IMG/VR virus record: IMGVR_UViG_3300025450_000023
From: an uncultured virus (IMG/VR IMGVR_UViG_3300025450_000023)
Lineage: Duplodnaviria; Heunggongvirae; Uroviricota; Caudoviricetes
DNA: 64,000 nucleotides
Strand: one strand, 5' to 3'
Shown: piece after piece, positions 1 to 64,000 of the stretch
Layout of the letters: the number at the start of each line of letters is the position of its first letter
How positions within the stretch are numbered: the first letter of the stretch is position 1
The notes under the pieces: generated by a model
The model's input: the letters and a program-made list of their open reading frames with translations, nothing else
Databases searched by the model: none
What the model was told of the DNA's origin: nothing
Made by a program: the position numbers and the translations under genes

Positions 1-885
1 ACTGAGTTAGACTCTAATGCCCGTGTTATTATAGCTAATATGGGTATTTTACAAAGTAAGTCGTCGGATATTTCTTGGTTTAACAAAGTAGGTTTGTTAG
101 TTGTAGATGAGTGTCATAAGCTACGTAGAGGTAATAAGGTATGTAAACTTATTGATAAAATACCCACACTAAGACGTATTGGTTTTACAGGTACATTACC
201 AGAAAATGATATCGATAAATGGAATATTAATAATTTTATCGGGCCGGTTATATTTAAAAAAACTACAACCGAACTAAGAGAAGCAGCTGGTGGAGAGTAT
301 ATTGCTAATGCTCAAGCTTTAGCCTTACATATTGAGTATGCAATGAAGCCAGATTATACTGCAGTAGCGGCAGCTCAAAGATACTTAACTGAGTTAGATT
401 TTATACACATAAACAAATTTCGTAACGAGGTTATTAAGAACATTATTGGTAAACTAAATAATAACAGCCTTATACTTGTGGACCATATTGCACACGGTGA
501 AAATTTGTATAATACTTTATCAACCTTAACCGGTAAACAAGTGTACTTTATACAAGGTAGTGTTGAAGTTGAGGACCGTAAAAAGGTGCAAGAACTAATG
601 GAACAGCATAACAATGTTGTATGTGTTGCTATAAGCAAAATTTTTTCTACTGGAATTTCTATAAAAAACATTCATTATATAGTGTTTGCTGCAGGCGGTA
701 AGTCCAAGATCAAAACTTTACAGTCTATTGGTCGTGGTTTACGTGTACATGAAAATAAGGACATTCTTACTATCATTGACATTGTAGATGAGCTTATCTA
801 TGGTGGTAAACACTATGACAAACGAAAAGAATTTTATGCCCTTGAACAAATCAAAATTACCGAAAAAACAATTACCGAAAGCTAA
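1..885 (+). CDS. uvsW: SF2 DNA helicase, UvsW-like (5' truncated by window)
   Basis: DECH, GFTGT, STGISI and QSIGRGLR motifs; frame is open from position 1. Confidence 0.9.
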   Translation, partial: TELDSNARVIIANMGILQSKSSDISWFNKVGLLVVDECHKLRRGNKVCKLIDKIPTLRRIGFTGTLPENDIDKWNINNFIGPVIFKKTTTELREAAGGEYIANAQALALHIEYAMKPDYTAVAAAQRYLTELDFIHINKFRNEVIKNIIGKLNNNSLILVDHIAHGENLYNTLSTLTGKQVYFIQGSVEVEDRKKVQELMEQHNNVVCVAISKIFSTGISIKNIHYIVFAAGGKSKIKTLQSIGRGLRVHENKDILTIIDIVDELIYGGKHYDKRKEFYALEQIKITEKTITES

Positions 886-1348
886 AGCACCACCTAAGCC
901 TAAAAAGCCATTAAGTGAGTCTGCTAAAGCTAAAAAAGTATATTATGTGAGCCCAGCTGATTTTACAGCTGAGTTACGCAAATACTATGAAACCAATATC
1001 ATTACCGATGATTTAGCAATGATGATTAAAAACATTGCTTATGGGCTTGCACATGCTTCAAACTTTATCAATTATACCTTTAAAGAAGACGCTATTGGTG
1101 ATTCTTTAATTAATATGTTCAATGCATTAAAAGATAAGAAATATAATTTTGATAAAGGTAGTAATCCATTCTCTTATTTTAATTCAATTTCGTTTAATTG
1201 CTGGCGTTCTCGTATTAAAAAAGAAAAACGCATGAGAGACACATTAGCGGCATATCAAGAAGAAGTGTATAGTATTATCGGGCCTCAGGTAGGTGTTGAT
1301 GATCCGGTTAATCCCGCTAAACGTAATAATAATAATGACAATAACTAA
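836..1348 (+). CDS. 55: late-transcription sigma factor, gp55-like
   Basis: YYV..DF, NFINYTFKEDAIGD and NPFSYF..I.FN...RIKKEK motifs; upstream of gp47; start moved to ATG 836. Confidence 0.85.
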   Translation: MPLNKSKLPKKQLPKAKAPPKPKKPLSESAKAKKVYYVSPADFTAELRKYYETNIITDDLAMMIKNIAYGLAHASNFINYTFKEDAIGDSLINMFNALKDKKYNFDKGSNPFSYFNSISFNCWRSRIKKEKRMRDTLAAYQEEVYSIIGPQVGVDDPVNPAKRNNNNDNN

Positions 1349-2390
1349 TTTAAGAATCGGTATATTTTCTGATCCGCACTACGGTGTTCACCGTAATAGT
1401 GAAACATGGCACAAGATTGCTTTGGAGCACGCTAAGTGGGCTGCTGAGCAGTTTAAACAACAAGGCATAAAAGATATACTAATACCTGGAGACATATTTC
1501 ATGATCGTAATGACATTGCTGTTAACACTCTTCACGTGGTTACTGACATTTTTGATGTATTGCGTGATTTTAACATCATTGTTACCGTGGGTAATCACGA
1601 TGCTTACTACCGTGATAATTCTTCAGTTAATTCCGTATCCATACTTCGTGGCTGGAGTAATATTACTGTTATTGATAAGCTTACGGTCGAAACGCTCCAA
1701 GGAAAGAAAATAGCATTCTGTCCATGGGGTCAAGATATTAACGAAGTACCTAAATGTGATCTAATTGTAGGTCATTTTGAAGTTAATAGCTTTAAAATGA
1801 ACTCTTATAAAGTATGTACTAACGGGCTTAAGACTTCTGATTTAACTGATAGAGCACCTTTAACTATTACAGGTCACTTTCACCATAGAGAAGAACGCAA
1901 ATACAAAGATGGTACTATTCTTTATGTTGGGTGCCCGTATCAACAGGATTGGGGTGATTATGGTACTACTAAAGGTTTATACATTTTAGATTTAAAAGAC
2001 TTAAGTTACGAGTTTATTGTTAATAACATATCACCACGCTATAACAAGATTAAATACTCTGAAATAGCTAATGGTGTATATACAGCTGAATCTTTAAAAG
2101 GCTTTATACGTAACAATATAGTAAAATTTTACATAGATAAACAACTTACACCTGAAGTAGTAGATAATATTGTTAGAAAGATTGCTTCAATTAAACCTGT
2201 CGAGCTTACTTTAGAATACGATTATTCAGAACTATCTAAGCTTAATGTAGAAGAAGCTAATACCAAGGATTTTAGTATTAGTGTTGAAAACTCTATATCA
2301 GAATTCATTGATTTATTAGATGTTAATCATAAGGATAAGGTAAAGAGTTACGTAACAGATTTATACCATAGAGCATTAACAATAACATGA
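1335..2390 (+). CDS. 47: recombination nuclease gp47 (Mre11/SbcD-like)
   Basis: SDPHYG, GDIFH, GNHD and GHFH metallophosphoesterase motifs. Confidence 0.9.
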   Translation: MTITNLRIGIFSDPHYGVHRNSETWHKIALEHAKWAAEQFKQQGIKDILIPGDIFHDRNDIAVNTLHVVTDIFDVLRDFNIIVTVGNHDAYYRDNSSVNSVSILRGWSNITVIDKLTVETLQGKKIAFCPWGQDINEVPKCDLIVGHFEVNSFKMNSYKVCTNGLKTSDLTDRAPLTITGHFHHREERKYKDGTILYVGCPYQQDWGDYGTTKGLYILDLKDLSYEFIVNNISPRYNKIKYSEIANGVYTAESLKGFIRNNIVKFYIDKQLTPEVVDNIVRKIASIKPVELTLEYDYSELSKLNVEEANTKDFSISVENSISEFIDLLDVNHKDKVKSYVTDLYHRALTIT

Positions 2391-3184
2391 AAATAGGAGC
2401 AGCAGTAATAGCATGTGATAGATTGGAATACACTAAACAGTGTGTTGCAAGTATACTTGCGAATAAAGGCCCGTTAACTGATATTATTTTAATTAATGAT
2501 GGTATTAAAATACCAGATGGTGCATTACCTGATGGTATTGAAATAATGAACAATAGACCGCCATATCAATCAGTTGGGAGAGCTAAAAATAGAGCTATGC
2601 AGGTGTTAGTCAATAGAGAATGTGAACATATATTTCTTGTTGAAAATGATATTTTAATTCAAACACCTGATGTTTGGCAAAAATATATAGATACTGCTAA
2701 TGGTACAGGTATACGTCATTTAAATTTCGGTTATCATGGACCAGCCAACAGAACACCAGATTATAGTAAACCAAATCCGAGGTATATTGTAGAATACCCA
2801 AATAATATAAAAGTTGCACTTAATTTTCATTGTGTTGGAGCGTTTTCGTATTTTCATCGTCAATTTATGACAGATGTTGGTTATCATGATACATTTTTTC
2901 AAAATGCATGGGAACACGTAGAGCTGTGTCAAAGAGCAATTAAGAAAAACTATTTGCCTGCATTTTGGTGGTTTCCAGATGTAGAAGGTAGTGATGAATT
3001 ACTTAAAGAAATACCAGGCTCTATACAAAACAGTTCTATTACACATACCGAAAAATGGACTGAAAATATGTATAAAGGTGCTGATCATTACAGAAAGATA
3101 CACGGTGTATCAGCTGTAGAAAACCCTGATACCGGTCTTTCTGTAGTACTACAACGCTTAAAAGAAATTTATAAATGCAAGTAA
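2387..3184 (+). CDS. GT-A (family 2-like) glycosyltransferase
   Basis: IACDR, LINDG, VGRAKN, LVEND and WEHVE pattern. Confidence 0.75.
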   Translation: MKIGAAVIACDRLEYTKQCVASILANKGPLTDIILINDGIKIPDGALPDGIEIMNNRPPYQSVGRAKNRAMQVLVNRECEHIFLVENDILIQTPDVWQKYIDTANGTGIRHLNFGYHGPANRTPDYSKPNPRYIVEYPNNIKVALNFHCVGAFSYFHRQFMTDVGYHDTFFQNAWEHVELCQRAIKKNYLPAFWWFPDVEGSDELLKEIPGSIQNSSITHTEKWTENMYKGADHYRKIHGVSAVENPDTGLSVVLQRLKEIYKCK

Positions 3185-3963
3185 CACATTTAGGTATAAC
3201 TAACGTAAAGCGTAGTGGTTATGGGTTTGGTAATCAATTATTTTTAATTGCAAGTACGATAGGTATTGCTATCAGCAATAATTTAAAGTATGGTTTTGCA
3301 GAATGGAGTAATAATCGTTACTTTAACGAGCAGTTACCGGGTTTAGCGCCAGGAACAGGTAATATTGTAAAAGAACAGAGCTTTGATTATAACCCGGTAG
3401 TGTTGCCAAAAAATACATTTACATACCTTGAAGGTTATTTTCAAAGTGAAAAATACTTCAGTTCTCCTGAAGCAAAAAACACAATACGCAATTTCTTTAC
3501 ATTTAAAAATGAGTATATACAACCAATAAAAGACTCTTTAAATGGTATAACCAATACATGCTCTATACATGTACGTCGCGGAGACTATTTAAAATACCCT
3601 GATATACATGTACAGCAACCTGAAACCTATTGGTATAACGCTCAACTTAAAGTTGAAAGCTTAACCACTGTTAACACTTATATAGTAATGTCTGATGACA
3701 TAAATTGGTGTAAAGAAAATAAACAACTGTTTACTAAAACAGGTAAAAAGGTATTATTTATGCAAGGTAGAAACGACATGGATGATTTTGTTATGATGTC
3801 TTTGTGTAGCAACAATATAATAACTAATTCCTCCTTTTCATGGTGGGCAGCTTGGTTAAACACAAATAGAGATAAAGTTGTTGTTATGCCCAAACAGTGG
3901 TTTGGTATTAACGGGCCATCAGATGGTAAAGATTTGCAAGCAGAGGGGTGGATAAAAGTATGA
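3175..3963 (+). CDS. GT11 alpha-1,2-fucosyltransferase-like
   Basis: GNQLF, GYFQSEKYF, HVRRGDY and NSSFSWWAAWL. Confidence 0.9.
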   Translation: MQVTHLGITNVKRSGYGFGNQLFLIASTIGIAISNNLKYGFAEWSNNRYFNEQLPGLAPGTGNIVKEQSFDYNPVVLPKNTFTYLEGYFQSEKYFSSPEAKNTIRNFFTFKNEYIQPIKDSLNGITNTCSIHVRRGDYLKYPDIHVQQPETYWYNAQLKVESLTTVNTYIVMSDDINWCKENKQLFTKTGKKVLFMQGRNDMDDFVMMSLCSNNIITNSSFSWWAAWLNTNRDKVVVMPKQWFGINGPSDGKDLQAEGWIKV

Positions 3964-4781
3964 AAAAAGAATTATACATAAAAGACTCTAATTTCGGTCA
4001 CTGCGCGTTTAGTAATAATCCAACACCACCAGTAAGCATTTCTGAACATATAATATGGAACCGCAGCGACGCTCCACATGGAACTGATGTGGTGTGTACT
4101 GATTACCAATTAGATAAAGGCAATATTGCATGGTTATTAGAACCTTATGAAATTAACCCACAGCCATATGAGTATGTCAAAGCTAATTCAGCTTTTTATA
4201 AAGAAATATGGACACACGATAAAGAGTTTTTGTCTTTACCAAACGCTAAATGGTATCCGGTTGGAGGGTGTTGGTTAGAAGTACCTGAAAGAAAAATATA
4301 TGAAAAGAGCAAAATGTTCTCTATTATAGCTTCGAACAAAAACCAACTGCCCGGTCACAAATTAAGACATCAAATAATACAAGCCGCTGGTAATAAGGTG
4401 GATGCTTTCGGTCCTTCCTATATTCAGTTTAAGAAAAACCCCATGCATAAAATAGAAGGATTAGCGGATTACCGATATCATTTTGCAATTGAAAACTGTA
4501 AGAGAGATTTTTATTTTACAGAAAAGCTTATTGATACCTTGATGTCTGGTACAATTCCTATATACTGGGGGTGTCCTTCTATTGATAAATTCTTTAATAC
4601 TGATGGTTTTATTATCTTTAATGACTTGTATGATTTAAAAGAGAAGCTTAAAAATTGTACAGTAGAATTATACGATAGTAAGAAAGCAGCTATTGAAGAA
4701 AACTTTAAATTAGCACAAAACTATATTTTATCAGAAGATTGGATATATAACAATATATTACAAAATGAAAAGACAATTTGA
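3960..4781 (+). CDS. GT10 fucosyltransferase-like
   Basis: YRYHFAIEN..YFTEKL.D...GTIPIYWG motif. Confidence 0.8.
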   Translation: MKKELYIKDSNFGHCAFSNNPTPPVSISEHIIWNRSDAPHGTDVVCTDYQLDKGNIAWLLEPYEINPQPYEYVKANSAFYKEIWTHDKEFLSLPNAKWYPVGGCWLEVPERKIYEKSKMFSIIASNKNQLPGHKLRHQIIQAAGNKVDAFGPSYIQFKKNPMHKIEGLADYRYHFAIENCKRDFYFTEKLIDTLMSGTIPIYWGCPSIDKFFNTDGFIIFNDLYDLKEKLKNCTVELYDSKKAAIEENFKLAQNYILSEDWIYNNILQNEKTI

Positions 4782-5079
4782 TACAGGTGCACAAAGAGAC
4801 ACTGATGTTGGCAAACCAAGAGTTAGCCTGGTGCCTCATGAAGAATTAATGAGAGTGGCAAGCCACTTTGTTGTAGGCGGGCAGAAGTACGGTTTCAATA
4901 ACTGGAAGAAAGGTATGAATACGTCAGTATATTATGACAGTGCACAGCGTCATTTAATGAAATACTGGCAAGGAGAAGACAGTGAGGATCATGCTGCAGC
5001 TGCTGTGTGGAATATTATGTGTATGATGTGGACGGAAAAAAATAAACCAGAATTAGACGATAGAAAAGAATACCAATGA
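4765..5079 (+). CDS. dATP/dGTP diphosphohydrolase (DUF5664-like)
   Basis: GAQRD..GKPR.SL.P, G.QKYG.NNW.KG, RHL and EDH.AA..WN. Confidence 0.8.
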   Translation: MKRQFDTGAQRDTDVGKPRVSLVPHEELMRVASHFVVGGQKYGFNNWKKGMNTSVYYDSAQRHLMKYWQGEDSEDHAAAAVWNIMCMMWTEKNKPELDDRKEYQ

Positions 5080-5831
5080 AAATTGATTTAAAAAACCTAA
5101 CATTCACAATACCTGTCAGAATTGATAGTGATGATAGAGCATTCAATCTCAACTATGTTATCGAGTATTTGTTACACAATTTTGATACTAATATAATTGT
5201 GTATGAAAACGGACCTAAACCTATATTTAAAAATAAATACAGTATTACACATGTTTATGAACAAAATGACGGTGTGTTTCACCGTACTCGTTATCTTAAC
5301 AATATGGCTAAGCAAGCCACAACTGATTTTATAGCTAATTATGATTGTGATGTAATATTTCCTGTAAAACAAATTGTAAAAGCATATAATTTATTAAAAA
5401 GCAATAACTTAGACTGTGTATATCCTTATAGTGGTTATTTTGTTAACATTAAACGTGATGTTTTAAAGGAAATTGTAAACTTAGACCCGGCTAACTTAAA
5501 CCCTGATACATATCAAAATTTCGGTAAAAATTCCTTTGGTGGTGCTGTATTTTGGTACAAAAAAGCCTTTATAGAGGGTGGAATGGAAAATGAAAATTGT
5601 GTATCTTGGGGCTGTGAAGACTGGGAACGGTTAAAGCGTTTTGAAATACTTGGTTACCGTATTGCAAGAGTAAATGGTCCTTTATATCATATTGATCATG
5701 TAAGATCTCAAGATAGCAGTGAAGCTAACCCATATTATAATAATAATAGAAAAGAATTCGATAAAGTATTAAATGCTAAAAAAGAAGACTTACTAAGATA
5801 CGTCAGCACATGGCCTTGGGCTAAATTATAA
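5076..5831 (+). CDS. GT2/GT7-like glycosyltransferase
   Basis: DCD motif, GGMENE..SWG.ED and LYHIDH. Confidence 0.8.
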   Translation: MKIDLKNLTFTIPVRIDSDDRAFNLNYVIEYLLHNFDTNIIVYENGPKPIFKNKYSITHVYEQNDGVFHRTRYLNNMAKQATTDFIANYDCDVIFPVKQIVKAYNLLKSNNLDCVYPYSGYFVNIKRDVLKEIVNLDPANLNPDTYQNFGKNSFGGAVFWYKKAFIEGGMENENCVSWGCEDWERLKRFEILGYRIARVNGPLYHIDHVRSQDSSEANPYYNNNRKEFDKVLNAKKEDLLRYVSTWPWAKL

Positions 5832-6613
5832 TGAAAAAAGTATACATTACTTTTGGTGGTAATATCTATGATGACACCACTCGTATAATAGTTCAAGACG
5901 GTATTAAATTCGGTGCTGATGAAGTTAAAGTGTACGATGATGTATGGTTAATGAAACAACCATTCTTTGAACAAAATAAATGGCTTTGGGAACACCCGCA
6001 TAAAAGAGGTTTTGGATGGTATTGCTGGAAACCATTTATAATATATCATGCTTTACAAAACCTACAAGACGGTGATATAGTGCTATTTACAGATGCTGAT
6101 TGTTACCCTGTTAGTGATTTAAATGTATTGTTTAATCAATGCGATAAAGACGGTGGTGTAATGCTATTTGCGGCTAACGGACAAACACACTCTTATTGGT
6201 GCAAGAAAGATTGTTACATTGTGATGGGACAAAACGACCCTAAATATTACAACGTACAGGCTGGTGTTGCACGGTTTATGTTATTTCAAAAAGGTAAATG
6301 GAAAGCTACACAGTTTTTAATGGAATGGTTAACATATTGTGTCAACCCATTAGCTACAACGTTTGATAAAAGTATTCTTGCTGCAGAAGCTCCGGAATTT
6401 ATTGAACATAGAACTGAACAAGCAATAATGACCAGTCTTGCACATAAGTACGGTTTAAAGCTCTATAGAGAAGCTTGTGAAGCTGGTAACAAGTACAGTT
6501 TTGATAAAGAACTATATAGTCAATTATTTACACAGTTTAACCCTACTGATTTGTTTGGTGGTGAAAAAGTTACACTTAGACCGGTAGGTTCTAAGTTTGC
6601 AAACGTTAAATAA
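5831..6613 (+). CDS. putative glycosyltransferase
   Basis: GFGWYCWKPFII, GDIVLFTDAD (DxD) and EHRTEQ; lies within GT cluster. Confidence 0.55.
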   Translation: MKKVYITFGGNIYDDTTRIIVQDGIKFGADEVKVYDDVWLMKQPFFEQNKWLWEHPHKRGFGWYCWKPFIIYHALQNLQDGDIVLFTDADCYPVSDLNVLFNQCDKDGGVMLFAANGQTHSYWCKKDCYIVMGQNDPKYYNVQAGVARFMLFQKGKWKATQFLMEWLTYCVNPLATTFDKSILAAEAPEFIEHRTEQAIMTSLAHKYGLKLYREACEAGNKYSFDKELYSQLFTQFNPTDLFGGEKVTLRPVGSKFANVK

Positions 6614-6657
6614 GTTTACAGTAGAAAAAAGATAGTTCTATATTATACTATTAGGTA

Positions 6658-8481
6658 ATGCGTTATGTTTATTTCAAACATTTAAAAATTACTAATTTCC
6701 TGTCTGTAGGTAAAAGACCGGTAGTTGTAGATTTTAAGCCTGGACTAAATATTATTACAGGTAAAAATTATGATAAAGCTGATAGAGCGAATGGCGTTGG
6801 AAAGTCCACTATTGCTGACGCAGTGCATTTTGCTCTGTACGGTAGCACTATACGCGATCTTAAAAAAGAAAACATAGTAAACGATCAAGCACCGGATCAG
6901 TTGTGTGAAGTCGAGCTTGAATTTACTTATCAGCAAGATGGTATTAATAATGAATGTCGAGTGCTAAGAACACTTAACCCCACTAAATGTTTCTTCTTTA
7001 TTAATGGTGAAGACGTTACCAGATCTGGTGTACCGCAAACTACAGAGTTGATAGTCGACACTATTAAAACCTCTTCTGAAATATTTCAGAACAGTGTTGT
7101 TATGACAATTAATACCACTGTACCTTTCATGGCACAGAAGAAGATCGAGAAACGCAAGTTTATTGAAGGCATACTTGGTTTAGAAGTGTTTAGTAATATG
7201 TTAAGTTTTGCACGCTTTGATTATAATGAAGCAAAACGCTTACTTGATATTGAAAGTACAAAAGTAGAAGAAACTAACAGATCTTTAGCAGACGCGATTA
7301 AACAAAAAGAAACTTATGAAGACACTAAAAAGAAAAGACTTGAAGTTCTATTAACACGTCAGTCTAACAATGCTAAGGAACTGGCAGGTATAGATGAAAA
7401 GCTTAACAGTTTAGAGTCAGTAGATACAGTAGCAGAAAAGCAAATACAAGATAAGCTATCTACATTAAAAACAGCTGAAACAGCATGCGACCGTAAAATA
7501 GCTACTATAAACAAGCTTATTACTGAAGCGGAAACACATATCAAACTTAATAATGATCGTATTAAAAAGCTAAAGAAGGTAGATAGTAAATGCCCTCATT
7601 GCGGTAAAGACTTAGCTGAAGCTGTAAACACTCAATATGAAAAAGATAAAGCGGAGTGTCAGACTGAAATACAAAAGTACACAGAGGTTATTGATACACA
7701 AAAGCCGCTTTTAGTAGAAGCACAAGAGCAATTAGATAAAGTTGAAAAGGCTATAGTAACAATTCAGAAGAAAATAAACGACTTTAATATTCGTAAGAAA
7801 GAAGTAGAAAACATTAATAATCGTGTTAAGCAACTCAATGAGTGGCAATCTTCATTAGTCGTAGATATAGATCAGCTCAACAAAGACTCTAATAACTATC
7901 AAGATATTATAGATGCTATTGTTACAAGGCAAAACGAGACTAAAAAACAAATTAGCTCTTTACAAGAAAGAATAGATATAGTTGAGTCTGCTAAGTTTAT
8001 TGTGGACGAAGAAGGAGTGAAGTCGTATATTGTTAAAAAGATACTACAAGTATTAAACATGCGTTTAGCACAATATTTGCGTAGACTTGAAAGCAATAGT
8101 ATCGTTACATTTAACGAGTTTTTTGAAGAGACTATTACCAACGAGCGTGGAAGTCAGTGTAGCTATTTTAACTTTTCCGGTGCAGAGCGTAAAGCTATCG
8201 ATCTTGCAATGTTATTTACGTTTCAAGATATCCGTAGAGCACAGGCTGATGTTTGGCTTAACTTGAGTATGTTTGATGAATTATTTGATTCATCATTGGA
8301 TGAAAAAGGTATTGAGTTAGTACTTGATATTCTTAAAGAAAGGGTAGATAATTACAATGAATCAATTTATATTATTTCTCACCGTAAAGAGAGTAAAAAA
8401 TACTGTATCGGTGGTGAAATCGTATATCTTGAAAAGAAAAACGGCATAACAACAAGAACAACAACTTATGATATTTCCTAA
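6658..8481 (+). CDS. 46: recombination ATPase gp46 (Rad50/SbcC-like)
   Basis: NGVGKST, CPHC zinc hook in coiled coil, FSGAE, DELFD and ISH. Confidence 0.93.
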   Translation: MRYVYFKHLKITNFLSVGKRPVVVDFKPGLNIITGKNYDKADRANGVGKSTIADAVHFALYGSTIRDLKKENIVNDQAPDQLCEVELEFTYQQDGINNECRVLRTLNPTKCFFFINGEDVTRSGVPQTTELIVDTIKTSSEIFQNSVVMTINTTVPFMAQKKIEKRKFIEGILGLEVFSNMLSFARFDYNEAKRLLDIESTKVEETNRSLADAIKQKETYEDTKKKRLEVLLTRQSNNAKELAGIDEKLNSLESVDTVAEKQIQDKLSTLKTAETACDRKIATINKLITEAETHIKLNNDRIKKLKKVDSKCPHCGKDLAEAVNTQYEKDKAECQTEIQKYTEVIDTQKPLLVEAQEQLDKVEKAIVTIQKKINDFNIRKKEVENINNRVKQLNEWQSSLVVDIDQLNKDSNNYQDIIDAIVTRQNETKKQISSLQERIDIVESAKFIVDEEGVKSYIVKKILQVLNMRLAQYLRRLESNSIVTFNEFFEETITNERGSQCSYFNFSGAERKAIDLAMLFTFQDIRRAQADVWLNLSMFDELFDSSLDEKGIELVLDILKERVDNYNESIYIISHRKESKKYCIGGEIVYLEKKNGITTRTTTYDIS

Positions 8482-9631
8482 TAACGGCTTAGTAATCGGT
8501 GCACCGCAAATGCCTCTTGGGGCACCTGCTTTTGGTAGCCCGGTGGTTGATACACCACTTCCAGTAATGGAGACACCAGGTGGTATGAAACGTGCAGTGA
8601 GTTTTGCTGCAGACCATCAAGGTTGTGGTTTCTGGCGTATGCATTGGCCTGAATCAGTTATTAATGCACATCAATTAGGTATTATTAATAACAATAACTT
8701 TATGATTTTACAGGAGAACTTCTATCAAGGTATTTCTTCTGTAAGAATACAAAGACAAGTTACCCCCACTCAATTACAATTTGTAAAGTTCTTAAAGAGT
8801 ATTTCAGAAAAAACTAATAATTTTAAGATATATTATGAAATTGACGATGTAATATTTCCTGAAGATATTCCTTTATATAATAAGGCTCGTGAAGCATTTG
8901 TTGATCCAAGTATTGGTAAAACCGCTATCGAGATAATGCAGCTATGTGATGGCATTACTGCTCCAACTGAGTATATGGCTAAGTATTATCAGGAGAAGTC
9001 AGGTGTACCTGGTATTGTATTGCCTAACTATATGCCGAAGTTCTGGATGGATAGGTTTTATAATAAGACTAAGATATCAGAAAATTACGAAACCAACAAG
9101 CGCCGACCACGTATTGGTTATATCGGTAGCCCTACACATTTTAATGTTGCAGGGGTGCCTGGAATTAAAGACGATTTCGGTGATATATTGGATGTCATTA
9201 AGAAAACAGTCAAGCAGTTTAAATGGGTATTAATGGGCGGTTGCCCACAAGAGCTTGCAGACTATGTACGTAGTGGTGATATAGAGTATATTGGTTGGAC
9301 GAAACTCTGGGATTATCCCTATGCATTCAATGCTTTAAACGTTAATATGGTAATAGCTCCATTACAGAATAATAGGTTTAATTTAGCTAAAGCCAATATT
9401 AAACACATTGAAGCTGGTGCATTAGGTATACCTTGTGTTTGTCAAAACTTAGAACCATATAAAAACGCTCCATTGAGATTTGATACAGCAGATGAAATGG
9501 TAAGTGTTATCAAGAAAACATTAAGTGATCGCCGTACATATCTAACCGAATCGGATATTGCTCGTAAAAATGCTACAAAATATTGGTTAGAAGACCATAT
9601 AGATGAGTATTGCAAAGTATATTTCTCTTGA
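8468..9631 (+). CDS. GT-B glycosyltransferase
   Basis: GCGFWR, YEIDD and APL..NRFN.AK.NIK.IE.GALG.P motifs. Confidence 0.75.
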   Translation: MIFPNNGLVIGAPQMPLGAPAFGSPVVDTPLPVMETPGGMKRAVSFAADHQGCGFWRMHWPESVINAHQLGIINNNNFMILQENFYQGISSVRIQRQVTPTQLQFVKFLKSISEKTNNFKIYYEIDDVIFPEDIPLYNKAREAFVDPSIGKTAIEIMQLCDGITAPTEYMAKYYQEKSGVPGIVLPNYMPKFWMDRFYNKTKISENYETNKRRPRIGYIGSPTHFNVAGVPGIKDDFGDILDVIKKTVKQFKWVLMGGCPQELADYVRSGDIEYIGWTKLWDYPYAFNALNVNMVIAPLQNNRFNLAKANIKHIEAGALGIPCVCQNLEPYKNAPLRFDTADEMVSVIKKTLSDRRTYLTESDIARKNATKYWLEDHIDEYCKVYFS

Positions 9632-9663
9632 TATTTTTGTGGAAGGTCACATAATAATGACCT

Positions 9664-12228
9664 GTGTATCGTAACATTTATTACAGTCAACGAGATAGTA
9701 TGTGTCATCTCTTTACGTGGGATGAGAATGGTAAGCGTGTAATCAAAAAAACACCTTATCAGCCTTATTTTTATGTAGAGACAAATGCTGAAACAGCTGA
9801 TGCTTTATCTATCTTTAATACTAAGTTAAAGAAAAAAGTATTTAAGAGTAACTTTGATCGTAATAAAGCTGCACAAGACGGCGCCATTAAACGTCTATAT
9901 CACAATATTCAGGTAGAGCAACAATTTCTTATTGAGCAGTTTAAAGACGAATACGAAAAACCTGAGTTTTCTGCTAACCCATTAAAGGTTTGCTTTCTTG
10001 ATATCGAAGTTTATTCACCGGATGAGTTCCCTGAAGCTAAGGATGCAAAGCATCCTATCAATCTGTTAACTATATATGATAACCTTTCTGAACACTTTTA
10101 TACCTGGGGTTGTAAGCCTTATACTCCGACTCGTGATAACGTTATATACACTCAATGCACAAGTGAATATAACCTTTTAGAAAAGTTTTTAGAGTTCTGG
10201 GAAAGCGGTTATTACCCTGATATACTATCAGGGTGGAATACAGACTTTTTCGACTTCCCTTATTTAATTAACCGTATTAATAACTTATTAGGAGAAGACG
10301 CAGCTAAGAGGTTATCCCCAGTAAAAAGTCTTTGGTGTCGTAAAGGTATCTTTGTTAAAGGTCAAGAGTTAGATCGTTGGTATATTCATGGTATATCTGC
10401 AATGGATTATCTCGAAGTGTACAGAGGTTTTGCTCGCGGTTTGTTAGAGTCGTATGCACTAAACTTTGTGGCACAACACGAATTAGGTGAAGGTAAATTA
10501 GCTATCAACGCTACCAACTTAGCTTCTCTATCTGAAAACGACTGGAATAACTTTGTAGATTATAATATTCAAGACGTTGACCTGTTAGTACGAATGGAAA
10601 AGAAACTGCAATTCTTTAAGATTATTCGTATGTTAGCTTACAAAGGACTAACCTCGTTTGAAGCAGCTTTAGGTAAAGTTTCTATTGTTACCGGGTGCGT
10701 TGCACTACAAGCATATAAACACGGTATGGTTATACCAACATTCGTTGAAGGACCTCTACGCGAGGAAATTCAGGGTGGTTTCGTAAGAGAACCAGAAAGA
10801 GGCCTACAAAAGTCTATAGTAAGTTATGACGCTAACTCACTATACCCTAATACCATTATTACCTTGAATATATCCCCGGAGACTAAGTTCGGTAAAATAG
10901 TTAGTAAGAGTGATACTGAAGTGGTTATTCGTTACGGTAATAACAAAGAGCAGCCACTATCGCATGAAAAGTTTATACAGTTTATGCAGGTTGAAAAACT
11001 TGCTCTATCTAAAGCAAATGTACTATACACGCAAAAGAAAAAAGGTGTGGTGCCTGCATTAATTGATGGGCTGTATAAAGAGCGTGTAACCAATAAAAAT
11101 CAGTACGTCGAATTTAAAAAGAAACTAAGTAAGTTAACTACAGATACAGATGAGTACAAAACGTGTAAGTTTAATATGGAACGAGCTGACACCATTCAGC
11201 ACGTTATCAAAATTCTTCTTAACTCCATTTACGGTGTTTTTGCTAATAAGTTTAGCCCTATTTGCGATAGTGATCACGCCGGTAGCATTACTCTTACTGG
11301 TCAGTCAGTGGTTAAGCAAGCAAGTGATATCATTGATCAATACGCTAAGGAAAGGTTTGGCTACACTGGTAAATCGTTAACTATATATAACGATACGGAT
11401 AGTACTCACGTTACTATTCAACCTTTATTAGATCAAATGAAGTTAAACATATTAACTGAAAACAAGGTTAATAAAGAAGGTTTAAAGTTCATTGATGACG
11501 AATTAGGTGTATATCTTAACGAACATATTAAACAATGGGCTAAAGATAAACTCAACTCAATAGACCCACGCTATTTCTTCAAACGTGAATCTATCTGTGA
11601 TGTAGGAGTATACCTTGAAAAGAAACGCTACATTATACATGTATTAAATGACGAAGGTGCAGATGTTAGTAAGTTTAAATATGTTGGTGTTGAAATTGCA
11701 CGTTCTACTACCCCTAAGAAAGCTAAAGAACTAATTAAAAAGGTTATTGAGAATAGCTTATTAGTACAAGATCAAAATAAAGCAAACACTATTTATAGAG
11801 ACGTTTATGATGGGTTTAAATCATTATCTATTGACGATGTAGCTATTAGAGGTGGTTTAAGTGATTTAGAAAAACATGAAGTACGTTCAGAAGGGTTTAA
11901 AATAGCTAAAGGTACACCTAATCATGTCAAAGGAGCTATTTGGTATAACATGCTATTAAAACATAGAGGGTTAGAAACAAAGTACGAACGCATTACTTCA
12001 GGTGGTAAGGTAAAGAAGATTTATATTGCGCCTAACAGGTATAATATTGATACTCTTTGCTACCCTGTTAGTTTTCCACCAGAATTAAACGATTTTCAAG
12101 TTGATTATGAAGAAATGTTCGATACAATTATAGTACCTCCAGTAAAAGCAGTTTATGAAGCTCTTAACTGGCAGTTACCACAAGTAAACAATCAAGCACA
12201 AACAGACTTATTTGACCTATTCACATGA
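9664..12228 (+). CDS. 43: family B DNA polymerase gp43
   Basis: ExoI DIE, GWN..FD.PY, DANSLYP, KILLNSIYG and YNDTDS; GTG start. Confidence 0.96.
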   Translation: MYRNIYYSQRDSMCHLFTWDENGKRVIKKTPYQPYFYVETNAETADALSIFNTKLKKKVFKSNFDRNKAAQDGAIKRLYHNIQVEQQFLIEQFKDEYEKPEFSANPLKVCFLDIEVYSPDEFPEAKDAKHPINLLTIYDNLSEHFYTWGCKPYTPTRDNVIYTQCTSEYNLLEKFLEFWESGYYPDILSGWNTDFFDFPYLINRINNLLGEDAAKRLSPVKSLWCRKGIFVKGQELDRWYIHGISAMDYLEVYRGFARGLLESYALNFVAQHELGEGKLAINATNLASLSENDWNNFVDYNIQDVDLLVRMEKKLQFFKIIRMLAYKGLTSFEAALGKVSIVTGCVALQAYKHGMVIPTFVEGPLREEIQGGFVREPERGLQKSIVSYDANSLYPNTIITLNISPETKFGKIVSKSDTEVVIRYGNNKEQPLSHEKFIQFMQVEKLALSKANVLYTQKKKGVVPALIDGLYKERVTNKNQYVEFKKKLSKLTTDTDEYKTCKFNMERADTIQHVIKILLNSIYGVFANKFSPICDSDHAGSITLTGQSVVKQASDIIDQYAKERFGYTGKSLTIYNDTDSTHVTIQPLLDQMKLNILTENKVNKEGLKFIDDELGVYLNEHIKQWAKDKLNSIDPRYFFKRESICDVGVYLEKKRYIIHVLNDEGADVSKFKYVGVEIARSTTPKKAKELIKKVIENSLLVQDQNKANTIYRDVYDGFKSLSIDDVAIRGGLSDLEKHEVRSEGFKIAKGTPNHVKGAIWYNMLLKHRGLETKYERITSGGKVKKIYIAPNRYNIDTLCYPVSFPPELNDFQVDYEEMFDTIIVPPVKAVYEALNWQLPQVNNQAQTDLFDLFT

Positions 12229-13031
12229 TTAAAATATCTCACGAATCTCCTTTAAGTATGCTCGAGATCTCTCGTACATACAACGATTACTGCTACGCTT
12301 TAGTGCACCTCTTCGAAACTCACCCAGAATATTACAAGTTCTTTGAAGATAGTGTTAAAATGGGTAGACATGTCTTATTAGATAATTCTATCTTTGAATT
12401 AGGTGAATCTTTTAATCCTAAACGCTATGCTTATTGGATTCAAAGACTTAACCCTACAGAGTATATCATACCAGACGTATTGGAGGATTGTAATGGTACA
12501 ATTGAGTCTGCTAAGAAATGCTTATGGAGAGAATGGGACTTTGTTAACGATTCTAAAACTATCGGCGTGGTACAAGGTAAAACTTATGCTGAATTAGTTA
12601 AATGTTATGTAACTTTAGATCAAGAAATTGATGTAGATAAGTTAGCTATTTCATTTGACTATTCTTATTATCTCAAACTATTTCCGCACCCTAACAAATG
12701 GGTATCTTATATGATGGGTAGAGTAATGACTCTTAATCAATTAATGAATGATGGTATTATTAATAAAGATAAAACTCATCATTTATTAGGCTGTGCACAC
12801 CCAAGAGAATTTAGTTTTTATCAAGGACCTGAATATAATTGGATTGAAACATTAGATACATCATCTCCTATTGTTCACGGTATTAAAAGAGTAAGATACT
12901 CTAATGCTATTGGTAACTGGAAAAAGGAGTCTACTAAGCTTGTAGATCTTTTAGATGTAATACCGGATGCAATGCAAGAAAAAATCATTGCAAATAATTT
13001 AATTGAGTTTAGAAACTACGTTAATGGATGA
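12225..13031 (+). CDS. dpdA: TGT-fold 7-deazaguanine transglycosylase, DpdA-like (probably DpdA3 type)
   Basis: LLDNS.FE, PDVL, GVVQG, HLLG and DTSSP TGT-like motifs; between gp43 and queF. Confidence 0.7.
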   Translation: MIKISHESPLSMLEISRTYNDYCYALVHLFETHPEYYKFFEDSVKMGRHVLLDNSIFELGESFNPKRYAYWIQRLNPTEYIIPDVLEDCNGTIESAKKCLWREWDFVNDSKTIGVVQGKTYAELVKCYVTLDQEIDVDKLAISFDYSYYLKLFPHPNKWVSYMMGRVMTLNQLMNDGIINKDKTHHLLGCAHPREFSFYQGPEYNWIETLDTSSPIVHGIKRVRYSNAIGNWKKESTKLVDLLDVIPDAMQEKIIANNLIEFRNYVNG

Positions 13032-13258
13032 CAACGTTAGAAGCTATAACTAATTCCGTCCATGCTAATTATCCCCACCTCCTGGCAAATAATATTTCTA
13101 TTAGGGATTATTGTTTTTGGGATTGTATTCGTAATTGTGAAATCCCTGTAAGAGAGTTAACCGAAGTTAAACCTTACCTAATAAAACACGGTATTATTGA
13201 CTTTACACTTGTAATTTTCTTTAGTGATAATACAATAGGTTATCGCTTAAAAATATGA
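13028..13258 (+). CDS. hypothetical protein
   Basis: 76 aa ORF with 4-nt overlaps to both neighbours. Confidence 0.55.
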   Translation: MTTLEAITNSVHANYPHLLANNISIRDYCFWDCIRNCEIPVRELTEVKPYLIKHGIIDFTLVIFFSDNTIGYRLKI

Positions 13259-13833
13259 AACGTACCCTAATATGGAAAACCTTTTTCTCTCAGAGCGGAT
13301 CTGAGATATACGAGATATCTAAAAATATTGGTAGGTTTCCGGATGCAATCATAACTAATAAAAGCTTCGAAGACATGGATAAGATTAATCCTGATCTCTT
13401 AGAAAAGTGTTTTGATCGTTTTATTTTCTTACCTAAGAAACCAACAGTAGAAGAATATAGAGAAGCTATAAGGAACGCTGATATAATTACCCTTCACGGC
13501 TATCTTCGTATATTACCGCCACAGATCTGCGGTAGGTTCAAGATATACAACGGACATCCAGGTCTTATAACTAAGTTTCCTGAACTAAAAGGTAAAGACC
13601 CACAAGCTAAAGTATGGTATAAACATTTTGAAAAACCTTATAAACTACACGGGCACGTTATTCACGAAGTTATACCAGAAGTAGATGCTGGTAGAGTGAT
13701 ATCCGAAAAAGAGTTCTTTAGTAACAATATCTATAACGAGTTTAACAGTTTAAACGAATATATTGGTAGACTACATAAATTAGCAATCGAAAATTGGGTT
13801 GGCTTTATGCGCAAAAGCCTATTAAATAAATAA
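13255..13833 (+). CDS. PurN-like formyltransferase, putative preQ1 formyltransferase (DpdN-like)
   Basis: LHGYLRIL, NGHPG and H.V.PEVDAG formyltransferase motifs; context of dpdA/queF. Confidence 0.8.
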   Translation: MKRTLIWKTFFSQSGSEIYEISKNIGRFPDAIITNKSFEDMDKINPDLLEKCFDRFIFLPKKPTVEEYREAIRNADIITLHGYLRILPPQICGRFKIYNGHPGLITKFPELKGKDPQAKVWYKHFEKPYKLHGHVIHEVIPEVDAGRVISEKEFFSNNIYNEFNSLNEYIGRLHKLAIENWVGFMRKSLLNK

Positions 13834-13836
13834 CTT

Positions 13837-14415
13837 ATGAGATCAAATTATAAAGCTGCAATCTGTGGTGCTCATTCACAAGGCAAAACTACTTTGGTTA
13901 AAGCTCTAAAAGAGAATGCTAATCTTACAAGTGATTATCATTTTAGTTTTAGAACTAATTTAACAAGAGGTTTAAAAGATCTTAATGTACCTATTAATGA
14001 AGGTGGTACCTCTTTAACTCAATATCTGGTAATGTCTCGTCATTTAGAGTATGGTTTAACTCCAGGTAACTGGATCTTAGATAGAGGTGCTTTAGATGGG
14101 ATTGCATATACAACTTATTTTTATGAAAAAGGACAAGTACATAAAGATGTTTATCAAGCTGCTTTAGTTGTATACGAAGAAATGTTAAGGACTTATGATA
14201 AGATTTTTTATGTTGTACCTGAACTTAGTATCAAAGAAGACGGAGAAAGAAGTACAGGTAAAGAGTTTTTTGATGGTGTTGTAAATCAATTTGATTTTTA
14301 TCTTAAACATCATTCAATGCCTGCTGATAAACTTGTTTATGTAATGGGATCATTAGAAGACAGAACTAAAATTGTAATTGATAATATAAAGAAAGATTTT
14401 ACCAATGAGTTATAA
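13837..14415 (+). CDS. P-loop nucleotide/nucleoside kinase-like protein
   Basis: GAHSQGKTT Walker A, LDRG.LD and EDGER lid. Confidence 0.75.
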   Translation: MRSNYKAAICGAHSQGKTTLVKALKENANLTSDYHFSFRTNLTRGLKDLNVPINEGGTSLTQYLVMSRHLEYGLTPGNWILDRGALDGIAYTTYFYEKGQVHKDVYQAALVVYEEMLRTYDKIFYVVPELSIKEDGERSTGKEFFDGVVNQFDFYLKHHSMPADKLVYVMGSLEDRTKIVIDNIKKDFTNEL

Positions 14416-15325
14416 TACTAATAATATTGACAAAGTACTTGGTCAGAGAGTTGATTCTCCTACCACCTACACGCCTGAGATTTTAGTGCGTGAAGAACGC
14501 CAACGTAATCGTACCTATTTAGGTTTACAGAACGATTCTTTACCATTCGTAGGTTACGATATTTGGAACGGTTATGAATGTAGTGCATTAACAGATAATG
14601 GTTTACCAGTTACATGCGTAGCTAAGGTAATTTATTCTGCTACTAATGATTTCATTGTTGAATCTAAATCAATGAAGCTTTACTGGAACTCATTTAACAT
14701 GCAAAAGATGGGTAAGAATACTAAAGAAGTACTTAAGAACATTAAGCAAACAGCTTCTAAGGACTTATCTCTATTATTAGAAACTGATGTTAAAGTAGAG
14801 CTATTTCCACAAATTATAGATATTACTACTGAAGAAGCGCGTAATGTTTGGCTCGGAGATTATAATCCGCAGTCATGGTTAGCTCTCGAAAAGATTAAAA
14901 GTGCTGAAAAGGTTAAATTTACAGTGTTTAACGAGAATGCTGATCTTTTAGTTGCAAACGACGCTGAAGTGTCTAAACCTCATTTCTATATGAGTACTTT
15001 ATTACGTTCTAACTGTAAGATTACTAAGCAGCCAGATTCTGGTGATATCTTTATTTATTATAAAGGTGATAAAGAAGTAACAGAACAATCCTTATTAGAG
15101 TGGATCGTATCATTCCGTAATGAATGTCATTTCCATGAAGAAATATGTGAAGCTGCTTATAAACGTTTATGGGACTTGTTACAACCAGAAGAGCTTATGG
15201 TGACTTGTTTCTATGCTCGTCGTGGTGGTTGGGATATTGTTCCTACTCGCGCATCAAATAAAAAATTACTTGATCAAAATCTTATCAACATAAAGTTCCC
15301 GTACTTTAAATTTCCTCGTCAATAA
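14405..15325 (+). CDS. queF: 7-cyano-7-deazaguanine reductase QueF (bimodular type)
   Basis: VESKSMKLY.NSF, SNC.IT.QPD, FHEE.CE and YARRGG. Confidence 0.93.
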   Translation: MSYNTNNIDKVLGQRVDSPTTYTPEILVREERQRNRTYLGLQNDSLPFVGYDIWNGYECSALTDNGLPVTCVAKVIYSATNDFIVESKSMKLYWNSFNMQKMGKNTKEVLKNIKQTASKDLSLLLETDVKVELFPQIIDITTEEARNVWLGDYNPQSWLALEKIKSAEKVKFTVFNENADLLVANDAEVSKPHFYMSTLLRSNCKITKQPDSGDIFIYYKGDKEVTEQSLLEWIVSFRNECHFHEEICEAAYKRLWDLLQPEELMVTCFYARRGGWDIVPTRASNKKLLDQNLINIKFPYFKFPRQ

Positions 15326-15361
15326 ACTTGATTATAATAAAAACTATATTAATATAACTAT

Positions 15362-15712
15362 ATGAACCCAGATCAAATCATTGTATTCCTTGATAACATA
15401 CAACGCACTATTGTTGCTACATACGTAAGCGATGATAAAAATAGTATCGTTGTTAGTAAACCTGCAATCTTGAATGTTACACCTTCTCAAGATAAAAAAC
15501 TACAAGTACAACTCTATCCTTTAATGTTTAGAGAATTTTTTGCAGATCGTGACGTATTCCCAACCTGGACATACAGTAAATCCCAGATCGTTTTAGCAGG
15601 TAATTTAAACCTTGAAGCAAATCTTACAGCACAGTATGTAGAGATGTTTAAGATTACTAAAAACGAACCTGCTCCAACTATTAAGCTATTTGACGCAGAC
15701 GATAATAGCTAA
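15362..15712 (+). CDS. hypothetical protein
   Basis: 116 aa ORF upstream of uvsX, preceded by a promoter-like sequence. Confidence 0.6.
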   Translation: MNPDQIIVFLDNIQRTIVATYVSDDKNSIVVSKPAILNVTPSQDKKLQVQLYPLMFREFFADRDVFPTWTYSKSQIVLAGNLNLEANLTAQYVEMFKITKNEPAPTIKLFDADDNS

Positions 15713-15720
15713 TACAAAAT

Positions 15721-16872
15721 ATGGCACGTAAACAAACAACTGCGGAGTCTAAGACTACTGAAACTAAGGCTTCGTCATTAAAAGACATTTTTGAGGCGGT
15801 CGATGCATTGAATACAGATGCATCGATGCTCTCTGAAGATAATTCTTTATCTATTGTAGGTGACTGGATTGATACCGGCTCTTATGCACTTAATGCTATC
15901 TTTTCTGGATCTCTTTACAAGGGTATTCCTGTTGGTAGGGTTACTGGTTTTTCCGGTCCTTCCGGAGCGGGTAAGACGCTTATTGTTAATAAGATCATTG
16001 CGAACGCTCAAAAGAAAGGCTACTTTGCTGCAGTATGGGATACAGAAGCAGCAGTAGATAGGCAATCTGCTGAAGGCGTTGGTGTTGATCCTAAGCGCTT
16101 AAAGTACTATCCAGTAGAAACAGTAGAAGATTGTCGTAACCAAATCGCTACATTCTTAGACAAGATTATTGCAGCTAATGACCCTAACTTAAAGGTTATT
16201 ATTGCTATTGATAGTCTCGGTAACTTAGCAAGTGCTAAAGAGCTTCGTGACGTTACAGAAGGTAAGGATGCAGCAGATATGGGTACTAAGGCTAAAGCAA
16301 TGAAGTCTATGATGCGTGCTTTAACCTTTAAGGCAGCTAAAGCTCGTGTGCCTATTCTGTTTACTAATCACATTTATGACAACCCTACTTCACTCTATCC
16401 TGAATTGGTTAAGCGCCAATCCGGTGGCTCTGGCCCTATTTATCTTGCTTCTTTGTTGGTTCAGCTTGCGACTCGAAACGAAAAGATTGACAAAAACGAA
16501 GGAGAAGAAGCAATAGCAGTAGCTCACAACGTAAGCGGTGTTACTCTGTCAGCAATGACAGTAAAGAACCGTTTTGCACCTCCTTTCTTAAAAGCTGAGC
16601 TTTATAACAACTTCCGTACCGGGTTAAGTCGTTATGCAGGTTTAGCTGACATGGCTATTGCGTTTGGAGTAATTCAGCAAACTGGTTCTACGTTTCAGTT
16701 CAATGGAGAAAAGATCGGTTATAGAAAGACTTGGGAAAATGACACTGAGTTTTGGGATACTAAAGTTATACCTCTATTAGAAGAGACCTTAAAAGAAAAG
16801 GTTCGATATGGTGGGGCTCTCGATCAGATACCTGATTCAGAGCCGGTAGAAAAAACTGAATCATCAGAATAA
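15721..16872 (+). CDS. uvsX: RecA-like recombinase UvsX
   Basis: GPSGAGKT, DTE, IDSLGNL, FTNH.Y and KNRF. Confidence 0.93.
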   Translation: MARKQTTAESKTTETKASSLKDIFEAVDALNTDASMLSEDNSLSIVGDWIDTGSYALNAIFSGSLYKGIPVGRVTGFSGPSGAGKTLIVNKIIANAQKKGYFAAVWDTEAAVDRQSAEGVGVDPKRLKYYPVETVEDCRNQIATFLDKIIAANDPNLKVIIAIDSLGNLASAKELRDVTEGKDAADMGTKAKAMKSMMRALTFKAAKARVPILFTNHIYDNPTSLYPELVKRQSGGSGPIYLASLLVQLATRNEKIDKNEGEEAIAVAHNVSGVTLSAMTVKNRFAPPFLKAELYNNFRTGLSRYAGLADMAIAFGVIQQTGSTFQFNGEKIGYRKTWENDTEFWDTKVIPLLEETLKEKVRYGGALDQIPDSEPVEKTESSE

Positions 16873-16874
16873 AC

Positions 16875-16905
16875 AAAAAAGCTAAGGGAAACCTTAGCTT
16901 TTTTT
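16875..16905 (+). terminator. intrinsic terminator (bidirectional shape)
   Basis: A6-GCTAAGG-GAAA-CCTTAGC-T7. Confidence 0.85.
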
Positions 16906-16928
16906 ATTTTATATATTATAATAATAAA

Positions 16929-18272
16929 GTGAAGAATAAACTTCAAGTAAACGCAGAATATTTTGAAAACATTGTTGCACATCAATGTTTATTTAACTCT
17001 TACTATGTATCTTTAGTATTAGACCATTTATCACCGGAGAACTTTAAAAACGCTGGTAATAAACTTGTAGTGAGTATTGTCAAAGACTTTTACAATAAGC
17101 GTAAAGCACTACCTACTATTACCGAGATTAAAACCTATCTCAGTAAAGAAGAAGATCTAAAACTATTTAAAGATACAGTTACTACCTACAAGCAATATGA
17201 TACCACTCTTAATATGGATGAGCTTATTGCTAATACTGAGACGTTTTTTAAAGAAAAGAACGTTTATAATACGGTACTGAAGATAGTAGATGATGTAACG
17301 AATGATAAAGCTGATTATGGTAAGTTCTTAAAGATGTTTGAAAAGGCGTGTAATGTAACGCTTATTAACGACATTGGTTTAGATTTTTACGGTCAATATC
17401 AAAAAATTATTGATGAGCTTGGTACGCCTAATGAAACTATACCTACAGGTTGGAACTTCATCGACGATAAAATTGGTGGTGGTTTAGCTAAAAGAGGTAG
17501 AGCTCTTTATCTATTCCTGGGACCAACTAATATTGGTAAATCTATCTTTTTAGGTAATATAGCTTCTAATATGGCAGAACGTGGTTTAACTACCGTTCTT
17601 ATTTCATTAGAAATGCCTGAAATGATGTATGCTAAACGCATTAGTTCACATCTATCAAAAATACCTATTAAAGATATCCAGCAACAGATAAAACCATTAG
17701 AAACATATTTTCAAGAAGTATCAGTACAACGTAAGCAAAAGCTTATCATTAAGGAGTTCCCACCGAAATCCATTACTATAGGTGGTATTAGAGCCTATCT
17801 TGAGTCTTTAGTAAAGACCGGGATAAAACCGGATATACTCGTTATAGACTATCTTGGACTGATAAAGGCGAGTAGCGGTGATAACTCTTATGAACAAGGT
17901 AAAAATACTGCAGAAGAATTAAGAGCTCTTTCATATTTCTTTAGTATTCCTATAGTAAGTGCAATTCAAACTAACCGTGAAGGTATGGAGAAACCAAGTC
18001 TGGATACCGTAAGCGAATCTTTAGGTGTAGCGTTTACAGCAGACGTTGTTTGGTCTATTCATCAAGATGAAGGTGATCAGGATTTAGGCATTATAAAAGT
18101 AGGTGGTATTAAAAATCGTGTAGGACCTAAACACGGAGCAACAGCTATGAGAATAGATTATAATACTCTTTCGCTTTCTGAAGAAAAAGACTATATAGGA
18201 CTTGCCAATAATAACAGCGATTCTGATGTTATGTCAAGCTTGGAAAGAAAGCTTGAAAATATGGCCAAGTAA
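16929..18272 (+). CDS. 41: replicative helicase gp41 (DnaB-like)
   Basis: GPTNIGKS, SLEM, IKEFP, IDYL, QTNR and SES. Confidence 0.92.
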   Translation: MKNKLQVNAEYFENIVAHQCLFNSYYVSLVLDHLSPENFKNAGNKLVVSIVKDFYNKRKALPTITEIKTYLSKEEDLKLFKDTVTTYKQYDTTLNMDELIANTETFFKEKNVYNTVLKIVDDVTNDKADYGKFLKMFEKACNVTLINDIGLDFYGQYQKIIDELGTPNETIPTGWNFIDDKIGGGLAKRGRALYLFLGPTNIGKSIFLGNIASNMAERGLTTVLISLEMPEMMYAKRISSHLSKIPIKDIQQQIKPLETYFQEVSVQRKQKLIIKEFPPKSITIGGIRAYLESLVKTGIKPDILVIDYLGLIKASSGDNSYEQGKNTAEELRALSYFFSIPIVSAIQTNREGMEKPSLDTVSESLGVAFTADVVWSIHQDEGDQDLGIIKVGGIKNRVGPKHGATAMRIDYNTLSLSEEKDYIGLANNNSDSDVMSSLERKLENMAK

Positions 18273-18286
18273 GTTAAATAAGTCTT

Positions 18287-19219
18287 ATGAGTGCCAAGAA
18301 CATATACATTTTTACAGACATCGATTTAGATGGCTCCGTGAGTTTATTGGCACTACATTGGGGTCTTAATGCAAATATTGGCGACCTAAAATACAAAGCT
18401 ACCACAGTCAGTAATTTAAGAAGAGAAATATTACGGTGGTTAGAAGAAGATAATTTCAGTAACTACGATAAAGTTTACTTTTTAGATCTTGATACAAGTA
18501 ATTGTGCAGATCTTATTGACAAAGCTAATGTAGAGATTATTGACCATCATCTAACGCACGTAAACGCAAAAGATGTTTATAAGAACGCGACTGTTAATGT
18601 GGTTGAAGAAACTTCTTGTGCTAAAAAACTATATAAATATCTTAAGACAAGTTACCCTGGTTTTGAAAAGAAACTTTCTACAGAGCAAAAGCTTTTAATT
18701 GCGTTAGCGGATGATTACGACAGCTATCAATTTAAAATAAACGAATCTTATAATTTAAATTGCTTATTAACCAACACACAAAAAACCTTAGACAAAACCC
18801 GTACTGATAAATTTGTTGAACGTTTTTATAACGGTTTTAGTGGTTTTAATAAACAAGAGCTTAATATCATTAAAGAATATATTAATGGTAGAGATAACAC
18901 TATAAAGAACTTACAGGTGTTTTCAGGTAACGTGAATATTAGTAAGCAAAATGTTAAGGTTACAGGTACAACCGGTACAAAGTATGTTAATGATATTTGC
19001 GACCATTTAATTAAAGAATATGATTCAGATATTGTATTTTTCGTTAATACTAATAACTCACATGTATCTTTTAGAAAGAAAAAAGAATGTAGTATAGATA
19101 TGTCAAAGCTTGCTATTAAGCTATGCGAAGGTGGTGGTCACGAGTATGCCGCTGGTGGTAAAATTACAGATACATTTATGGAATTTGTTAAACAATTAAC
19201 CCCAGTGGAGAATCAATAA
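18287..19219 (+). CDS. DHH/DHHA1 phosphoesterase
   Basis: DIDLDG, LDL, IDHH and GGGHEYAAG. Confidence 0.85.
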   Translation: MSAKNIYIFTDIDLDGSVSLLALHWGLNANIGDLKYKATTVSNLRREILRWLEEDNFSNYDKVYFLDLDTSNCADLIDKANVEIIDHHLTHVNAKDVYKNATVNVVEETSCAKKLYKYLKTSYPGFEKKLSTEQKLLIALADDYDSYQFKINESYNLNCLLTNTQKTLDKTRTDKFVERFYNGFSGFNKQELNIIKEYINGRDNTIKNLQVFSGNVNISKQNVKVTGTTGTKYVNDICDHLIKEYDSDIVFFVNTNNSHVSFRKKKECSIDMSKLAIKLCEGGGHEYAAGGKITDTFMEFVKQLTPVENQ

Positions 19220-19515
19220 TGTCTGGAGTAATTGGTGCATTAGAATCCGCAGTTTTAGAAAACCCACTTGACTCTTTAATTGAAGAAGAGGTAGAAGCAG
19301 AGCTAATTAAGTTTAGCTCGTTTTGTTCCATTATACACAATAAAAAACTTAACAATGTGGCTGTGTTTTCATTGATTGTTAAGAACAAAATATACAAAAA
19401 AGTTTACATGCGGATGTTACAGGTTGACAACGAGAAAGAAGCTATTTTAATATTTTTAAAGTATAATTCTAACCTTTGCCGTAGCAAAGTTGTGAGAGAG
19501 GTACTACAATCGTAG
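19219..19515 (+). CDS. hypothetical protein
   Basis: ORF translationally coupled to the DHH gene. Confidence 0.55.
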   Translation: MSGVIGALESAVLENPLDSLIEEEVEAELIKFSSFCSIIHNKKLNNVAVFSLIVKNKIYKKVYMRMLQVDNEKEAILIFLKYNSNLCRSKVVREVLQS

Positions 19516-19520
19516 TACTA

Positions 19521-20177
19521 ATGAACGTTCCGGAAATTTATAATACATATTTAAGCGTTTCGCGTGGCTCTTTAAACAAGCCTTGGAAAGCACGTAAAGA
19601 CTTTAATGATTTTGACAAAACCCCGGATGGTGTTATTTGTAAGCGTTTGGAATTATTCTTTAAGAAATTTCCTCAAATAGATCCAAGAGACTATTTTAAA
19701 GCACCTTATATTGTTTATAAAGATGAAGAGCATTTTCCGCTAAATTTTTACACTACACAAAAAGCTATAGCTATTTATACTACAGTAGAAAAGCAAAAGA
19801 AAGAAGAATTACCGGATACGGAAAGTCAAATTGAAGACATTAAAAAGACTTTAAAACATATTGCCGGTACTTGCCTTCGCCAGAAAACTACACTTACTGA
19901 TTACTGTAGAGCGAAAGAAGGATATACATATAGAATATTTAACGAATATAATAACAAACTTATTAACATTTATGTACTGATTAAGTTGCCTTTCTTTGAA
20001 AACCAGCTAAACTCTCTTAACCCTCAAGATAAGTTACTTTACTTGAAAGATGCTGCAAATAACATCCAGAAATACAAGATGCGATTGAACTCATCCATTA
20101 GAGCAAAGAAACTTATTGACGAAGGTCTCAAACTAATAACAAATACAACTAATACTATTGATAAAACTAAAAACTAA
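19521..20177 (+). CDS. possible helicase loader (gp59-like)
   Basis: 218 aa, basic, N-terminal EIYNTYL; directly upstream of gp32. Confidence 0.45.
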   Translation: MNVPEIYNTYLSVSRGSLNKPWKARKDFNDFDKTPDGVICKRLELFFKKFPQIDPRDYFKAPYIVYKDEEHFPLNFYTTQKAIAIYTTVEKQKKEELPDTESQIEDIKKTLKHIAGTCLRQKTTLTDYCRAKEGYTYRIFNEYNNKLINIYVLIKLPFFENQLNSLNPQDKLLYLKDAANNIQKYKMRLNSSIRAKKLIDEGLKLITNTTNTIDKTKN

Positions 20178-20197
20178 ACTAAAATCACAACACAATT

Positions 20198-21109
20198 ATG
20201 AAACCTACGTTTAATTCAAATATGTTCGAAAGCATTAAAAGCGCTCTCGACTCAGCTAAGACAAAAAATACTGGTAGCAGCTTTAAGAATCTATTCTCTA
20301 TTGCTAAGCCAGGTAATTATGTAGTACGTTTACTACCTAATATTAAAAACCCAGGTGAAACCTTTTTACATTATTATCATCACGGTTGGAATAGTATTGC
20401 TACCGGTCAATACGTAAGTGTAACATCTCCTTCTACATGGGGTGAACGTTGCCCGATTAGTGAACTATACTTTAAGGTATTACGCGGTGGTACTCCTGAT
20501 GAACAAGAAAAGGCTAAAGCAAATCTACGTCGTAAAGAGAACTGGTATGTTAATGTTTATGTAGTAAGTGATCCAGTATCACCAGAAAACAACGGTACTG
20601 TTAAAGTATTACGTTTCGGTAAACAATTAAACAAGATTATTGAATCTGCTATTAGTGGTGATGATTCAGCTGAATTCGGCGCTAAGATCTTTGATCTAAG
20701 TGAAAATGGCTGTAACTTACGTATTAAAGCAGAATTAGTATCAGATAAGCCAGGTGCACCAAAGTACCCAACTTATACAGCTTCTAAGTTCTTATCACCA
20801 TCTGCTATTGATGGCTTAGATGAAGACAAGATTCAAGATGTATATGAAAGCATTTATGATCTTGGTACTTTTGTAGAGCATAAAACACCTGCAGAATTAC
20901 AAACATTTATTGATACTCACTATTATGGTACAGATGCTGCTCCAGTATCCGCACCGGTTGTAGAGGAAGAAGAAGATGTACCATACGATACACCTGCACC
21001 TAAACCAGCAGCAAAGTCAGTCGCTAAATCGGCACCTATAGTTGCAGAAGATTCAGATACAAACGACGATAAAGTTAAAGCCATTCTCGATGGTCTTGAT
21101 AACTTATAA
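20198..21109 (+). CDS. 32: single-stranded DNA-binding protein gp32
   Basis: VRLLP, CPI, NVYVVSDP..PENNG.V...FGK, IFD...G.N and acidic tail. Confidence 0.9.
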   Translation: MKPTFNSNMFESIKSALDSAKTKNTGSSFKNLFSIAKPGNYVVRLLPNIKNPGETFLHYYHHGWNSIATGQYVSVTSPSTWGERCPISELYFKVLRGGTPDEQEKAKANLRRKENWYVNVYVVSDPVSPENNGTVKVLRFGKQLNKIIESAISGDDSAEFGAKIFDLSENGCNLRIKAELVSDKPGAPKYPTYTASKFLSPSAIDGLDEDKIQDVYESIYDLGTFVEHKTPAELQTFIDTHYYGTDAAPVSAPVVEEEEDVPYDTPAPKPAAKSVAKSAPIVAEDSDTNDDKVKAILDGLDNL

Positions 21110-21114
21110 TCTCA

Positions 21115-21687
21115 ATGACTGAACAAGAAAGAAGACAGCAAATATTACAAGCTCGTCAGCAGACTGCCCAACAGCGGTCTGCTGTACCCGCTATGTCAGA
21201 TACAGAAGCTGAACAATTAGCTTCTCAACAACAGGGGTTAACGCAAGAGCAGATGATTGCTATTGCTATGCTTGGTAAAATGGTGTCTAATGATATAGGC
21301 GGTATTAAAAAGAACGCTATAGGTGATAGCCTGAAAGTAACAGATGTGGATATGTCTAAAGTAATGCCTTCAAACATTATGAAGGCAGCTGGTATGACTA
21401 TACCACAACAAAGACTCTCGCAACAGAGACCAGTACAGCAACCTATTATCAGTCAACCCACTCTACAACCAGCAGCTCAATTTGAAGCACTTCCTGTACA
21501 GCAGGTTAGTCAACCAGTTTCCGATTCAGGACAACTCGAATTTGATTTAAATAAACAAGCTCGTTACGAAGATATAATAAATGCTATTGATAAATTAGAG
21601 AATAAGGTTAATATGTTAACCGACAAGATTAACACTCTAATTGACTCTAATAATAAAAAAAAACCGAAGATAGCAAATGGAACTTAA
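21115..21687 (+). CDS. hypothetical Gln-rich protein with C-terminal coiled coil
   Basis: 190 aa ORF between gp32 and gp45. Confidence 0.6.
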   Translation: MTEQERRQQILQARQQTAQQRSAVPAMSDTEAEQLASQQQGLTQEQMIAIAMLGKMVSNDIGGIKKNAIGDSLKVTDVDMSKVMPSNIMKAAGMTIPQQRLSQQRPVQQPIISQPTLQPAAQFEALPVQQVSQPVSDSGQLEFDLNKQARYEDIINAIDKLENKVNMLTDKINTLIDSNNKKKPKIANGT

Positions 21688-22411
21688 ACTGGCTAAAAAA
21701 GATTTCGCTGATAATTTTTTAAATATTATCAGTAAAGCTGTAGATGTAGCTTGTATCAAGGTCAACAAAGATGGTTTATACGTCTTATGTAACAAACCTG
21801 ATACAAGTATTATATTACTTGGTAAATACAACTACCCTATTGATATTGCTCAAGAGCAGTCACTTAATATTGGAGATATTAAAAAGCTGTTGCGTGTTAT
21901 TGACTGTATAGAAGAAGATGATTTTACCTTTAAAATTAACAGTAATCATTTATTTCATAAATCAGATTCAATACAATTTAAATATCACTTTTTAGATGAT
22001 ACAGCAGTACCAAAAGCTTCAATTAAGAAAGAAAAAGTAGAAGCATTAGAACTTGATACCTTTTTTGATATTGATTACCGCAAACTACAAGAAATCCTTA
22101 AAGCAAGTTCGTTTACTACAGATACCAATAAGATATATCTATACGGACAACAAGACGGCGTGTACTGCGAATTAGGTGATAAAGAATCTGCTAATACAGA
22201 TAGTGTATCGCTTAAGGTAACTGATAAAATAGAGGGTAAACCATTAAATCAGGTTATACCTTTTAACTTAGATATCTTTAGAGTATTAACCGGAGTTAAG
22301 TTTGAAACCGCAAGAGTAGGTATCAATCTTAAGCTTAAAATAATGTCATTTTATGTTAAGCCAACACCCGAAACTGAATTTAAGTTTATTATTTCTGGAT
22401 TAGTTAAATAA
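21677..22411 (+). CDS. 45: sliding clamp, gp45-like
   Basis: 244 aa; IGDIKKLL.VI and KYHF.D patterns; replication context. Confidence 0.65.
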   Translation: MELKLAKKDFADNFLNIISKAVDVACIKVNKDGLYVLCNKPDTSIILLGKYNYPIDIAQEQSLNIGDIKKLLRVIDCIEEDDFTFKINSNHLFHKSDSIQFKYHFLDDTAVPKASIKKEKVEALELDTFFDIDYRKLQEILKASSFTTDTNKIYLYGQQDGVYCELGDKESANTDSVSLKVTDKIEGKPLNQVIPFNLDIFRVLTGVKFETARVGINLKLKIMSFYVKPTPETEFKFIISGLVK

Positions 22412-22741
22412 ATGGCTAACAAGATAACAACTCAAAGTTATTTTATTAAAAGACTTAAAGACTCTGGTTATATGGTTTATAAGATCTTTGATGAATACGG
22501 TGAAGCTGATCCTCGTTCGTGGACTGTAATGATTGATCCAGGCAATGCTTCAGTATTTTGTACATGTTACGTTAATCATCATGGTATGTTTGGCGAAACA
22601 TTTTTTGAATTTTATGACGGAGGTCAATATATTCCTGAGCGATTTAAGTTGAAAACTGACTCGATCGAGGTTATAATAAGCTATTTAGTAAAATATGGAA
22701 TCAACAACAAATCAGAGTTATACAACGGGCGAACAATTTAA
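22412..22741 (+). CDS. hypothetical protein
   Basis: 109 aa ORF in operon. Confidence 0.6.
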
Positions 22742-22760
22742 GTCCGTAAAATCTTTTAAC

Positions 22761-23420
22761 ATGGCAAATAAAGTAAAACACCCAATACTTCCTACTGCTA
22801 ATAGCAGTATGATAACTACAGAAGAAGATAGAAAAGCTATTATTGATAACGCAGCAGAAGCTTATGCAGACTTTCTCGACGCTTTGCGTATTGATTGGCG
22901 TAATGATGTCAATAGTGCCGACACACCACGTCGTGTAGCTAAGGCATATGTATGTGATCTTATTAAAGGTTGCTATGAGGGGCCACCAAAGATTACTACA
23001 TTCCCTTCAGACGGTTATGATGGTATTGTTAGTCAGATGAACATACCTGTAGTATCTATGTGTTCACATCACCATCTATCATTTACCGGTGTTGCACATG
23101 TAGCTTATATTCCTGATAAAAATGGTCAAGTTATTGGTCTATCTAAACTTAATCGTATTGTAGAACATTATGCTCGTCGCCCTCAAATACAAGAAGGCTT
23201 AACAGTTCAGATTCATAAAGCTATTGATCAACTATGCACAGGCAATCAGGGCGTAGCAGTTATTCTTAAATGCTCTCATACTTGTGCTTGCCATCGTGGT
23301 GTAAAGCATCATGGTTGTGCTATGATTACCTCTAAGTTATCTGGGGATTTTATGAACGAACCACAAACTCGTAAAGAGTTCTATGATTTTGTTGCTTCCG
23401 CTGAACGAGACACTAAATAA
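22761..23420 (+). CDS. folE: GTP cyclohydrolase I
   Basis: TPRRVAK, SMCSHH, GLSKL.R, RRPQIQE and H.C...RGV. Confidence 0.95.
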
Positions 23421-23422
23421 TT

Positions 23423-23848
23423 ATGGTGAGCAAAGAACAAAAAGTATCTAAAGCTAATAAAAAGAACTCTCCTAAAAAGAAAGCTCAAGCCTCTGCTTCA
23501 GATGCTTTAAAGGTTCCGGTACTACCAGTGACGTTAACCGAAGATCAAAAAAAAATTAGAGATCTGATCTTACATGCTCAAGTGGAGTTTGCTAAACTTA
23601 AAAACAATATCATTAAAGAAAGACGTGGAGAGATTGCTGCTCTTGAAACACAAATAAAAGAGTTTATGGGCCCGTTTATGTTAATTGGATATGATATTAA
23701 CAATAATCCAATAGAATTAATATCAGCAAACTCTACTGCAGAGAATGATGCACTACTGGAACGTTTTAGACGTGTAATGTATAAAATTAATCAGAATATT
23801 GCTAATTCCGGTGGGGAAGACCCTTATGGTCACCAAAATACTGACTAA
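23423..23848 (+). CDS. hypothetical protein
   Basis: 141 aa ORF. Confidence 0.6.
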   Translation: MVSKEQKVSKANKKNSPKKKAQASASDALKVPVLPVTLTEDQKKIRDLILHAQVEFAKLKNNIIKERRGEIAALETQIKEFMGPFMLIGYDINNNPIELISANSTAENDALLERFRRVMYKINQNIANSGGEDPYGHQNTD

Positions 23849-24143
23849 ACTTAAGTTATTTTTTCTACCTAAAAAACGCCGTATTTATGTTGTTCTTGAA
23901 GGGCAATACAAAGGTGAATGGTTAGTGAAGGTAAAAACTGATAAAGAAAATATAACGTTTTTCTCGTTACCGGATAAATTTATACGCGGTATACCTACAA
24001 AAGACTATGAGTGGGGTATACAAAATAAAGTTTTGGAACCAGTAGATGTTTTACCTGAAAAGGTATATAATGTCTGTTTAGCAGAATACAACCTTAAAGC
24101 TACCGATGTCCAAAAAAATAACGCTCTTAATAGACGGGAATAA
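23826..24143 (+). CDS. hypothetical protein
   Basis: ORF, ATG at 23826. Confidence 0.55.
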   Translation: MVTKILTKLKLFFLPKKRRIYVVLEGQYKGEWLVKVKTDKENITFFSLPDKFIRGIPTKDYEWGIQNKVLEPVDVLPEKVYNVCLAEYNLKATDVQKNNALNRRE

Positions 24144-25029
24144 CACCCTTCACCGCACCCACTGGGTAGCCAATAACACTGGTCGCCAATTAATTAACTC
24201 AAAAGGTGTTAATGTTGGTAGTACATTTACTTTTCTTAAAACAGTTAAGTCGTATGTAGATCAGTTTAATGCGGATGATGTTTACATTGCATGGGATAAA
24301 AAGCTAACCGAAGGTGCTGTTAATTTTCGTAATACTTTAATGGAAGGTACGTATAAAGCGGGTAGAGATCATGTACGTAACAAAGCGGTATACGATGATG
24401 CAGATGGAATTATTGAAATTACAAAAACACTTGGAATTAAAAACATTTTTCCAGGAGAGTTAGAAGCAGATGATGTTATTAGCTGGTTAAGTGAAAATAT
24501 AGAAGGTAAAAAGATAATTGTCAGTGTTGATAACGACTTTGCACAGTTAGTTAACGACAGTATATCCCTTTATAGCCCAATTAAAAAACTTCTTGTAGAT
24601 GTTAATAACTTTGAAGAATACTATGGATTAAACCCAAAAGAATTCTTGTATTACAAGTGTATAGTAGGAGATAAATCTGATAATATACCAGGTATTGAGG
24701 GAGTAGGTAAAATACGCGGACAAAAACTTGCAAAATTATTTGTTGTTGGGGATACAAAATCTCAAGAACAATGTAATGCACAAGTTTCATTAAATATGCC
24801 TCTTGTTAGTTTAACCTATGGGTTTAACACACACCCTAATGAAATAAAACTTTATGAAAAGCAGTTTTCTAATGCAAAGAATGCTAAAGCAGATTTTAGC
24901 TCGTTTATTGCATATTGTACAGAGTTAGAGTTTAACTCTATCATAGATAAAATGAGTAATTGGCAAGCTTCCTTTAACAAAACATCGAATAATGATGTTT
25001 TAGCTGGGTATTTTAAGGCTTTTGAGTAA
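24106..25029 (+). CDS. rnh: 5'-3' exonuclease / T4 RNase H-like
   Basis: LIDGN, YKAGR, EADD, SVDNDF.QL and GDKSDNIPG..GVG. Confidence 0.92.
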   Translation: MSKKITLLIDGNNTLHRTHWVANNTGRQLINSKGVNVGSTFTFLKTVKSYVDQFNADDVYIAWDKKLTEGAVNFRNTLMEGTYKAGRDHVRNKAVYDDADGIIEITKTLGIKNIFPGELEADDVISWLSENIEGKKIIVSVDNDFAQLVNDSISLYSPIKKLLVDVNNFEEYYGLNPKEFLYYKCIVGDKSDNIPGIEGVGKIRGQKLAKLFVVGDTKSQEQCNAQVSLNMPLVSLTYGFNTHPNEIKLYEKQFSNAKNAKADFSSFIAYCTELEFNSIIDKMSNWQASFNKTSNNDVLAGYFKAFE

Positions 25030-25039
25030 GTATTTGATT

Positions 25040-25234
25040 ATGTTACCAAATACAATAGAACCACGCCCATCTTCTTGCAGTACTTGTGGTCAACCAGCAG
25101 TACACCCACGTATTTCACAAGTTAGACGTGGTAAAGACGTTGTAACCGAAGCTCACTGGATTTGTCCAAGATGTAACAGTAGATTCATGTATGGGACAGT
25201 AAGTATAGTTAACAGTGAAACCAAGAAAAACTAA
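25040..25234 (+). CDS. small zinc-ribbon protein
   Basis: CSTC...CPRC. Confidence 0.6.
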   Translation: MLPNTIEPRPSSCSTCGQPAVHPRISQVRRGKDVVTEAHWICPRCNSRFMYGTVSIVNSETKKN

Positions 25235-25610
25235 GAAAATCCTTGACGAGTCGTCATTCTACACTGGCTCATACTCTGGCCAACAGGCTCCGGAGACAAC
25301 ATCAGCTTACGAGTACAGTAGAGACAGTGTTCCTACACTGAACAAAATCGAGGAACTTAGAAACAAAGGAAACAATATGGGTGTTCCACAAGAATTGCCG
25401 TTTCCTTTTCAAGATTCTGTTAGAGAGCTTGCTGATTTATATTTAAAAGCACAAGATTTAAGAAATAAAGCACGTGATGCTGCAAAATTACCTTTTTTTA
25501 AAGGTAGAGAAGCTAAGCTTGAATCATTCCGTGGTAAACTAAACGGTATTATGGTTGAGTGTAAAAAGTTAGCTGCTGATTTGCACAATTTTTCTCTTGC
25601 ACCTAAGTGA
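25215..25610 (+). CDS. hypothetical protein
   Basis: 131 aa ORF. Confidence 0.55.
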   Translation: MKPRKTKKILDESSFYTGSYSGQQAPETTSAYEYSRDSVPTLNKIEELRNKGNNMGVPQELPFPFQDSVRELADLYLKAQDLRNKARDAAKLPFFKGREAKLESFRGKLNGIMVECKKLAADLHNFSLAPK

Positions 25611-25635
25611 ATAAGTTCCTCTAATAGGGGATCTT

Positions 25636-26061
25636 ATGAGAGACAAATTAATATTATTATTTAAATCATTAACCGTAACTGTGGCTATATCTGCCTTAAT
25701 AGGTGGAACAGTTGCTTATTTCGGCCACCCATTTTGGATGTGGTTTGTAGTAGCATTTATCGGTCAATTCTTGGTATCTTATATTTCTAATTCGTTTTTA
25801 GAATATAAAGCATTAAGAGAAGCAAGAGCTCTCAAGATAAGAGAGGCTCAAATAGCTGAACAAAATACAATGAGAGTATCTTGTGCATCCTGTAAAAAAG
25901 AAAGTAATGTTATTGTATTCACTAATCAAGAAAATAGATTTAACTGTGGGTTTTGTAATGCTAAAAATTCTGTTTATTTAGTTGCAGAAACCGCTTTAGT
26001 AACAGACCCTATTTACGATGCGTCAGCACTTAAAAATATTTCATTAAATGGAAACCAATAA
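25636..26061 (+). CDS. two-TM membrane protein with C-terminal zinc ribbon
   Basis: two hydrophobic segments, then CASC and CGFC. Confidence 0.65.
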   Translation: MRDKLILLFKSLTVTVAISALIGGTVAYFGHPFWMWFVVAFIGQFLVSYISNSFLEYKALREARALKIREAQIAEQNTMRVSCASCKKESNVIVFTNQENRFNCGFCNAKNSVYLVAETALVTDPIYDASALKNISLNGNQ

Positions 26062-26338
26062 TACAAATAAAGTATCACTTTACGAATTTAGCCGTTGGGC
26101 TGCTCTAATGGAAGCTGTAAATATTATAGCCGATAAATGCGAAGATAGGGGCATTGATTTTAATAGCCAAGAAGGCATGAAATATATTAAGCCATTAGAT
26201 ATTCAAGACTACGTTAATATACGTACTGATGCGTTAATGACTAAAATTAAAACAGCACGTACAATCGAAAAGAACCTTAATAATATCAAATGCCTACAAA
26301 TAGAAAAACAATTAAAACACTTGGAAGTTGTAGGGTAG
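26048..26338 (+). CDS. hypothetical protein
   Basis: 96 aa ORF. Confidence 0.55.
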   Translation: METNNTNKVSLYEFSRWAALMEAVNIIADKCEDRGIDFNSQEGMKYIKPLDIQDYVNIRTDALMTKIKTARTIEKNLNNIKCLQIEKQLKHLEVVG

Positions 26339-26853
26339 TACGTCTCTCAGGTGAGATTACTGAAGAGCTGGCTAATAAGATTATTGACCAGCTTATCAAG
26401 TATGACAAAAAAAGCAATAAAGACATTTTATTGCTTATTGACTCCCCTGGTGGTGATATAGATGCAACGCTTTCAATATACCAAATTATACAGTTATTAA
26501 GATGTAATGTAGCAACTTTAGCATTATCTAATGCTGCCTCTGCTGCTGCAGTACTCTTAGCGTGTGGAAAATTAGGTAAACGTATGGTAATGGAGCACAG
26601 TATTGTTATGCTACATGATATTAGTCAAGCAATGACAGAAGACTATCATAGAGTGTTAGAGAACGAATTAATATCGTTGCGTCTTTCTAAAGATATATTA
26701 AATACTATTTTACATAAACAAAATGTTAAAAAGCCTTTAGATTTGCTAAAACCGGAAGCAACCTATATGCTTGGTAAACAAGCTGTTGAGCGTGGCTTAG
26801 CAGACTATGTTATAAAAGACTTTAATGAACTTTACAATATAACCGTTATATGA
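26290..26853 (+). CDS. ClpP-like protease
   Basis: IDSPGG, AASAA, MLHD and A...GL.D.VI. Confidence 0.85.
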   Translation: MPTNRKTIKTLGSCRVVRLSGEITEELANKIIDQLIKYDKKSNKDILLLIDSPGGDIDATLSIYQIIQLLRCNVATLALSNAASAAAVLLACGKLGKRMVMEHSIVMLHDISQAMTEDYHRVLENELISLRLSKDILNTILHKQNVKKPLDLLKPEATYMLGKQAVERGLADYVIKDFNELYNITVI

Positions 26854-27104
26854 ACAACCCTGAATTTGTAATACTCGATTCTTCAATTAAGTACATGCAT
26901 GCTCGTAATGTGCTTGAAGAAGGCCTGTTTTACTGTGATAATAATACGTGGTCCCGTAATTTAGAACGCGCTGTTAAATATTCCGATTCTAACAGTGCAG
27001 TTGACATAGCAAAGAAGCTTCAAGCTGAAGAGAATCTACCTAAAAGAGTGCTTTTAGTACAGAGAAACGGTAACAATATAAATGTAGGAGATGTTAAGTT
27101 TTAG
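26850..27104 (+). CDS. hypothetical protein
   Basis: 84 aa coupled ORF. Confidence 0.5.
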   Translation: MNNPEFVILDSSIKYMHARNVLEEGLFYCDNNTWSRNLERAVKYSDSNSAVDIAKKLQAEENLPKRVLLVQRNGNNINVGDVKF

Positions 27105-27138
27105 TGGATTTATACTTGTTTGTAGTTAATATTATATT

Positions 27139-27435
27139 ATGATCCTTAAATTAACGAACGCTTTTCCTGCTTATAGAGATAAATCTGTTATTATTAATAC
27201 AGACTTTATTGTAAATGCACTTGAAAATTCAATTACAAGAGATGATGGCACGATAGAGAACGTAACAACTGTTCACTGCCCCCCGCATGGTGTTTGGGAA
27301 GTTAAAGAAACTCCAGACGAGATATTTGCCATGATTAACGGTAACACAACAAAAGTATCTCAACCTGTAACTACTTTACTTGAAGAAACTACTGCACCAA
27401 AAGCAACCACTAAAAAGACACGTAAGAAGTCTTAA
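27139..27435 (+). CDS. FlbD-like small protein
   Basis: MI.KLT..IN.D.I ... VKETPDEI pattern. Confidence 0.5.
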   Translation: MILKLTNAFPAYRDKSVIINTDFIVNALENSITRDDGTIENVTTVHCPPHGVWEVKETPDEIFAMINGNTTKVSQPVTTLLEETTAPKATTKKTRKKS

Positions 27436-28212
27436 TTAGTTTTTACAATATTGCAGCATGTGCACGTATTTGGGTAGATACGTCTCATGCTGTATGTGAT
27501 CAAATTCCATATTTGATCTAAAGAATATATCTTTACCCTGTTCTATAGCTTCTTTAATTTTTTCCGGGTCAGTGTATTTTGCGTTGTTATATTCTTGGTG
27601 AGAAAAGTTTTTAATTTTTCTTATTATTGCATTTACATCCCCGAAATAAGAAAAGTGCCAACCGGTTACTTGGTTGTGTAATGTAATATCAGCTATAGTA
27701 AATCTACTATTTCTAAGCTGTTGCATGTCTGAACCTGATTGTGTAAAAGTAGCTGCATCTACTACTACAGTACCAGGCCACAGGTTTTTACATCTGCATT
27801 TTGTATTATAATAATAAAAGTGTTGTAAGAACTTATATTGACCGTGTAAATTTGCATTACGTAATTGTTTTAACACATTAGTATCAGGTATTTCGTCTAC
27901 GTCTGATAATAATATTAGGTCATCATTGTTTAATACAGGTAAACCAGTTTGTAAGAATTTTCTTTGACCTATTTCATTAGCCCATGCATCTGTAGAAGAA
28001 TATAGCATATTGTTAGGTACATATTTTATTTTATCTGAAAACACTACAAACTTTTCAGCTATTTTAGGATAAAGTAGTTCTTTCTTATCTCCTTTAAATG
28101 TATACTCGCATTCAGTAATAATAAAAAGATCTACGTGGTCATATAATTCATGTAACCGAAAATTTAACATATCGGATTCCCCATTATACATTATACAATC
28201 ATAAATATTCAT
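27436..28212 (-). CDS. GT17-like N-acetylglucosaminyltransferase
   Basis: YDC..YN.E...L..RL.EL, SDVDEIP and GWHFSY. Confidence 0.85.
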   Translation of the reverse strand: MNIYDCIMYNGESDMLNFRLHELYDHVDLFIITECEYTFKGDKKELLYPKIAEKFVVFSDKIKYVPNNMLYSSTDAWANEIGQRKFLQTGLPVLNNDDLILLSDVDEIPDTNVLKQLRNANLHGQYKFLQHFYYYNTKCRCKNLWPGTVVVDAATFTQSGSDMQQLRNSRFTIADITLHNQVTGWHFSYFGDVNAIIRKIKNFSHQEYNNAKYTDPEKIKEAIEQGKDIFFRSNMEFDHIQHETYLPKYVHMLQYCKN

Positions 28213-28246
28213 ACTTGTTAATTACCATTAGTTTGTAAATAATATA

Positions 28247-28438
28247 GTGGTATTAATACGTAGAGCTTCTAAAGACGGTAAAGACTATACTGTCCTAATG
28301 TTAAAAGGTGAAGAACCTAAATGGGTTCTTACAACTAACTATGAACATATGCGTATAATGCAAATATTCAAACAAGATAAATTTTATGAAGGTATCGAAA
28401 ATGATTTCGTAGACTTTAAAGAAATACTGGATAAATAG
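28247..28438 (+). CDS. hypothetical protein
   Basis: 63 aa ORF, GTG start after TAAATA. Confidence 0.45.
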   Translation: MVLIRRASKDGKDYTVLMLKGEEPKWVLTTNYEHMRIMQIFKQDKFYEGIENDFVDFKEILDK

Positions 28439-28445
28439 ATAATAT

Positions 28446-28520
28446 GCGGGGTTAATTCAGTGGTAGAATATCTGCTTGCCAAGCAGGATGTCGGCGGTTC
28501 GAGCCCGCCACTCCGCTCCA
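28446..28520 (+). tRNA. tRNA-Gly(GCC)
   Basis: cloverleaf, anticodon loop TTGCCAA, GGTTCGA T-loop, encoded CCA. Confidence 0.93.
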
Positions 28521-28529
28521 ATTCCTATT

Positions 28530-28754
28530 ATGAACAGTCACCTCATATCTTTATTAAAAGCTACTACCTACAGAGTGTTAGGTAGTCTTGCAACATTTTT
28601 AATTAGCTACCTTTTAACAAAGCGTGCTGACCTGTCTTTAGGTATAGCGGGTATAGATTTTTTTGGTAAAATAGCATTATACTATTTACACGACAGAGTG
28701 TGGAGTGTAATACTCGCTAAAAAAACTAAAAAACCTAAAAAAGTAAAAGTTTAA
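28530..28754 (+). CDS. DUF2061-like small membrane protein
   Basis: KA.TYR..G ... YY.HDR.W; start moved downstream of tRNA. Confidence 0.75.
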   Translation: MNSHLISLLKATTYRVLGSLATFLISYLLTKRADLSLGIAGIDFFGKIALYYLHDRVWSVILAKKTKKPKKVKV

Positions 28755-29164
28755 ATCTTTAAACTTTCAGGTTTGGTAGCACGAATATATACCTCGCCCC
28801 AAACTTCTAACTCCCCCATAAGAGCTTGAAACTCTTTTTGAGATAATTTATCTAAATTTGCTAACTTAGCATAAACCTCTTCTGCCATTTTTTTATAGTG
28901 AGCATTTGCTTTATCGCAATCTTTATTAGGATCTTTTTCCATTTTCTCACATTCTGCATAAGGTTTAGCTTTAGCAGCAAAATGAATAGCTGTTAATGTA
29001 GCAAAACCACCCTTTTCTTTTGAACTATGTGCAATCTTAGCAGCTCCAGCAGCTCTTTTTTCTAAGAATTGCTTCAATGCTTCTTCTGTTTCGGGTTCAG
29101 GTTGAACACGTTTTTCAAGCATTAATTGATACTGTTCTGCTAAAACTTTAAGCTGGCTATTCAT
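28751..29164 (-). CDS. hypothetical protein, possible internal head protein
   Basis: 137 aa; N-terminal LKVLAEQY; TAAGTA upstream. Confidence 0.6.
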   Translation of the reverse strand: MNSQLKVLAEQYQLMLEKRVQPEPETEEALKQFLEKRAAGAAKIAHSSKEKGGFATLTAIHFAAKAKPYAECEKMEKDPNKDCDKANAHYKKMAEEVYAKLANLDKLSQKEFQALMGELEVWGEVYIRATKPESLKI

Positions 29165-29208
29165 GGTAAATATATTATATTACTTATTGTTCTTTAACAT
29201 ATTTTAAT

Positions 29209-29591
29209 GGGCCTGTACCAGATTCGACTCTGTGGCAGATGTATTAGAAGCAAGCAGGATTAGTAAATCCTTTATAAATTACTACAAAAACAAACGGCAT
29301 TATTCAAAGCCTCAAGAACGCAGTCGCTTCTGTAATGGATTCATTCAATACAAGCGAAAGCTTCGCACTCGCAGCTGCTTAAGCTCGATCGGTTGTAGTA
29401 TAGATTCTCGCTATATATTATAACCGTCATTTAGCGAGACTGACTATTCAATGGTAGTAGAATAGCAGGAACACTACCAAACAACTTGTATATCAGCACT
29501 ATGGATATACATTTTATTAATAGTGCTAAGCTTGTAGAAACTGATAAGAACGCTACGGAACACAGGGGTGCAACTCCCCTCAGGTCCACCA
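29209..29591 (+). ncRNA. ssrA: tmRNA
   Basis: 5' GGGCCTG..GATTCGAC pairs with 3' CAGGTCC-A-CCA (G3.U70); T-arm AGGGG/CCCCT; internal frame ends FALAAA-stop at 29382. Confidence 0.92.
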
Positions 29592-29595
29592 TTTT

Positions 29596-29699
29596 ACGGC
29601 TGTTAAGGTGACACTATAGGGATCAAGGATGTAAACTTTTTTCACCTTTCTGTTTACGGTATCAACGAATTGGCACTCGAGCTTGCAACCTATAGCCGT
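29596..29699 (+). ncRNA. candidate structured RNA of unknown class
   Basis: terminal stem ACGGCTGT/ATAGCCGT and inner stem GTAAAC/GTTTAC; flanked by T-tracts like neighbouring RNA genes. Confidence 0.45.
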
Positions 29700-29711
29700 T
29701 ACATTTTTTTT

Positions 29712-29796
29712 GGGTATATCGTATAGCGGCAATTACGGCAGACTGTAAATCTGCTGCCTCTCGGCTTCCTTGGTTCGAGTCCAAGTGTACCCACCA
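29712..29796 (+). tRNA. tRNA-Tyr(GTA)
   Basis: GCAGA-CTGTAAA-TCTGC arm, extra arm, T-loop, CCA. Confidence 0.93.
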
Positions 29797-29800
29797 TTTT

Positions 29801-29875
29801 ACGGACGTGGTATAACGGTCGTGCAACAGTCTCCAAAACTGTCTTATGAGGGTTCAACTCCTTCCGTCCGTGCCA
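29801..29875 (+). tRNA. tRNA-Trp(CCA)
   Basis: ACGGACG/CGTCCGT acceptor stem, ACAGT-CTCCAAA-ACTGT arm, CCA. Confidence 0.9.
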
Positions 29876-29882
29876 TTTTTTT

Positions 29883-29957
29883 GCCCCTATCGTCTAACGG
29901 TTAGGACATCGGATTTTCATTTCGCTAATCGCGGTTCGATTCCGCGTAGGGGTACCA
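29883..29957 (+). tRNA. tRNA-Glu(TTC)
   Basis: GCCCCTA/TAGGGGT acceptor stem, loop TTTTCAT (imperfect anticodon stem), CCA. Confidence 0.88.
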
Positions 29958-30112
29958 GTTTGTAAGTATTTAAAAATACTATAGAAATGATAGTTTATTC
30001 CTATGGATTTTTTCAATATTATATAAGAAACCTTAACTAAGTATTTGTGCTGGTGACATTATCCAGCATAACAACCAAAGCCCCCGGGCGGCGGTTCTCA
30101 ACAAAACAACAC

Positions 30113-30298
30113 ATGCAAGTATTAATTATAACAAGTTATCTTGCTGTTGGTGGTCTTGTTAGACTCGCATACGAGGACTATAAGATAGGTAACAGTAAGA
30201 CAAAGTCAAAGTTCGTTGAAAATATTAAAAAGTTTTGGAAAGGGTTTAAGGCAGCTTGGAAAGAAGCTATCTCAGCCCCACACCAACACTTATTTTAA
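30113..30298 (+). CDS. small single-TM membrane protein
   Basis: hydrophobic N-terminus and basic amphipathic tail; followed by terminator. Confidence 0.55.
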   Translation: MQVLIITSYLAVGGLVRLAYEDYKIGNSKTKSKFVENIKKFWKGFKAAWKEAISAPHQHLF

Positions 30299-30320
30299 TA
30301 TTATAAGTTAGAAAAACAAT

Positions 30321-30355
30321 GCCCGGCTTGGAGTAATCTGAGCCGGGTTTTTTTT
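30321..30355 (+). terminator. intrinsic terminator
   Basis: CCCGGCT...AGCCGGG followed by T8. Confidence 0.8.
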
Positions 30356-30387
30356 GATTTTTTAACTATACATTATATATATTGAGT

Positions 30388-31050
30388 ATGGATCCAGCAT
30401 CTTTAAAACAACAAGCACCGTTTGAACATTATGAAATATTTGACTTAAACATTTATGCATTATCGCGAGAAGTTATTGAAGGATATAGCGTGTTAGATCT
30501 GGGCGGTCATTATGGTTTATTTGCTAATGCTTGCAGTATGTGTAACCCTAAGAAAATTATTAGTGTAGAAGCTAACCATAATAATTTTAAAAAGTATTTA
30601 GATAATACTAAAGAATTACCTAATGTAAGGTGTATTAATGCAGCAGTTACCTCTAAACCGAACAAGATATTAACTATAAGCAATGAAAGCGGTAGCTCGA
30701 TTGTAGGTAAAGGAGAACAGTTAGTTGCTTCTGTTACTCTTGAATCGTTATTAGAGTTATTTCAACCAGATGAAAAATTACTACTAAAGATGGATATTGA
30801 AGGATGTGAGTATGAAATATTTTATAAAACACACCCTGACGTGTTTAAGAGATTTGATATGATTAAGTTAGAAGCTCACAACTTTAACCCTGATACTAAA
30901 GGAGATGAAGCAACTAAACTTAAAATGTATATTGAAGCATTAGGATTTCATGACACCGTAAATTTTCATGTTTTTTCTCCTGAATATGAAGACAAGTACA
31001 ACGGGTTAAAAGTAGCGTGGTCTTACAATTTTGTTAAAAATAATTTATGA
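30388..31050 (+). CDS. FkbM-family SAM methyltransferase
   Basis: VLDLGGHYG, VEA and LLKMDIEGCE. Confidence 0.88.
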   Translation: MDPASLKQQAPFEHYEIFDLNIYALSREVIEGYSVLDLGGHYGLFANACSMCNPKKIISVEANHNNFKKYLDNTKELPNVRCINAAVTSKPNKILTISNESGSSIVGKGEQLVASVTLESLLELFQPDEKLLLKMDIEGCEYEIFYKTHPDVFKRFDMIKLEAHNFNPDTKGDEATKLKMYIEALGFHDTVNFHVFSPEYEDKYNGLKVAWSYNFVKNNL

Positions 31051-31682
31051 GCAAATCAACATCAATAGATATTAACTACCTGTCATATGCATGTGACAAG
31101 CAAGGCACGTGTGCATGGTCATTAAGTGCAGGTAGTTCAGATATAGTACAGGTACCTGCACCTACTGATAACAGTACTGTGTTTTTGCCGTCTAATCCTA
31201 CATCTTTTGCAAGTATACTTAAACTTGCAGATAATGCAATTATTAATCTTTCTGGTTTAGTGGTAGATCAAGCAAATGAAAATGCAGTAGATGCAAATAA
31301 TAAAGTTTCAGCTACACTTGAAGGAGTGTTTGGTAATTCTACACCTGGTATCGGTAATCAAATTTTTAGCGTAAAAGGTAGTAGTAGTGTCAGTATTAGA
31401 GGTACGTTAAAAGGAGCGGGTAACCGATTAAAAGCTGATGTACTTGTAGATAACTGGTCAGATCAAGATTACGGGCCAAGCACAGTCGACTTAACACAAG
31501 CTAAACACGAAACAGGTAGAAAGATAAACGTAGTGTACCGTATCGGTTCAAGTAAGATAATAGGGAATTGCAATAAATTACTGTTACCTTCATTTGGTTT
31601 GACATTTTATTTTTATATCAAATTAATTGTTCGTAAAGTGATGAGTATCAAGCAGGGACAGAAGGGACCAAGCTGGCTTTAA
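31047..31682 (+). CDS. hypothetical protein
   Basis: 211 aa coupled ORF. Confidence 0.6.
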   Translation: MSKSTSIDINYLSYACDKQGTCAWSLSAGSSDIVQVPAPTDNSTVFLPSNPTSFASILKLADNAIINLSGLVVDQANENAVDANNKVSATLEGVFGNSTPGIGNQIFSVKGSSSVSIRGTLKGAGNRLKADVLVDNWSDQDYGPSTVDLTQAKHETGRKINVVYRIGSSKIIGNCNKLLLPSFGLTFYFYIKLIVRKVMSIKQGQKGPSWL

Positions 31683-31749
31683 AAATCCTAAATTAAAAAA
31701 ATATTAAAAAAATTTGCTATTTGTTGATTATAATATATAAATATAGCGT

Positions 31750-32517
31750 ATGAAGAAACTATTAACATTCCTCGCATTAGTATCATTAACCGTAGCAGCT
31801 GTTGCTCAAACTGCAACAGTACTATCACCTGTTAAAGGTGTTAGCGTAAATGCTGGTTTTGATTCTAAGCTTATTGAACAAGGCGCAGTAACTGGCAACG
31901 ATTATATCACTGCTGGTGTTGGTCTTGATGTATATAGCGTTGACTTAGCTGTTGAAACGTTTAGCCGTTATAATGGTTTAACGAAGTACAGTACCGCTAC
32001 AGTAGCTGGTAAATCAGTTACAACTGCAAGCACAGATGCTTCCGGTTTAAAGCGTACTTACTTAACAGCAGGTTATGTTTTTACATCAAATCTTGCTGAC
32101 CTTACATTAGGTGCACAGCTCCGCCATGCTCAAGGTACAGAAACCTTAGTTGGTGGTTTATCCAATGACACATTACCATTCGTTAAATTAAATGGTAAGC
32201 TTTTTGGTGGTGCTCTATTGTGGGACGGTATCGCTCTTGATGACACTAAGAACCGTAGCAACAACTACGAAGCAAATCTTCGCCTACCATTAGGTGTTGG
32301 TTACGGCTTAAAAGTTGTTCCTGCAGTAGGTCTTGGTTTCAACGATCCAGGCGCAGCTACAATTGCAGCTCTTAAAGCAGACAAAAAGTATGCATCGGCT
32401 GGTATCGGTCTTGCATTCAAGGGCTTAGAAGCTAACCTATTCGCACAACGTGGCGATGTTACAAGCTCAGCAACACAAGTTACTGGTTATACAGTAGGTT
32501 ATACCTACAAGTTCTAA
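31750..32517 (+). CDS. outer-membrane beta-barrel-like protein
   Basis: Sec signal peptide, amphipathic beta strands, C-terminal GYTYKF. Confidence 0.75.
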   Translation: MKKLLTFLALVSLTVAAVAQTATVLSPVKGVSVNAGFDSKLIEQGAVTGNDYITAGVGLDVYSVDLAVETFSRYNGLTKYSTATVAGKSVTTASTDASGLKRTYLTAGYVFTSNLADLTLGAQLRHAQGTETLVGGLSNDTLPFVKLNGKLFGGALLWDGIALDDTKNRSNNYEANLRLPLGVGYGLKVVPAVGLGFNDPGAATIAALKADKKYASAGIGLAFKGLEANLFAQRGDVTSSATQVTGYTVGYTYKF

Positions 32518-32540
32518 TAAAACTTAGATATTAATCATTT

Positions 32541-32573
32541 AAAAACCTCTCATTTCGGTGAGAGGTTTTTTTT
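32541..32573. terminator. bidirectional terminator
   Basis: A5-CCTCTCA-loop-TGAGAGG-T8 between convergent genes. Confidence 0.8.
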
Positions 32574-32774
32574 ATGTTCAGAAATATGAAATTGCATTGC
32601 TCTATTGAGCTTATGTAAAAACTTATCTGGTGCAATACCAGCCTTTTCTTGCAATATTAGCTCTTCTTTCAGAGCTTTCAAAAAACTCTTAGACAGATTA
32701 AAATCTCGAGGATAAAAAATCCTTTTTTCCTGTCTAATCATACCGTAGCTTTCCATTAGTTCTTGAAATTTCAT
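32550..32774 (-). CDS. hypothetical protein
   Basis: start MKFQELMESY preceded by TATAAATA. Confidence 0.5.
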   Translation of the reverse strand: MKFQELMESYGMIRQEKRIFYPRDFNLSKSFLKALKEELILQEKAGIAPDKFLHKLNRAMQFHISEHKKNLSPK

Positions 32775-32886
32775 AAATTGTTTATTATATTTATACCTAC
32801 ACCATGAATATACCCTATTTAAACATAAAAAATCCAAAGTTTATACTTGATTAAGTAAAAATATGGTATAACATAGTATTACACCT

Positions 32887-33384
32887 ATGAGTAAAGAAGA
32901 ATACGTTAAATTACAAGCTGTTATTGCAGCTTTACAAAAAACTGTAGAAGATCAAGAAAAGATCGATGAGATTATTGAATTATTATCCGATAATACGGTA
33001 GCTGTTGATGAAACTGCTACACCTGAACAAGCTTTAGATGAAGCTATTAACAATAACGAGGAAAATGATGGTTCAGATGAGCCTAAAGTAAAGAAACAAT
33101 ACGTAATGCTTGTTTCTGACACGACTGGTATTATTGATAGAGATCTTACCGGTTGGGTACTTCAAATGCCTGAAGATGAAGACGTGAGAGACGTAGTAGA
33201 TTGCATTAAAAAAGGAGCTTATAATTTTAATGCATCTAAGAAGGGTCAAAAATACCCTGTTACCTCTATCGGACAAGCAATTGCTAACGTTGGTAACAAG
33301 TTTTTTAAGCCTTATAACGTGAGTATTAAGACTAAAGAACCTATTCTCATCGTTACTACTAATAACGTTTTACCTCGAGGATAA
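32887..33384 (+). CDS. hypothetical protein
   Basis: 165 aa; TTGA..TA-type promoter upstream. Confidence 0.65.
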   Translation: MSKEEYVKLQAVIAALQKTVEDQEKIDEIIELLSDNTVAVDETATPEQALDEAINNNEENDGSDEPKVKKQYVMLVSDTTGIIDRDLTGWVLQMPEDEDVRDVVDCIKKGAYNFNASKKGQKYPVTSIGQAIANVGNKFFKPYNVSIKTKEPILIVTTNNVLPRG

Positions 33385-33386
33385 AT

Positions 33387-33584
33387 ATGTCAGGAAAAGG
33401 CTCAAAACCACGTCCTTTTTCGGTTTCTCAAGATACATTTGGAGAAAATTGGGACAATATCTTTAAAAAGAAGCAGCCTGATCACGATAAACATATGGCT
33501 GCTACTGATTGGTCCCAAATGTTAGGTGAATTACCGGAAGATTACAATAAAACCAAGAAAAAATTAAAAAAACTACCTGGGTAA
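33387..33584 (+). CDS. small hypothetical protein
   Basis: GKGSKPRP..V....F..NWD.IF pattern recalled from phage proteins. Confidence 0.6.
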   Translation: MSGKGSKPRPFSVSQDTFGENWDNIFKKKQPDHDKHMAATDWSQMLGELPEDYNKTKKKLKKLPG

Positions 33585-34415
33585 TATGAATCCAGTCGGG
33601 TCATAAACCGCTGGACATATTTTCCACCCTTCACAGTACACATCTTTTGGGTCATATTCCCTTAAGATGTCAGGACCAAACCAAACCCCAGGAGCAATAA
33701 CTGTTTTGTTGGGGTTTTTTGATAGATAAGCACCCCACCAGGTGAAAGTTGAGTTAGAAATTACAAAATTTTGACATAATGACAAGAACCAAAGAGCTTT
33801 ATACGGTTCATATTCTACAAAAACTGTGTTTGGAAACTTAATATTCTCTCTACACCATGGAATATCATCGCTTACTACAAAAATTGTATCAACTTTTGGT
33901 AGCATTTGGTATGCTTTCTGCAAATAACCAGCAGTAACTACTGGATGACGTGTGGGAAATGTTAAAAAATCACCTCTACGTACATTAATTACAGCATTTG
34001 TACCGTTTACTAATTGAGGATATGTGCGTGTAGCTTCTTCAATAAACTCTTGAGTAGGCCCGAACAACTGTTTTACATTTTCTGAATGATCTTTAAAGAA
34101 TTTTTCACTTTCAAAGTACCCTCTAAACACGGTTGGTAGTGTGTCATGTGGTTTATATTCAGTATAATGATATGTTGAATTTATCGTATGCACTGCAGGT
34201 GTAGCATCTGGTGCTTTAGGTATAATAAAATCTAATTTGCGATGTACAGTGTCGTAGTAGTCACTTGTAGATGTTTCTGCATAAGGTAAAACTAACTGTC
34301 TATTATGTCTTAATGACTGTGCATATGCATTAGCAATTTGAAACATTTGATTACCTAACCGACCTATCAATGTACAGGTAATATAGTTTGAAGATAAATT
34401 TAAGTTTTCGTTCAT
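33573..34415 (-). CDS. GT11 alpha-1,2-fucosyltransferase-like
   Basis: GRLGNQMFQ, VRRGDF and SNSTFTWWGAYL. Confidence 0.9.
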   Translation of the reverse strand: MNENLNLSSNYITCTLIGRLGNQMFQIANAYAQSLRHNRQLVLPYAETSTSDYYDTVHRKLDFIIPKAPDATPAVHTINSTYHYTEYKPHDTLPTVFRGYFESEKFFKDHSENVKQLFGPTQEFIEEATRTYPQLVNGTNAVINVRRGDFLTFPTRHPVVTAGYLQKAYQMLPKVDTIFVVSDDIPWCRENIKFPNTVFVEYEPYKALWFLSLCQNFVISNSTFTWWGAYLSKNPNKTVIAPGVWFGPDILREYDPKDVYCEGWKICPAVYDPTGFILPR

Positions 34416-34422
34416 TGTATTA

Positions 34423-35097
34423 TTAAAATTTCTTAACTATTGGGGACTTTATAAAGTTTGTCTCCCAATGATCTGTGGTAGGCGCAAAACCGTTTATATC
34501 TAAATCGCTTGGACTTTGTCTTTGTATTACCGATAACGGGTAAACCACGTATTTGTTGAGTTCGCCTCGCTCACCAAGCCATGTATCAACAGGACAATGA
34601 AAATGTGGATCATACTGTAAGAACATTTTTAGTCCTTTTCTGTTAAACCCTGTAGCATGATTAGCTAATATATGCTCACACTTAAGTAAATTTTCTGACA
34701 CTTGTTGTACAGGATTATCAAACACATAGCAGCCTAAATAGATTGTATCCCAATCCGGAAAATTTTGTAATTGATCTAATGCATTCTCTATATTCTTTAA
34801 TGAATTAGCATTATAAAATTGTGCATCATCTTCAAGTATTAAAAATCGTTCATAACCTTCTTTTTCTGCTTTTTTAAATATATTTGCAAATGTTTCACCA
34901 CAATAATTGTGAACCATTCTCATGCCCTCTTCTGTAGTAGTATCTTTTACTATAGCTTTTGCATCTATACCAGGCACGCGCTCAAAAAAGCCTTGAAGGC
35001 CGGCATCTTTTACTTCCTTTTCAAATAAAGTTCTTCTATCTGCTCTACGATCAAGATTTATATAATAACCTTTTTGAAAAAATTCATTAATTTTCAT
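34423..35097 (-). CDS. GT25-like glycosyltransferase (paralogue 3)
   Basis: YINLDRR.DRR, ILEDD and WD.IYLG. Confidence 0.85.
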   Translation of the reverse strand: MKINEFFQKGYYINLDRRADRRTLFEKEVKDAGLQGFFERVPGIDAKAIVKDTTTEEGMRMVHNYCGETFANIFKKAEKEGYERFLILEDDAQFYNANSLKNIENALDQLQNFPDWDTIYLGCYVFDNPVQQVSENLLKCEHILANHATGFNRKGLKMFLQYDPHFHCPVDTWLGERGELNKYVVYPLSVIQRQSPSDLDINGFAPTTDHWETNFIKSPIVKKF

Positions 35098-35098
35098 A

Positions 35099-35794
35099 TT
35101 AAAACATTTTTACTAAACGAGGTTCAAGTAACTTGTATGCTTCTTCCCAGTGTGATAAGCCAGGCGCTCTACCAAACGCATCGATGTCACTCTCCCCGTC
35201 TTTTTGCACTACTGCCATCGGATAAACAAAATACTTGTTCATAAATTTTTGCTGACTCAACCACCCATCAAATATTGTTTGTAAAGTATGATCGTATCTT
35301 TTTAATAGTTTAGGTATAACCTTCTTGTTATAACCTATAGCGTGTGTTGTTAAGAGTATATCCGGTTTTAAAAGGTTTTCTGATACATGTTTTACTTTAT
35401 CATCTACTACGTAACCACCGAAGTATACCATGTCCCAGTCTGGGAAATTTTGCAATTGATCCAATGCTTTTTCTACTATCTGTAAAGCTGGTTCAGAACC
35501 GTTATTATAAAATAGCATATCATCTTCACATATTAATACACGTTCATGTGGTTGTTCGTTAATCTTTTTAAACAATTCGTATACCGTTTCACTAAATGCA
35601 GCACCTTTATGTACATGTGCTGGTTCATGCACGTACATTGGATACTCTCTTGTTAAGTAGTCAATACCTGCAAATCTTTCAAACCAACCGTCAAGGTTAA
35701 TTTTTTTAGCTTCTTCTTCGAACCCCGCTCTACGCTCAGGACGACGATCAAGATTTATATAATAACCCTTTTGAAAAAATTCATTAATTTTCAT
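35099..35794 (-). CDS. GT25-like glycosyltransferase (paralogue 2)
   Basis: YINLDRRPERR, ICEDD and WDMVYFG. Confidence 0.85.
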   Translation of the reverse strand: MKINEFFQKGYYINLDRRPERRAGFEEEAKKINLDGWFERFAGIDYLTREYPMYVHEPAHVHKGAAFSETVYELFKKINEQPHERVLICEDDMLFYNNGSEPALQIVEKALDQLQNFPDWDMVYFGGYVVDDKVKHVSENLLKPDILLTTHAIGYNKKVIPKLLKRYDHTLQTIFDGWLSQQKFMNKYFVYPMAVVQKDGESDIDAFGRAPGLSHWEEAYKLLEPRLVKMF

Positions 35795-35795
35795 A

Positions 35796-36479
35796 TTACG
35801 GTTTTATTATTTTAAATTTTGAATAGCAATCTAACCAATGCTTAATGTCCGGTGATTTACCGAAAGCATCAATATCGCTTTTACCTTCTCTTTGAGCTAC
35901 TGCTAATGGATACACAATATACTTAATTATGTTCTTCCTGGCAGCTATCCACTCATCATATATACAATCATGTCCAGGTACATATTGTAATAGTTTTTCA
36001 AATACTTTTTTATTATATCCAACTGCATGAGCAGTCAGTATATTATCTGCTTTAAGTAAATTTTCAGATACTTGTACACCGGGGCAATATTTTAAATAAC
36101 CACCAAAATATATCATGTCCCAATCAGGAAAATTTTGTAATTGATCTAATGCTTTTTCAACTAATTGTAAACCTGTTTCCTGTCCATCATTATAAAATAA
36201 TATGTCATCTTCGTATATTAAAACTCTTTCATAACCGCTTTCATTCGCTTTTTTGTAAGCATTATAAAAAGCTTCCCCACAAGCCATTCCTTTGTTTACA
36301 TATGATGGTTGATTGATAGCATTAGGGTATTGACGGGTAGATACATCAATACCGGGTACACGTTCAAAAAAACCTTCAAGACCTATCTGTTTTACCTCTT
36401 GCTCAAATTGAGCTTTTCGATCTGTTCTGTAGTCTAAATTTATGTAATAACCTTTTTGAAAAAAATCATTAATTTTCAT
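35796..36479 (-). CDS. GT25-like glycosyltransferase (paralogue 1)
   Basis: YINLDYRTDR, IYEDD and WDMIYFG. Confidence 0.85.
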   Translation of the reverse strand: MKINDFFQKGYYINLDYRTDRKAQFEQEVKQIGLEGFFERVPGIDVSTRQYPNAINQPSYVNKGMACGEAFYNAYKKANESGYERVLIYEDDILFYNDGQETGLQLVEKALDQLQNFPDWDMIYFGGYLKYCPGVQVSENLLKADNILTAHAVGYNKKVFEKLLQYVPGHDCIYDEWIAARKNIIKYIVYPLAVAQREGKSDIDAFGKSPDIKHWLDCYSKFKIIKP

Positions 36480-36531
36480 TTAATATTTTATTACAAAATT
36501 TTATAAAAACCACGGCGACGGTTTTTACACA

Positions 36532-37713
36532 TTAAGATGTGAGTGAACCAATAAATTCAGCCCACATGTTGCCCACCTTAGCTGGGTTAAATTTATCTAA
36601 AATAAATTTTGTACCTTCAGCGCGTACTTTTTCTTTTAAATCTGGATTAGCTTCGAGGTAGTTTACTGCATCAATAATTTTTTTAGTATTATTTTTAAAT
36701 GCTCCTTCAGTATCTTTAGTTAAAGATTCTTTTTGTATAACATTAACATCTTTACCGTCAGGTAATTCAACCCACTTACAGAAACCTTCGAAATTTTCTG
36801 GTAATGCACCGAACGGGTAAGTTACGGGTATAGCGCCTAATGCAATTGCTTCAGCAACTACACATGAGAATGTGTCTTTATGCACATCCTGATAAGGTGT
36901 ATATAAAGGATATATAAAATACTCACTTTCTGCTATATGTGTAAATAGTGTTTTTCTATCTACCCCATCATGCTTATAAAAGAATTCATCCTGGTGAGGG
37001 TGCGTACATAATAGATAGTCAAAAGCGTGTAGTTCAACATCAGGCCAGTTTAATTCTCTTGCAACTTGTATAGCTACATCACCACCACGCGCCCATGCTG
37101 CATGAAACACAATCTTATGCTTTTTTCTCTCTGGTTTACTATTTAGTACTTCGCTAACTACGTCATCCATTATCGGGTTAGGAATTAATGTACTTAAAGT
37201 ACCAGGATAACGAGTTTTAGCACTTGCTACAGTACCCTCATTCATTGACTTTTCCCACTCAGAAATATTAACAAACCCTAACTTTAAGTTATTGTCATTA
37301 GCATAATTAATAATTTCATCAATACCATATATCCATTGCATATGGTTCCAGTATATTAATGCTTTAGTAACTTTTATCGGTAGTTTTTTATAATCATGAA
37401 ACCAAAGACTACTAACTAACACGTCAAACTCTTTATTTTCAATATTAGTAAAGTCAATATCGGTATAGTATACACCTCTTACTTTTTTACCTTGATTGAA
37501 GTGAATACCTTTTTCAGCGTACTCAGCTTCAAGTCCAGGTTCAAGCTTATCAGAAGTAACAACAACTTCATGACCTTGCAAAGCCAATTGCTCAGCAACT
37601 ATGATGGTGCTTCCGTCTGTACCAGAACCACCACCGTTACCATAACGAAGAGTTTCTCCGTCTAAGTAGTTACTACGCCGACTGTTACCGATTAAGATGA
37701 ATGCTATTCTCAT
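36532..37713 (-). CDS. GT4-like (GT-B) glycosyltransferase
   Basis: GGGSGT and YP...DTFSCVVAEAIALG.IPV....GALPE. Confidence 0.8.
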   Translation of the reverse strand: MRIAFILIGNSRRSNYLDGETLRYGNGGGSGTDGSTIIVAEQLALQGHEVVVTSDKLEPGLEAEYAEKGIHFNQGKKVRGVYYTDIDFTNIENKEFDVLVSSLWFHDYKKLPIKVTKALIYWNHMQWIYGIDEIINYANDNNLKLGFVNISEWEKSMNEGTVASAKTRYPGTLSTLIPNPIMDDVVSEVLNSKPERKKHKIVFHAAWARGGDVAIQVARELNWPDVELHAFDYLLCTHPHQDEFFYKHDGVDRKTLFTHIAESEYFIYPLYTPYQDVHKDTFSCVVAEAIALGAIPVTYPFGALPENFEGFCKWVELPDGKDVNVIQKESLTKDTEGAFKNNTKKIIDAVNYLEANPDLKEKVRAEGTKFILDKFNPAKVGNMWAEFIGSLTS

Positions 37714-37721
37714 TTATATAC

Positions 37722-39020
37722 TTATACTACCGGTGGTAATACCTTTTCGTAGCGATCACTCCAGCCTTTATCTTTACTGTGTGCATACATAACAATTTTA
37801 TATGGCTTATCTATGCTACGAAAACGTGCTAAGTGATCGGTTTTTGCAAAAGAAACATATTCTGGATCCTTTTCAGCAACAAAGTCGTGTCTGTATAGGT
37901 TTACACCACTTTGTGTTTCTATACCAAATGTAACGAAATCGATTACGTTCTCTTCTTTAAACTTTGCAAAGAAATCTGATTCCCAGTTGCAAGTAAACAC
38001 CCGCTCTTTACTAATAAATTGTTCTTCATAGTTTGTAGGGTTTGGTGGTTCTTGTACTTTTAAAGTATAGTCTTGTATACGACAGTTTTTAAAATCAAAA
38101 CCACCATATATTTCGTATTCTCGTAGTGTACGTACATTACCTAAACCGTACTTACCTAAATCAATACCATGCTCTTCTTGACCGAAGATTTGACGTGTTT
38201 TATTACGTGCATATATATCTCTTTCCCCGGATGTTTTACCGGTATGTTTTTCAGTACCATGATCATCCCAGTGCTTTACGCGGTAGTTACGTGTGTATTC
38301 GTGCCAAATGTATTGACGGTATGGACTAAAGAAATCATATCCCGAAGTCCAAGCTCTTACACTCATAGTGGTTTCTTCTGTATAACCACCAAAATAAATG
38401 TCTGGATCATAAGATACTTCTTCAATAAATTTACCTTGCGCTAAAAAGAAATGACCACTAATTGTGCGAGCTTTAATAACTTTATTTCTTTGTTGATAGT
38501 CTCCAATGTAATATGGCATACTCATTAGTAGTTTATCACTACTAAACTCATACTGAGACATTAAACAAGGGCCGAAATCAGTGATAGGTTTATCCGGATT
38601 AAATGGTGTGCAATAAGTTGAAATAACTGGCTTCTTGCTCATTGTTAATGCTTGTGCGTAATCTTCTAACAACATTTTATCCCAATCTTGAGCAAAACGA
38701 TGGTGAGAGTCTAACTGTAGTGTTAGTTCTTCACCGTCATATAATGAGTTGGTTAAATTACGTGCCCAACCTAAACCTTCACTTTCTGTATAAGGTTTTT
38801 TAATCACTCTAAAGTTTTCCTTACCGTCATAGACACTTGTATCTTCATCCGGGCCGTACTGCCAACAGATACCAAAAGAGAATTGCGACGGATCAGCAGC
38901 TTTCTCTAACATGTCAGTTATAGTAGGAACCAACTGAGGATCTCTATAAGCAGCAAATTGTACGAAAATACGCGGTTTGTTTTTCTTTTTTGTGGTGCGT
39001 GTAGTAGTCTTTTTAGCCAT
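37722..39020 (-). CDS. GT60-like (Skp1-type) polypeptide GlcNAc transferase
   Basis: IFVQ.AAYRDP, G..WAR, LQLDSH.RF..WD and F.G..EE....RAWT.G.D. Confidence 0.82.
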   Translation of the reverse strand: MAKKTTTRTTKKKNKPRIFVQFAAYRDPQLVPTITDMLEKAADPSQFSFGICWQYGPDEDTSVYDGKENFRVIKKPYTESEGLGWARNLTNSLYDGEELTLQLDSHHRFAQDWDKMLLEDYAQALTMSKKPVISTYCTPFNPDKPITDFGPCLMSQYEFSSDKLLMSMPYYIGDYQQRNKVIKARTISGHFFLAQGKFIEEVSYDPDIYFGGYTEETTMSVRAWTSGYDFFSPYRQYIWHEYTRNYRVKHWDDHGTEKHTGKTSGERDIYARNKTRQIFGQEEHGIDLGKYGLGNVRTLREYEIYGGFDFKNCRIQDYTLKVQEPPNPTNYEEQFISKERVFTCNWESDFFAKFKEENVIDFVTFGIETQSGVNLYRHDFVAEKDPEYVSFAKTDHLARFRSIDKPYKIVMYAHSKDKGWSDRYEKVLPPVV

Positions 39021-39028
39021 AAAAGTAA

Positions 39029-40141
39029 TTACGAGTTGTTAACAGTATTACCACTGTTTTCTTTTTCAAAGTCATGTAGGGCAGCTGCTATAACTTGGTG
39101 CATATCATAGTATTTGTATTCTGCTAATCTACCACCAAATAATACATTTGGAAGTGTTTTAGTAAGCTCTTTGTATTGATTATATATTTTAGTATTTTTC
39201 TCGTTGTTAATTGGATAATATGGGGTTAAACCACGTTTCCAATCTTCTGGATACTCTCTTGTAATTAGAGTAAACGGCACATTTACTGGATCAAAGTGCT
39301 TATGTTCAATGATACGAGTGTATGGTACATCGGCAGCTGTATAATTAATTAATGCATTCCCTTGGTAATCTTTAACAGGAACTACTTCATGTTCAAAGCT
39401 TGTAGTTCTATAATCCAAGTCTCCAAATTGATAGTTAAAATATGCATCAATAGGCCCTGTGTACAATACTTTTTTAGCAATTTTATCCCAATTGCTCTTA
39501 TCTGCTAAATAGTCAGTATTGAGTTTTACTTCAATACCAGCAAGCATTTTTTCTATAATTTGAGTATAACCACCAATCGGTATACCTTGGTATGTATCAA
39601 AATAATAATTATCGTCGAAATTTGTTCTTATTGGAATACGTTTAATAATAAACGTTGGTAACTCTTTAGGATCGGCTTTCCATTGCTTTTGAGTGTACCC
39701 TTTAATAAACGTTTCGTATAGTTCTGTACCTATTTCATTAAGGCACCATTCTTCTAAATTTTGCGGGTTATCTATTTTTACTTTACTTGCAAGTAATTTA
39801 TCAATTGCTTCTTGTGGTGTTTTAACACCCCATAACTGATATAACGTTAACAGATTAATTGGAAACGAATAAAGTGTATCTTTATAATATACTTTCGGCC
39901 TATTAACAAAATTATTAAATGTTGCAAACTGGTTTACATAATCCCAGATTTTTTTATTAGATGTATGAAATATGTGAGGCCCGTATTCGTGTACATTAAT
40001 ACCGTTAATATTTTTGGTATATATGTTACCACCTATATGCTCTTTCTTCTCAAGCACTAAGCATTTTTTTCCTGCTTTAGTAGCTTCATATGCAAACACA
40101 GAACCATATAGACCCGAACCAACTATAAGATAATCGTACAT
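39029..40141 (-). CDS. glf: UDP-galactopyranose mutase
   Basis: GSGLYG, HIGGN, YGPHIFHT and GRLAEYKYYDMH. Confidence 0.96.
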   Translation of the reverse strand: MYDYLIVGSGLYGSVFAYEATKAGKKCLVLEKKEHIGGNIYTKNINGINVHEYGPHIFHTSNKKIWDYVNQFATFNNFVNRPKVYYKDTLYSFPINLLTLYQLWGVKTPQEAIDKLLASKVKIDNPQNLEEWCLNEIGTELYETFIKGYTQKQWKADPKELPTFIIKRIPIRTNFDDNYYFDTYQGIPIGGYTQIIEKMLAGIEVKLNTDYLADKSNWDKIAKKVLYTGPIDAYFNYQFGDLDYRTTSFEHEVVPVKDYQGNALINYTAADVPYTRIIEHKHFDPVNVPFTLITREYPEDWKRGLTPYYPINNEKNTKIYNQYKELTKTLPNVLFGGRLAEYKYYDMHQVIAAALHDFEKENSGNTVNNS

Positions 40142-40179
40142 GTTAGTATTATTATATAATAATACCGTAATTATTCAAC

Positions 40180-42135
40180 TCAAGCTGCAGGGCCGTTTGG
40201 ATCTTGATTAAGGTTACCACCAGCTGAATTCCAATGATTGGATGGAGTAGTTGCAGATACTGCAGTGTTTGGCCCGTTCACTAATGATGCATTTGTTTGT
40301 AATGTAGTAGGATCAGCAACCAGTGTTAGTGGTATGTTTTTAAAGTAATGGGTATGAGACTGGTTAATAACTAAACGTATAGTATCGCCATACTGTACAT
40401 TACCACCTGTACCACCACCTGGTTTAAATATTTGTGCTCCGTTATCAGTTATTTTTGTAGATTCGGTAACTTGAAATTCTACAGGTGCTGTAACATGCTG
40501 CAAGTAAGTTTCACCTTTAATATATGTACCGCCCCCTACAACCACATTTTGACTTACACCCAGATTGTCATCAATAACTACTTGTTGACGGTTACGTGTT
40601 CTTAAAGTCATTAAATTAGCTATTACAGAAAGATTAGTACCACCATCAATATTAGTATCATCTGATGATGCTATATTAATCTGTTTACCAGCAATTGCCA
40701 TTATAGTACCACCCAAATTAACCGGGCCAGTAGTTTTAATATCTATACCACCAGAGCCCACTAATAAACTATATCTATTACCAGCGGTTACTGTATAGTT
40801 ACCACCAGGCATATCGTCGATGTGTGTATACTCTATAGCGGGTATTGTAGTGGCTGATAACCCCGTATTATTAAAATATTCCGTTACAGTTTTGTTTGTA
40901 GCATTATACCTGGTGCTATTAAATTTGTTAAACACTAAGCCGACGTTAACCAATTTGTGCTTGGTAATTGTCTCTATATAATTACCACCCTCCCCGAGTT
41001 CAGCTTCTGCTACAGCCATTATAGGGGTTTGTGTTGCTACTATATTCGTTAAATCTCCAGATTTACTACCTTCGTTTTGTGTTAAATAATCGGCTACAGG
41101 AGCATAAGCACCTAACCAATCGTTCATAGCAGATTGCTTTAAACTACCCGCTTTAAGGTAAAAATTACCTTGTATATTATTATCAAAGTCTCTACCCACA
41201 AATAAATTATTATGCCCGTATACAGTTTCAAATTTATCTTTTAATGTAAGATACTGTACATTTTTAGGGCTAAATAAGGAATTGTATTTGTTATTAAACT
41301 CTAAGAAACCACCAGCAAAGTGTGTAACTTTAAATGACTCTCTATCTGTAGTGTTTATAATTTCTATAGCAGCACCGCGTTGATTGATAACCATTTTATT
41401 ACGGTAGGTCTGGGTGTTAAAGTCTTCTACATTTCTTATATTTTTACCGTTGCTTTCAAAAGTTTGCGGGTAGTCTTGATATGTACCGTCATCAGATTGA
41501 AATATACTTGCAAAATCGTCCTGCCCTAAAGACGTACCCATGTATACAGGGTAGGTTGGCATACCGTCTCTAAAAAATACCCAAACCTGTGCACCTACCT
41601 TTGGTACAGCAAAAACACCTTTAGCTGCGTTAGAGTAGGTAGAAGGTCGATACTGAGTACCGGTCGGGTTTACTTTACTTGTGTTATTTGTAGCTGTATC
41701 TGTAAAAGCATCTGTAACTCTAAAATTGTATTTTTCGTATACAAAACCAGGCTTTTCGCCCATTTGTTCTGTATTTAAATTAAATTGAGTATACGAGTTC
41801 GAAAAATTTGTACCAGATAAACTATAAGGAAATTCTGCGTCTGATACAGTCGACTTGTCTCTAAAAGCATTATAAGTACCTGAAGCGTTTTCTCCCATTA
41901 TTGGGCTACATTGTTCTGCCCAAGGTAAAGAGTCTTTTAATTCATTTATAATTAAACTTAAATCTGAATTTATATTAATACCAGGAAACTTAAAGTTGCG
42001 GTCCTGCTTTAAAGCAGCCCACTTATTGTAAACATTTGCATTTACATGAGGTACCCACACCTTGACTCTGCCTCTGTATTCAGGGTCATTATTTTGTACT
42101 ACTATACCAAGATATGTTGAAGAAAAGTTTTTCAT
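40180..42135 (-). CDS. baseplate central spike, gp5/VgrG-like
   Basis: GIVVQNNDP..RGRVKV and P.VG..VWVFF..G....PVY.G OB-fold; beta-rich C-terminus with HTH metal motif. Confidence 0.8.
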   Translation of the reverse strand: MKNFSSTYLGIVVQNNDPEYRGRVKVWVPHVNANVYNKWAALKQDRNFKFPGININSDLSLIINELKDSLPWAEQCSPIMGENASGTYNAFRDKSTVSDAEFPYSLSGTNFSNSYTQFNLNTEQMGEKPGFVYEKYNFRVTDAFTDTATNNTSKVNPTGTQYRPSTYSNAAKGVFAVPKVGAQVWVFFRDGMPTYPVYMGTSLGQDDFASIFQSDDGTYQDYPQTFESNGKNIRNVEDFNTQTYRNKMVINQRGAAIEIINTTDRESFKVTHFAGGFLEFNNKYNSLFSPKNVQYLTLKDKFETVYGHNNLFVGRDFDNNIQGNFYLKAGSLKQSAMNDWLGAYAPVADYLTQNEGSKSGDLTNIVATQTPIMAVAEAELGEGGNYIETITKHKLVNVGLVFNKFNSTRYNATNKTVTEYFNNTGLSATTIPAIEYTHIDDMPGGNYTVTAGNRYSLLVGSGGIDIKTTGPVNLGGTIMAIAGKQINIASSDDTNIDGGTNLSVIANLMTLRTRNRQQVVIDDNLGVSQNVVVGGGTYIKGETYLQHVTAPVEFQVTESTKITDNGAQIFKPGGGTGGNVQYGDTIRLVINQSHTHYFKNIPLTLVADPTTLQTNASLVNGPNTAVSATTPSNHWNSAGGNLNQDPNGPAA

Positions 42136-42947
42136 TACGCGCTTAATGTAATTGTAGTAAGTTGTACTTGATTGCCGATAGTAGTGTTAGTTATATCGAC
42201 TGTTATTGTTGTATCCCCAATAGATGTTGTATCTTCATATTGTATTTGAGTTGACCAATAGTATGGTACCATAAGATTACCTACTATTATATTATTGAAA
42301 GGTAAAAACGGACTTAAAACCGGGTATGTACTGTTTATAACAGTTTGTATGGTACTATTAGAAACAATTCTTCTATTCAAATCCGTATCAGCCATTATTA
42401 GATTACCGTTATTAGGGTTTGTATCTGTACCTGTTGGACCTATGTTAGCTATATTTGCTATAAAAATGTTGTTAGCTACTGTGTAAAAACTCTGTATTGC
42501 CCTGGATATTCCTGTAGGTAACAAGTTATCTATAATAGTATTATAAGGTACTGTACGAGTATTATTTAAGTTATTAGTATAGGATATATAATACAAGCTA
42601 CCAACTGATTCGGAAAACTTTTGATAGTAAGAAGGATATTGTATAGTTATAGCACTTAGCACCAAACTATTAGAGTAATACATTGCTTCATCCCACCAAT
42701 ACTTGCCCCACAATAGCGGTAAACTATCAATAGTTGTACCACTTAAAGAAAATGAAAGATTAGTGACATCACTCCCGGCTAACTGAGCAAAAAAATCAAT
42801 TTGAGAACCTATAGGGTTAGATGAGTACTGAGCTATATAATAACTCTGTGCTACATTTAGTTGAGTAGCAAAATCAGGTACCGTATACCCATTCCAATAA
42901 AATGTGGTATTATATAGATCAAATGTCTTTACAACTGATGTTGCCAT
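42135..42947 (-). CDS. hypothetical virion protein
   Basis: 270 aa in baseplate module. Confidence 0.55.
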   Translation of the reverse strand: MATSVVKTFDLYNTTFYWNGYTVPDFATQLNVAQSYYIAQYSSNPIGSQIDFFAQLAGSDVTNLSFSLSGTTIDSLPLLWGKYWWDEAMYYSNSLVLSAITIQYPSYYQKFSESVGSLYYISYTNNLNNTRTVPYNTIIDNLLPTGISRAIQSFYTVANNIFIANIANIGPTGTDTNPNNGNLIMADTDLNRRIVSNSTIQTVINSTYPVLSPFLPFNNIIVGNLMVPYYWSTQIQYEDTTSIGDTTITVDITNTTIGNQVQLTTITLSA

Positions 42948-42975
42948 TTATTATACTTACCCCTGGTTATAAGTG

Positions 42976-44505
42976 TTACAACACATCGTCCGGAATACGT
43001 GTGTTTTTATCCGCGTGTGGTTTAACTGCAGTAATTGCATTTATATAACCGGTTTGCGTAAACCGGTGCTCAACCTTAACTATGTACCATTGACCTAAAA
43101 ACTTTTCGTCGAAATCTGAATCAATAGAACCTATTTGACGGTCTAATCCTATAAACCGGTTACATTTACGCAATGTAGTGCCTGGTGCTGTAAAGTGTAA
43201 ACATTGATTTAAAAAGAAACCGGATTTAAGTATAGCGTTTCGAGCTTCCGGGTAACGTTCCAGTTTTGTACTACCATACGAATACGGTACTTTAGACACA
43301 GCTATTTCAGTCTTATTTTTGTTTAACGAAAGCAATGCTGTAGGGTTTTGATAATTTGAAAACTTTTTTACATAGTTATCTTGAAAGTAATTTTTTATAC
43401 TATCAACAGTATTATCCGCAAAATCTATACTAAACTCTTTATCTTTTATACTATTACTTGCACAAGGCATATTAATAAACATAAACGCATTATCTAATGC
43501 TGCCATATCTACAAACTGATAGTTATTAACTGTACTCGTGCCACCTAAGTTTAAATTTAAATAATTTGTTGACGATTGAGGGGTTTTAAGTATTGAAGGT
43601 ATTATAACACCTGTTTGTGTAGAAGATGTTAAAAAGAATTGCTCTGCTTGAAGCGGTCCAGCCTCACTACTATTAGTTACTGCTAAAGAAAGCTCTGTGG
43701 CTAATGAAGTTAAAGTCCACTCTTTTGTATAGCGGTTTCTATATAATAATGGAACATCTCCATTAATTTGCCCATACTTTTTACTTGCAACATGTCTATT
43801 AAAAAGATACTCTAAATCATCAATAGCGCTATTATTTGAGGGTGGGTGATAAAATATCTTACTTGCGCCAGGATCCCATTGAGAGTTAAAAGTTTGTACT
43901 TTACTTTTAGCGTTTAATGTATTCTCAATTAAACTTTTTATTGCTAAACCTGTAGGTACTTTTCGGTTATCATCCGAAAGCACACTCGATTTACCTTTTA
44001 AAGAAGGATATAAATCATACAGCGCTTTGTTAGTATTCCAGTTAATTGAATTAGTTTCTGCAAAAAGTTGATAATCGTATTCCCAAAAATAAAGTTTTAT
44101 ATTCTTATCACTTGGCTGTACGCCTGGTATATCTTCAACATCATACACTGAAAACAAATAATTTAATTCCCAACCCTCTGAAGGAAATATGTCTGTTTTT
44201 ATATAATTTGTATCTAAAACTGGTTTAATGTTAATTAACAATAAATCTCTACCGTCGTTACGGAATTTATAATTTGCAGTAGAAGACATAAACTCATTAG
44301 GTCTTCTTTCTATAATATTTTCTTTGTTGTTAATAATAAGATACCCACGTTTAAACCACTCGCGTGAGTCTTCCTCTATAGACAATGTAACTAAAGCAGC
44401 AGTATTAATACCAAAGAGATTACTCTTACAATCATACAACGCCATACCAAACTCATAGGTTTGGTCATTAAGACGTATCCTTGTTGTTTGTGGTGCTTCA
44501 GTCAT
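42976..44505 (-). CDS. putative baseplate hub protein
   Basis: C-terminal G.WYIVKVEH.F motif typical of hub proteins; context. Confidence 0.55.
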   Translation of the reverse strand: MTEAPQTTRIRLNDQTYEFGMALYDCKSNLFGINTAALVTLSIEEDSREWFKRGYLIINNKENIIERRPNEFMSSTANYKFRNDGRDLLLINIKPVLDTNYIKTDIFPSEGWELNYLFSVYDVEDIPGVQPSDKNIKLYFWEYDYQLFAETNSINWNTNKALYDLYPSLKGKSSVLSDDNRKVPTGLAIKSLIENTLNAKSKVQTFNSQWDPGASKIFYHPPSNNSAIDDLEYLFNRHVASKKYGQINGDVPLLYRNRYTKEWTLTSLATELSLAVTNSSEAGPLQAEQFFLTSSTQTGVIIPSILKTPQSSTNYLNLNLGGTSTVNNYQFVDMAALDNAFMFINMPCASNSIKDKEFSIDFADNTVDSIKNYFQDNYVKKFSNYQNPTALLSLNKNKTEIAVSKVPYSYGSTKLERYPEARNAILKSGFFLNQCLHFTAPGTTLRKCNRFIGLDRQIGSIDSDFDEKFLGQWYIVKVEHRFTQTGYINAITAVKPHADKNTRIPDDVL

Positions 44506-44506
44506 G

Positions 44507-44881
44507 TTACGTGTTTGTAGTAGTATTTAACTGAGCAAGTATTTGCCTTACATACTGAGGTGTTAAGTATTTTAACTGTGTACCCGCTTGTGGAAAAAAT
44601 ACCGGGTTTTGTATATTGTTAACAGAGCAAATTAACCACCATAATAGCGTAGTGCCATATAAATTATATGAAATTAATGTATACGACATTTCCCCATGAG
44701 GTACTGTATATACGTTATAGTATGACGGATCAAGATTGGCCGGAAAATTTGTTTTAGCTAAAATATTGTAAAAATAATCACTATTATCGTTTTGGTAAAC
44801 GTTAAAAATATTTTCGTACCTAAAACTTTCAAGAGAAGGTAGTACGTTTATATTGTTCTGATTTGAAGGTGTTTGGTTCAT
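44507..44881 (-). CDS. baseplate wedge gp53-like (LysM-like)
   Basis: ISYNLYG...LWWLI..NNI.NP. Confidence 0.8.
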   Translation of the reverse strand: MNQTPSNQNNINVLPSLESFRYENIFNVYQNDNSDYFYNILAKTNFPANLDPSYYNVYTVPHGEMSYTLISYNLYGTTLLWWLICSVNNIQNPVFFPQAGTQLKYLTPQYVRQILAQLNTTTNT

Positions 44882-44883
44882 AT

Positions 44884-46296
44884 TTAACTTTCAGAAGTAG
44901 TAATGTTTATATTATTACTTGGATCTGCATTTGATAAAAATGTATTACGTGTGTTGAGCAGTACACTCGAAAAAATCAGACTTACTTTATACGCTTCAGG
45001 TATCATTTTAATATAGGGGTCGTTACTTGCAGTTCCCGCTACTTCACCGGTCTTAACATTTATATATCTTACATTACCTACATTTTCAATATTAATGCCG
45101 CTTAAATATGCTAAAGGTATGTTTTTATAGCCAGGTATATCAATACCATATAAGCATGGTGCATCTAAGAAATTAATGCCTTTTCTATTAGGTAAATTTT
45201 GATATGTTATAAGATAGCAAAACTCCCAGTTTTTTTGTATTTGAGTTACATCATCACCATGATCTATAGTGTTATATAGATAAAATTGTACCTGTACATC
45301 TTCTCTTCCAGATGCGCCGTTAAATGCATATAACTCTTCTTTTTTAAGGGTGCCTGCTTGAGTGCCTATTATAGATTGTGCTAAGCCTCGAGTTATATTT
45401 GTTGCACCGGTTAATACACCTATACCTTTTCCAATAGGGGACTTTTTAGCTTTATCTTCAAGCTGTGCGCTTCCACTTTCTCCTGACACGCTTTCTTCAG
45501 TAAGCGCATCGATAATTTGCCCCACACCACTGGCAGTTTTTTGTAAACCTTTTAGTATATCTCCATTACTACTACCCCAACTGTTTCCAACCTTCACCAT
45601 ATTTGCATTGGTGTAGTAAGGTAAAGCATATGTGAACCCGGTTTTTGCTACAGCATACAAACCTTGATAGGGTGCAAATGCAGTAGTTAAATTGTACGGA
45701 ATCTTTTTCGTGGGGTCTGTTTTCGCAGAATCCAACCCTGCAGTATCTGGTAAAGTTACAGCTTTACCGGCTGCACTATTACCAAACAGAGAGTTAGTAA
45801 AATTTTTTAACTGTGTAACGCCGATATTACCGGCTACTGCAATATTATTAATCTCACCACGAAGGCTATACAAATAACCGCGTAACTCGCTTGATTGAGT
45901 TTGTTTATATTCTGTTAAAATAACTTTAGGGATATGCTTTCTACCTTCTCGTTTTGTTAGTGTCCAATCGAAATCATCAAATACGTTTATAACAGACTGT
46001 ATAGTATTATTACCACTACCGGTTGAGTTACTACCAGTCTTACTGTTATTATTAGTAGCTGGTTTTAGTACTGGTGCACCTAACTCATCATCAGGAGCTC
46101 CCCACGTAAACAACAATGGTTCATAATTAGGTTTCTGGCTTCCTGTAGGTGGTGGTGGCTCGGGCTTAGCAACCGGGGTGTTTACCATATTAACATTTGC
46201 ATTGTACATTAAACCACCACCTATAATTGAACCACCGGTATTTACAGTGGGGTTAGTGTTTGTAGTATTGCTACCGCCTGGGTTGTAGAAAGCCAT
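44884..46296 (-). CDS. putative baseplate/tail-tube junction protein (gp48-like)
   Basis: C-terminal tube-fold-like region; context. Confidence 0.45.
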   Translation of the reverse strand: MAFYNPGGSNTTNTNPTVNTGGSIIGGGLMYNANVNMVNTPVAKPEPPPPTGSQKPNYEPLLFTWGAPDDELGAPVLKPATNNNSKTGSNSTGSGNNTIQSVINVFDDFDWTLTKREGRKHIPKVILTEYKQTQSSELRGYLYSLRGEINNIAVAGNIGVTQLKNFTNSLFGNSAAGKAVTLPDTAGLDSAKTDPTKKIPYNLTTAFAPYQGLYAVAKTGFTYALPYYTNANMVKVGNSWGSSNGDILKGLQKTASGVGQIIDALTEESVSGESGSAQLEDKAKKSPIGKGIGVLTGATNITRGLAQSIIGTQAGTLKKEELYAFNGASGREDVQVQFYLYNTIDHGDDVTQIQKNWEFCYLITYQNLPNRKGINFLDAPCLYGIDIPGYKNIPLAYLSGINIENVGNVRYINVKTGEVAGTASNDPYIKMIPEAYKVSLIFSSVLLNTRNTFLSNADPSNNINITTSES

Positions 46297-48218
46297 TATA
46301 GTAATCCTCTCGCGTAAATCATATTATGTCTATACTTACTACGCTCAATGTAAGGTATATCTCTACTTGAGTTTTCTACATTAGCCTCTACGTTGTTTAC
46401 ATTAGAAGCATTATTAACAATAGTAGCTGTAGAGTTTTTAGATGAATTTATACTTTGCTGTGAAGCAGCTAATGGTTCAATAGAACTAATTAACGTATCT
46501 ATCTTTTTCATCAGCTTATCGATATTTTCAGTTTGTACTTTAATGACCGGTAATTCATTTATTTCTTTAGCTTCAGATGTATTAACAACATTACCTAATT
46601 TTGCAGCTTCGGTAACCGCTAATTTTGTAGATACTAAAGATACAGGCATTGCAGGTCCAGCATCTGTCGTTATAGAAGGTATATTGGCACCTTGTACAGA
46701 GGTTTGATTGTTAGTAGCAGAAGCTCTTATAATAGGTGCTGTAACCGCTAAAGCGGCAGTAACAGCTAATAGCTTTATTAAATTAACACTATTAATTGTA
46801 TCAACGAACCTCTTTAATGGATCTAAATTTATACTTAAATCTCCAAAAGATGATAAACTTTGCTTAAATGCTGTAATACTATTAGTAACTCTATCAATAT
46901 TATCTGCCTGTTCCCCTATAGCTACTAATTGATCTAAAGGAGATTTTTGGCCTGATATTTTGCTAAATAACCCACCAACAAAATTACCTATACCAGCTAT
47001 AGCTGTACCTGCTCCGAACCCGGCTATAGCTAAACCAAGCGCCCCTATTGCTACACTTACTTCTAATATTTTTAAAGCAGAAATACCTGCTAATTCCTTT
47101 AATTGATTGGTAAACGTGGTTAGTGGTTTGCTTATTGCTGCCATACCCACACTTAAAGGCACTAATGCAACCCCAAGTACACCAAGTGCAATAGCCCCTG
47201 GTATAATAAATTCTGAAACCAATCCTAATACAGCAGCTACCGCACCTAAACCAAGCAATGCAACAAAGCCTTTTCCGATTGTTTCCCAATTAAGTTCTGC
47301 AAATGTTTTAAGACCTTTACCTGCAAGCCATAACGCTCCCCCGAGAGCTGCCACTGCTGCAGCACCTACAATCATTTCTAAAGAAGAACCAGCTAACAAC
47401 TTAGATGCTCCAATTAAACCTATTAAAGCAACCGATCCTTTAGCGATTGATGTCCAATCTACTAAACCAAACTCTTGAAACCCTTTTGCAGCAGCATATA
47501 ATGATACGCCTAATATACCTATAGTAACTGCTCCTTTCATAGCATCAGTATCACCGAGTTTTTTAAGACCGTCACTTAGCTTACCCAACCCACTACCTAT
47601 TGCACCCATTATACCAAGACCAGCTCCAGTATTAGCGGAAGCATTTGCAGTTGTTGGGGTACTGTTTACTGAAGTTGTAAATACTTTTTTAAGTGCTTCA
47701 AGTGCTTCTGGTTGTATTGTAGCCAGGCTTATTGGCTGTACTTGTACTTCTTTTAGTGCTGCTTCTTCTGCTGAAACACCACCACCAACACCCGCGCCTA
47801 TCGCATTTGAAGATACGTTTTCTAATTTTTCTGATAAATTACCGAACAGTTCTTTTTGATCTCCATAAGACTTAGCATATCGTTCTTTATGTTTTATTTC
47901 TTCTTGATTATATGCTTCACTGTTTTTATACTCTGTTTTGTCGTATTTTTTAATAACGTCAATTAGAGTTTTTTCTAAATTAGTTCCAAGCTTAGCACTT
48001 AATGAATTTAAAGCTTGTGTTTGTAATACCGATTGCTCTAATTGGTCTTTATTATTTAACTCCGCACTTTTAATCAATACATTAATTCGATTGTTTAATA
48101 CATTGGAATTTTTTTCCATTGCATCCAGCCACTTCTGTGGTATAGGGCCAGTTTCTTTAGGCCTTAATGCTGCCATTAAAGATGTAAGAAATCCCGGGTC
48201 GGCTGATTGATCTGCCAT
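46296..48218 (-). CDS. tape-measure-like protein
   Basis: Ala/Gly/Leu-rich hydrophobic repeats with spaced W/F. Confidence 0.6.
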   Translation of the reverse strand: MADQSADPGFLTSLMAALRPKETGPIPQKWLDAMEKNSNVLNNRINVLIKSAELNNKDQLEQSVLQTQALNSLSAKLGTNLEKTLIDVIKKYDKTEYKNSEAYNQEEIKHKERYAKSYGDQKELFGNLSEKLENVSSNAIGAGVGGGVSAEEAALKEVQVQPISLATIQPEALEALKKVFTTSVNSTPTTANASANTGAGLGIMGAIGSGLGKLSDGLKKLGDTDAMKGAVTIGILGVSLYAAAKGFQEFGLVDWTSIAKGSVALIGLIGASKLLAGSSLEMIVGAAAVAALGGALWLAGKGLKTFAELNWETIGKGFVALLGLGAVAAVLGLVSEFIIPGAIALGVLGVALVPLSVGMAAISKPLTTFTNQLKELAGISALKILEVSVAIGALGLAIAGFGAGTAIAGIGNFVGGLFSKISGQKSPLDQLVAIGEQADNIDRVTNSITAFKQSLSSFGDLSINLDPLKRFVDTINSVNLIKLLAVTAALAVTAPIIRASATNNQTSVQGANIPSITTDAGPAMPVSLVSTKLAVTEAAKLGNVVNTSEAKEINELPVIKVQTENIDKLMKKIDTLISSIEPLAASQQSINSSKNSTATIVNNASNVNNVEANVENSSRDIPYIERSKYRHNMIYARGLL

Positions 48219-48252
48219 ACTTAAATACTTAGGTACTGAAGTACCTTAAGGC

Positions 48253-49065
48253 TTATTGATTAACAATAAACAATGTACTATCTACTAATACAGTTAAATC
48301 ACTTACTACTTCCCCAGTCTCTACATCTGTACCTGATACAGTTAATAAATCCTTTTGTATGCTTACGTATTTTTCCATGTACTTAAGTACGTCTTGAATT
48401 ATACTATTTGGCATTTTTTCAAGTAGTGCATGTCGTTTTGCAAACGATAAATTACTATAACCGACTTGTTGTTCTTGATTGTTATAAAAAATGTTAATAT
48501 CTTTAATAAATTTTGACACTTCACCCACGAAAGCGTCTCCTATTGTTTCAGTAATTTGTGCGCTTAATATTTGCTTATCATTAGCTGTTTTTTCGCGTAG
48601 TTGTTTTTCTAAATTGTATTGTTCTATGTATAGAGGAGAACCGACTTGTATTGTAAATGGTACCCCTGTAATAGTATCTGTACCTGGTACGGCAACAACT
48701 TTAAACTTGTTAATAATGTCTTGTAAATTGATATTAAATTTACGATTGTTTTGAAATAAAACATACCCGGTACCCGCTGTAGAAACACGCAATTGTACGG
48801 CTATAGCTGCTGCATCAATAGTTGTTAATAAAGGCACTACACCCGATTCGATGCAATTTTCTTGTATGATATTATATAATGCAATTGTAAATCTGGTTTG
48901 AAATACAGGATTATCAACAGCTGCTTTTAAAATATTTTTCTGTTGACCGGTATTAATGGTTTTAAATTTTACTTCCCTTGTTAAACTCGGTACATACACC
49001 GAAACTGTAACCTCGTTATTAATTGTATCCAATACGGATAGTATGTCATTAAAATTACTGCTCAT
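48253..49065 (-). CDS. baseplate hub assembly protein, gp26-like
   Basis: YVPS...VKFK.I...QQK.IL and QLR..TAG patterns. Confidence 0.6.
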   Translation of the reverse strand: MSSNFNDILSVLDTINNEVTVSVYVPSLTREVKFKTINTGQQKNILKAAVDNPVFQTRFTIALYNIIQENCIESGVVPLLTTIDAAAIAVQLRVSTAGTGYVLFQNNRKFNINLQDIINKFKVVAVPGTDTITGVPFTIQVGSPLYIEQYNLEKQLREKTANDKQILSAQITETIGDAFVGEVSKFIKDINIFYNNQEQQVGYSNLSFAKRHALLEKMPNSIIQDVLKYMEKYVSIQKDLLTVSGTDVETGEVVSDLTVLVDSTLFIVNQ

Positions 49066-49094
49066 ATATAGATTTATGGTGCGTTGATAGGTTA

Positions 49095-50054
49095 TCAAGT
49101 AAACTCACTTGGAGAGTTCTTTCCTGTATCTAACGGCATACCATTGAATCCAGGAACGGACGTATCTCTACTCTTACTTCCAGAGTTAGCTTCTGATTGC
49201 TCTTTTTCTGCTTGCTGTACAAACAATGTCCAATATAATAATTGTTCAGCTGGTGTAATACTATCTACATATTCCGGTGTAAAATTAGCCTTGCTGATTA
49301 AATTTAAATTTATTTTATACAAATTTATTAAATCATCATTAAAGATTAGTTTACAAAATTCCAACAATACTTCAGTATTGGTCGACACCGACAGGTTTAC
49401 AACATAGCTACCTGTATAAGGTGATTTAATAGATAGAAGCTTTGTGTCAGCAAGCGAATCTTCGACACGTGTTAATGATTTGTAAACCTCTGTAGCTAAA
49501 GTTAGTGGTAGTTTTTCAACGAGCTCTATTCTTTCTGAAAAAGTTAAACCTTTAAACGATAAAAACTTTTCGTTAACAGTCATACTATCTATACAAGAGG
49601 CTAACTGATAACTAAACATTTTTTCGGGTTCTATGTTAATAAAATTAATTTCGTCTATAGCCTTTACTATACTGTGGTTTATAGTTATGTTATTAAAAGT
49701 AACTGATTTATTGTAATGTATATTACCAAGTTTAGCTACCAAGTCTTCAATTTTAATAATATATTCAAACTTTTTCTTGGTATCGTTACAAACAGCTTCT
49801 AATTTAAGATCCGGACTTATACAGACTGATCGTATATTAAGCAATAGTATGATCTTATCTACAACGTTAAGTCCGTCCAGTAATATCCCGGGAGAAACGT
49901 GTTCAACTACTTGGTTTAAATGGTGTAAGAACTCTGTTGTATCATTGTTATAAAGGGATTTAACTAAGTCTTTATATAACTTAGCATTAACCTCTTTTAC
50001 CCAGATTTTCTTATAATTAAATCCAGGTAACTTAATTCCATACGTAAAAGCCAT
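49095..50054 (-). CDS. baseplate hub assembly protein, gp26/gp51-like fusion
   Basis: D...LLLNIRS N-terminal part; C-terminal NLYKIN..L.....F..EY.....P.E...Y. Confidence 0.55.
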   Translation of the reverse strand: MAFTYGIKLPGFNYKKIWVKEVNAKLYKDLVKSLYNNDTTEFLHHLNQVVEHVSPGILLDGLNVVDKIILLLNIRSVCISPDLKLEAVCNDTKKKFEYIIKIEDLVAKLGNIHYNKSVTFNNITINHSIVKAIDEINFINIEPEKMFSYQLASCIDSMTVNEKFLSFKGLTFSERIELVEKLPLTLATEVYKSLTRVEDSLADTKLLSIKSPYTGSYVVNLSVSTNTEVLLEFCKLIFNDDLINLYKINLNLISKANFTPEYVDSITPAEQLLYWTLFVQQAEKEQSEANSGSKSRDTSVPGFNGMPLDTGKNSPSEFT

Positions 50055-50074
50055 TATATTGACTTACTATGTAG

Positions 50075-50980
50075 TTATTTTTTACCAGCTTTAACATTGA
50101 AACCGTTAACAAGACTATTGTTATAATTATTTAACATTGTATTATTATAATCTAAAGGTGTCTTACCAGGGTTGGCAGCAGCATTATTAACGTTTGAAAT
50201 AAACGCATTATTTGCAGCCGGAGTTTTGTTTGTAGTGGCTGGTGCAGTAACAGGTACGTTACCTGATTGATTTGGGTCGTAAGATATTCTATAATTATTA
50301 AATACAAACCTCACACCTTCTATTCTTGCATCAGATTTACCATACGCATATGATGATTCGTTAATTGAAACAGGGGCACAGGCGTTAAATTTAAATACTC
50401 TTCGAATACCTGCATTTGTTTTATTATCATTTTTATCGAAATGATATACCGAAATAGGTATTTTTACATTTTGTAAAGAAGTAGAAGCACGAGAAATTAA
50501 ACCATAATGGCCCACCAGCGTAATCCATGGACGTATTACAAAGTCAATAAATGATTTATTAGTTTCTAAAAAGCTAATAGTTAATTCACTGTATTTAATA
50601 CGCATATTCGTGGTTACCCCTCCCACTAAACCACCTGCAGGGCCTAATAGAGGGTCTGTTCTTTCTACCCCTACACTCTCTCCTGGTATGTTAATTCCAT
50701 TAGCAAATAAACATATTTGACCGCCAGCTGGACCATGTACTTGATTTTGTATTTCTTGTATTAAAGCACGGCTGACGTTTTTAACGTCCCAATTTTCTTC
50801 AAAATTTACCCATGGGTTTGCTTTTGAGTCTGTAAACACTGGGGGTAAACTTTCAAAATGTATAAGAAAGTTTGAATCAACCGGTATTTGAGTGTTAGGG
50901 TTGCTTAAAAATTTTACAAACATGTCAACTTCGGACATGTTGACTTGATTGTTTGCCTTTGGCCCTATTATGTTAGCCAT
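50075..50980 (-). CDS. tail-tube-fold baseplate protein (gp54-like)
   Basis: INIPG, LTISFLET and F.ACAP.SI. Confidence 0.55.
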   Translation of the reverse strand: MANIIGPKANNQVNMSEVDMFVKFLSNPNTQIPVDSNFLIHFESLPPVFTDSKANPWVNFEENWDVKNVSRALIQEIQNQVHGPAGGQICLFANGINIPGESVGVERTDPLLGPAGGLVGGVTTNMRIKYSELTISFLETNKSFIDFVIRPWITLVGHYGLISRASTSLQNVKIPISVYHFDKNDNKTNAGIRRVFKFNACAPVSINESSYAYGKSDARIEGVRFVFNNYRISYDPNQSGNVPVTAPATTNKTPAANNAFISNVNNAAANPGKTPLDYNNTMLNNYNNSLVNGFNVKAGKK

Positions 50981-51651
50981 TATCTACCCCCTAAACCACC
51001 AATTAAACTATTAATAGTTTTATTGACAAGTTTGTTAGCGACATTACCTACTGCCCCGCCGATCGACCTACCAAAATTGTTACCTAAGCTCAATCCAGAC
51101 GCAACACCTGAATCAGGTCCTGTTGTCCAGTACTGATATGCAATAGATGCACCAACTTCCTGTATACCACCTGACTTCGTTAAGTCATATGCAATATCAT
51201 CAATTTTAGTAATGAACGCACCTAATAATGTGTATACTTTAATTTCATTCAACGTATCATCGATTAATGATAATCTAATTATGTTGCTATTTAAATCTCT
51301 TGGTTCCATATTACCTACAGATTGATTTTCATCAAACGTATTAGTCATAGAATCTTCTAACATTGATCTTAAATTGTAATCTTGTGTGCAATAAAACTTA
51401 ACTGCCCAATTTGCGTTGTCAAACTTTACAGTGCCCGGTATTTGAAAATCTAACCCCATAAAAGGAGCAGTAGTCGTGTTAATTGATTTACCAGGAAGGC
51501 TTGCTGTTTTTAAAAACACTAAATCAGGATCTTCAAGCTGTACACCATTAACATTAAACGTGGTTATTCTGAATTGAAAATCACGTGCAAATCCAACATT
51601 TGTTGCCTGTTGGTAAAAATCTGCTATTGTTTGTCCTGTTACTGATGCCAT
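50980..51651 (-). CDS. tail tube protein paralogue (gp19-like)
   Basis: GFARDFQF, ASLPG, FMGL.F.IPG.V.F and YQYW; similar to 52339-52863. Confidence 0.75.
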   Translation of the reverse strand: MASVTGQTIADFYQQATNVGFARDFQFRITTFNVNGVQLEDPDLVFLKTASLPGKSINTTTAPFMGLDFQIPGTVKFDNANWAVKFYCTQDYNLRSMLEDSMTNTFDENQSVGNMEPRDLNSNIIRLSLIDDTLNEIKVYTLLGAFITKIDDIAYDLTKSGGIQEVGASIAYQYWTTGPDSGVASGLSLGNNFGRSIGGAVGNVANKLVNKTINSLIGGLGGR

Positions 51652-51668
51652 ATATATACTTATGTTTG

Positions 51669-52268
51669 TTATGTCAATATATCTTCTGATGTCATATACT
51701 GAAAACCGATAGTTGCAGTTAATTTTGCTATATCTGCCCCTGACTTTGTTTCATATGTTATAGTACCAGTATTCTGTAAAAATGCTCCAACTAAAAAGTA
51801 TTTACGTATTACTTGTGGTTCTGTTGAGGCATTACTTCCCTGAAACAAATTACCTGAATTAGAAAGCAAGTTTAATTCAATTTTACAATCCCACCAATTA
51901 GGTTTTTGTGATACGGAAGTGTGCTCATTAAATGTATCTACAGACCATTTCTCTAAAACATTTCTTAATATATAATCTCTATCACAGTAAAAAGATACAT
52001 CCCAACTACCGGCAGCTTCAGGATAGCTTGCTACCATTGGTATGTTGTATTTAAAGGACTTAAAATCAACAGTTGTAGTGCTAATAACACGAGATGGTAC
52101 TTTACCGTCTTGAGCATAAAGAAATAAATTATCTGTGTCAGACGAGGGCTTATATACATCGTCTGCTCCGTTCCTTGTAATTGCATTTATTCTAAACAAG
52201 TTAGTACGAGCAAATCCGCGCTTAGTAGCGGTTTGATAAAATGAGGATATACCCGTGTTTGCCATCAT
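51669..52268 (-). CDS. tail tube protein paralogue (gp19-like)
   Basis: FY..A..RGFAR.NLF, W.VSFY.D and FQY. Confidence 0.7.
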   Translation of the reverse strand: MMANTGISSFYQTATKRGFARTNLFRINAITRNGADDVYKPSSDTDNLFLYAQDGKVPSRVISTTTVDFKSFKYNIPMVASYPEAAGSWDVSFYCDRDYILRNVLEKWSVDTFNEHTSVSQKPNWWDCKIELNLLSNSGNLFQGSNASTEPQVIRKYFLVGAFLQNTGTITYETKSGADIAKLTATIGFQYMTSEDILT

Positions 52269-52289
52269 TAATACTTAATGTATAGACAT

Positions 52290-52318
52290 AAAAAAAGCCC
52301 TGTTTTTAGCAGGGCTTT
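52290..52318 (-). terminator. intrinsic terminator after sheath/tube genes
   Basis: GCCCTG/CAGGGC hairpin with T7 on minus strand. Confidence 0.8.
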
Positions 52319-52338
52319 GTATATTAAAGCTTTATAAC

Positions 52339-52863
52339 TTATACGTGTCTCCAGTATTGGAAAGCTAACTTAACCGTAAATGCTTCTGTTGGTTTACCAG
52401 CACCAGCATTATCATAACCAATTGAGCCAATAGATACTGGATATACACCGTATAGTTTATAGGTGTTAAGTACGTTTTGACTTTCATCGATTAAATCAAG
52501 TTGAATTAGTCTATCTGGACCGCGTAGTGAGAGGTTACCAGTGCTTGTAGCATCGTCAAATACATTGTTAATTTGCCAATCTTCAAGCTTTTTACGAATA
52601 ACGCCTTTAAGGTCATTATAGAACTTAACTTCCCATCCTTCTGAACCTGTATAATCAACTGTACCAGGCACATTGAACTTTAGTCCCATGTAAGGTACCT
52701 GTTGGTTTTGAATTGTACGGTCCGGAAGATTTTTTGTTGTGATATAAACGAAATCATCTTCGTTGAACGTATCTTGACCAATCGAACGCACTCTCATCAT
52801 GAAATCACGAGCGAAACCGCGTTCTTGTGCTACCCTGTAGAAGTCTTGTATTGTCTGTGCCAT
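52339..52863 (-). CDS. 19: major tail tube protein gp19
   Basis: LP......VPYMG....PG, W.V.FYND, YP..IG and F.V.LAFQYW; follows sheath. Confidence 0.88.
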   Translation of the reverse strand: MAQTIQDFYRVAQERGFARDFMMRVRSIGQDTFNEDDFVYITTKNLPDRTIQNQQVPYMGLKFNVPGTVDYTGSEGWEVKFYNDLKGVIRKKLEDWQINNVFDDATSTGNLSLRGPDRLIQLDLIDESQNVLNTYKLYGVYPVSIGSIGYDNAGAGKPTEAFTVKLAFQYWRHV

Positions 52864-52869
52864 GTTAAA

Positions 52870-52875
52870 TATTTA
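52870..52875 (-). promoter_or_regulatory. putative late promoter TAAATA
   Basis: TAARTA recurs just upstream of many structural genes. Confidence 0.55.
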
Positions 52876-52883
52876 GGTTGAGA

Positions 52884-55241
52884 TTATAATAACTCGTTAA
52901 AGTTTTGCGATGTCTTAGTAGCATAGAAGTTTACCAAGATAAACTCTGCTGTACGAACTGGCTTAATATAGATGTCAACAACTAATGTGTTATCGTCAAC
53001 TACGCTTGGCGTGTTGTTCGTAGAATTACATACTATTAAGTAATCGTATAAACCTTGAGTGTTTTTAGCTAATTCAAATACAGGTGTTAATGTGTTAATA
53101 ACTCTGCTTTGTGTGAATGTTGTATTAGGTTCAAACACGAAGTATTTTAATGTTTGTAATGCAGACTTTTCTAAGAATAAGAATAGACGGCGAACATTAA
53201 TACGGTCAAACGCACTTGGGTTCTTCATAAGCGTCTTTTGACCGAATACTGTATAACCTTCATTTGGGAAGTATACTACAGGATTAAGAGCTACTTTATA
53301 AAGTAAGTCGCGTTGTTTTTGCTGTGGGTTAACACCGATGTCAGCAAGACCGTTAATAATACCACGGTTTAAACCAGCTGGTGCAGTCCAGAAATAATTA
53401 TTAGCATCAGATGCTGTAATCATTGCTGCAGCAAAACCAGAGAATGGTAACCATACACCTTGGTTAGTGTAAGTGTCTTGAACCTTAGCCCAGTTAGCAT
53501 ATGCTGTAGCATAGCTTGTATTGAATGAACCGTAAAGGTTACGTAGAGGCCAGTAAATGTTAGACGAGAAATTATTTGCCTTGTTGTCAAGGGTCTTGTA
53601 ATTTTTACCTGTTACGAATACATGACGTAATGGGTCTGAAATAAAGAGGTGATCTTTACGACGGAATTGAGCAAACTGCACGAACTTGTTTGTGATGTCA
53701 ACCCAAGCATCAACTAAATCGTTGCTTACTGGATTACCATCTGAAGCTGTAAGTGCTGCTAATTCTGTTGTTAGTTCTGCCCATACTGCAGTGTCATCAT
53801 ACTCTGTACCAGCACCTTCTACTGCTTGTACAGCAGCAATTGTTGATAGACCAGCATCAAGTGTGATATCGACGTCTACTAACTCGTTGTTTTCAGCAGC
53901 ATTGAGAACGTAGTCAAGTTTTGAACTTACATCGCCAATAATTTTTGCACTATTAAGTGGTAAGCTGTCTGAATATACGCCTAAAGCATAAAGCGAGTTA
54001 GCAGGCATAAACGAACCGTTTGCTTTAGCAAGATAAGCTGAAGCTACTGAGTAGAATGTATCACCGTCAGTACCAGTTGACTCTTTAAGTACTCTTACTG
54101 TCTTTGTCGAGTTACCGTTGTTGTCAAGCCAATTTACGAGAGAAGAAATATTTGGGTTAACATGTACTTCAATTGTGCTCGAGCTGTTGTTAGCAACAGT
54201 CTGTATAAAGCTTGATTGAGGCGTACCACCATTAACGTCTTGAACTGTACGATTTACATATAGTGAACCTGCATAACCTTCTTGCAATACATACTGTAAT
54301 GTGGTTGTATTAATCGAGAACGGTGAAGGGCGTAATTTAAATAATGATAAGATTAATGAATCGCTATAACCTGTTTGAGCGATATTGTAAGTAGGAATGT
54401 TTTCAATATCGTGAGAAAGACTATTAATTACTGGTAATGGTGCAGCACTTAGTGTGAAACCAATACGAGTTGTTGGAACTGTAATATAAACAGATGAATT
54501 AGTATCTGCATACTCACCATCAACAAAGTATGTGCTACCAATAGTTTGTACTGTAACCGCATCATCAAAGTTAGATGTAGGATTATTGCTTAAAGCGTCA
54601 GCTAAGTTAAGATAATAGCCTTCGAAATTTTCGTTAATTGTTGTTTTAGCTGTGTTAACAACAACGATACCAGCGTTACCGATATCGGTAACTACGTTTG
54701 AGCCGGAAACAACAAAGCTACTTAAACCTACATTACCTGTAGTAGCAGACCAGTTGATACCACCTTGAGAAATTTGTGTGTATTGATCTGAAGTTAATGC
54801 AACTAATGCAGGGGCACCAAAATAATAACCCTGAGCTGAGCTCAATGGAATTGTACCCGCTGTAGCAGCTGTAGCTGGATATGTCGTTGTATTGCCAGGA
54901 ATTGGTAATACTGGAAATGCTAATGCACTATAATTGCTTGCTGTACCTTCACCTGTACCATCCCCGTAAGGAATACGAACTGCTTTGATCGTTGGATTAT
55001 TACCAGCTGTAAATAACTGATTTACCGCATAATAAAAATAACGTTCCGCTGCATTTGTAGGTGTACCGAAAACGGTTTGAAAATCGCTAAGAGAAGCCAA
55101 CTCGACAATTTCATAAGTTGGGCCTTGAGGCGCAAAACCGGTTACTAAAACATTAGTACCGACTGGAGTTACTGCTCTTGTAGATAAATCAATTTCACGA
55201 ATTTCTACACCTGGAGATTGGATAGTGCGTGTGGATGCCAT
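52884..55241 (-). CDS. 18: tail sheath protein gp18
   Basis: SPGVEIREIDL, W.APAG.NRG, FDRINVRRLF, FEPN and IKP.RTAEFI..NF. Confidence 0.95.
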   Translation of the reverse strand: MASTRTIQSPGVEIREIDLSTRAVTPVGTNVLVTGFAPQGPTYEIVELASLSDFQTVFGTPTNAAERYFYYAVNQLFTAGNNPTIKAVRIPYGDGTGEGTASNYSALAFPVLPIPGNTTTYPATAATAGTIPLSSAQGYYFGAPALVALTSDQYTQISQGGINWSATTGNVGLSSFVVSGSNVVTDIGNAGIVVVNTAKTTINENFEGYYLNLADALSNNPTSNFDDAVTVQTIGSTYFVDGEYADTNSSVYITVPTTRIGFTLSAAPLPVINSLSHDIENIPTYNIAQTGYSDSLILSLFKLRPSPFSINTTTLQYVLQEGYAGSLYVNRTVQDVNGGTPQSSFIQTVANNSSSTIEVHVNPNISSLVNWLDNNGNSTKTVRVLKESTGTDGDTFYSVASAYLAKANGSFMPANSLYALGVYSDSLPLNSAKIIGDVSSKLDYVLNAAENNELVDVDITLDAGLSTIAAVQAVEGAGTEYDDTAVWAELTTELAALTASDGNPVSNDLVDAWVDITNKFVQFAQFRRKDHLFISDPLRHVFVTGKNYKTLDNKANNFSSNIYWPLRNLYGSFNTSYATAYANWAKVQDTYTNQGVWLPFSGFAAAMITASDANNYFWTAPAGLNRGIINGLADIGVNPQQKQRDLLYKVALNPVVYFPNEGYTVFGQKTLMKNPSAFDRINVRRLFLFLEKSALQTLKYFVFEPNTTFTQSRVINTLTPVFELAKNTQGLYDYLIVCNSTNNTPSVVDDNTLVVDIYIKPVRTAEFILVNFYATKTSQNFNELL

Positions 55242-55261
55242 AATAGTTAAGTTTCTATTAT

Positions 55262-55267
55262 TATTTA
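55262..55267 (-). promoter_or_regulatory. putative late promoter TAAATA
   Basis: 20 nt upstream of sheath ATG. Confidence 0.55.
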
Positions 55268-55297
55268 GGAGTTTTTAGCTCTGAAACTTAGACTTTA

Positions 55298-55882
55298 TTA
55301 AAGTAATTGAGAGTTTAACTGGCTAAATGCGAATGTAAAAGAAGATTCTATCTGCTCTCCATCCCTGTAATTATAAGTAATTTCTCCAAGATTTGTAATA
55401 AAAGCTTTTATGTAATCCCACTGTATTACTTTGTTGTTATACTCATCTAAACCGTAAACAGTAATATTGGTTTGATAGTTATTTAAATCAGCAATTTTTT
55501 CTGGAGATATTAAACCGTCGTAATTGTATGTACTTTGACTTGAATCATTGATAACATTTAACCAATACCACAATACCCACCAGTTATTAAATCCATTGTC
55601 AACAGTAAAATTAACTGTTATTGGTTTATAAGCTGATCTTGTATAACTTGTAAATTTAGCAGTTTGAGCAGAGTACGGTATATCTACTTCTGCTACAACT
55701 GTTTCAGGTACTACTGTACCGTAAATTGAATACTGTAAAGAGTCTAAATTAAGAGAATTAGATGCTCGACTGTTTTGATATGTTTTGTTGACAGTCTTTA
55801 ATATAGGTGGCAAGTTCAAGACAAGTAAAAACTTGTCTTTTCTATTTTTATTAAGAATCGATTGCTGAACTGTATCGCTCAT
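55298..55882 (-). CDS. tail tube terminator, gp3-like
   Basis: ITVNFTVD..F.NW..L..WL and AF.T.L..I.Y. Confidence 0.65.
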   Translation of the reverse strand: MSDTVQQSILNKNRKDKFLLVLNLPPILKTVNKTYQNSRASNSLNLDSLQYSIYGTVVPETVVAEVDIPYSAQTAKFTSYTRSAYKPITVNFTVDNGFNNWWVLWYWLNVINDSSQSTYNYDGLISPEKIADLNNYQTNITVYGLDEYNNKVIQWDYIKAFITNLGEITYNYRDGEQIESSFTFAFSQLNSQLL

Positions 55883-55889
55883 CTAACAC

Positions 55890-57017
55890 TTACTTACGGA
55901 AGTGTTTGTTATTGATAATGTAAAATTCCTTAATAACGCTTTGTTCAGCTGCTACTTTTTGTGTATTAGCAGGTGTAACCTGATTCATTATCTGACCCGC
56001 AGCAGGCTTTTTTCTTGCGTTATCGTTTTGAGCTTTTTCAATTTCAGCTAATTTATTCAGTGCATAGTCAAGAATACCTTTACGGTCTCTGCTTTGTACT
56101 TTGCTGAGTTGTGCTGCTACAGCGTCTATAGCTTTTTTAGCATCCCCCACATTAACACGACCACTACCTGCAGGTGCTGGTGCAGCAGGTGCTGCAGGTA
56201 GTGGTGCGGGTGCAGCTGCTGGAGCTGGAGTTGCAGAAGCTGTATTAGCTGTCGGTGCTGGTGCATCTGCTGCAGGTGCTGTATTAGCAGCTGTTGCAGG
56301 TTTACCGGTTTGATTTAAATTCTTGTTTGTAATATCACCAGCTAAGCCAGTGTTTTGTTTTGCTCCTTGATAACCGTATTTAGCACCAGCTTTAAAGCTA
56401 TGACCAAGTCCTTGTGCAGCACCACCAACAGCACCAACTGCTTGACCTAAGCCATTTGCAGTAGCGCCCGCAACTTGACCTACAGCTGCAGGTACATTAG
56501 CTAAACCATTAGCTAATTTAGTGCCATATTTCTGTATACCGCTTTTTAAATGTGAGCCTAATTGACTAAGAAAACCAGGTTTCTTTTTTTGAGCTCCTGC
56601 TAAAGGGTATGTGGAATTTGCACCTGCAATATCAGAAGGATCCCCATTTGGGTTTACGTCTTCGTCTTCGAGTTTTTCTTCTTCTTTCTTTTTACCACGT
56701 GCAAAAGATTCAAATGCTAAGCAATAGTTTTTATCGCTTGTAGTATCTAAATGTTTTAAAACCTTTTCAATACACATTACTGTGAGTTTAATATCATTAT
56801 CTTGCTCGTCTGCGTTTTCTTCTATAATTGAGCGACCACCTTGACGTGATTCTATAGCATGCTCAAAAGCCAAATATGTACTTTCAGGCAGTACCTGTGA
56901 AATAATATTAAACTCTTTTAAAATAGTCTCAGGAGAAGAACTCTCTACGAGTGATTCAATTGAATTATTTTCTTGTACTACGTTATATTTTTCGGCTAAA
57001 AGCTTTACGTTTGGCAT
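55890..57017 (-). CDS. hypothetical low-complexity protein, possible internal head protein
   Basis: acidic N-terminus VKLLAEKY; Gly/Ala/Pro-rich C-terminal half. Confidence 0.6.
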   Translation of the reverse strand: MPNVKLLAEKYNVVQENNSIESLVESSSPETILKEFNIISQVLPESTYLAFEHAIESRQGGRSIIEENADEQDNDIKLTVMCIEKVLKHLDTTSDKNYCLAFESFARGKKKEEEKLEDEDVNPNGDPSDIAGANSTYPLAGAQKKKPGFLSQLGSHLKSGIQKYGTKLANGLANVPAAVGQVAGATANGLGQAVGAVGGAAQGLGHSFKAGAKYGYQGAKQNTGLAGDITNKNLNQTGKPATAANTAPAADAPAPTANTASATPAPAAAPAPLPAAPAAPAPAGSGRVNVGDAKKAIDAVAAQLSKVQSRDRKGILDYALNKLAEIEKAQNDNARKKPAAGQIMNQVTPANTQKVAAEQSVIKEFYIINNKHFRK

Positions 57018-57025
57018 AATGTATC

Positions 57026-58087
57026 TTAATACTTACGCAAATAGAACGTATTTCTCTGTGAATCAAATCCAATCTCTATATTACTTGTACTAAGCTTACG
57101 AGGATGACCGGATTTAATTTTATTTATATCCAATCCATAACGCATGATAATTTCATTAGCTTTATTATGGGTTATCGGGCCAGCTCCAAATTCCTTCTTT
57201 TTAAGGTTATGTACTGGTACAGTATCGTCTTTCTTTTTCTTGTGCATTTGAGCTACTATACCAATATTTCTAATTTTATCAGAACCCAAGCTACCTAATT
57301 TACTCATACCCGCACCGAGTTGTTGATGGCGAGGACCTCGTTTATTAGTAATACCCATAAACGATTTAAAATTCATTTCCTGTAAACGCTGTACACTATC
57401 TAATGATAATTTCTTATCTTTCTTTGCAAGTATACCTTGTACAAGTCTTTCCACGTCTCCTGATCTACGTAGTTTTTTGAAAGCAAGGTTTTCAGGTGAA
57501 AACTCTCCACCTTTGTCTAAACCAGCTTTTCTGAGTTCCATGAACTTTTCTTTAGCTTTTTCAGCACATTCTACATCACATTCATCACTTAAAGCAAAAT
57601 TAATCATATCTAACATCGCTTGTTTCTTTTTACCAACAAGTGAAAGATCTATTTCTGCTTTTTCTTTAGTTGCGTTTGGTTTCTTTAACCAATCATCGTT
57701 TTTAAGGGAATACACTCCAGTAGAATGGTGCGGTTCATTTATATCTTGTATATAAACCTCTACGTCATAACCTTTTATAGTAATATCACGTGTTGTGTTC
57801 CAAACTGTTTTTTTAGCATTAAAATAGTCTTTAAGTAATTCAGTCTCAACTTTATACTCAGTAAAATCTGTGATAATGTGTAAATCAAAATCACTATACT
57901 TTGTGTAGTTAAAGTTTGCTAATGAACCAGTTAAAGTAATATCTTCAACATCAACTTCAATATCAATTGTATCTAAAAATGCTTGAGCAATTTCCAGGAG
58001 CTTATCTTTAATTTCTGGCTTTAGCTTGCCATTTTCCCACAATTGCGGGTTAAGCTCATTATGAAACTCAAACGTAAGGTTCTCCAT
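57026..58087 (-). CDS. Pol-beta-superfamily nucleotidyltransferase
   Basis: LTGSLANFNY..YSDFDLH and later VEVY. Confidence 0.8.
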   Translation of the reverse strand: MENLTFEFHNELNPQLWENGKLKPEIKDKLLEIAQAFLDTIDIEVDVEDITLTGSLANFNYTKYSDFDLHIITDFTEYKVETELLKDYFNAKKTVWNTTRDITIKGYDVEVYIQDINEPHHSTGVYSLKNDDWLKKPNATKEKAEIDLSLVGKKKQAMLDMINFALSDECDVECAEKAKEKFMELRKAGLDKGGEFSPENLAFKKLRRSGDVERLVQGILAKKDKKLSLDSVQRLQEMNFKSFMGITNKRGPRHQQLGAGMSKLGSLGSDKIRNIGIVAQMHKKKKDDTVPVHNLKKKEFGAGPITHNKANEIIMRYGLDINKIKSGHPRKLSTSNIEIGFDSQRNTFYLRKY

Positions 58088-58103
58088 GTAAGTTATTACT
58101 TAC

Positions 58104-58607
58104 TTAAAACTTATAACTTAGCCTTGTAAAAAAGTCTCCAATAAAGTACAAAGCTTCGTGTATACGTCTACGTACCCAACGTACTGGTTTAGTATAAAAG
58201 AAATATCTATTAACCCAGCGACTTCTTTCATATAGCATTTCTGCTTTTACTTGATTCCATTTCTCAATACGTTCAGTATTGTCTACCTTTTCAAACTTAG
58301 ATACTTCAATTACATCGATTTGCCCTTTAGTGAATGTTGCAGTAAACTCTACCCAACAATCATTATTACCTATTTTTTCATTTGGTACATATTCGTAAAA
58401 TTTAAGGTTACCATGGTAATTTTGATCTTCCCAATTCTTTTCGGATACTTGCAAAAGCAGTCTACCGTTTTCGATTTTGTAATTAGCTAAACACTCTATT
58501 AACCCCTTAGCTTGAAATGACGTACAGTTATTGGGTAATCCCTCTTCCCACATTTCGTCTGTCCAAGGCAATTTATCTTTTACTGTTATTGTATCAAACA
58601 TTCCCAT
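58104..58607 (-). CDS. hypothetical protein
   Basis: MGMFD.I ... FQ.K ... W.EF...F..G pattern. Confidence 0.6.
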   Translation of the reverse strand: MGMFDTITVKDKLPWTDEMWEEGLPNNCTSFQAKGLIECLANYKIENGRLLLQVSEKNWEDQNYHGNLKFYEYVPNEKIGNNDCWVEFTATFTKGQIDVIEVSKFEKVDNTERIEKWNQVKAEMLYERSRWVNRYFFYTKPVRWVRRRIHEALYFIGDFFTRLSYKF

Positions 58608-58660
58608 ACAGTTAATATAGTGTATTTTTGCTAATAATCCATAAGTATTTAGTCTATAGT

Positions 58661-59050
58661 ATGCCTAACGAACTCAAACTGTTATCAGAAAAATATACTC
58701 AAATATTTAAAGAATATGATGCTTCGTGGTCAACCGGTGGTATGGGCGGAACAGCCTATGCAGGTAGCGAGCAAATGGCAGAAGATGAAGAAAGTGCATT
58801 AGACCCACTACAGCCAAGTACAGCTTTAAGTTCCCAACTCGTTGGTTTATTTGATCCGGTTACTTCTGAAGAAAAGAAACAAACCGACGAAGCTTTAAAA
58901 GAACTTGAAACAGTTTTAAATAAAATTACAAAAGATATAGAAAGCTGGCAACACAAATACACAAAGCTCGGGGCAACCGATACTGTTTCAAGAGAACAAT
59001 TATTTCAATATATAGCTAAATCAGTTTTAGGTATAAAAAAATTAGACTGA
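58661..59050 (+). CDS. hypothetical protein, possible internal head protein
   Basis: start MPNELKLLSEKY after TAAGTA. Confidence 0.6.
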   Translation: MPNELKLLSEKYTQIFKEYDASWSTGGMGGTAYAGSEQMAEDEESALDPLQPSTALSSQLVGLFDPVTSEEKKQTDEALKELETVLNKITKDIESWQHKYTKLGATDTVSREQLFQYIAKSVLGIKKLD

Positions 59051-59051
59051 T

Positions 59052-60695
59052 ATGTTTTCATTTAAACAATTTTTTCTTTTAAATGAAGGTGGTGCTGGTG
59101 GACATATGCTACACCCGCTCAACTTACCTGAAATTAAAACAGGTAAAGAGCTTTTAGAATTATATGAAAAGTCAGCTCATTATCTTGCACTAAAAGGTGC
59201 TCCGGTTAAAATTGATGGTACTAACGTTAGTGTGCGGTTAGTAGATACTGAACACGGTAAAGAGTTTGCTATCTACAGGGGCGCTAAAATAGACATGGAA
59301 GGACCTCCCGCTACACTCTCTTATTTAAATACCCGTTTTGCGGAAAACCCAGGTGCAATTAAATCATACGAGCAGGTATTAAATATTTTTAACAAAGCCT
59401 TACCACAGACAACAAGAGAGCTGAAAGAGTTAGGCTTGTATAATGATCCAAATATTTTCTTTAATACTGAATTTGTAGCTGGTACTTCTAATATAATAGG
59501 GTACAATAATAAATTTTTAGCTATTCATTATCCTGCTAAAATTACAGAAAAGTTTAGCGCTAAAAAAGGTACAAAGAGTTATGGTAGTGAGCATTTACCT
59601 TTTAATGCTGATGTTTTAAATGCATATGCTAAAAAAGTTAATGCAGTAGCACAAGAATTTGGTTTTAATGTTATACATCAGTCTATAGCAAAAATGACTG
59701 GTAAGCCTAATTTTAATGCAGCGTTAAGTTCAGAATTAACTATTAATGGTAAAACTAAAACTTTAAAACAGTGGTTAAGTACAGCTGTTAATCCGGCTAA
59801 CAAAGTAATTAAAAAATTGGGTGGTGCTAAACCAGTAGCTGGTATTAATCAGGCTCTGTATTTAGATGTAGTACAAAACGGGGTTGATATTAACAGTATA
59901 GTTGCACCAGAAAGTTTACCGGTTGCTACAAATTGTATTGTATTTTGGCATGCAACAAGATTACTTGGTAAAGCTATACTTGATGCAATGGACTCAGATT
60001 TAGGTAAACCTTCTCAACAAGAAGGTGTTGTTATAAACAACCCAGCTGTATCAGCTTATCAATTTAAAATAACAGGCGACTTCTTTGTAAGAAACGCTGA
60101 AGCAAGCCCCTACAGAAAAGAACCTACTGGTCCTATTAAAACAGCTGTCATAACTTATGGTAGATTTAATCCGCCAACTGTTGGACATCAAGCTTTGTTA
60201 CAAACATTATCTCAAACTGGTGCACAAAATAAAGCTCAATTAACAGCTATATTTCCTTCTCATACAATTAATAGAGACAACCCGTTACCTTTTGATCTTA
60301 AAGCACAGATATTACAAACTATATCCCCTAAGAACGTTCAAGTATTACCAGACGGTAAGACTCTAATGGCAGTGCTTAGTTTCTTAAGTAAAAACGGATA
60401 TAACAGGGTTATTCATATAGCTGGTTCAGATCGTTTACCTGAATATGAGCGTTTAATTAAACAATACGTAAATAAGCCAGATGCTCATGGAGATATTGCA
60501 TACAATATACCAGACTACACGTTTGTAAGCTCTGGGGATAGAGATCCAGACGCTGAAGGTGTTACTGGTATGAGTGCTTCTAAAGTAAGAGCAGCTGCTC
60601 GTGCTAATGATTATAAGTCTTTTAGTGCTGGTATAGCTCAAGGCTTACCCGAACAACTAAAGCAATTAGTATTCAATACTATTAAAAATAGTTAA
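59052..60695 (+). CDS. ligase-like domain fused to cytidylyltransferase/NadD-like nucleotidyltransferase
   Basis: GHM.H, KIDG, EGVVI, FKITG; C-terminal GRFNPPTVGH, GSDR and MSASKVR. Confidence 0.75.
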   Translation: MFSFKQFFLLNEGGAGGHMLHPLNLPEIKTGKELLELYEKSAHYLALKGAPVKIDGTNVSVRLVDTEHGKEFAIYRGAKIDMEGPPATLSYLNTRFAENPGAIKSYEQVLNIFNKALPQTTRELKELGLYNDPNIFFNTEFVAGTSNIIGYNNKFLAIHYPAKITEKFSAKKGTKSYGSEHLPFNADVLNAYAKKVNAVAQEFGFNVIHQSIAKMTGKPNFNAALSSELTINGKTKTLKQWLSTAVNPANKVIKKLGGAKPVAGINQALYLDVVQNGVDINSIVAPESLPVATNCIVFWHATRLLGKAILDAMDSDLGKPSQQEGVVINNPAVSAYQFKITGDFFVRNAEASPYRKEPTGPIKTAVITYGRFNPPTVGHQALLQTLSQTGAQNKAQLTAIFPSHTINRDNPLPFDLKAQILQTISPKNVQVLPDGKTLMAVLSFLSKNGYNRVIHIAGSDRLPEYERLIKQYVNKPDAHGDIAYNIPDYTFVSSGDRDPDAEGVTGMSASKVRAAARANDYKSFSAGIAQGLPEQLKQLVFNTIKNS

Positions 60696-60716
60696 ATTTT
60701 AATTTAATTTAAACAT

Positions 60717-60751
60717 AAAAAAAGGCTAACGTTTTACTCGTTAGCCTTTTT
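60717..60751. terminator. bidirectional terminator
   Basis: A7-GGCTAACG-loop-CGTTAGCC-T5 between convergent genes. Confidence 0.85.
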
Positions 60752-60770
60752 AATTTTAAGCGACTAATTC

Positions 60771-63700
60771 TTATTTGAATGTCGCGACTGAAGCTAATGC
60801 AAGGTAAGTCGAGCTACCTGTCTTCGTTAACGATACTGTGTATACGTCAACCGAATTTGCATTACCTGAACTTGGAGCTGTACCACCCTGCCACTTTGGC
60901 GTTACTGCACTACCGTCAACTTGTAGAGCTGTCTGATAGTAAGGTGTATTGCCGTTAGTTGTAAGTAGCGCAATTGTAATTGTCTGACCTGTCGACATTA
61001 TACTGTTTAGTGTAGTACCGCTGTTACCACGAATATTTAACGTCCAATTATTAGCATTACTATTTGTGTAGTATTGTATACCTTGTGTTAATACATCGAA
61101 GTTAGTTGTACTTGATGGAGCCGAAGCTGTGTTTGTTGTACCTTCAAGTACTGAGTTTTCAGTTACATAACCTGTTGCTGTAATATTAGCAAACGTTACA
61201 TTACTTGTAGTATTTAAGGTTTGGTTAGCGCCCGGGCCTGAATAACCGGACCAGCCAGATGTACCAGAGTAGCCTGAAGTACCGCTAAAGCCACTATAGC
61301 CTGATGTACCAGAATAACCTGATATACCAGAGTAGCCTGAAGTACCGCTAAAGCCTGAGATACCACTGTAACCACTGAAGCCGCTTATACCGCTGTAACC
61401 AGACGTACCAGAGTAGCCTGAGGTACCGCTAAAGCCTGAGAAGCCAGATGTACCAGAGTAGCCTGAAGTACCGCTAAAGCCACTATAGCCTGATGTACCA
61501 GAATAACCTGATATACCAGAGTAGCCTGAAGTACCGCTAAAGCCTGAGATACCACTGTAACCACTGAAGCCGCTTATACCGCTGTAACCAGACGTACCAG
61601 AGTAGCCTGAAGTACCGCTAAAGCCACTATAGCCTGATGTACCAGAATAACCTGATATACCGCTATAACCGCTAAAACCGGAAGTACCGCTAAAGCCTGA
61701 GTAACCAGATGTACCGCTGAAGCCACTAAAGCCTGATGTACCAGAATAACCTGAAGTACCGCTAAAGCCTGAGAAGCCAGAAGTACCAGAGTAGCCCGAA
61801 ATACCAGAGTATCCCGAGAAGCCTGAATAACCAGATGTACCAGAATAACCCGAAGTGCCAATGCCAGAATAACCTGAGTAACCAGAAGCACCTGTAGCAC
61901 CTTGACCGATTGGTGAACGTAATACTGAATAGTTAGTAGTACCGTTATATATGAATGTAGCAGATACTGACGACGAACTTGTTGAGTATGCGTAAACCTG
62001 TGTTAAGATTCTGTCTGCTGCATTTAGTGTTGTAATACTATTTGTAGCATAAGATACTTTTTGATATGTTGTAGTTGTATCTGTTACCGCACCAGAATCT
62101 GCACTTAATATTAATGTACCTGTACTGCTTGTTGCATTGACCCAAGTATATACTTGGAATACAAAGTTTGCTGAATTTGAATTTACTTTACGGAAAAATT
62201 CAATATCCCACAGACCTGCAGGTATTTCTGTTAGCCCAGGTTCACCAGCTGGTGTTAAATAACCATCAATTAATACTGGGCTTGCAAGTGAGCTATTACC
62301 GGTAGATACTACAACAACGTCATCGTTTACTGAACCACCGCCTGGTTGTAATGTCAAACTTTCATAAGATGTTTGATCACTATCTGTTTCATTGAAGAAG
62401 TATGTTCTACCGTATACCGATGCGCCTGTTTGACCAGACCAACCAGATGTACCAGAGTAGCCACTGATACCGCTAAAGCCACTAATACCAGAGAAGCCGC
62501 TAAAGCCTGAAGTACCGCTAAAGCCGCTAAAGCCTGATGTACCAGAATAACCTGATGTACCAGAGAAGCCTGAGAAGCCAGATGTACCACTATAACCGCT
62601 TATACCGGAATAACCGCTAAAGCCTGAGATACCGCTAAAGCCTGAGATACCGCTATAACCGCTTATACCGCTAAAGCCTGATGTACCAGAATAACCTGAT
62701 GTACCAGAGAAGCCTGAGAAGCCAGATGTACCAGAGTAACCTGATGTACCACTATAACCGCTAAAGCCGCTTATACCGCTAAAGCCTGAAGTACCAGAAT
62801 AGCCTGAAATACCGCTAAAGCCTGATGTACCAGAATAACCTGATGTACCAGAGAAGCCTGAGAAGCCAGATGTACCAGAGTAACCTGATGTACCACTATA
62901 ACCGCTAAAGCCTGAAGTACCAGAGTAGCCTGAAATACCAGACCAACCTGAGAAGCCGGAAGTACCGTCATTACCAGCAAATCCTTGTACGCCAGGATCA
63001 CCTTGAGGACCACTATAGCCACTGTAACCTGACCAACCGCTAATACCGCTATAGCCTGAGATACCACTATAACCGGACCAACCAGATATACCACTATAGC
63101 CACTTATACCAGAATACCCACTTATACCAGAATAACCTGAAATACCGCTATAACCTGATATACCTATATATCCGCTATAACCTGAGATACCACTGTAACC
63201 GGAAATACCTGAATAACCACTGTACCCGCTTATACCACTATAACCAGAATAACCTGACGAAGCAGAAGCACCGTTAGCGCCAGAGTAACCAGAATAGCCT
63301 GAGTAGCCTTGCAAGTTTGCGCCACTCATTGAAATTGTACCTGTAACTTCGAAGTTACCGTCAAAGTGAATTGTGTTGCCTACTTGTGTTACTAAGCTAT
63401 TACCAAGTGTTTGATTACTTGTCCATAATGCAAGGTAACCGCTTGTACCGTTGTTTGTAGAACCGATTTGAGTTGCTGGATATTCAACTACAACACCTGT
63501 TGAATCGCTTGTAGCGATTAACATTGGCTTAATGAACGAGCCACTTAATGAAGGAGCTGTATCTGTTAATGCACCAGCTGTTTGATCAGATAGGTAATAA
63601 CCGTAACCATCTGTTAAACCAGAGAGGTTTGAAATTTGACCGTTGTATACGATTGTAAACTGACTTCCTGTTGCGTCTTGTACGATACCAATTGCATCAA

Positions 63701-64000
63701 CAGTAGAAATACTGTCTGCTTTTGCACGTAGGTACGAACCACTCTGATCTCTGTAAATTACAGTACCAGGTGTAAAGTCGTTTGAATATGGAATTGTTAA
63801 TTGTAATGTTGCGTCAGCACCACTGATACCAGACCAACCAGAGTAGCCTGAGTAACCAGAAATACCTGACCAACCGCTAATACCGGACCAGCCGCTATAG
63901 CCACTGATACCAGAGTAACCTGAAATACCAGACCAGCCAGAGTAACCGGAAATACCAGATATACCTGACCAACCGCTAATACCGCTAAAGCCGGACCAGC
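60771..64000 (-). CDS. Gly/Ser-repeat tail fibre or virion appendage protein (start beyond window)
   Basis: frame continues upstream of 63524; blocks of G-[YFW]-S/G-[TI]-S triplets separated by beta-rich domains. Confidence 0.75.
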   Translation of the reverse strand, partial: WSGFSGISGWSGISGISGYSGWSGISGYSGISGYSGWSGISGWSGISGYSGYSGWSGISGADATLQLTIPYSNDFTPGTVIYRDQSGSYLRAKADSISTVDAIGIVQDATGSQFTIVYNGQISNLSGLTDGYGYYLSDQTAGALTDTAPSLSGSFIKPMLIATSDSTGVVVEYPATQIGSTNNGTSGYLALWTSNQTLGNSLVTQVGNTIHFDGNFEVTGTISMSGANLQGYSGYSGYSGANGASASSGYSGYSGISGYSGYSGISGYSGISGYSGYIGISGYSGISGYSGISGYSGISGYSGISGWSGYSGISGYSGISGWSGYSGYSGPQGDPGVQGFAGNDGTSGFSGWSGISGYSGTSGFSGYSGTSGYSGTSGFSGFSGTSGYSGTSGFSGISGYSGTSGFSGISGFSGYSGTSGYSGTSGFSGFSGTSGYSGTSGFSGISGYSGISGFSGISGFSGYSGISGYSGTSGFSGFSGTSGYSGTSGFSGFSGTSGFSGFSGISGFSGISGYSGTSGWSGQTGASVYGRTYFFNETDSDQTSYESLTLQPGGGSVNDDVVVVSTGNSSLASPVLIDGYLTPAGEPGLTEIPAGLWDIEFFRKVNSNSANFVFQVYTWVNATSSTGTLILSADSGAVTDTTTTYQKVSYATNSITTLNAADRILTQVYAYSTSSSSVSATFIYNGTTNYSVLRSPIGQGATGASGYSGYSGIGTSGYSGTSGYSGFSGYSGISGYSGTSGFSGFSGTSGYSGTSGFSGFSGTSGYSGFSGTSGFSGYSGISGYSGTSGYSGFSGTSGYSGTSGYSGISGFSGYSGISGFSGTSGYSGISGYSGTSGYSGFSGTSGYSGTSGFSGFSGTSGYSGTSGYSGISGFSGYSGISGFSGTSGYSGISGYSGTSGYSGFSGTSGYSGTSGWSGYSGPGANQTLNTTSNVTFANITATGYVTENSVLEGTTNTASAPSSTTNFDVLTQGIQYYTNSNANNWTLNIRGNSGTTLNSIMSTGQTITIALLTTNGNTPYYQTALQVDGSAVTPKWQGGTAPSSGNANSVDVYTVSLTKTGSSTYLALASVATFK
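61253..61625. repeat. near-perfect 189-bp-period tandem duplication inside the fibre gene
   Basis: sequence at 61261 recurs at 61450 with about one mismatch over ~175 bp. Confidence 0.8.

Follow-up and report, generated by a model that had tools for sequence, protein, structure and literature searches.

Which chemistry is encoded by the genes that directly follow the family B DNA polymerase gene of an uncultured freshwater phage, and on which substrate would it act? The stretch analysed here (the window; 64,000 nt) belongs to an 82.5-kb contig that carries further Que genes. CheckV puts the completeness of this contig at about 39%, and other modifying genes may therefore sit outside it.

A five-gene module downstream of the DNA polymerase

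Five translationally coupled genes occupy window positions 12225–15325 on the + strand, directly 3′ of the polymerase gene. All ORFs of this module are present on that strand at the coordinates below, listed together with the other features discussed.

9664..12228, +, family B (T4 gp43-like) DNA polymerase, PolB (PF00136, E 6.9e-23; PF03104, E 1e-16; phrog_262, E 4e-190)
12225..13031, +, DpdA3, minimal TGT-fold transglycosylase, 268 aa (immuto homologue, structure model, conserved residues)
13028..13258, +, small clade-specific ORF, 76 aa (231 nt; third-position substitution bias)
13255..13833, +, DpdN, PurN-superfamily formyltransferase, 192 aa (PF00551, E 1e-07)
13837..14415, +, AAA_28 P-loop kinase, 192 aa (PF13521, E 3.6e-10)
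14405..15325, +, QueF, bimodular NADPH-dependent preQ0 reductase, 306 aa (PF14819, E 1.1e-27; PF14489, E 6.8e-19)
22695..23420, +, FolE, GTP cyclohydrolase I (PF01227, E 1.5e-47; phrog_2197, E 3.9e-62)
4765..5079, +, possible accessory, 104 aa, dATP/dGTP diphosphohydrolase N-terminal family (PF18909, E 1.2e-25; phrog_801 'dATP / dGTP pyrophosphohydrolase', E 9.3e-26)
29712–29796, tRNA-Tyr, anticodon GTA

Read from the sequence, 4-base ATGA overlaps join PolB to DpdA3, DpdA3 to the small ORF and the small ORF to DpdN, while DpdN and the kinase gene lie 3 bases apart and the kinase and QueF genes overlap by 11 bases, in line with the overlapping or near-abutting stops and starts noted in the initial annotation. 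Chance does not account for the gene order, which phage immuto_2-6A and 50 related viral contigs share. Counting DpdA3 loci, the module was met 72 more times, in at least four genomic architectures. The label 'polymerase-coupled' given initially is apt for the present clade, where the 4-base PolB/DpdA3 overlap was found in 10/10 dereplicated related clusters, but does not extend to other lineages, in which the module lies 2.8–4.7 kb from a family A polymerase, beside a Pol III alpha gene, or with no polymerase within 6 kb.

The 76-aa ORF matched no Pfam, PHROG or NCBIfam entry, is 231 nt long in 12/12 relatives and shows substitutions skewed to third codon positions. It is specific to the PolB-linked clade, being present in 43 of the 44 close loci covering its position (missing from L046) and not found in the architectures outside PolB linkage. 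The diphosphohydrolase-family gene at 4765..5079, whose 104-aa product gave no match in a PDB sequence search, may be an accessory of the module.

From the gene set, synteny, folds and conserved catalytic residues observed here, we infer product, order of steps and the substrate on which exchange would occur. The module is very probably the core of a formyl-preQ1 (fdPreQ1) type 7-deazaguanine DNA hypermodification system, a grading that covers identity and end product, not route. The initial annotation had proposed as much, and those of its refuting checks that were run here all spoke for it. The gene set itself has been described (PMC10516641), and the phage is thus one more carrier of a known kind of system. 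What is new is the linkage of an overlooked AAA_28 kinase gene with DpdA3, which is almost always kept.

Predicted precursor supply, base exchange and formylation

FolE, QueD, QueE and QueC convert GTP to preQ0, FolE catalysing the first 7-deazaguanine step. FolE is encoded in the window and the other three elsewhere on the contig, QueC as a partial gene cut off by the contig end and QueE with a weak Pfam match (Fer4_12, E 1.9e-4; phmmer to annotated immuto QueE, E ≤ 1e-4). QueF would then reduce preQ0 to preQ1, DpdN, a PurN paralogue, would place a formyl group on the aminomethyl nitrogen (a prediction also made in the literature), and DpdA3 would swap guanine for the 7-deazaguanine at the (deoxy)ribose C1′. 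The expected outcome is fdPreQ1 in place of G in phage DNA, which would then withstand restriction enzymes. Judging by sequence comparison, substrate or product could differ, e.g. by another acyl group, because identity to the characterised immuto_2-6A system is just 33–49%.

The initially noted QueF (14405–15325) is upheld by both Pfam families and by alignment with V. cholerae QueF (3bp1, E 1.9e-33), in which the SNC-x-IT-x-QPD, ESKS-x-KLY and FHE stretches are aligned and the catalytic Cys motif is kept; its TIGR03138 match (E 1.4e-65, 221.6 bits) falls under the NCBIfam equivalog cut-off of 293.45.

The TGT fold of DpdA3 is invisible to Pfam and NCBIfam searches, which returned no family for the 12225–13031 protein (PF01702 included), and was not revealed by a PDB sequence search. 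Using the structure model (pLDDT 96.3), all 50 Foldseek PDB matches listed were tRNA-guanine transglycosylases, and the best VIA matches were ArcTGT (Z 17.7) and, at Z 16.5 each, TGT and the preQ0 insertase of DNA, DpdA (7UI4), with a lower TGT-like match to Cap10 (Z 14.1), titled as a complex with modified protein CdnD. By tblastn, DpdA3 is 49.4% identical, at 100% coverage, to the immuto_2-6A 'DNA guanine transglycosylase' (YP_010114477.1, designated DpdA3 in table DS1 of PMC10516641). The predicted catalytic set comprises D53 (acid/base), F57, D84, Q117, L188 and D211 (nucleophile); D53, D84, L188 and D211 are invariant in 107/107 sequences, the double-displacement aspartates are intact, and the profile alignment with 7UI4 spans the HLLG...D motif. 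Model, fold matches and conserved aspartates bear out the earlier assignment of this ORF to the TGT fold. DpdA3 is a bare 268-aa barrel that has no zinc subdomain, no conserved Cys/His zinc motif and no invariant Cys.

TGT enzymes normally target G34 of tRNAs such as tRNA-Tyr(GUA), and the phage encodes one (anticodon GTA). The TGT-fold protein might accordingly modify tRNA with preQ1 or a derivative and leave the DNA canonical, an alternative raised in the initial annotation. The missing PF01702 match, zinc subdomain and invariant Cys argue against such a role, as does the linkage of the module to polymerase genes, with the tRNA cluster 15 kb away. Since measurements on immuto_2-6A, whose system is syntenic, showed every G of its DNA replaced (PMC10516641), we consider a tRNA role extremely improbable.

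DpdN retains N99, H101 and D144, the N-x-H and D catalytic residues of PurN. Its family profile aligns with C. jejuni PurN (5cjj_A, positions 5–166, E 1.2e-12) over nearly the full length, including the N-terminal S-x-x-G-S loop that binds substrate phosphate in PurN, and its best 18 PDB matches are all PurN enzymes. The intact triad and these matches would suit a real GAR transformylase, encoded as an auxiliary metabolic gene in a phage whose DNA carries plain dPreQ1. We judge this very unlikely: the TIGR00639 (PurN) score of 36.2 bits lies below the cut-off of 150.1, and the best match in phage records is the immuto protein called DpdN in PMC10516641 (43.4% identity). Moreover, the family has invariant residues of its own (W7, Q13, E17, an ELKGKDPQ stretch and W181), forms fusions with DpdA3 in the metagenomic proteins P0139 and P0245 and lies between DpdA3 and the kinase in 45/50 loci; immuto_2-6A DNA held fdPreQ1 only, and dPreQ1 was not found (PMC10516641). 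Formylation by DpdN is predicted to take place on the aminomethyl group, either of preQ1 itself or of its (deoxy)nucleotide or DNA form.

The AAA_28 kinase and two possible routes of insertion

The kinase model (pLDDT 90.8) has the fold of a (deoxy)nucleoside or dNMP kinase, the matches listed being thymidylate, deoxyadenosine and deoxycytidine kinases together with the kinase domain of NadR. The main text and accessible supplement of PMC10516641 do not mention it. In 49 of the 50 related viral loci whose sequence extends 2.5 kb or more downstream (35/36 after 90% dereplication), the gene lies directly 3′ of DpdA3; these counts come from relatives at ≥50% identity and are phylogenetically non-independent. 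Across the 50 loci, kinase and QueF (49 each) are more constant partners than DpdN (45).

How the base would enter DNA divides two readings that we hold to be about equally likely, each slightly short of even. In the published one, DpdA3 would be a DNA transglycosylase that works on double-stranded DNA after replication, putting preQ1 or fpreQ1 in place of G. DpdN would use either the free base or DNA as its substrate, and the kinase-like protein would serve as a general dNMP kinase or as an ATP-using helper analogous to DpdB. Most of the characterised TGT-superfamily enzymes considered use polynucleotide substrates, the top folds for DpdA3 are TGT, ArcTGT and the bacterial enzyme bDpdA, and the active-site residues of the latter map onto it. 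Furthermore, bDpdA depends on a partner protein that hydrolyses ATP (PMC10164549), so that an ATP-binding partner is compatible with DNA-level exchange, and the authors of PMC10516641 suggest a post-replicative origin for every 7-deazaguanine modification reported in DNA. Their argument, however, builds on DpdA gene presence, and reconstituting DpdA3 activity in their E. coli model failed; replacement is complete in DpdA3 phages vs. 30% or less for other subfamilies (PMC10516641). The partner here also has a small-molecule kinase fold rather than the ParB fold of DpdB and is fused to DpdA3 in a metagenomic protein (P0255), and the barrel lacks the zinc motif.

In the second, novel reading, DpdA3 would act on a deoxynucleotide or deoxynucleoside of guanine and exchange its base, after which the AAA_28 kinase would phosphorylate the modified product and DpdN would formylate the nucleotide; host NDP kinase would act after the AAA_28 kinase, the adjacent phage polymerase would incorporate the triphosphate, and a dGTP pyrophosphohydrolase would drain dGTP. 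ADG nucleoside was noted in the cytoplasm of CP220-infected cells (PMC10516641), and the alignment of DpdN along its whole length with PurN, an enzyme using a ribonucleotide, points the same way. So does the constancy of the kinase, which is retained at loci lacking DpdN (L085, L114, L124, L125) or QueF (L085), and whose homologue adjoins DpdA3 in CP220. Its profile matches G001, immuto and CP220, and found no match in JenP1, Iggy, HVTV-1 and Rosebush, 7-deazaguanine phages that also gave no DpdA3-profile match. In all three phages with a measured replacement of 100%, DpdA3 has an NTP pyrophosphohydrolase gene no more than three genes away (PRA-PH in immuto, HD in CP220, MazG in phiST), and the window holds its dGTP-diphosphohydrolase-family gene. 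Nevertheless, this gene is 7 kb away and encodes just 104 aa. To our knowledge, no TGT-family enzyme acts on free nucleotides, which counts against exchange at this level. Kinase and pyrophosphohydrolase genes are frequent in large phages, and their linkage could reflect general clustering of nucleotide-metabolism genes; the locus counts, moreover, stem from non-independent relatives. One locus (L129) has DpdA3 and QueF but no kinase, and phiST is unmatched by the kinase profile; the AAA_18 P-loop gene abutting phiST DpdA3, which would favour nucleotide-level exchange, has only the P-loop in common with the kinase (hhalign probability 2.5%).

Comparison with known systems

The closest characterised system is that of immuto_2-6A, with the same five-gene order (DpdA3, small ORF, formyltransferase, kinase, QueF; gp206–gp202), all pathway genes present, and tblastn identities of 49% (DpdA3), 43% (DpdN), 33% (kinase) and 42% (QueF). 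Its product has been measured, at 345,000 fdPreQ1 per 10^6 nucleotides by LC-MS/MS, with the dG peak gone in HPLC-UV (PMC10516641, Table 1, Figure 2). The present phage is T4-like, and its family B polymerase gene overlaps DpdA3, whereas the family A polymerase gene of immuto comes two genes past QueF; the small ORF (76 vs. 50 aa) shows no similarity between the two, the Que genes are scattered along the contig rather than just upstream, and no PRA-PH gene stands beside DpdA3.

In the Campylobacter phage CP220 (Firehammervirus; dADG, DpdA3 type), G is completely replaced (PMC10516641), and its DpdA3 homologue (42% identity) has a homologous AAA_28 kinase (33%) immediately downstream. CP220 differs in its end product, 7-amido-7-deazaguanine, in having no QueF or DpdN beside DpdA3, in an HD-phosphohydrolase/kinase fusion upstream, and in the location of the DpdA3–kinase pair among tail genes and not beside a polymerase.

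The bacterial DpdA/DpdB preQ0 insertase (Salmonella Montevideo, 7UI4; PMC10164549) shares the TIM-barrel TGT fold (233 residues aligned by VIA), its Asp95, Phe99, Asp130, His181, Leu236 and Asp256 corresponding to D53, F57, D84, Q117, L188 and D211, where the pairings of D53, F57 and D84 derive from spacing and conservation rather than a printed alignment. Sequence similarity alone is insignificant (E 0.21), the deposited chain has 436 residues, and a kinase-fold partner takes the place of DpdB (a ParB-fold ATPase), which was not identified here; bDpdA modifies <0.1% of G (PMC10516641). DpdN shares fold and N-x-H...D residues with PurN and differs in its sub-threshold equivalog score, its own invariant residues and its genomic role.

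Hydroxymethyl-C in T4 and the Z base in S-2L exemplify pre-replicative replacement in the dNTP pool, where a pyrophosphohydrolase, a monophosphate-level enzyme and a dedicated kinase fully replace one base. Their likeness to a nucleotide-level route in the present phage is one of analogy only, the key enzymes having no homology; nucleotide-level action of DpdA3 is a hypothesis.

The gene module behind the PolB gene

The window begins at base 9912 of G001, a viral contig of 82,476 bases that is ~39% complete according to CheckV. G001 stems from a T4-like myovirus of ~34% G+C, with genes for a family B polymerase, UvsX, a DnaB-like helicase, gp32, sheath, tube and baseplate. The stretch was present in 20 freshwater metagenome runs, always as contigs and with no RNA run among them. 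From the polymerase through QueF, every open reading frame named in the initial annotation exists at its coordinates:

Polymerase gene and the module following it (window coordinates)
9664–12228, PolB, family B DNA polymerase
12225–13031, DpdA3, 268 aa, TGT fold (structure model)
13028–13258, small ORF, 76 aa
13255–13833, DpdN formyltransferase, 192 aa, PF00551
13837–14415, P-loop kinase-like protein, 192 aa, AAA_28
14405–15325, QueF, 306 aa, two Pfam QueF domains

The three junctions from PolB to DpdN are ATGA overlaps; DpdN and the kinase gene are 3 bases apart, and the kinase gene and QueF overlap by 11 bases. Between 6000 and 18500, only one strong terminator-like hairpin was found (16875–16904, 3′ of UvsX), and promoter-like sites were not enriched (47 vs. 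51.6 ± 7.6 expected from shuffles). A megablast of 12000–15500 against phage records returned zero matches, relatives being detectable only at the protein level. No ParB-like (DpdB-type) Pfam match occurred among the window ORFs scanned.

Sugar-handling genes are unusually numerous for a phage (2387–5831, 8468–9631, 27436–28212 and 33573–40141), and at least 11 ORFs fall into glycosyltransferase families (two GT11, GT10, GT7C, GT17, three GT25, a GlcNAc transferase, a GT1-like and a PHROG glycosyltransferase), with virion protein, the host surface and DNA as candidate targets. Elsewhere the window and G001 match, but near 62860–62890, within the collagen-repeat gene, the window lacks 144 bases of the contig, owing either to a polymorphism in repeat length or to the assembly.

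Further features of the window
22695–23420, FolE, PF01227 (E 1.5e-47)
28446–29957, tRNA cluster: Gly(GCC), Tyr(GTA), Trp(CCA), Glu(TTC)
30382–31050, FkbM methyltransferase
39029–40141, UDP-galactopyranose mutase
60771–63998, minus strand, collagen-triple-helix repeat protein, PF01391 (E 2.5e-72)

Predicted enzymes of 7-deazaguanine synthesis and exchange

The names DpdA3, for a transglycosylase subfamily, and DpdN, for the formyltransferase, come from PMC10516641. The window DpdA3 is 49.4% identical over 100% of its length to that of Flavobacterium phage immuto_2-6A, and a profile built from its family recovered CGPG_00065 of phage phiST (E 4.5e-25). The same profile had no match in JenP1, Iggy, HVTV-1 and Rosebush, four phages with other DpdA types; JenP1 and Rosebush are, we presume, assigned to other DpdA subfamilies. 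At 50% clustering, the family comprises 1633 representatives at E ≤ 0.001, with 268 at E ≤ 1e-30. Sequence searches with DpdA3 yielded no Pfam family at E ≤ 0.1 (PF01702, the TGT family, included) and no NCBIfam match, a single-sequence PDB search gave nothing usable, and its homologues reached DUF6610 only, and that weakly (E 0.001–0.005).

Structure prediction bore out the TGT fold claimed for 12225–13031. A model from 107 homologues (pLDDT 96.3) forms a TIM barrel, and all 50 PDB matches listed by Foldseek were tRNA-guanine transglycosylases (best E 8.7e-09). The best VIA matches were ArcTGT (Z 17.7), TGT (Z 16.5) and the DNA preQ0 insertase DpdA 7UI4 (Z 16.5; 233 residues aligned), vs. at most Z 14.8 among TIM barrels of unrelated function. 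By its modelled fold, the window DpdA3 is a member of the TGT/DpdA superfamily. The best PDB sequence match of the family profile was 7UI4, the bacterial DpdA (bDpdA), albeit weak (E 0.21). It places HLLG (186–189) and D211 opposite HLLG...SIDS, and Q117 opposite the histidine of GVAHG; the SIDS aspartate would correspond to Asp256, assuming a 20-residue tag in the deposited chain. Together with the active-site roles assigned to bDpdA in PMC10164549, this alignment suggests D211 as nucleophile, L188 as stacking residue and Q117 as Watson–Crick reader. A D-x-x-x-F spacing like that of Asp95/Phe99 would make D53 the acid/base and F57 the gate, with D84 as the aspartate that recognises the base. 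All 107 sequences share D53, D84, L188 and D211 without exception.

The barrel lacks the zinc subdomain of TGT, because no conserved Cys/His cluster occurs in the 107 sequences; no cysteine is invariant, C127 comes close (97/107), and the chain ends at residue 268. The pI of six homologues ranges from 4.9 to 6.1, and overall charge was dropped as an argument against DNA binding for being too weak. Labels of 'NadR' or 'polynucleotide kinase' on distant Bacillus phage homologues, considered as a hint of fusions, are treated here as misannotations, since the gene encodes just 262 aa without a kinase domain.

DpdN shares 43.4% identity (94% coverage) with the immuto_2-6A formyltransferase YP_010114479.1. 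Its PF00551 match is confined to residues 73–153, and a profile of 26 members aligns with PurN over nearly the full length (E 1.2e-12), with the catalytic N, H and D (N99, H101, D144) invariant in 26/26. In keeping with the proposal that it is a PurN paralogue and not a true GAR transformylase, DpdN scored 36.2 bits against the PurN equivalog model TIGR00639, below the cut-off of 150.1.

Judged by sequence, there is no doubt about the identity of QueF: each of its two Pfam domains exceeds its cut-off (the protein falls below the NCBIfam equivalog cut-off), and the alignment to the closest solved structure, the bimodular V. cholerae enzyme (PDB 3bp1, E 1.9e-33), covers the catalytic Cys stretch, ESKS-x-KLY and FHE. 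The name 'GTP cyclohydrolase' given to QueF in PHROG 5949 and in the immuto_2-6A GenBank product field (L005:11007–11927, the locus of that phage) is likely to be a misnomer that goes back to the T-fold common to both enzymes. Further genes for preQ0 synthesis lie on G001, 4–10 kb upstream of the window start and beside a second AAA_28 paralogue: QueD (PF01242, E 6.4e-18), QueE (in Pfam Fer4_12 at E 1.9e-4 only; by phmmer, it matches the immuto_2-6A protein annotated as QueE) and QueC (PF06508, E 2.8e-21), the last truncated by the contig end. According to established family functions, FolE, QueD, QueE and QueC would make preQ0, which QueF would reduce to preQ1; DpdN is predicted to formylate the aminomethyl group, and DpdA3 to exchange guanine for the deazapurine by the double-displacement mechanism of TGT.

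Gene neighbourhoods and the AAA_28 kinase

A search with DpdN identified 50 viral loci (73–100% identity), all with the order GT-PolB-DpdA3-small ORF-DpdN-kinase-QueF-orf116-UvsX as far as the fetched stretches reach; the small ORF was present in 43 of the 44 loci covering its position and missing from L046. A DpdA3-profile search was evaluated for the best 80 of 545 confirmed stretches (50–100% identity), eight of which were already among the DpdN loci. The other 72 (L059–L130) showed at least four architectures:

Gene orders among the 72 DpdA3 loci (from the best 80 of 545 stretches)
Architecture 1: PolB-linked, as in the window
Architecture 2: QueE-FolE-x-DpdA3-DpdN-kinase-QueF-QueC
Architecture 3, immuto-like: QueD-QueE...FolE-PRA-PH-DpdA3-DpdN-kinase-QueF...PolA
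Architecture 4: QueD-DpdA3-DpdN-kinase-QueF-QueC-QueE

The description of the module as polymerase-coupled holds for the window's own clade, where PolB and DpdA3 overlap by 4 bases in 10/10 dereplicated clusters, but not for DpdA3 systems in general. In other lineages, a family A polymerase lies 2.8–4.7 kb from the module (8 clusters), Pol III alpha adjoins it (L124, L129), or no polymerase is found within 6 kb. A PolA gene whose start is overlapped by a distant DpdA3 (25% identity) occurs in Bacillus phage BSTP12 and in Weizmannia phage Youna2. In L124 (4270–5045, 9958–12789) and L129 (5337–6008, 8855–12523), the Pol III alpha gene is of DnaE type; MazG and dUTPase genes precede DpdA3 in L124, and a CxxCxxCC metal-binding protein is encoded in L129. 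One PolB/DpdA3 junction, otherwise overlapping, is interrupted by a GIY-YIG-type homing-endonuclease-like ORF of 267 aa on the opposite strand (L048:4186–4970), and the metagenomic protein P0128 is a DpdA3 fused to a NUMOD3-bearing C-terminal part. Loci embedded among Que genes carry, between QueC and QueD, a Vut_1 (YhhQ-type) transporter gene (L088:11569–12264) and a dCTP-deaminase/dUTPase-like gene (L088:10452–10982, L093:10554–11048, L108:7114–7605).

GNAT fusions that replace DpdN and a dioxygenase-like insert suggest that more 7-deazaguanine derivatives await description. L085 (6001–9154), a relative of the window's clade with a 60% identical DpdA3, reads PolB-DpdA3-small ORF-kinase, then orf116 and UvsX, without DpdN and QueF; as a natural deletion variant, it should produce a different 7-deazaguanine. 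In the DpdN-less L114 (6123–7079), the kinase ORF ends in a domain resembling GNAT (Acetyltransf_10, E 0.0023), and in P0253, DpdA3 is extended by a ~150-aa C-terminal domain that is GNAT-like by eye, with no Pfam match. Together they suggest an undescribed preQ1 derivative whose acyl group is not formyl. One lineage has a DUF6445/2OG-Fe(II)-oxygenase-like ORF (E 2.4e-10) between DpdA3 and DpdN (L100:6800–7465), which may add a modification step.

The most faithful companion of DpdA3, as constant as QueF, is the kinase:

Genes downstream of DpdA3 in 50 loci with at least 2.5 kb of downstream sequence (relatives at ≥50% identity, not independent samples; dereplication at 90% DpdA3 identity)
Kinase: 49/50 loci, 35/36 dereplicated
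QueF: 49/50 loci, 35/36 dereplicated
DpdN: 45/50 loci, 32/36 dereplicated

It is kept in the DpdN-less loci L085, L114, L124 and L125, the first of which is also the sole locus without QueF. The true exception is L129, with the CxxCxxCC protein upstream of DpdA3 and no kinase. Fusions occur among metagenomic proteins: kinase–DpdA3 in P0255 (473 aa), and DpdA3–DpdN in P0139 and P0245 (447 aa each). At E ≤ 1e-17, the kinase matched 14 Campylobacter and 4 Flavobacterium entries of the phage records, all of them DpdA3 phages, and the control phages JenP1, Iggy, HVTV-1 and Rosebush, negative with the DpdA3 profile, had none at E ≤ 1.

The kinase reached 40.7 bits against AAA_28 (cut-off 27) and did not match PF02223, the thymidylate kinase family of its PHROG and GenBank name, at E ≤ 0.1. 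A single-sequence PDB search returned nothing usable; the predicted fold (pLDDT 90.8) resembles thymidylate kinase, deoxyadenosine/deoxycytidine kinase and the ribosylnicotinamide kinase domain of NadR about equally. Complex prediction for DpdA3 (A1) and the kinase (A2) gave a score of 0.01 (mark 0.32), which speaks neither for nor against an interaction. The kinase profile finds two copies in G001, one in immuto_2-6A and two in Campylobacter phage CP220. The second G001 copy, at L003:3235–3945 (minus strand) upstream of the window, encodes 236 aa with 22% identity to the first (E 2e-10) and sits beside QueE/QueD, while that of CP220 lies between topoisomerase and dUTPase genes.

In phiST, the kinase profile had no match. 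CGPG_00066, which abuts the phiST DpdA3, was rejected as an AAA_28 homologue (hhalign probability 2.5%, P-loop only); it barely reaches AAA_18 (29.8 bits, cut-off 29.4), and the phiST MazG gene is found two genes beyond it on the upstream side. The neighbour of DpdA3 in Bacillus phages is a possible remote kinase relative (hhalign probability 51%).

Route of base exchange and comparison with characterised phages

In the published view, DpdA3 exchanges the base in replicated DNA, a scheme that we place just below an even chance. As presented in PMC10516641, this post-replicative view is argued from a DpdA gene being present; in the authors' E. coli model, DpdA3 was inactive. The comparative kinase data pose a concrete problem for it. 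Alternatively, and to our minds nearly an even bet, DpdA3 may be the first TGT-fold enzyme to swap the base of guanine deoxynucleotides or deoxynucleosides in their free form, and no DNA transglycosylase at all; the kinase and a dGTP pyrophosphohydrolase would then make the modified nucleotide the polymerase's only 'G' substrate. We know of no TGT enzyme acting at the nucleotide level, and our literature search found no paper proposing such a route for DpdA3 phages. Mixed or other schemes hold whatever probability these two leave.

Exchange on the nucleotide would account for the constant kinase with its small-molecule kinase fold, once fused to DpdA3, for the stripped-down DpdA3 barrel, and for DpdN keeping the full scaffold of PurN, an enzyme using a ribonucleotide. 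It would likewise explain the pyrophosphohydrolase encoded near DpdA3 in 3/3 measured phages; for the dGTP-diphosphohydrolase-like protein of the window, a single-sequence PDB search gave nothing usable. PMC10516641 adds two observations in line with this route: ADG nucleoside occurs in infected cells, and replacement is complete in DpdA3 phages only, vs. 30% or less in other subfamilies. Action on nucleotides would explain this restriction of 100% replacement as well as the failure in E. coli DNA assays, and would provide enzymes for making 7-substituted 7-deaza-dGTPs. On the other hand, bDpdA also requires an ATP-hydrolysing partner, though one of a different fold (PMC10164549), and nucleotide-metabolism genes commonly cluster in large phages anyway.

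The new elements are the linkage of the kinase to DpdA3 and the fusion proteins, which make it directly testable how DpdA3 reaches complete replacement. The kinase gene goes unmentioned in the literature consulted on this system: 'kinase' was not found in the main text of PMC10516641, nor were the word or the immuto_2-6A kinase accession found in its supplement.

The system itself is of the fdPreQ1 (formyl-preQ1) type already published, so that the window's own addition is a new lineage, apparently common in freshwater. According to PMC10516641, immuto_2-6A DNA contains 345,000 fdPreQ1 ([M+H]+ 324.13) per 10^6 nucleotides and has lost its dG peak, three uncultured phages share the gene set, and CP220 replaces 100% of G by dADG. 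In CP220, the homologous kinase gp057 directly follows the DpdA3 homologue gp056, which is preceded by an HD-phosphohydrolase/AAA_33 fusion. In immuto_2-6A, the order is that of the window: DpdA (gp206), a 50-aa ORF, formyltransferase (gp204, YP_010114479.1), 'thymidylate kinase' (gp203) and QueF (gp202); its PRA-PH gene is gp208. This match in gene set and order to a phage with measured fdPreQ1 supports the initial reading of a formyl-preQ1-type DNA modification operon, fdPreQ1 being predicted here from the genes.
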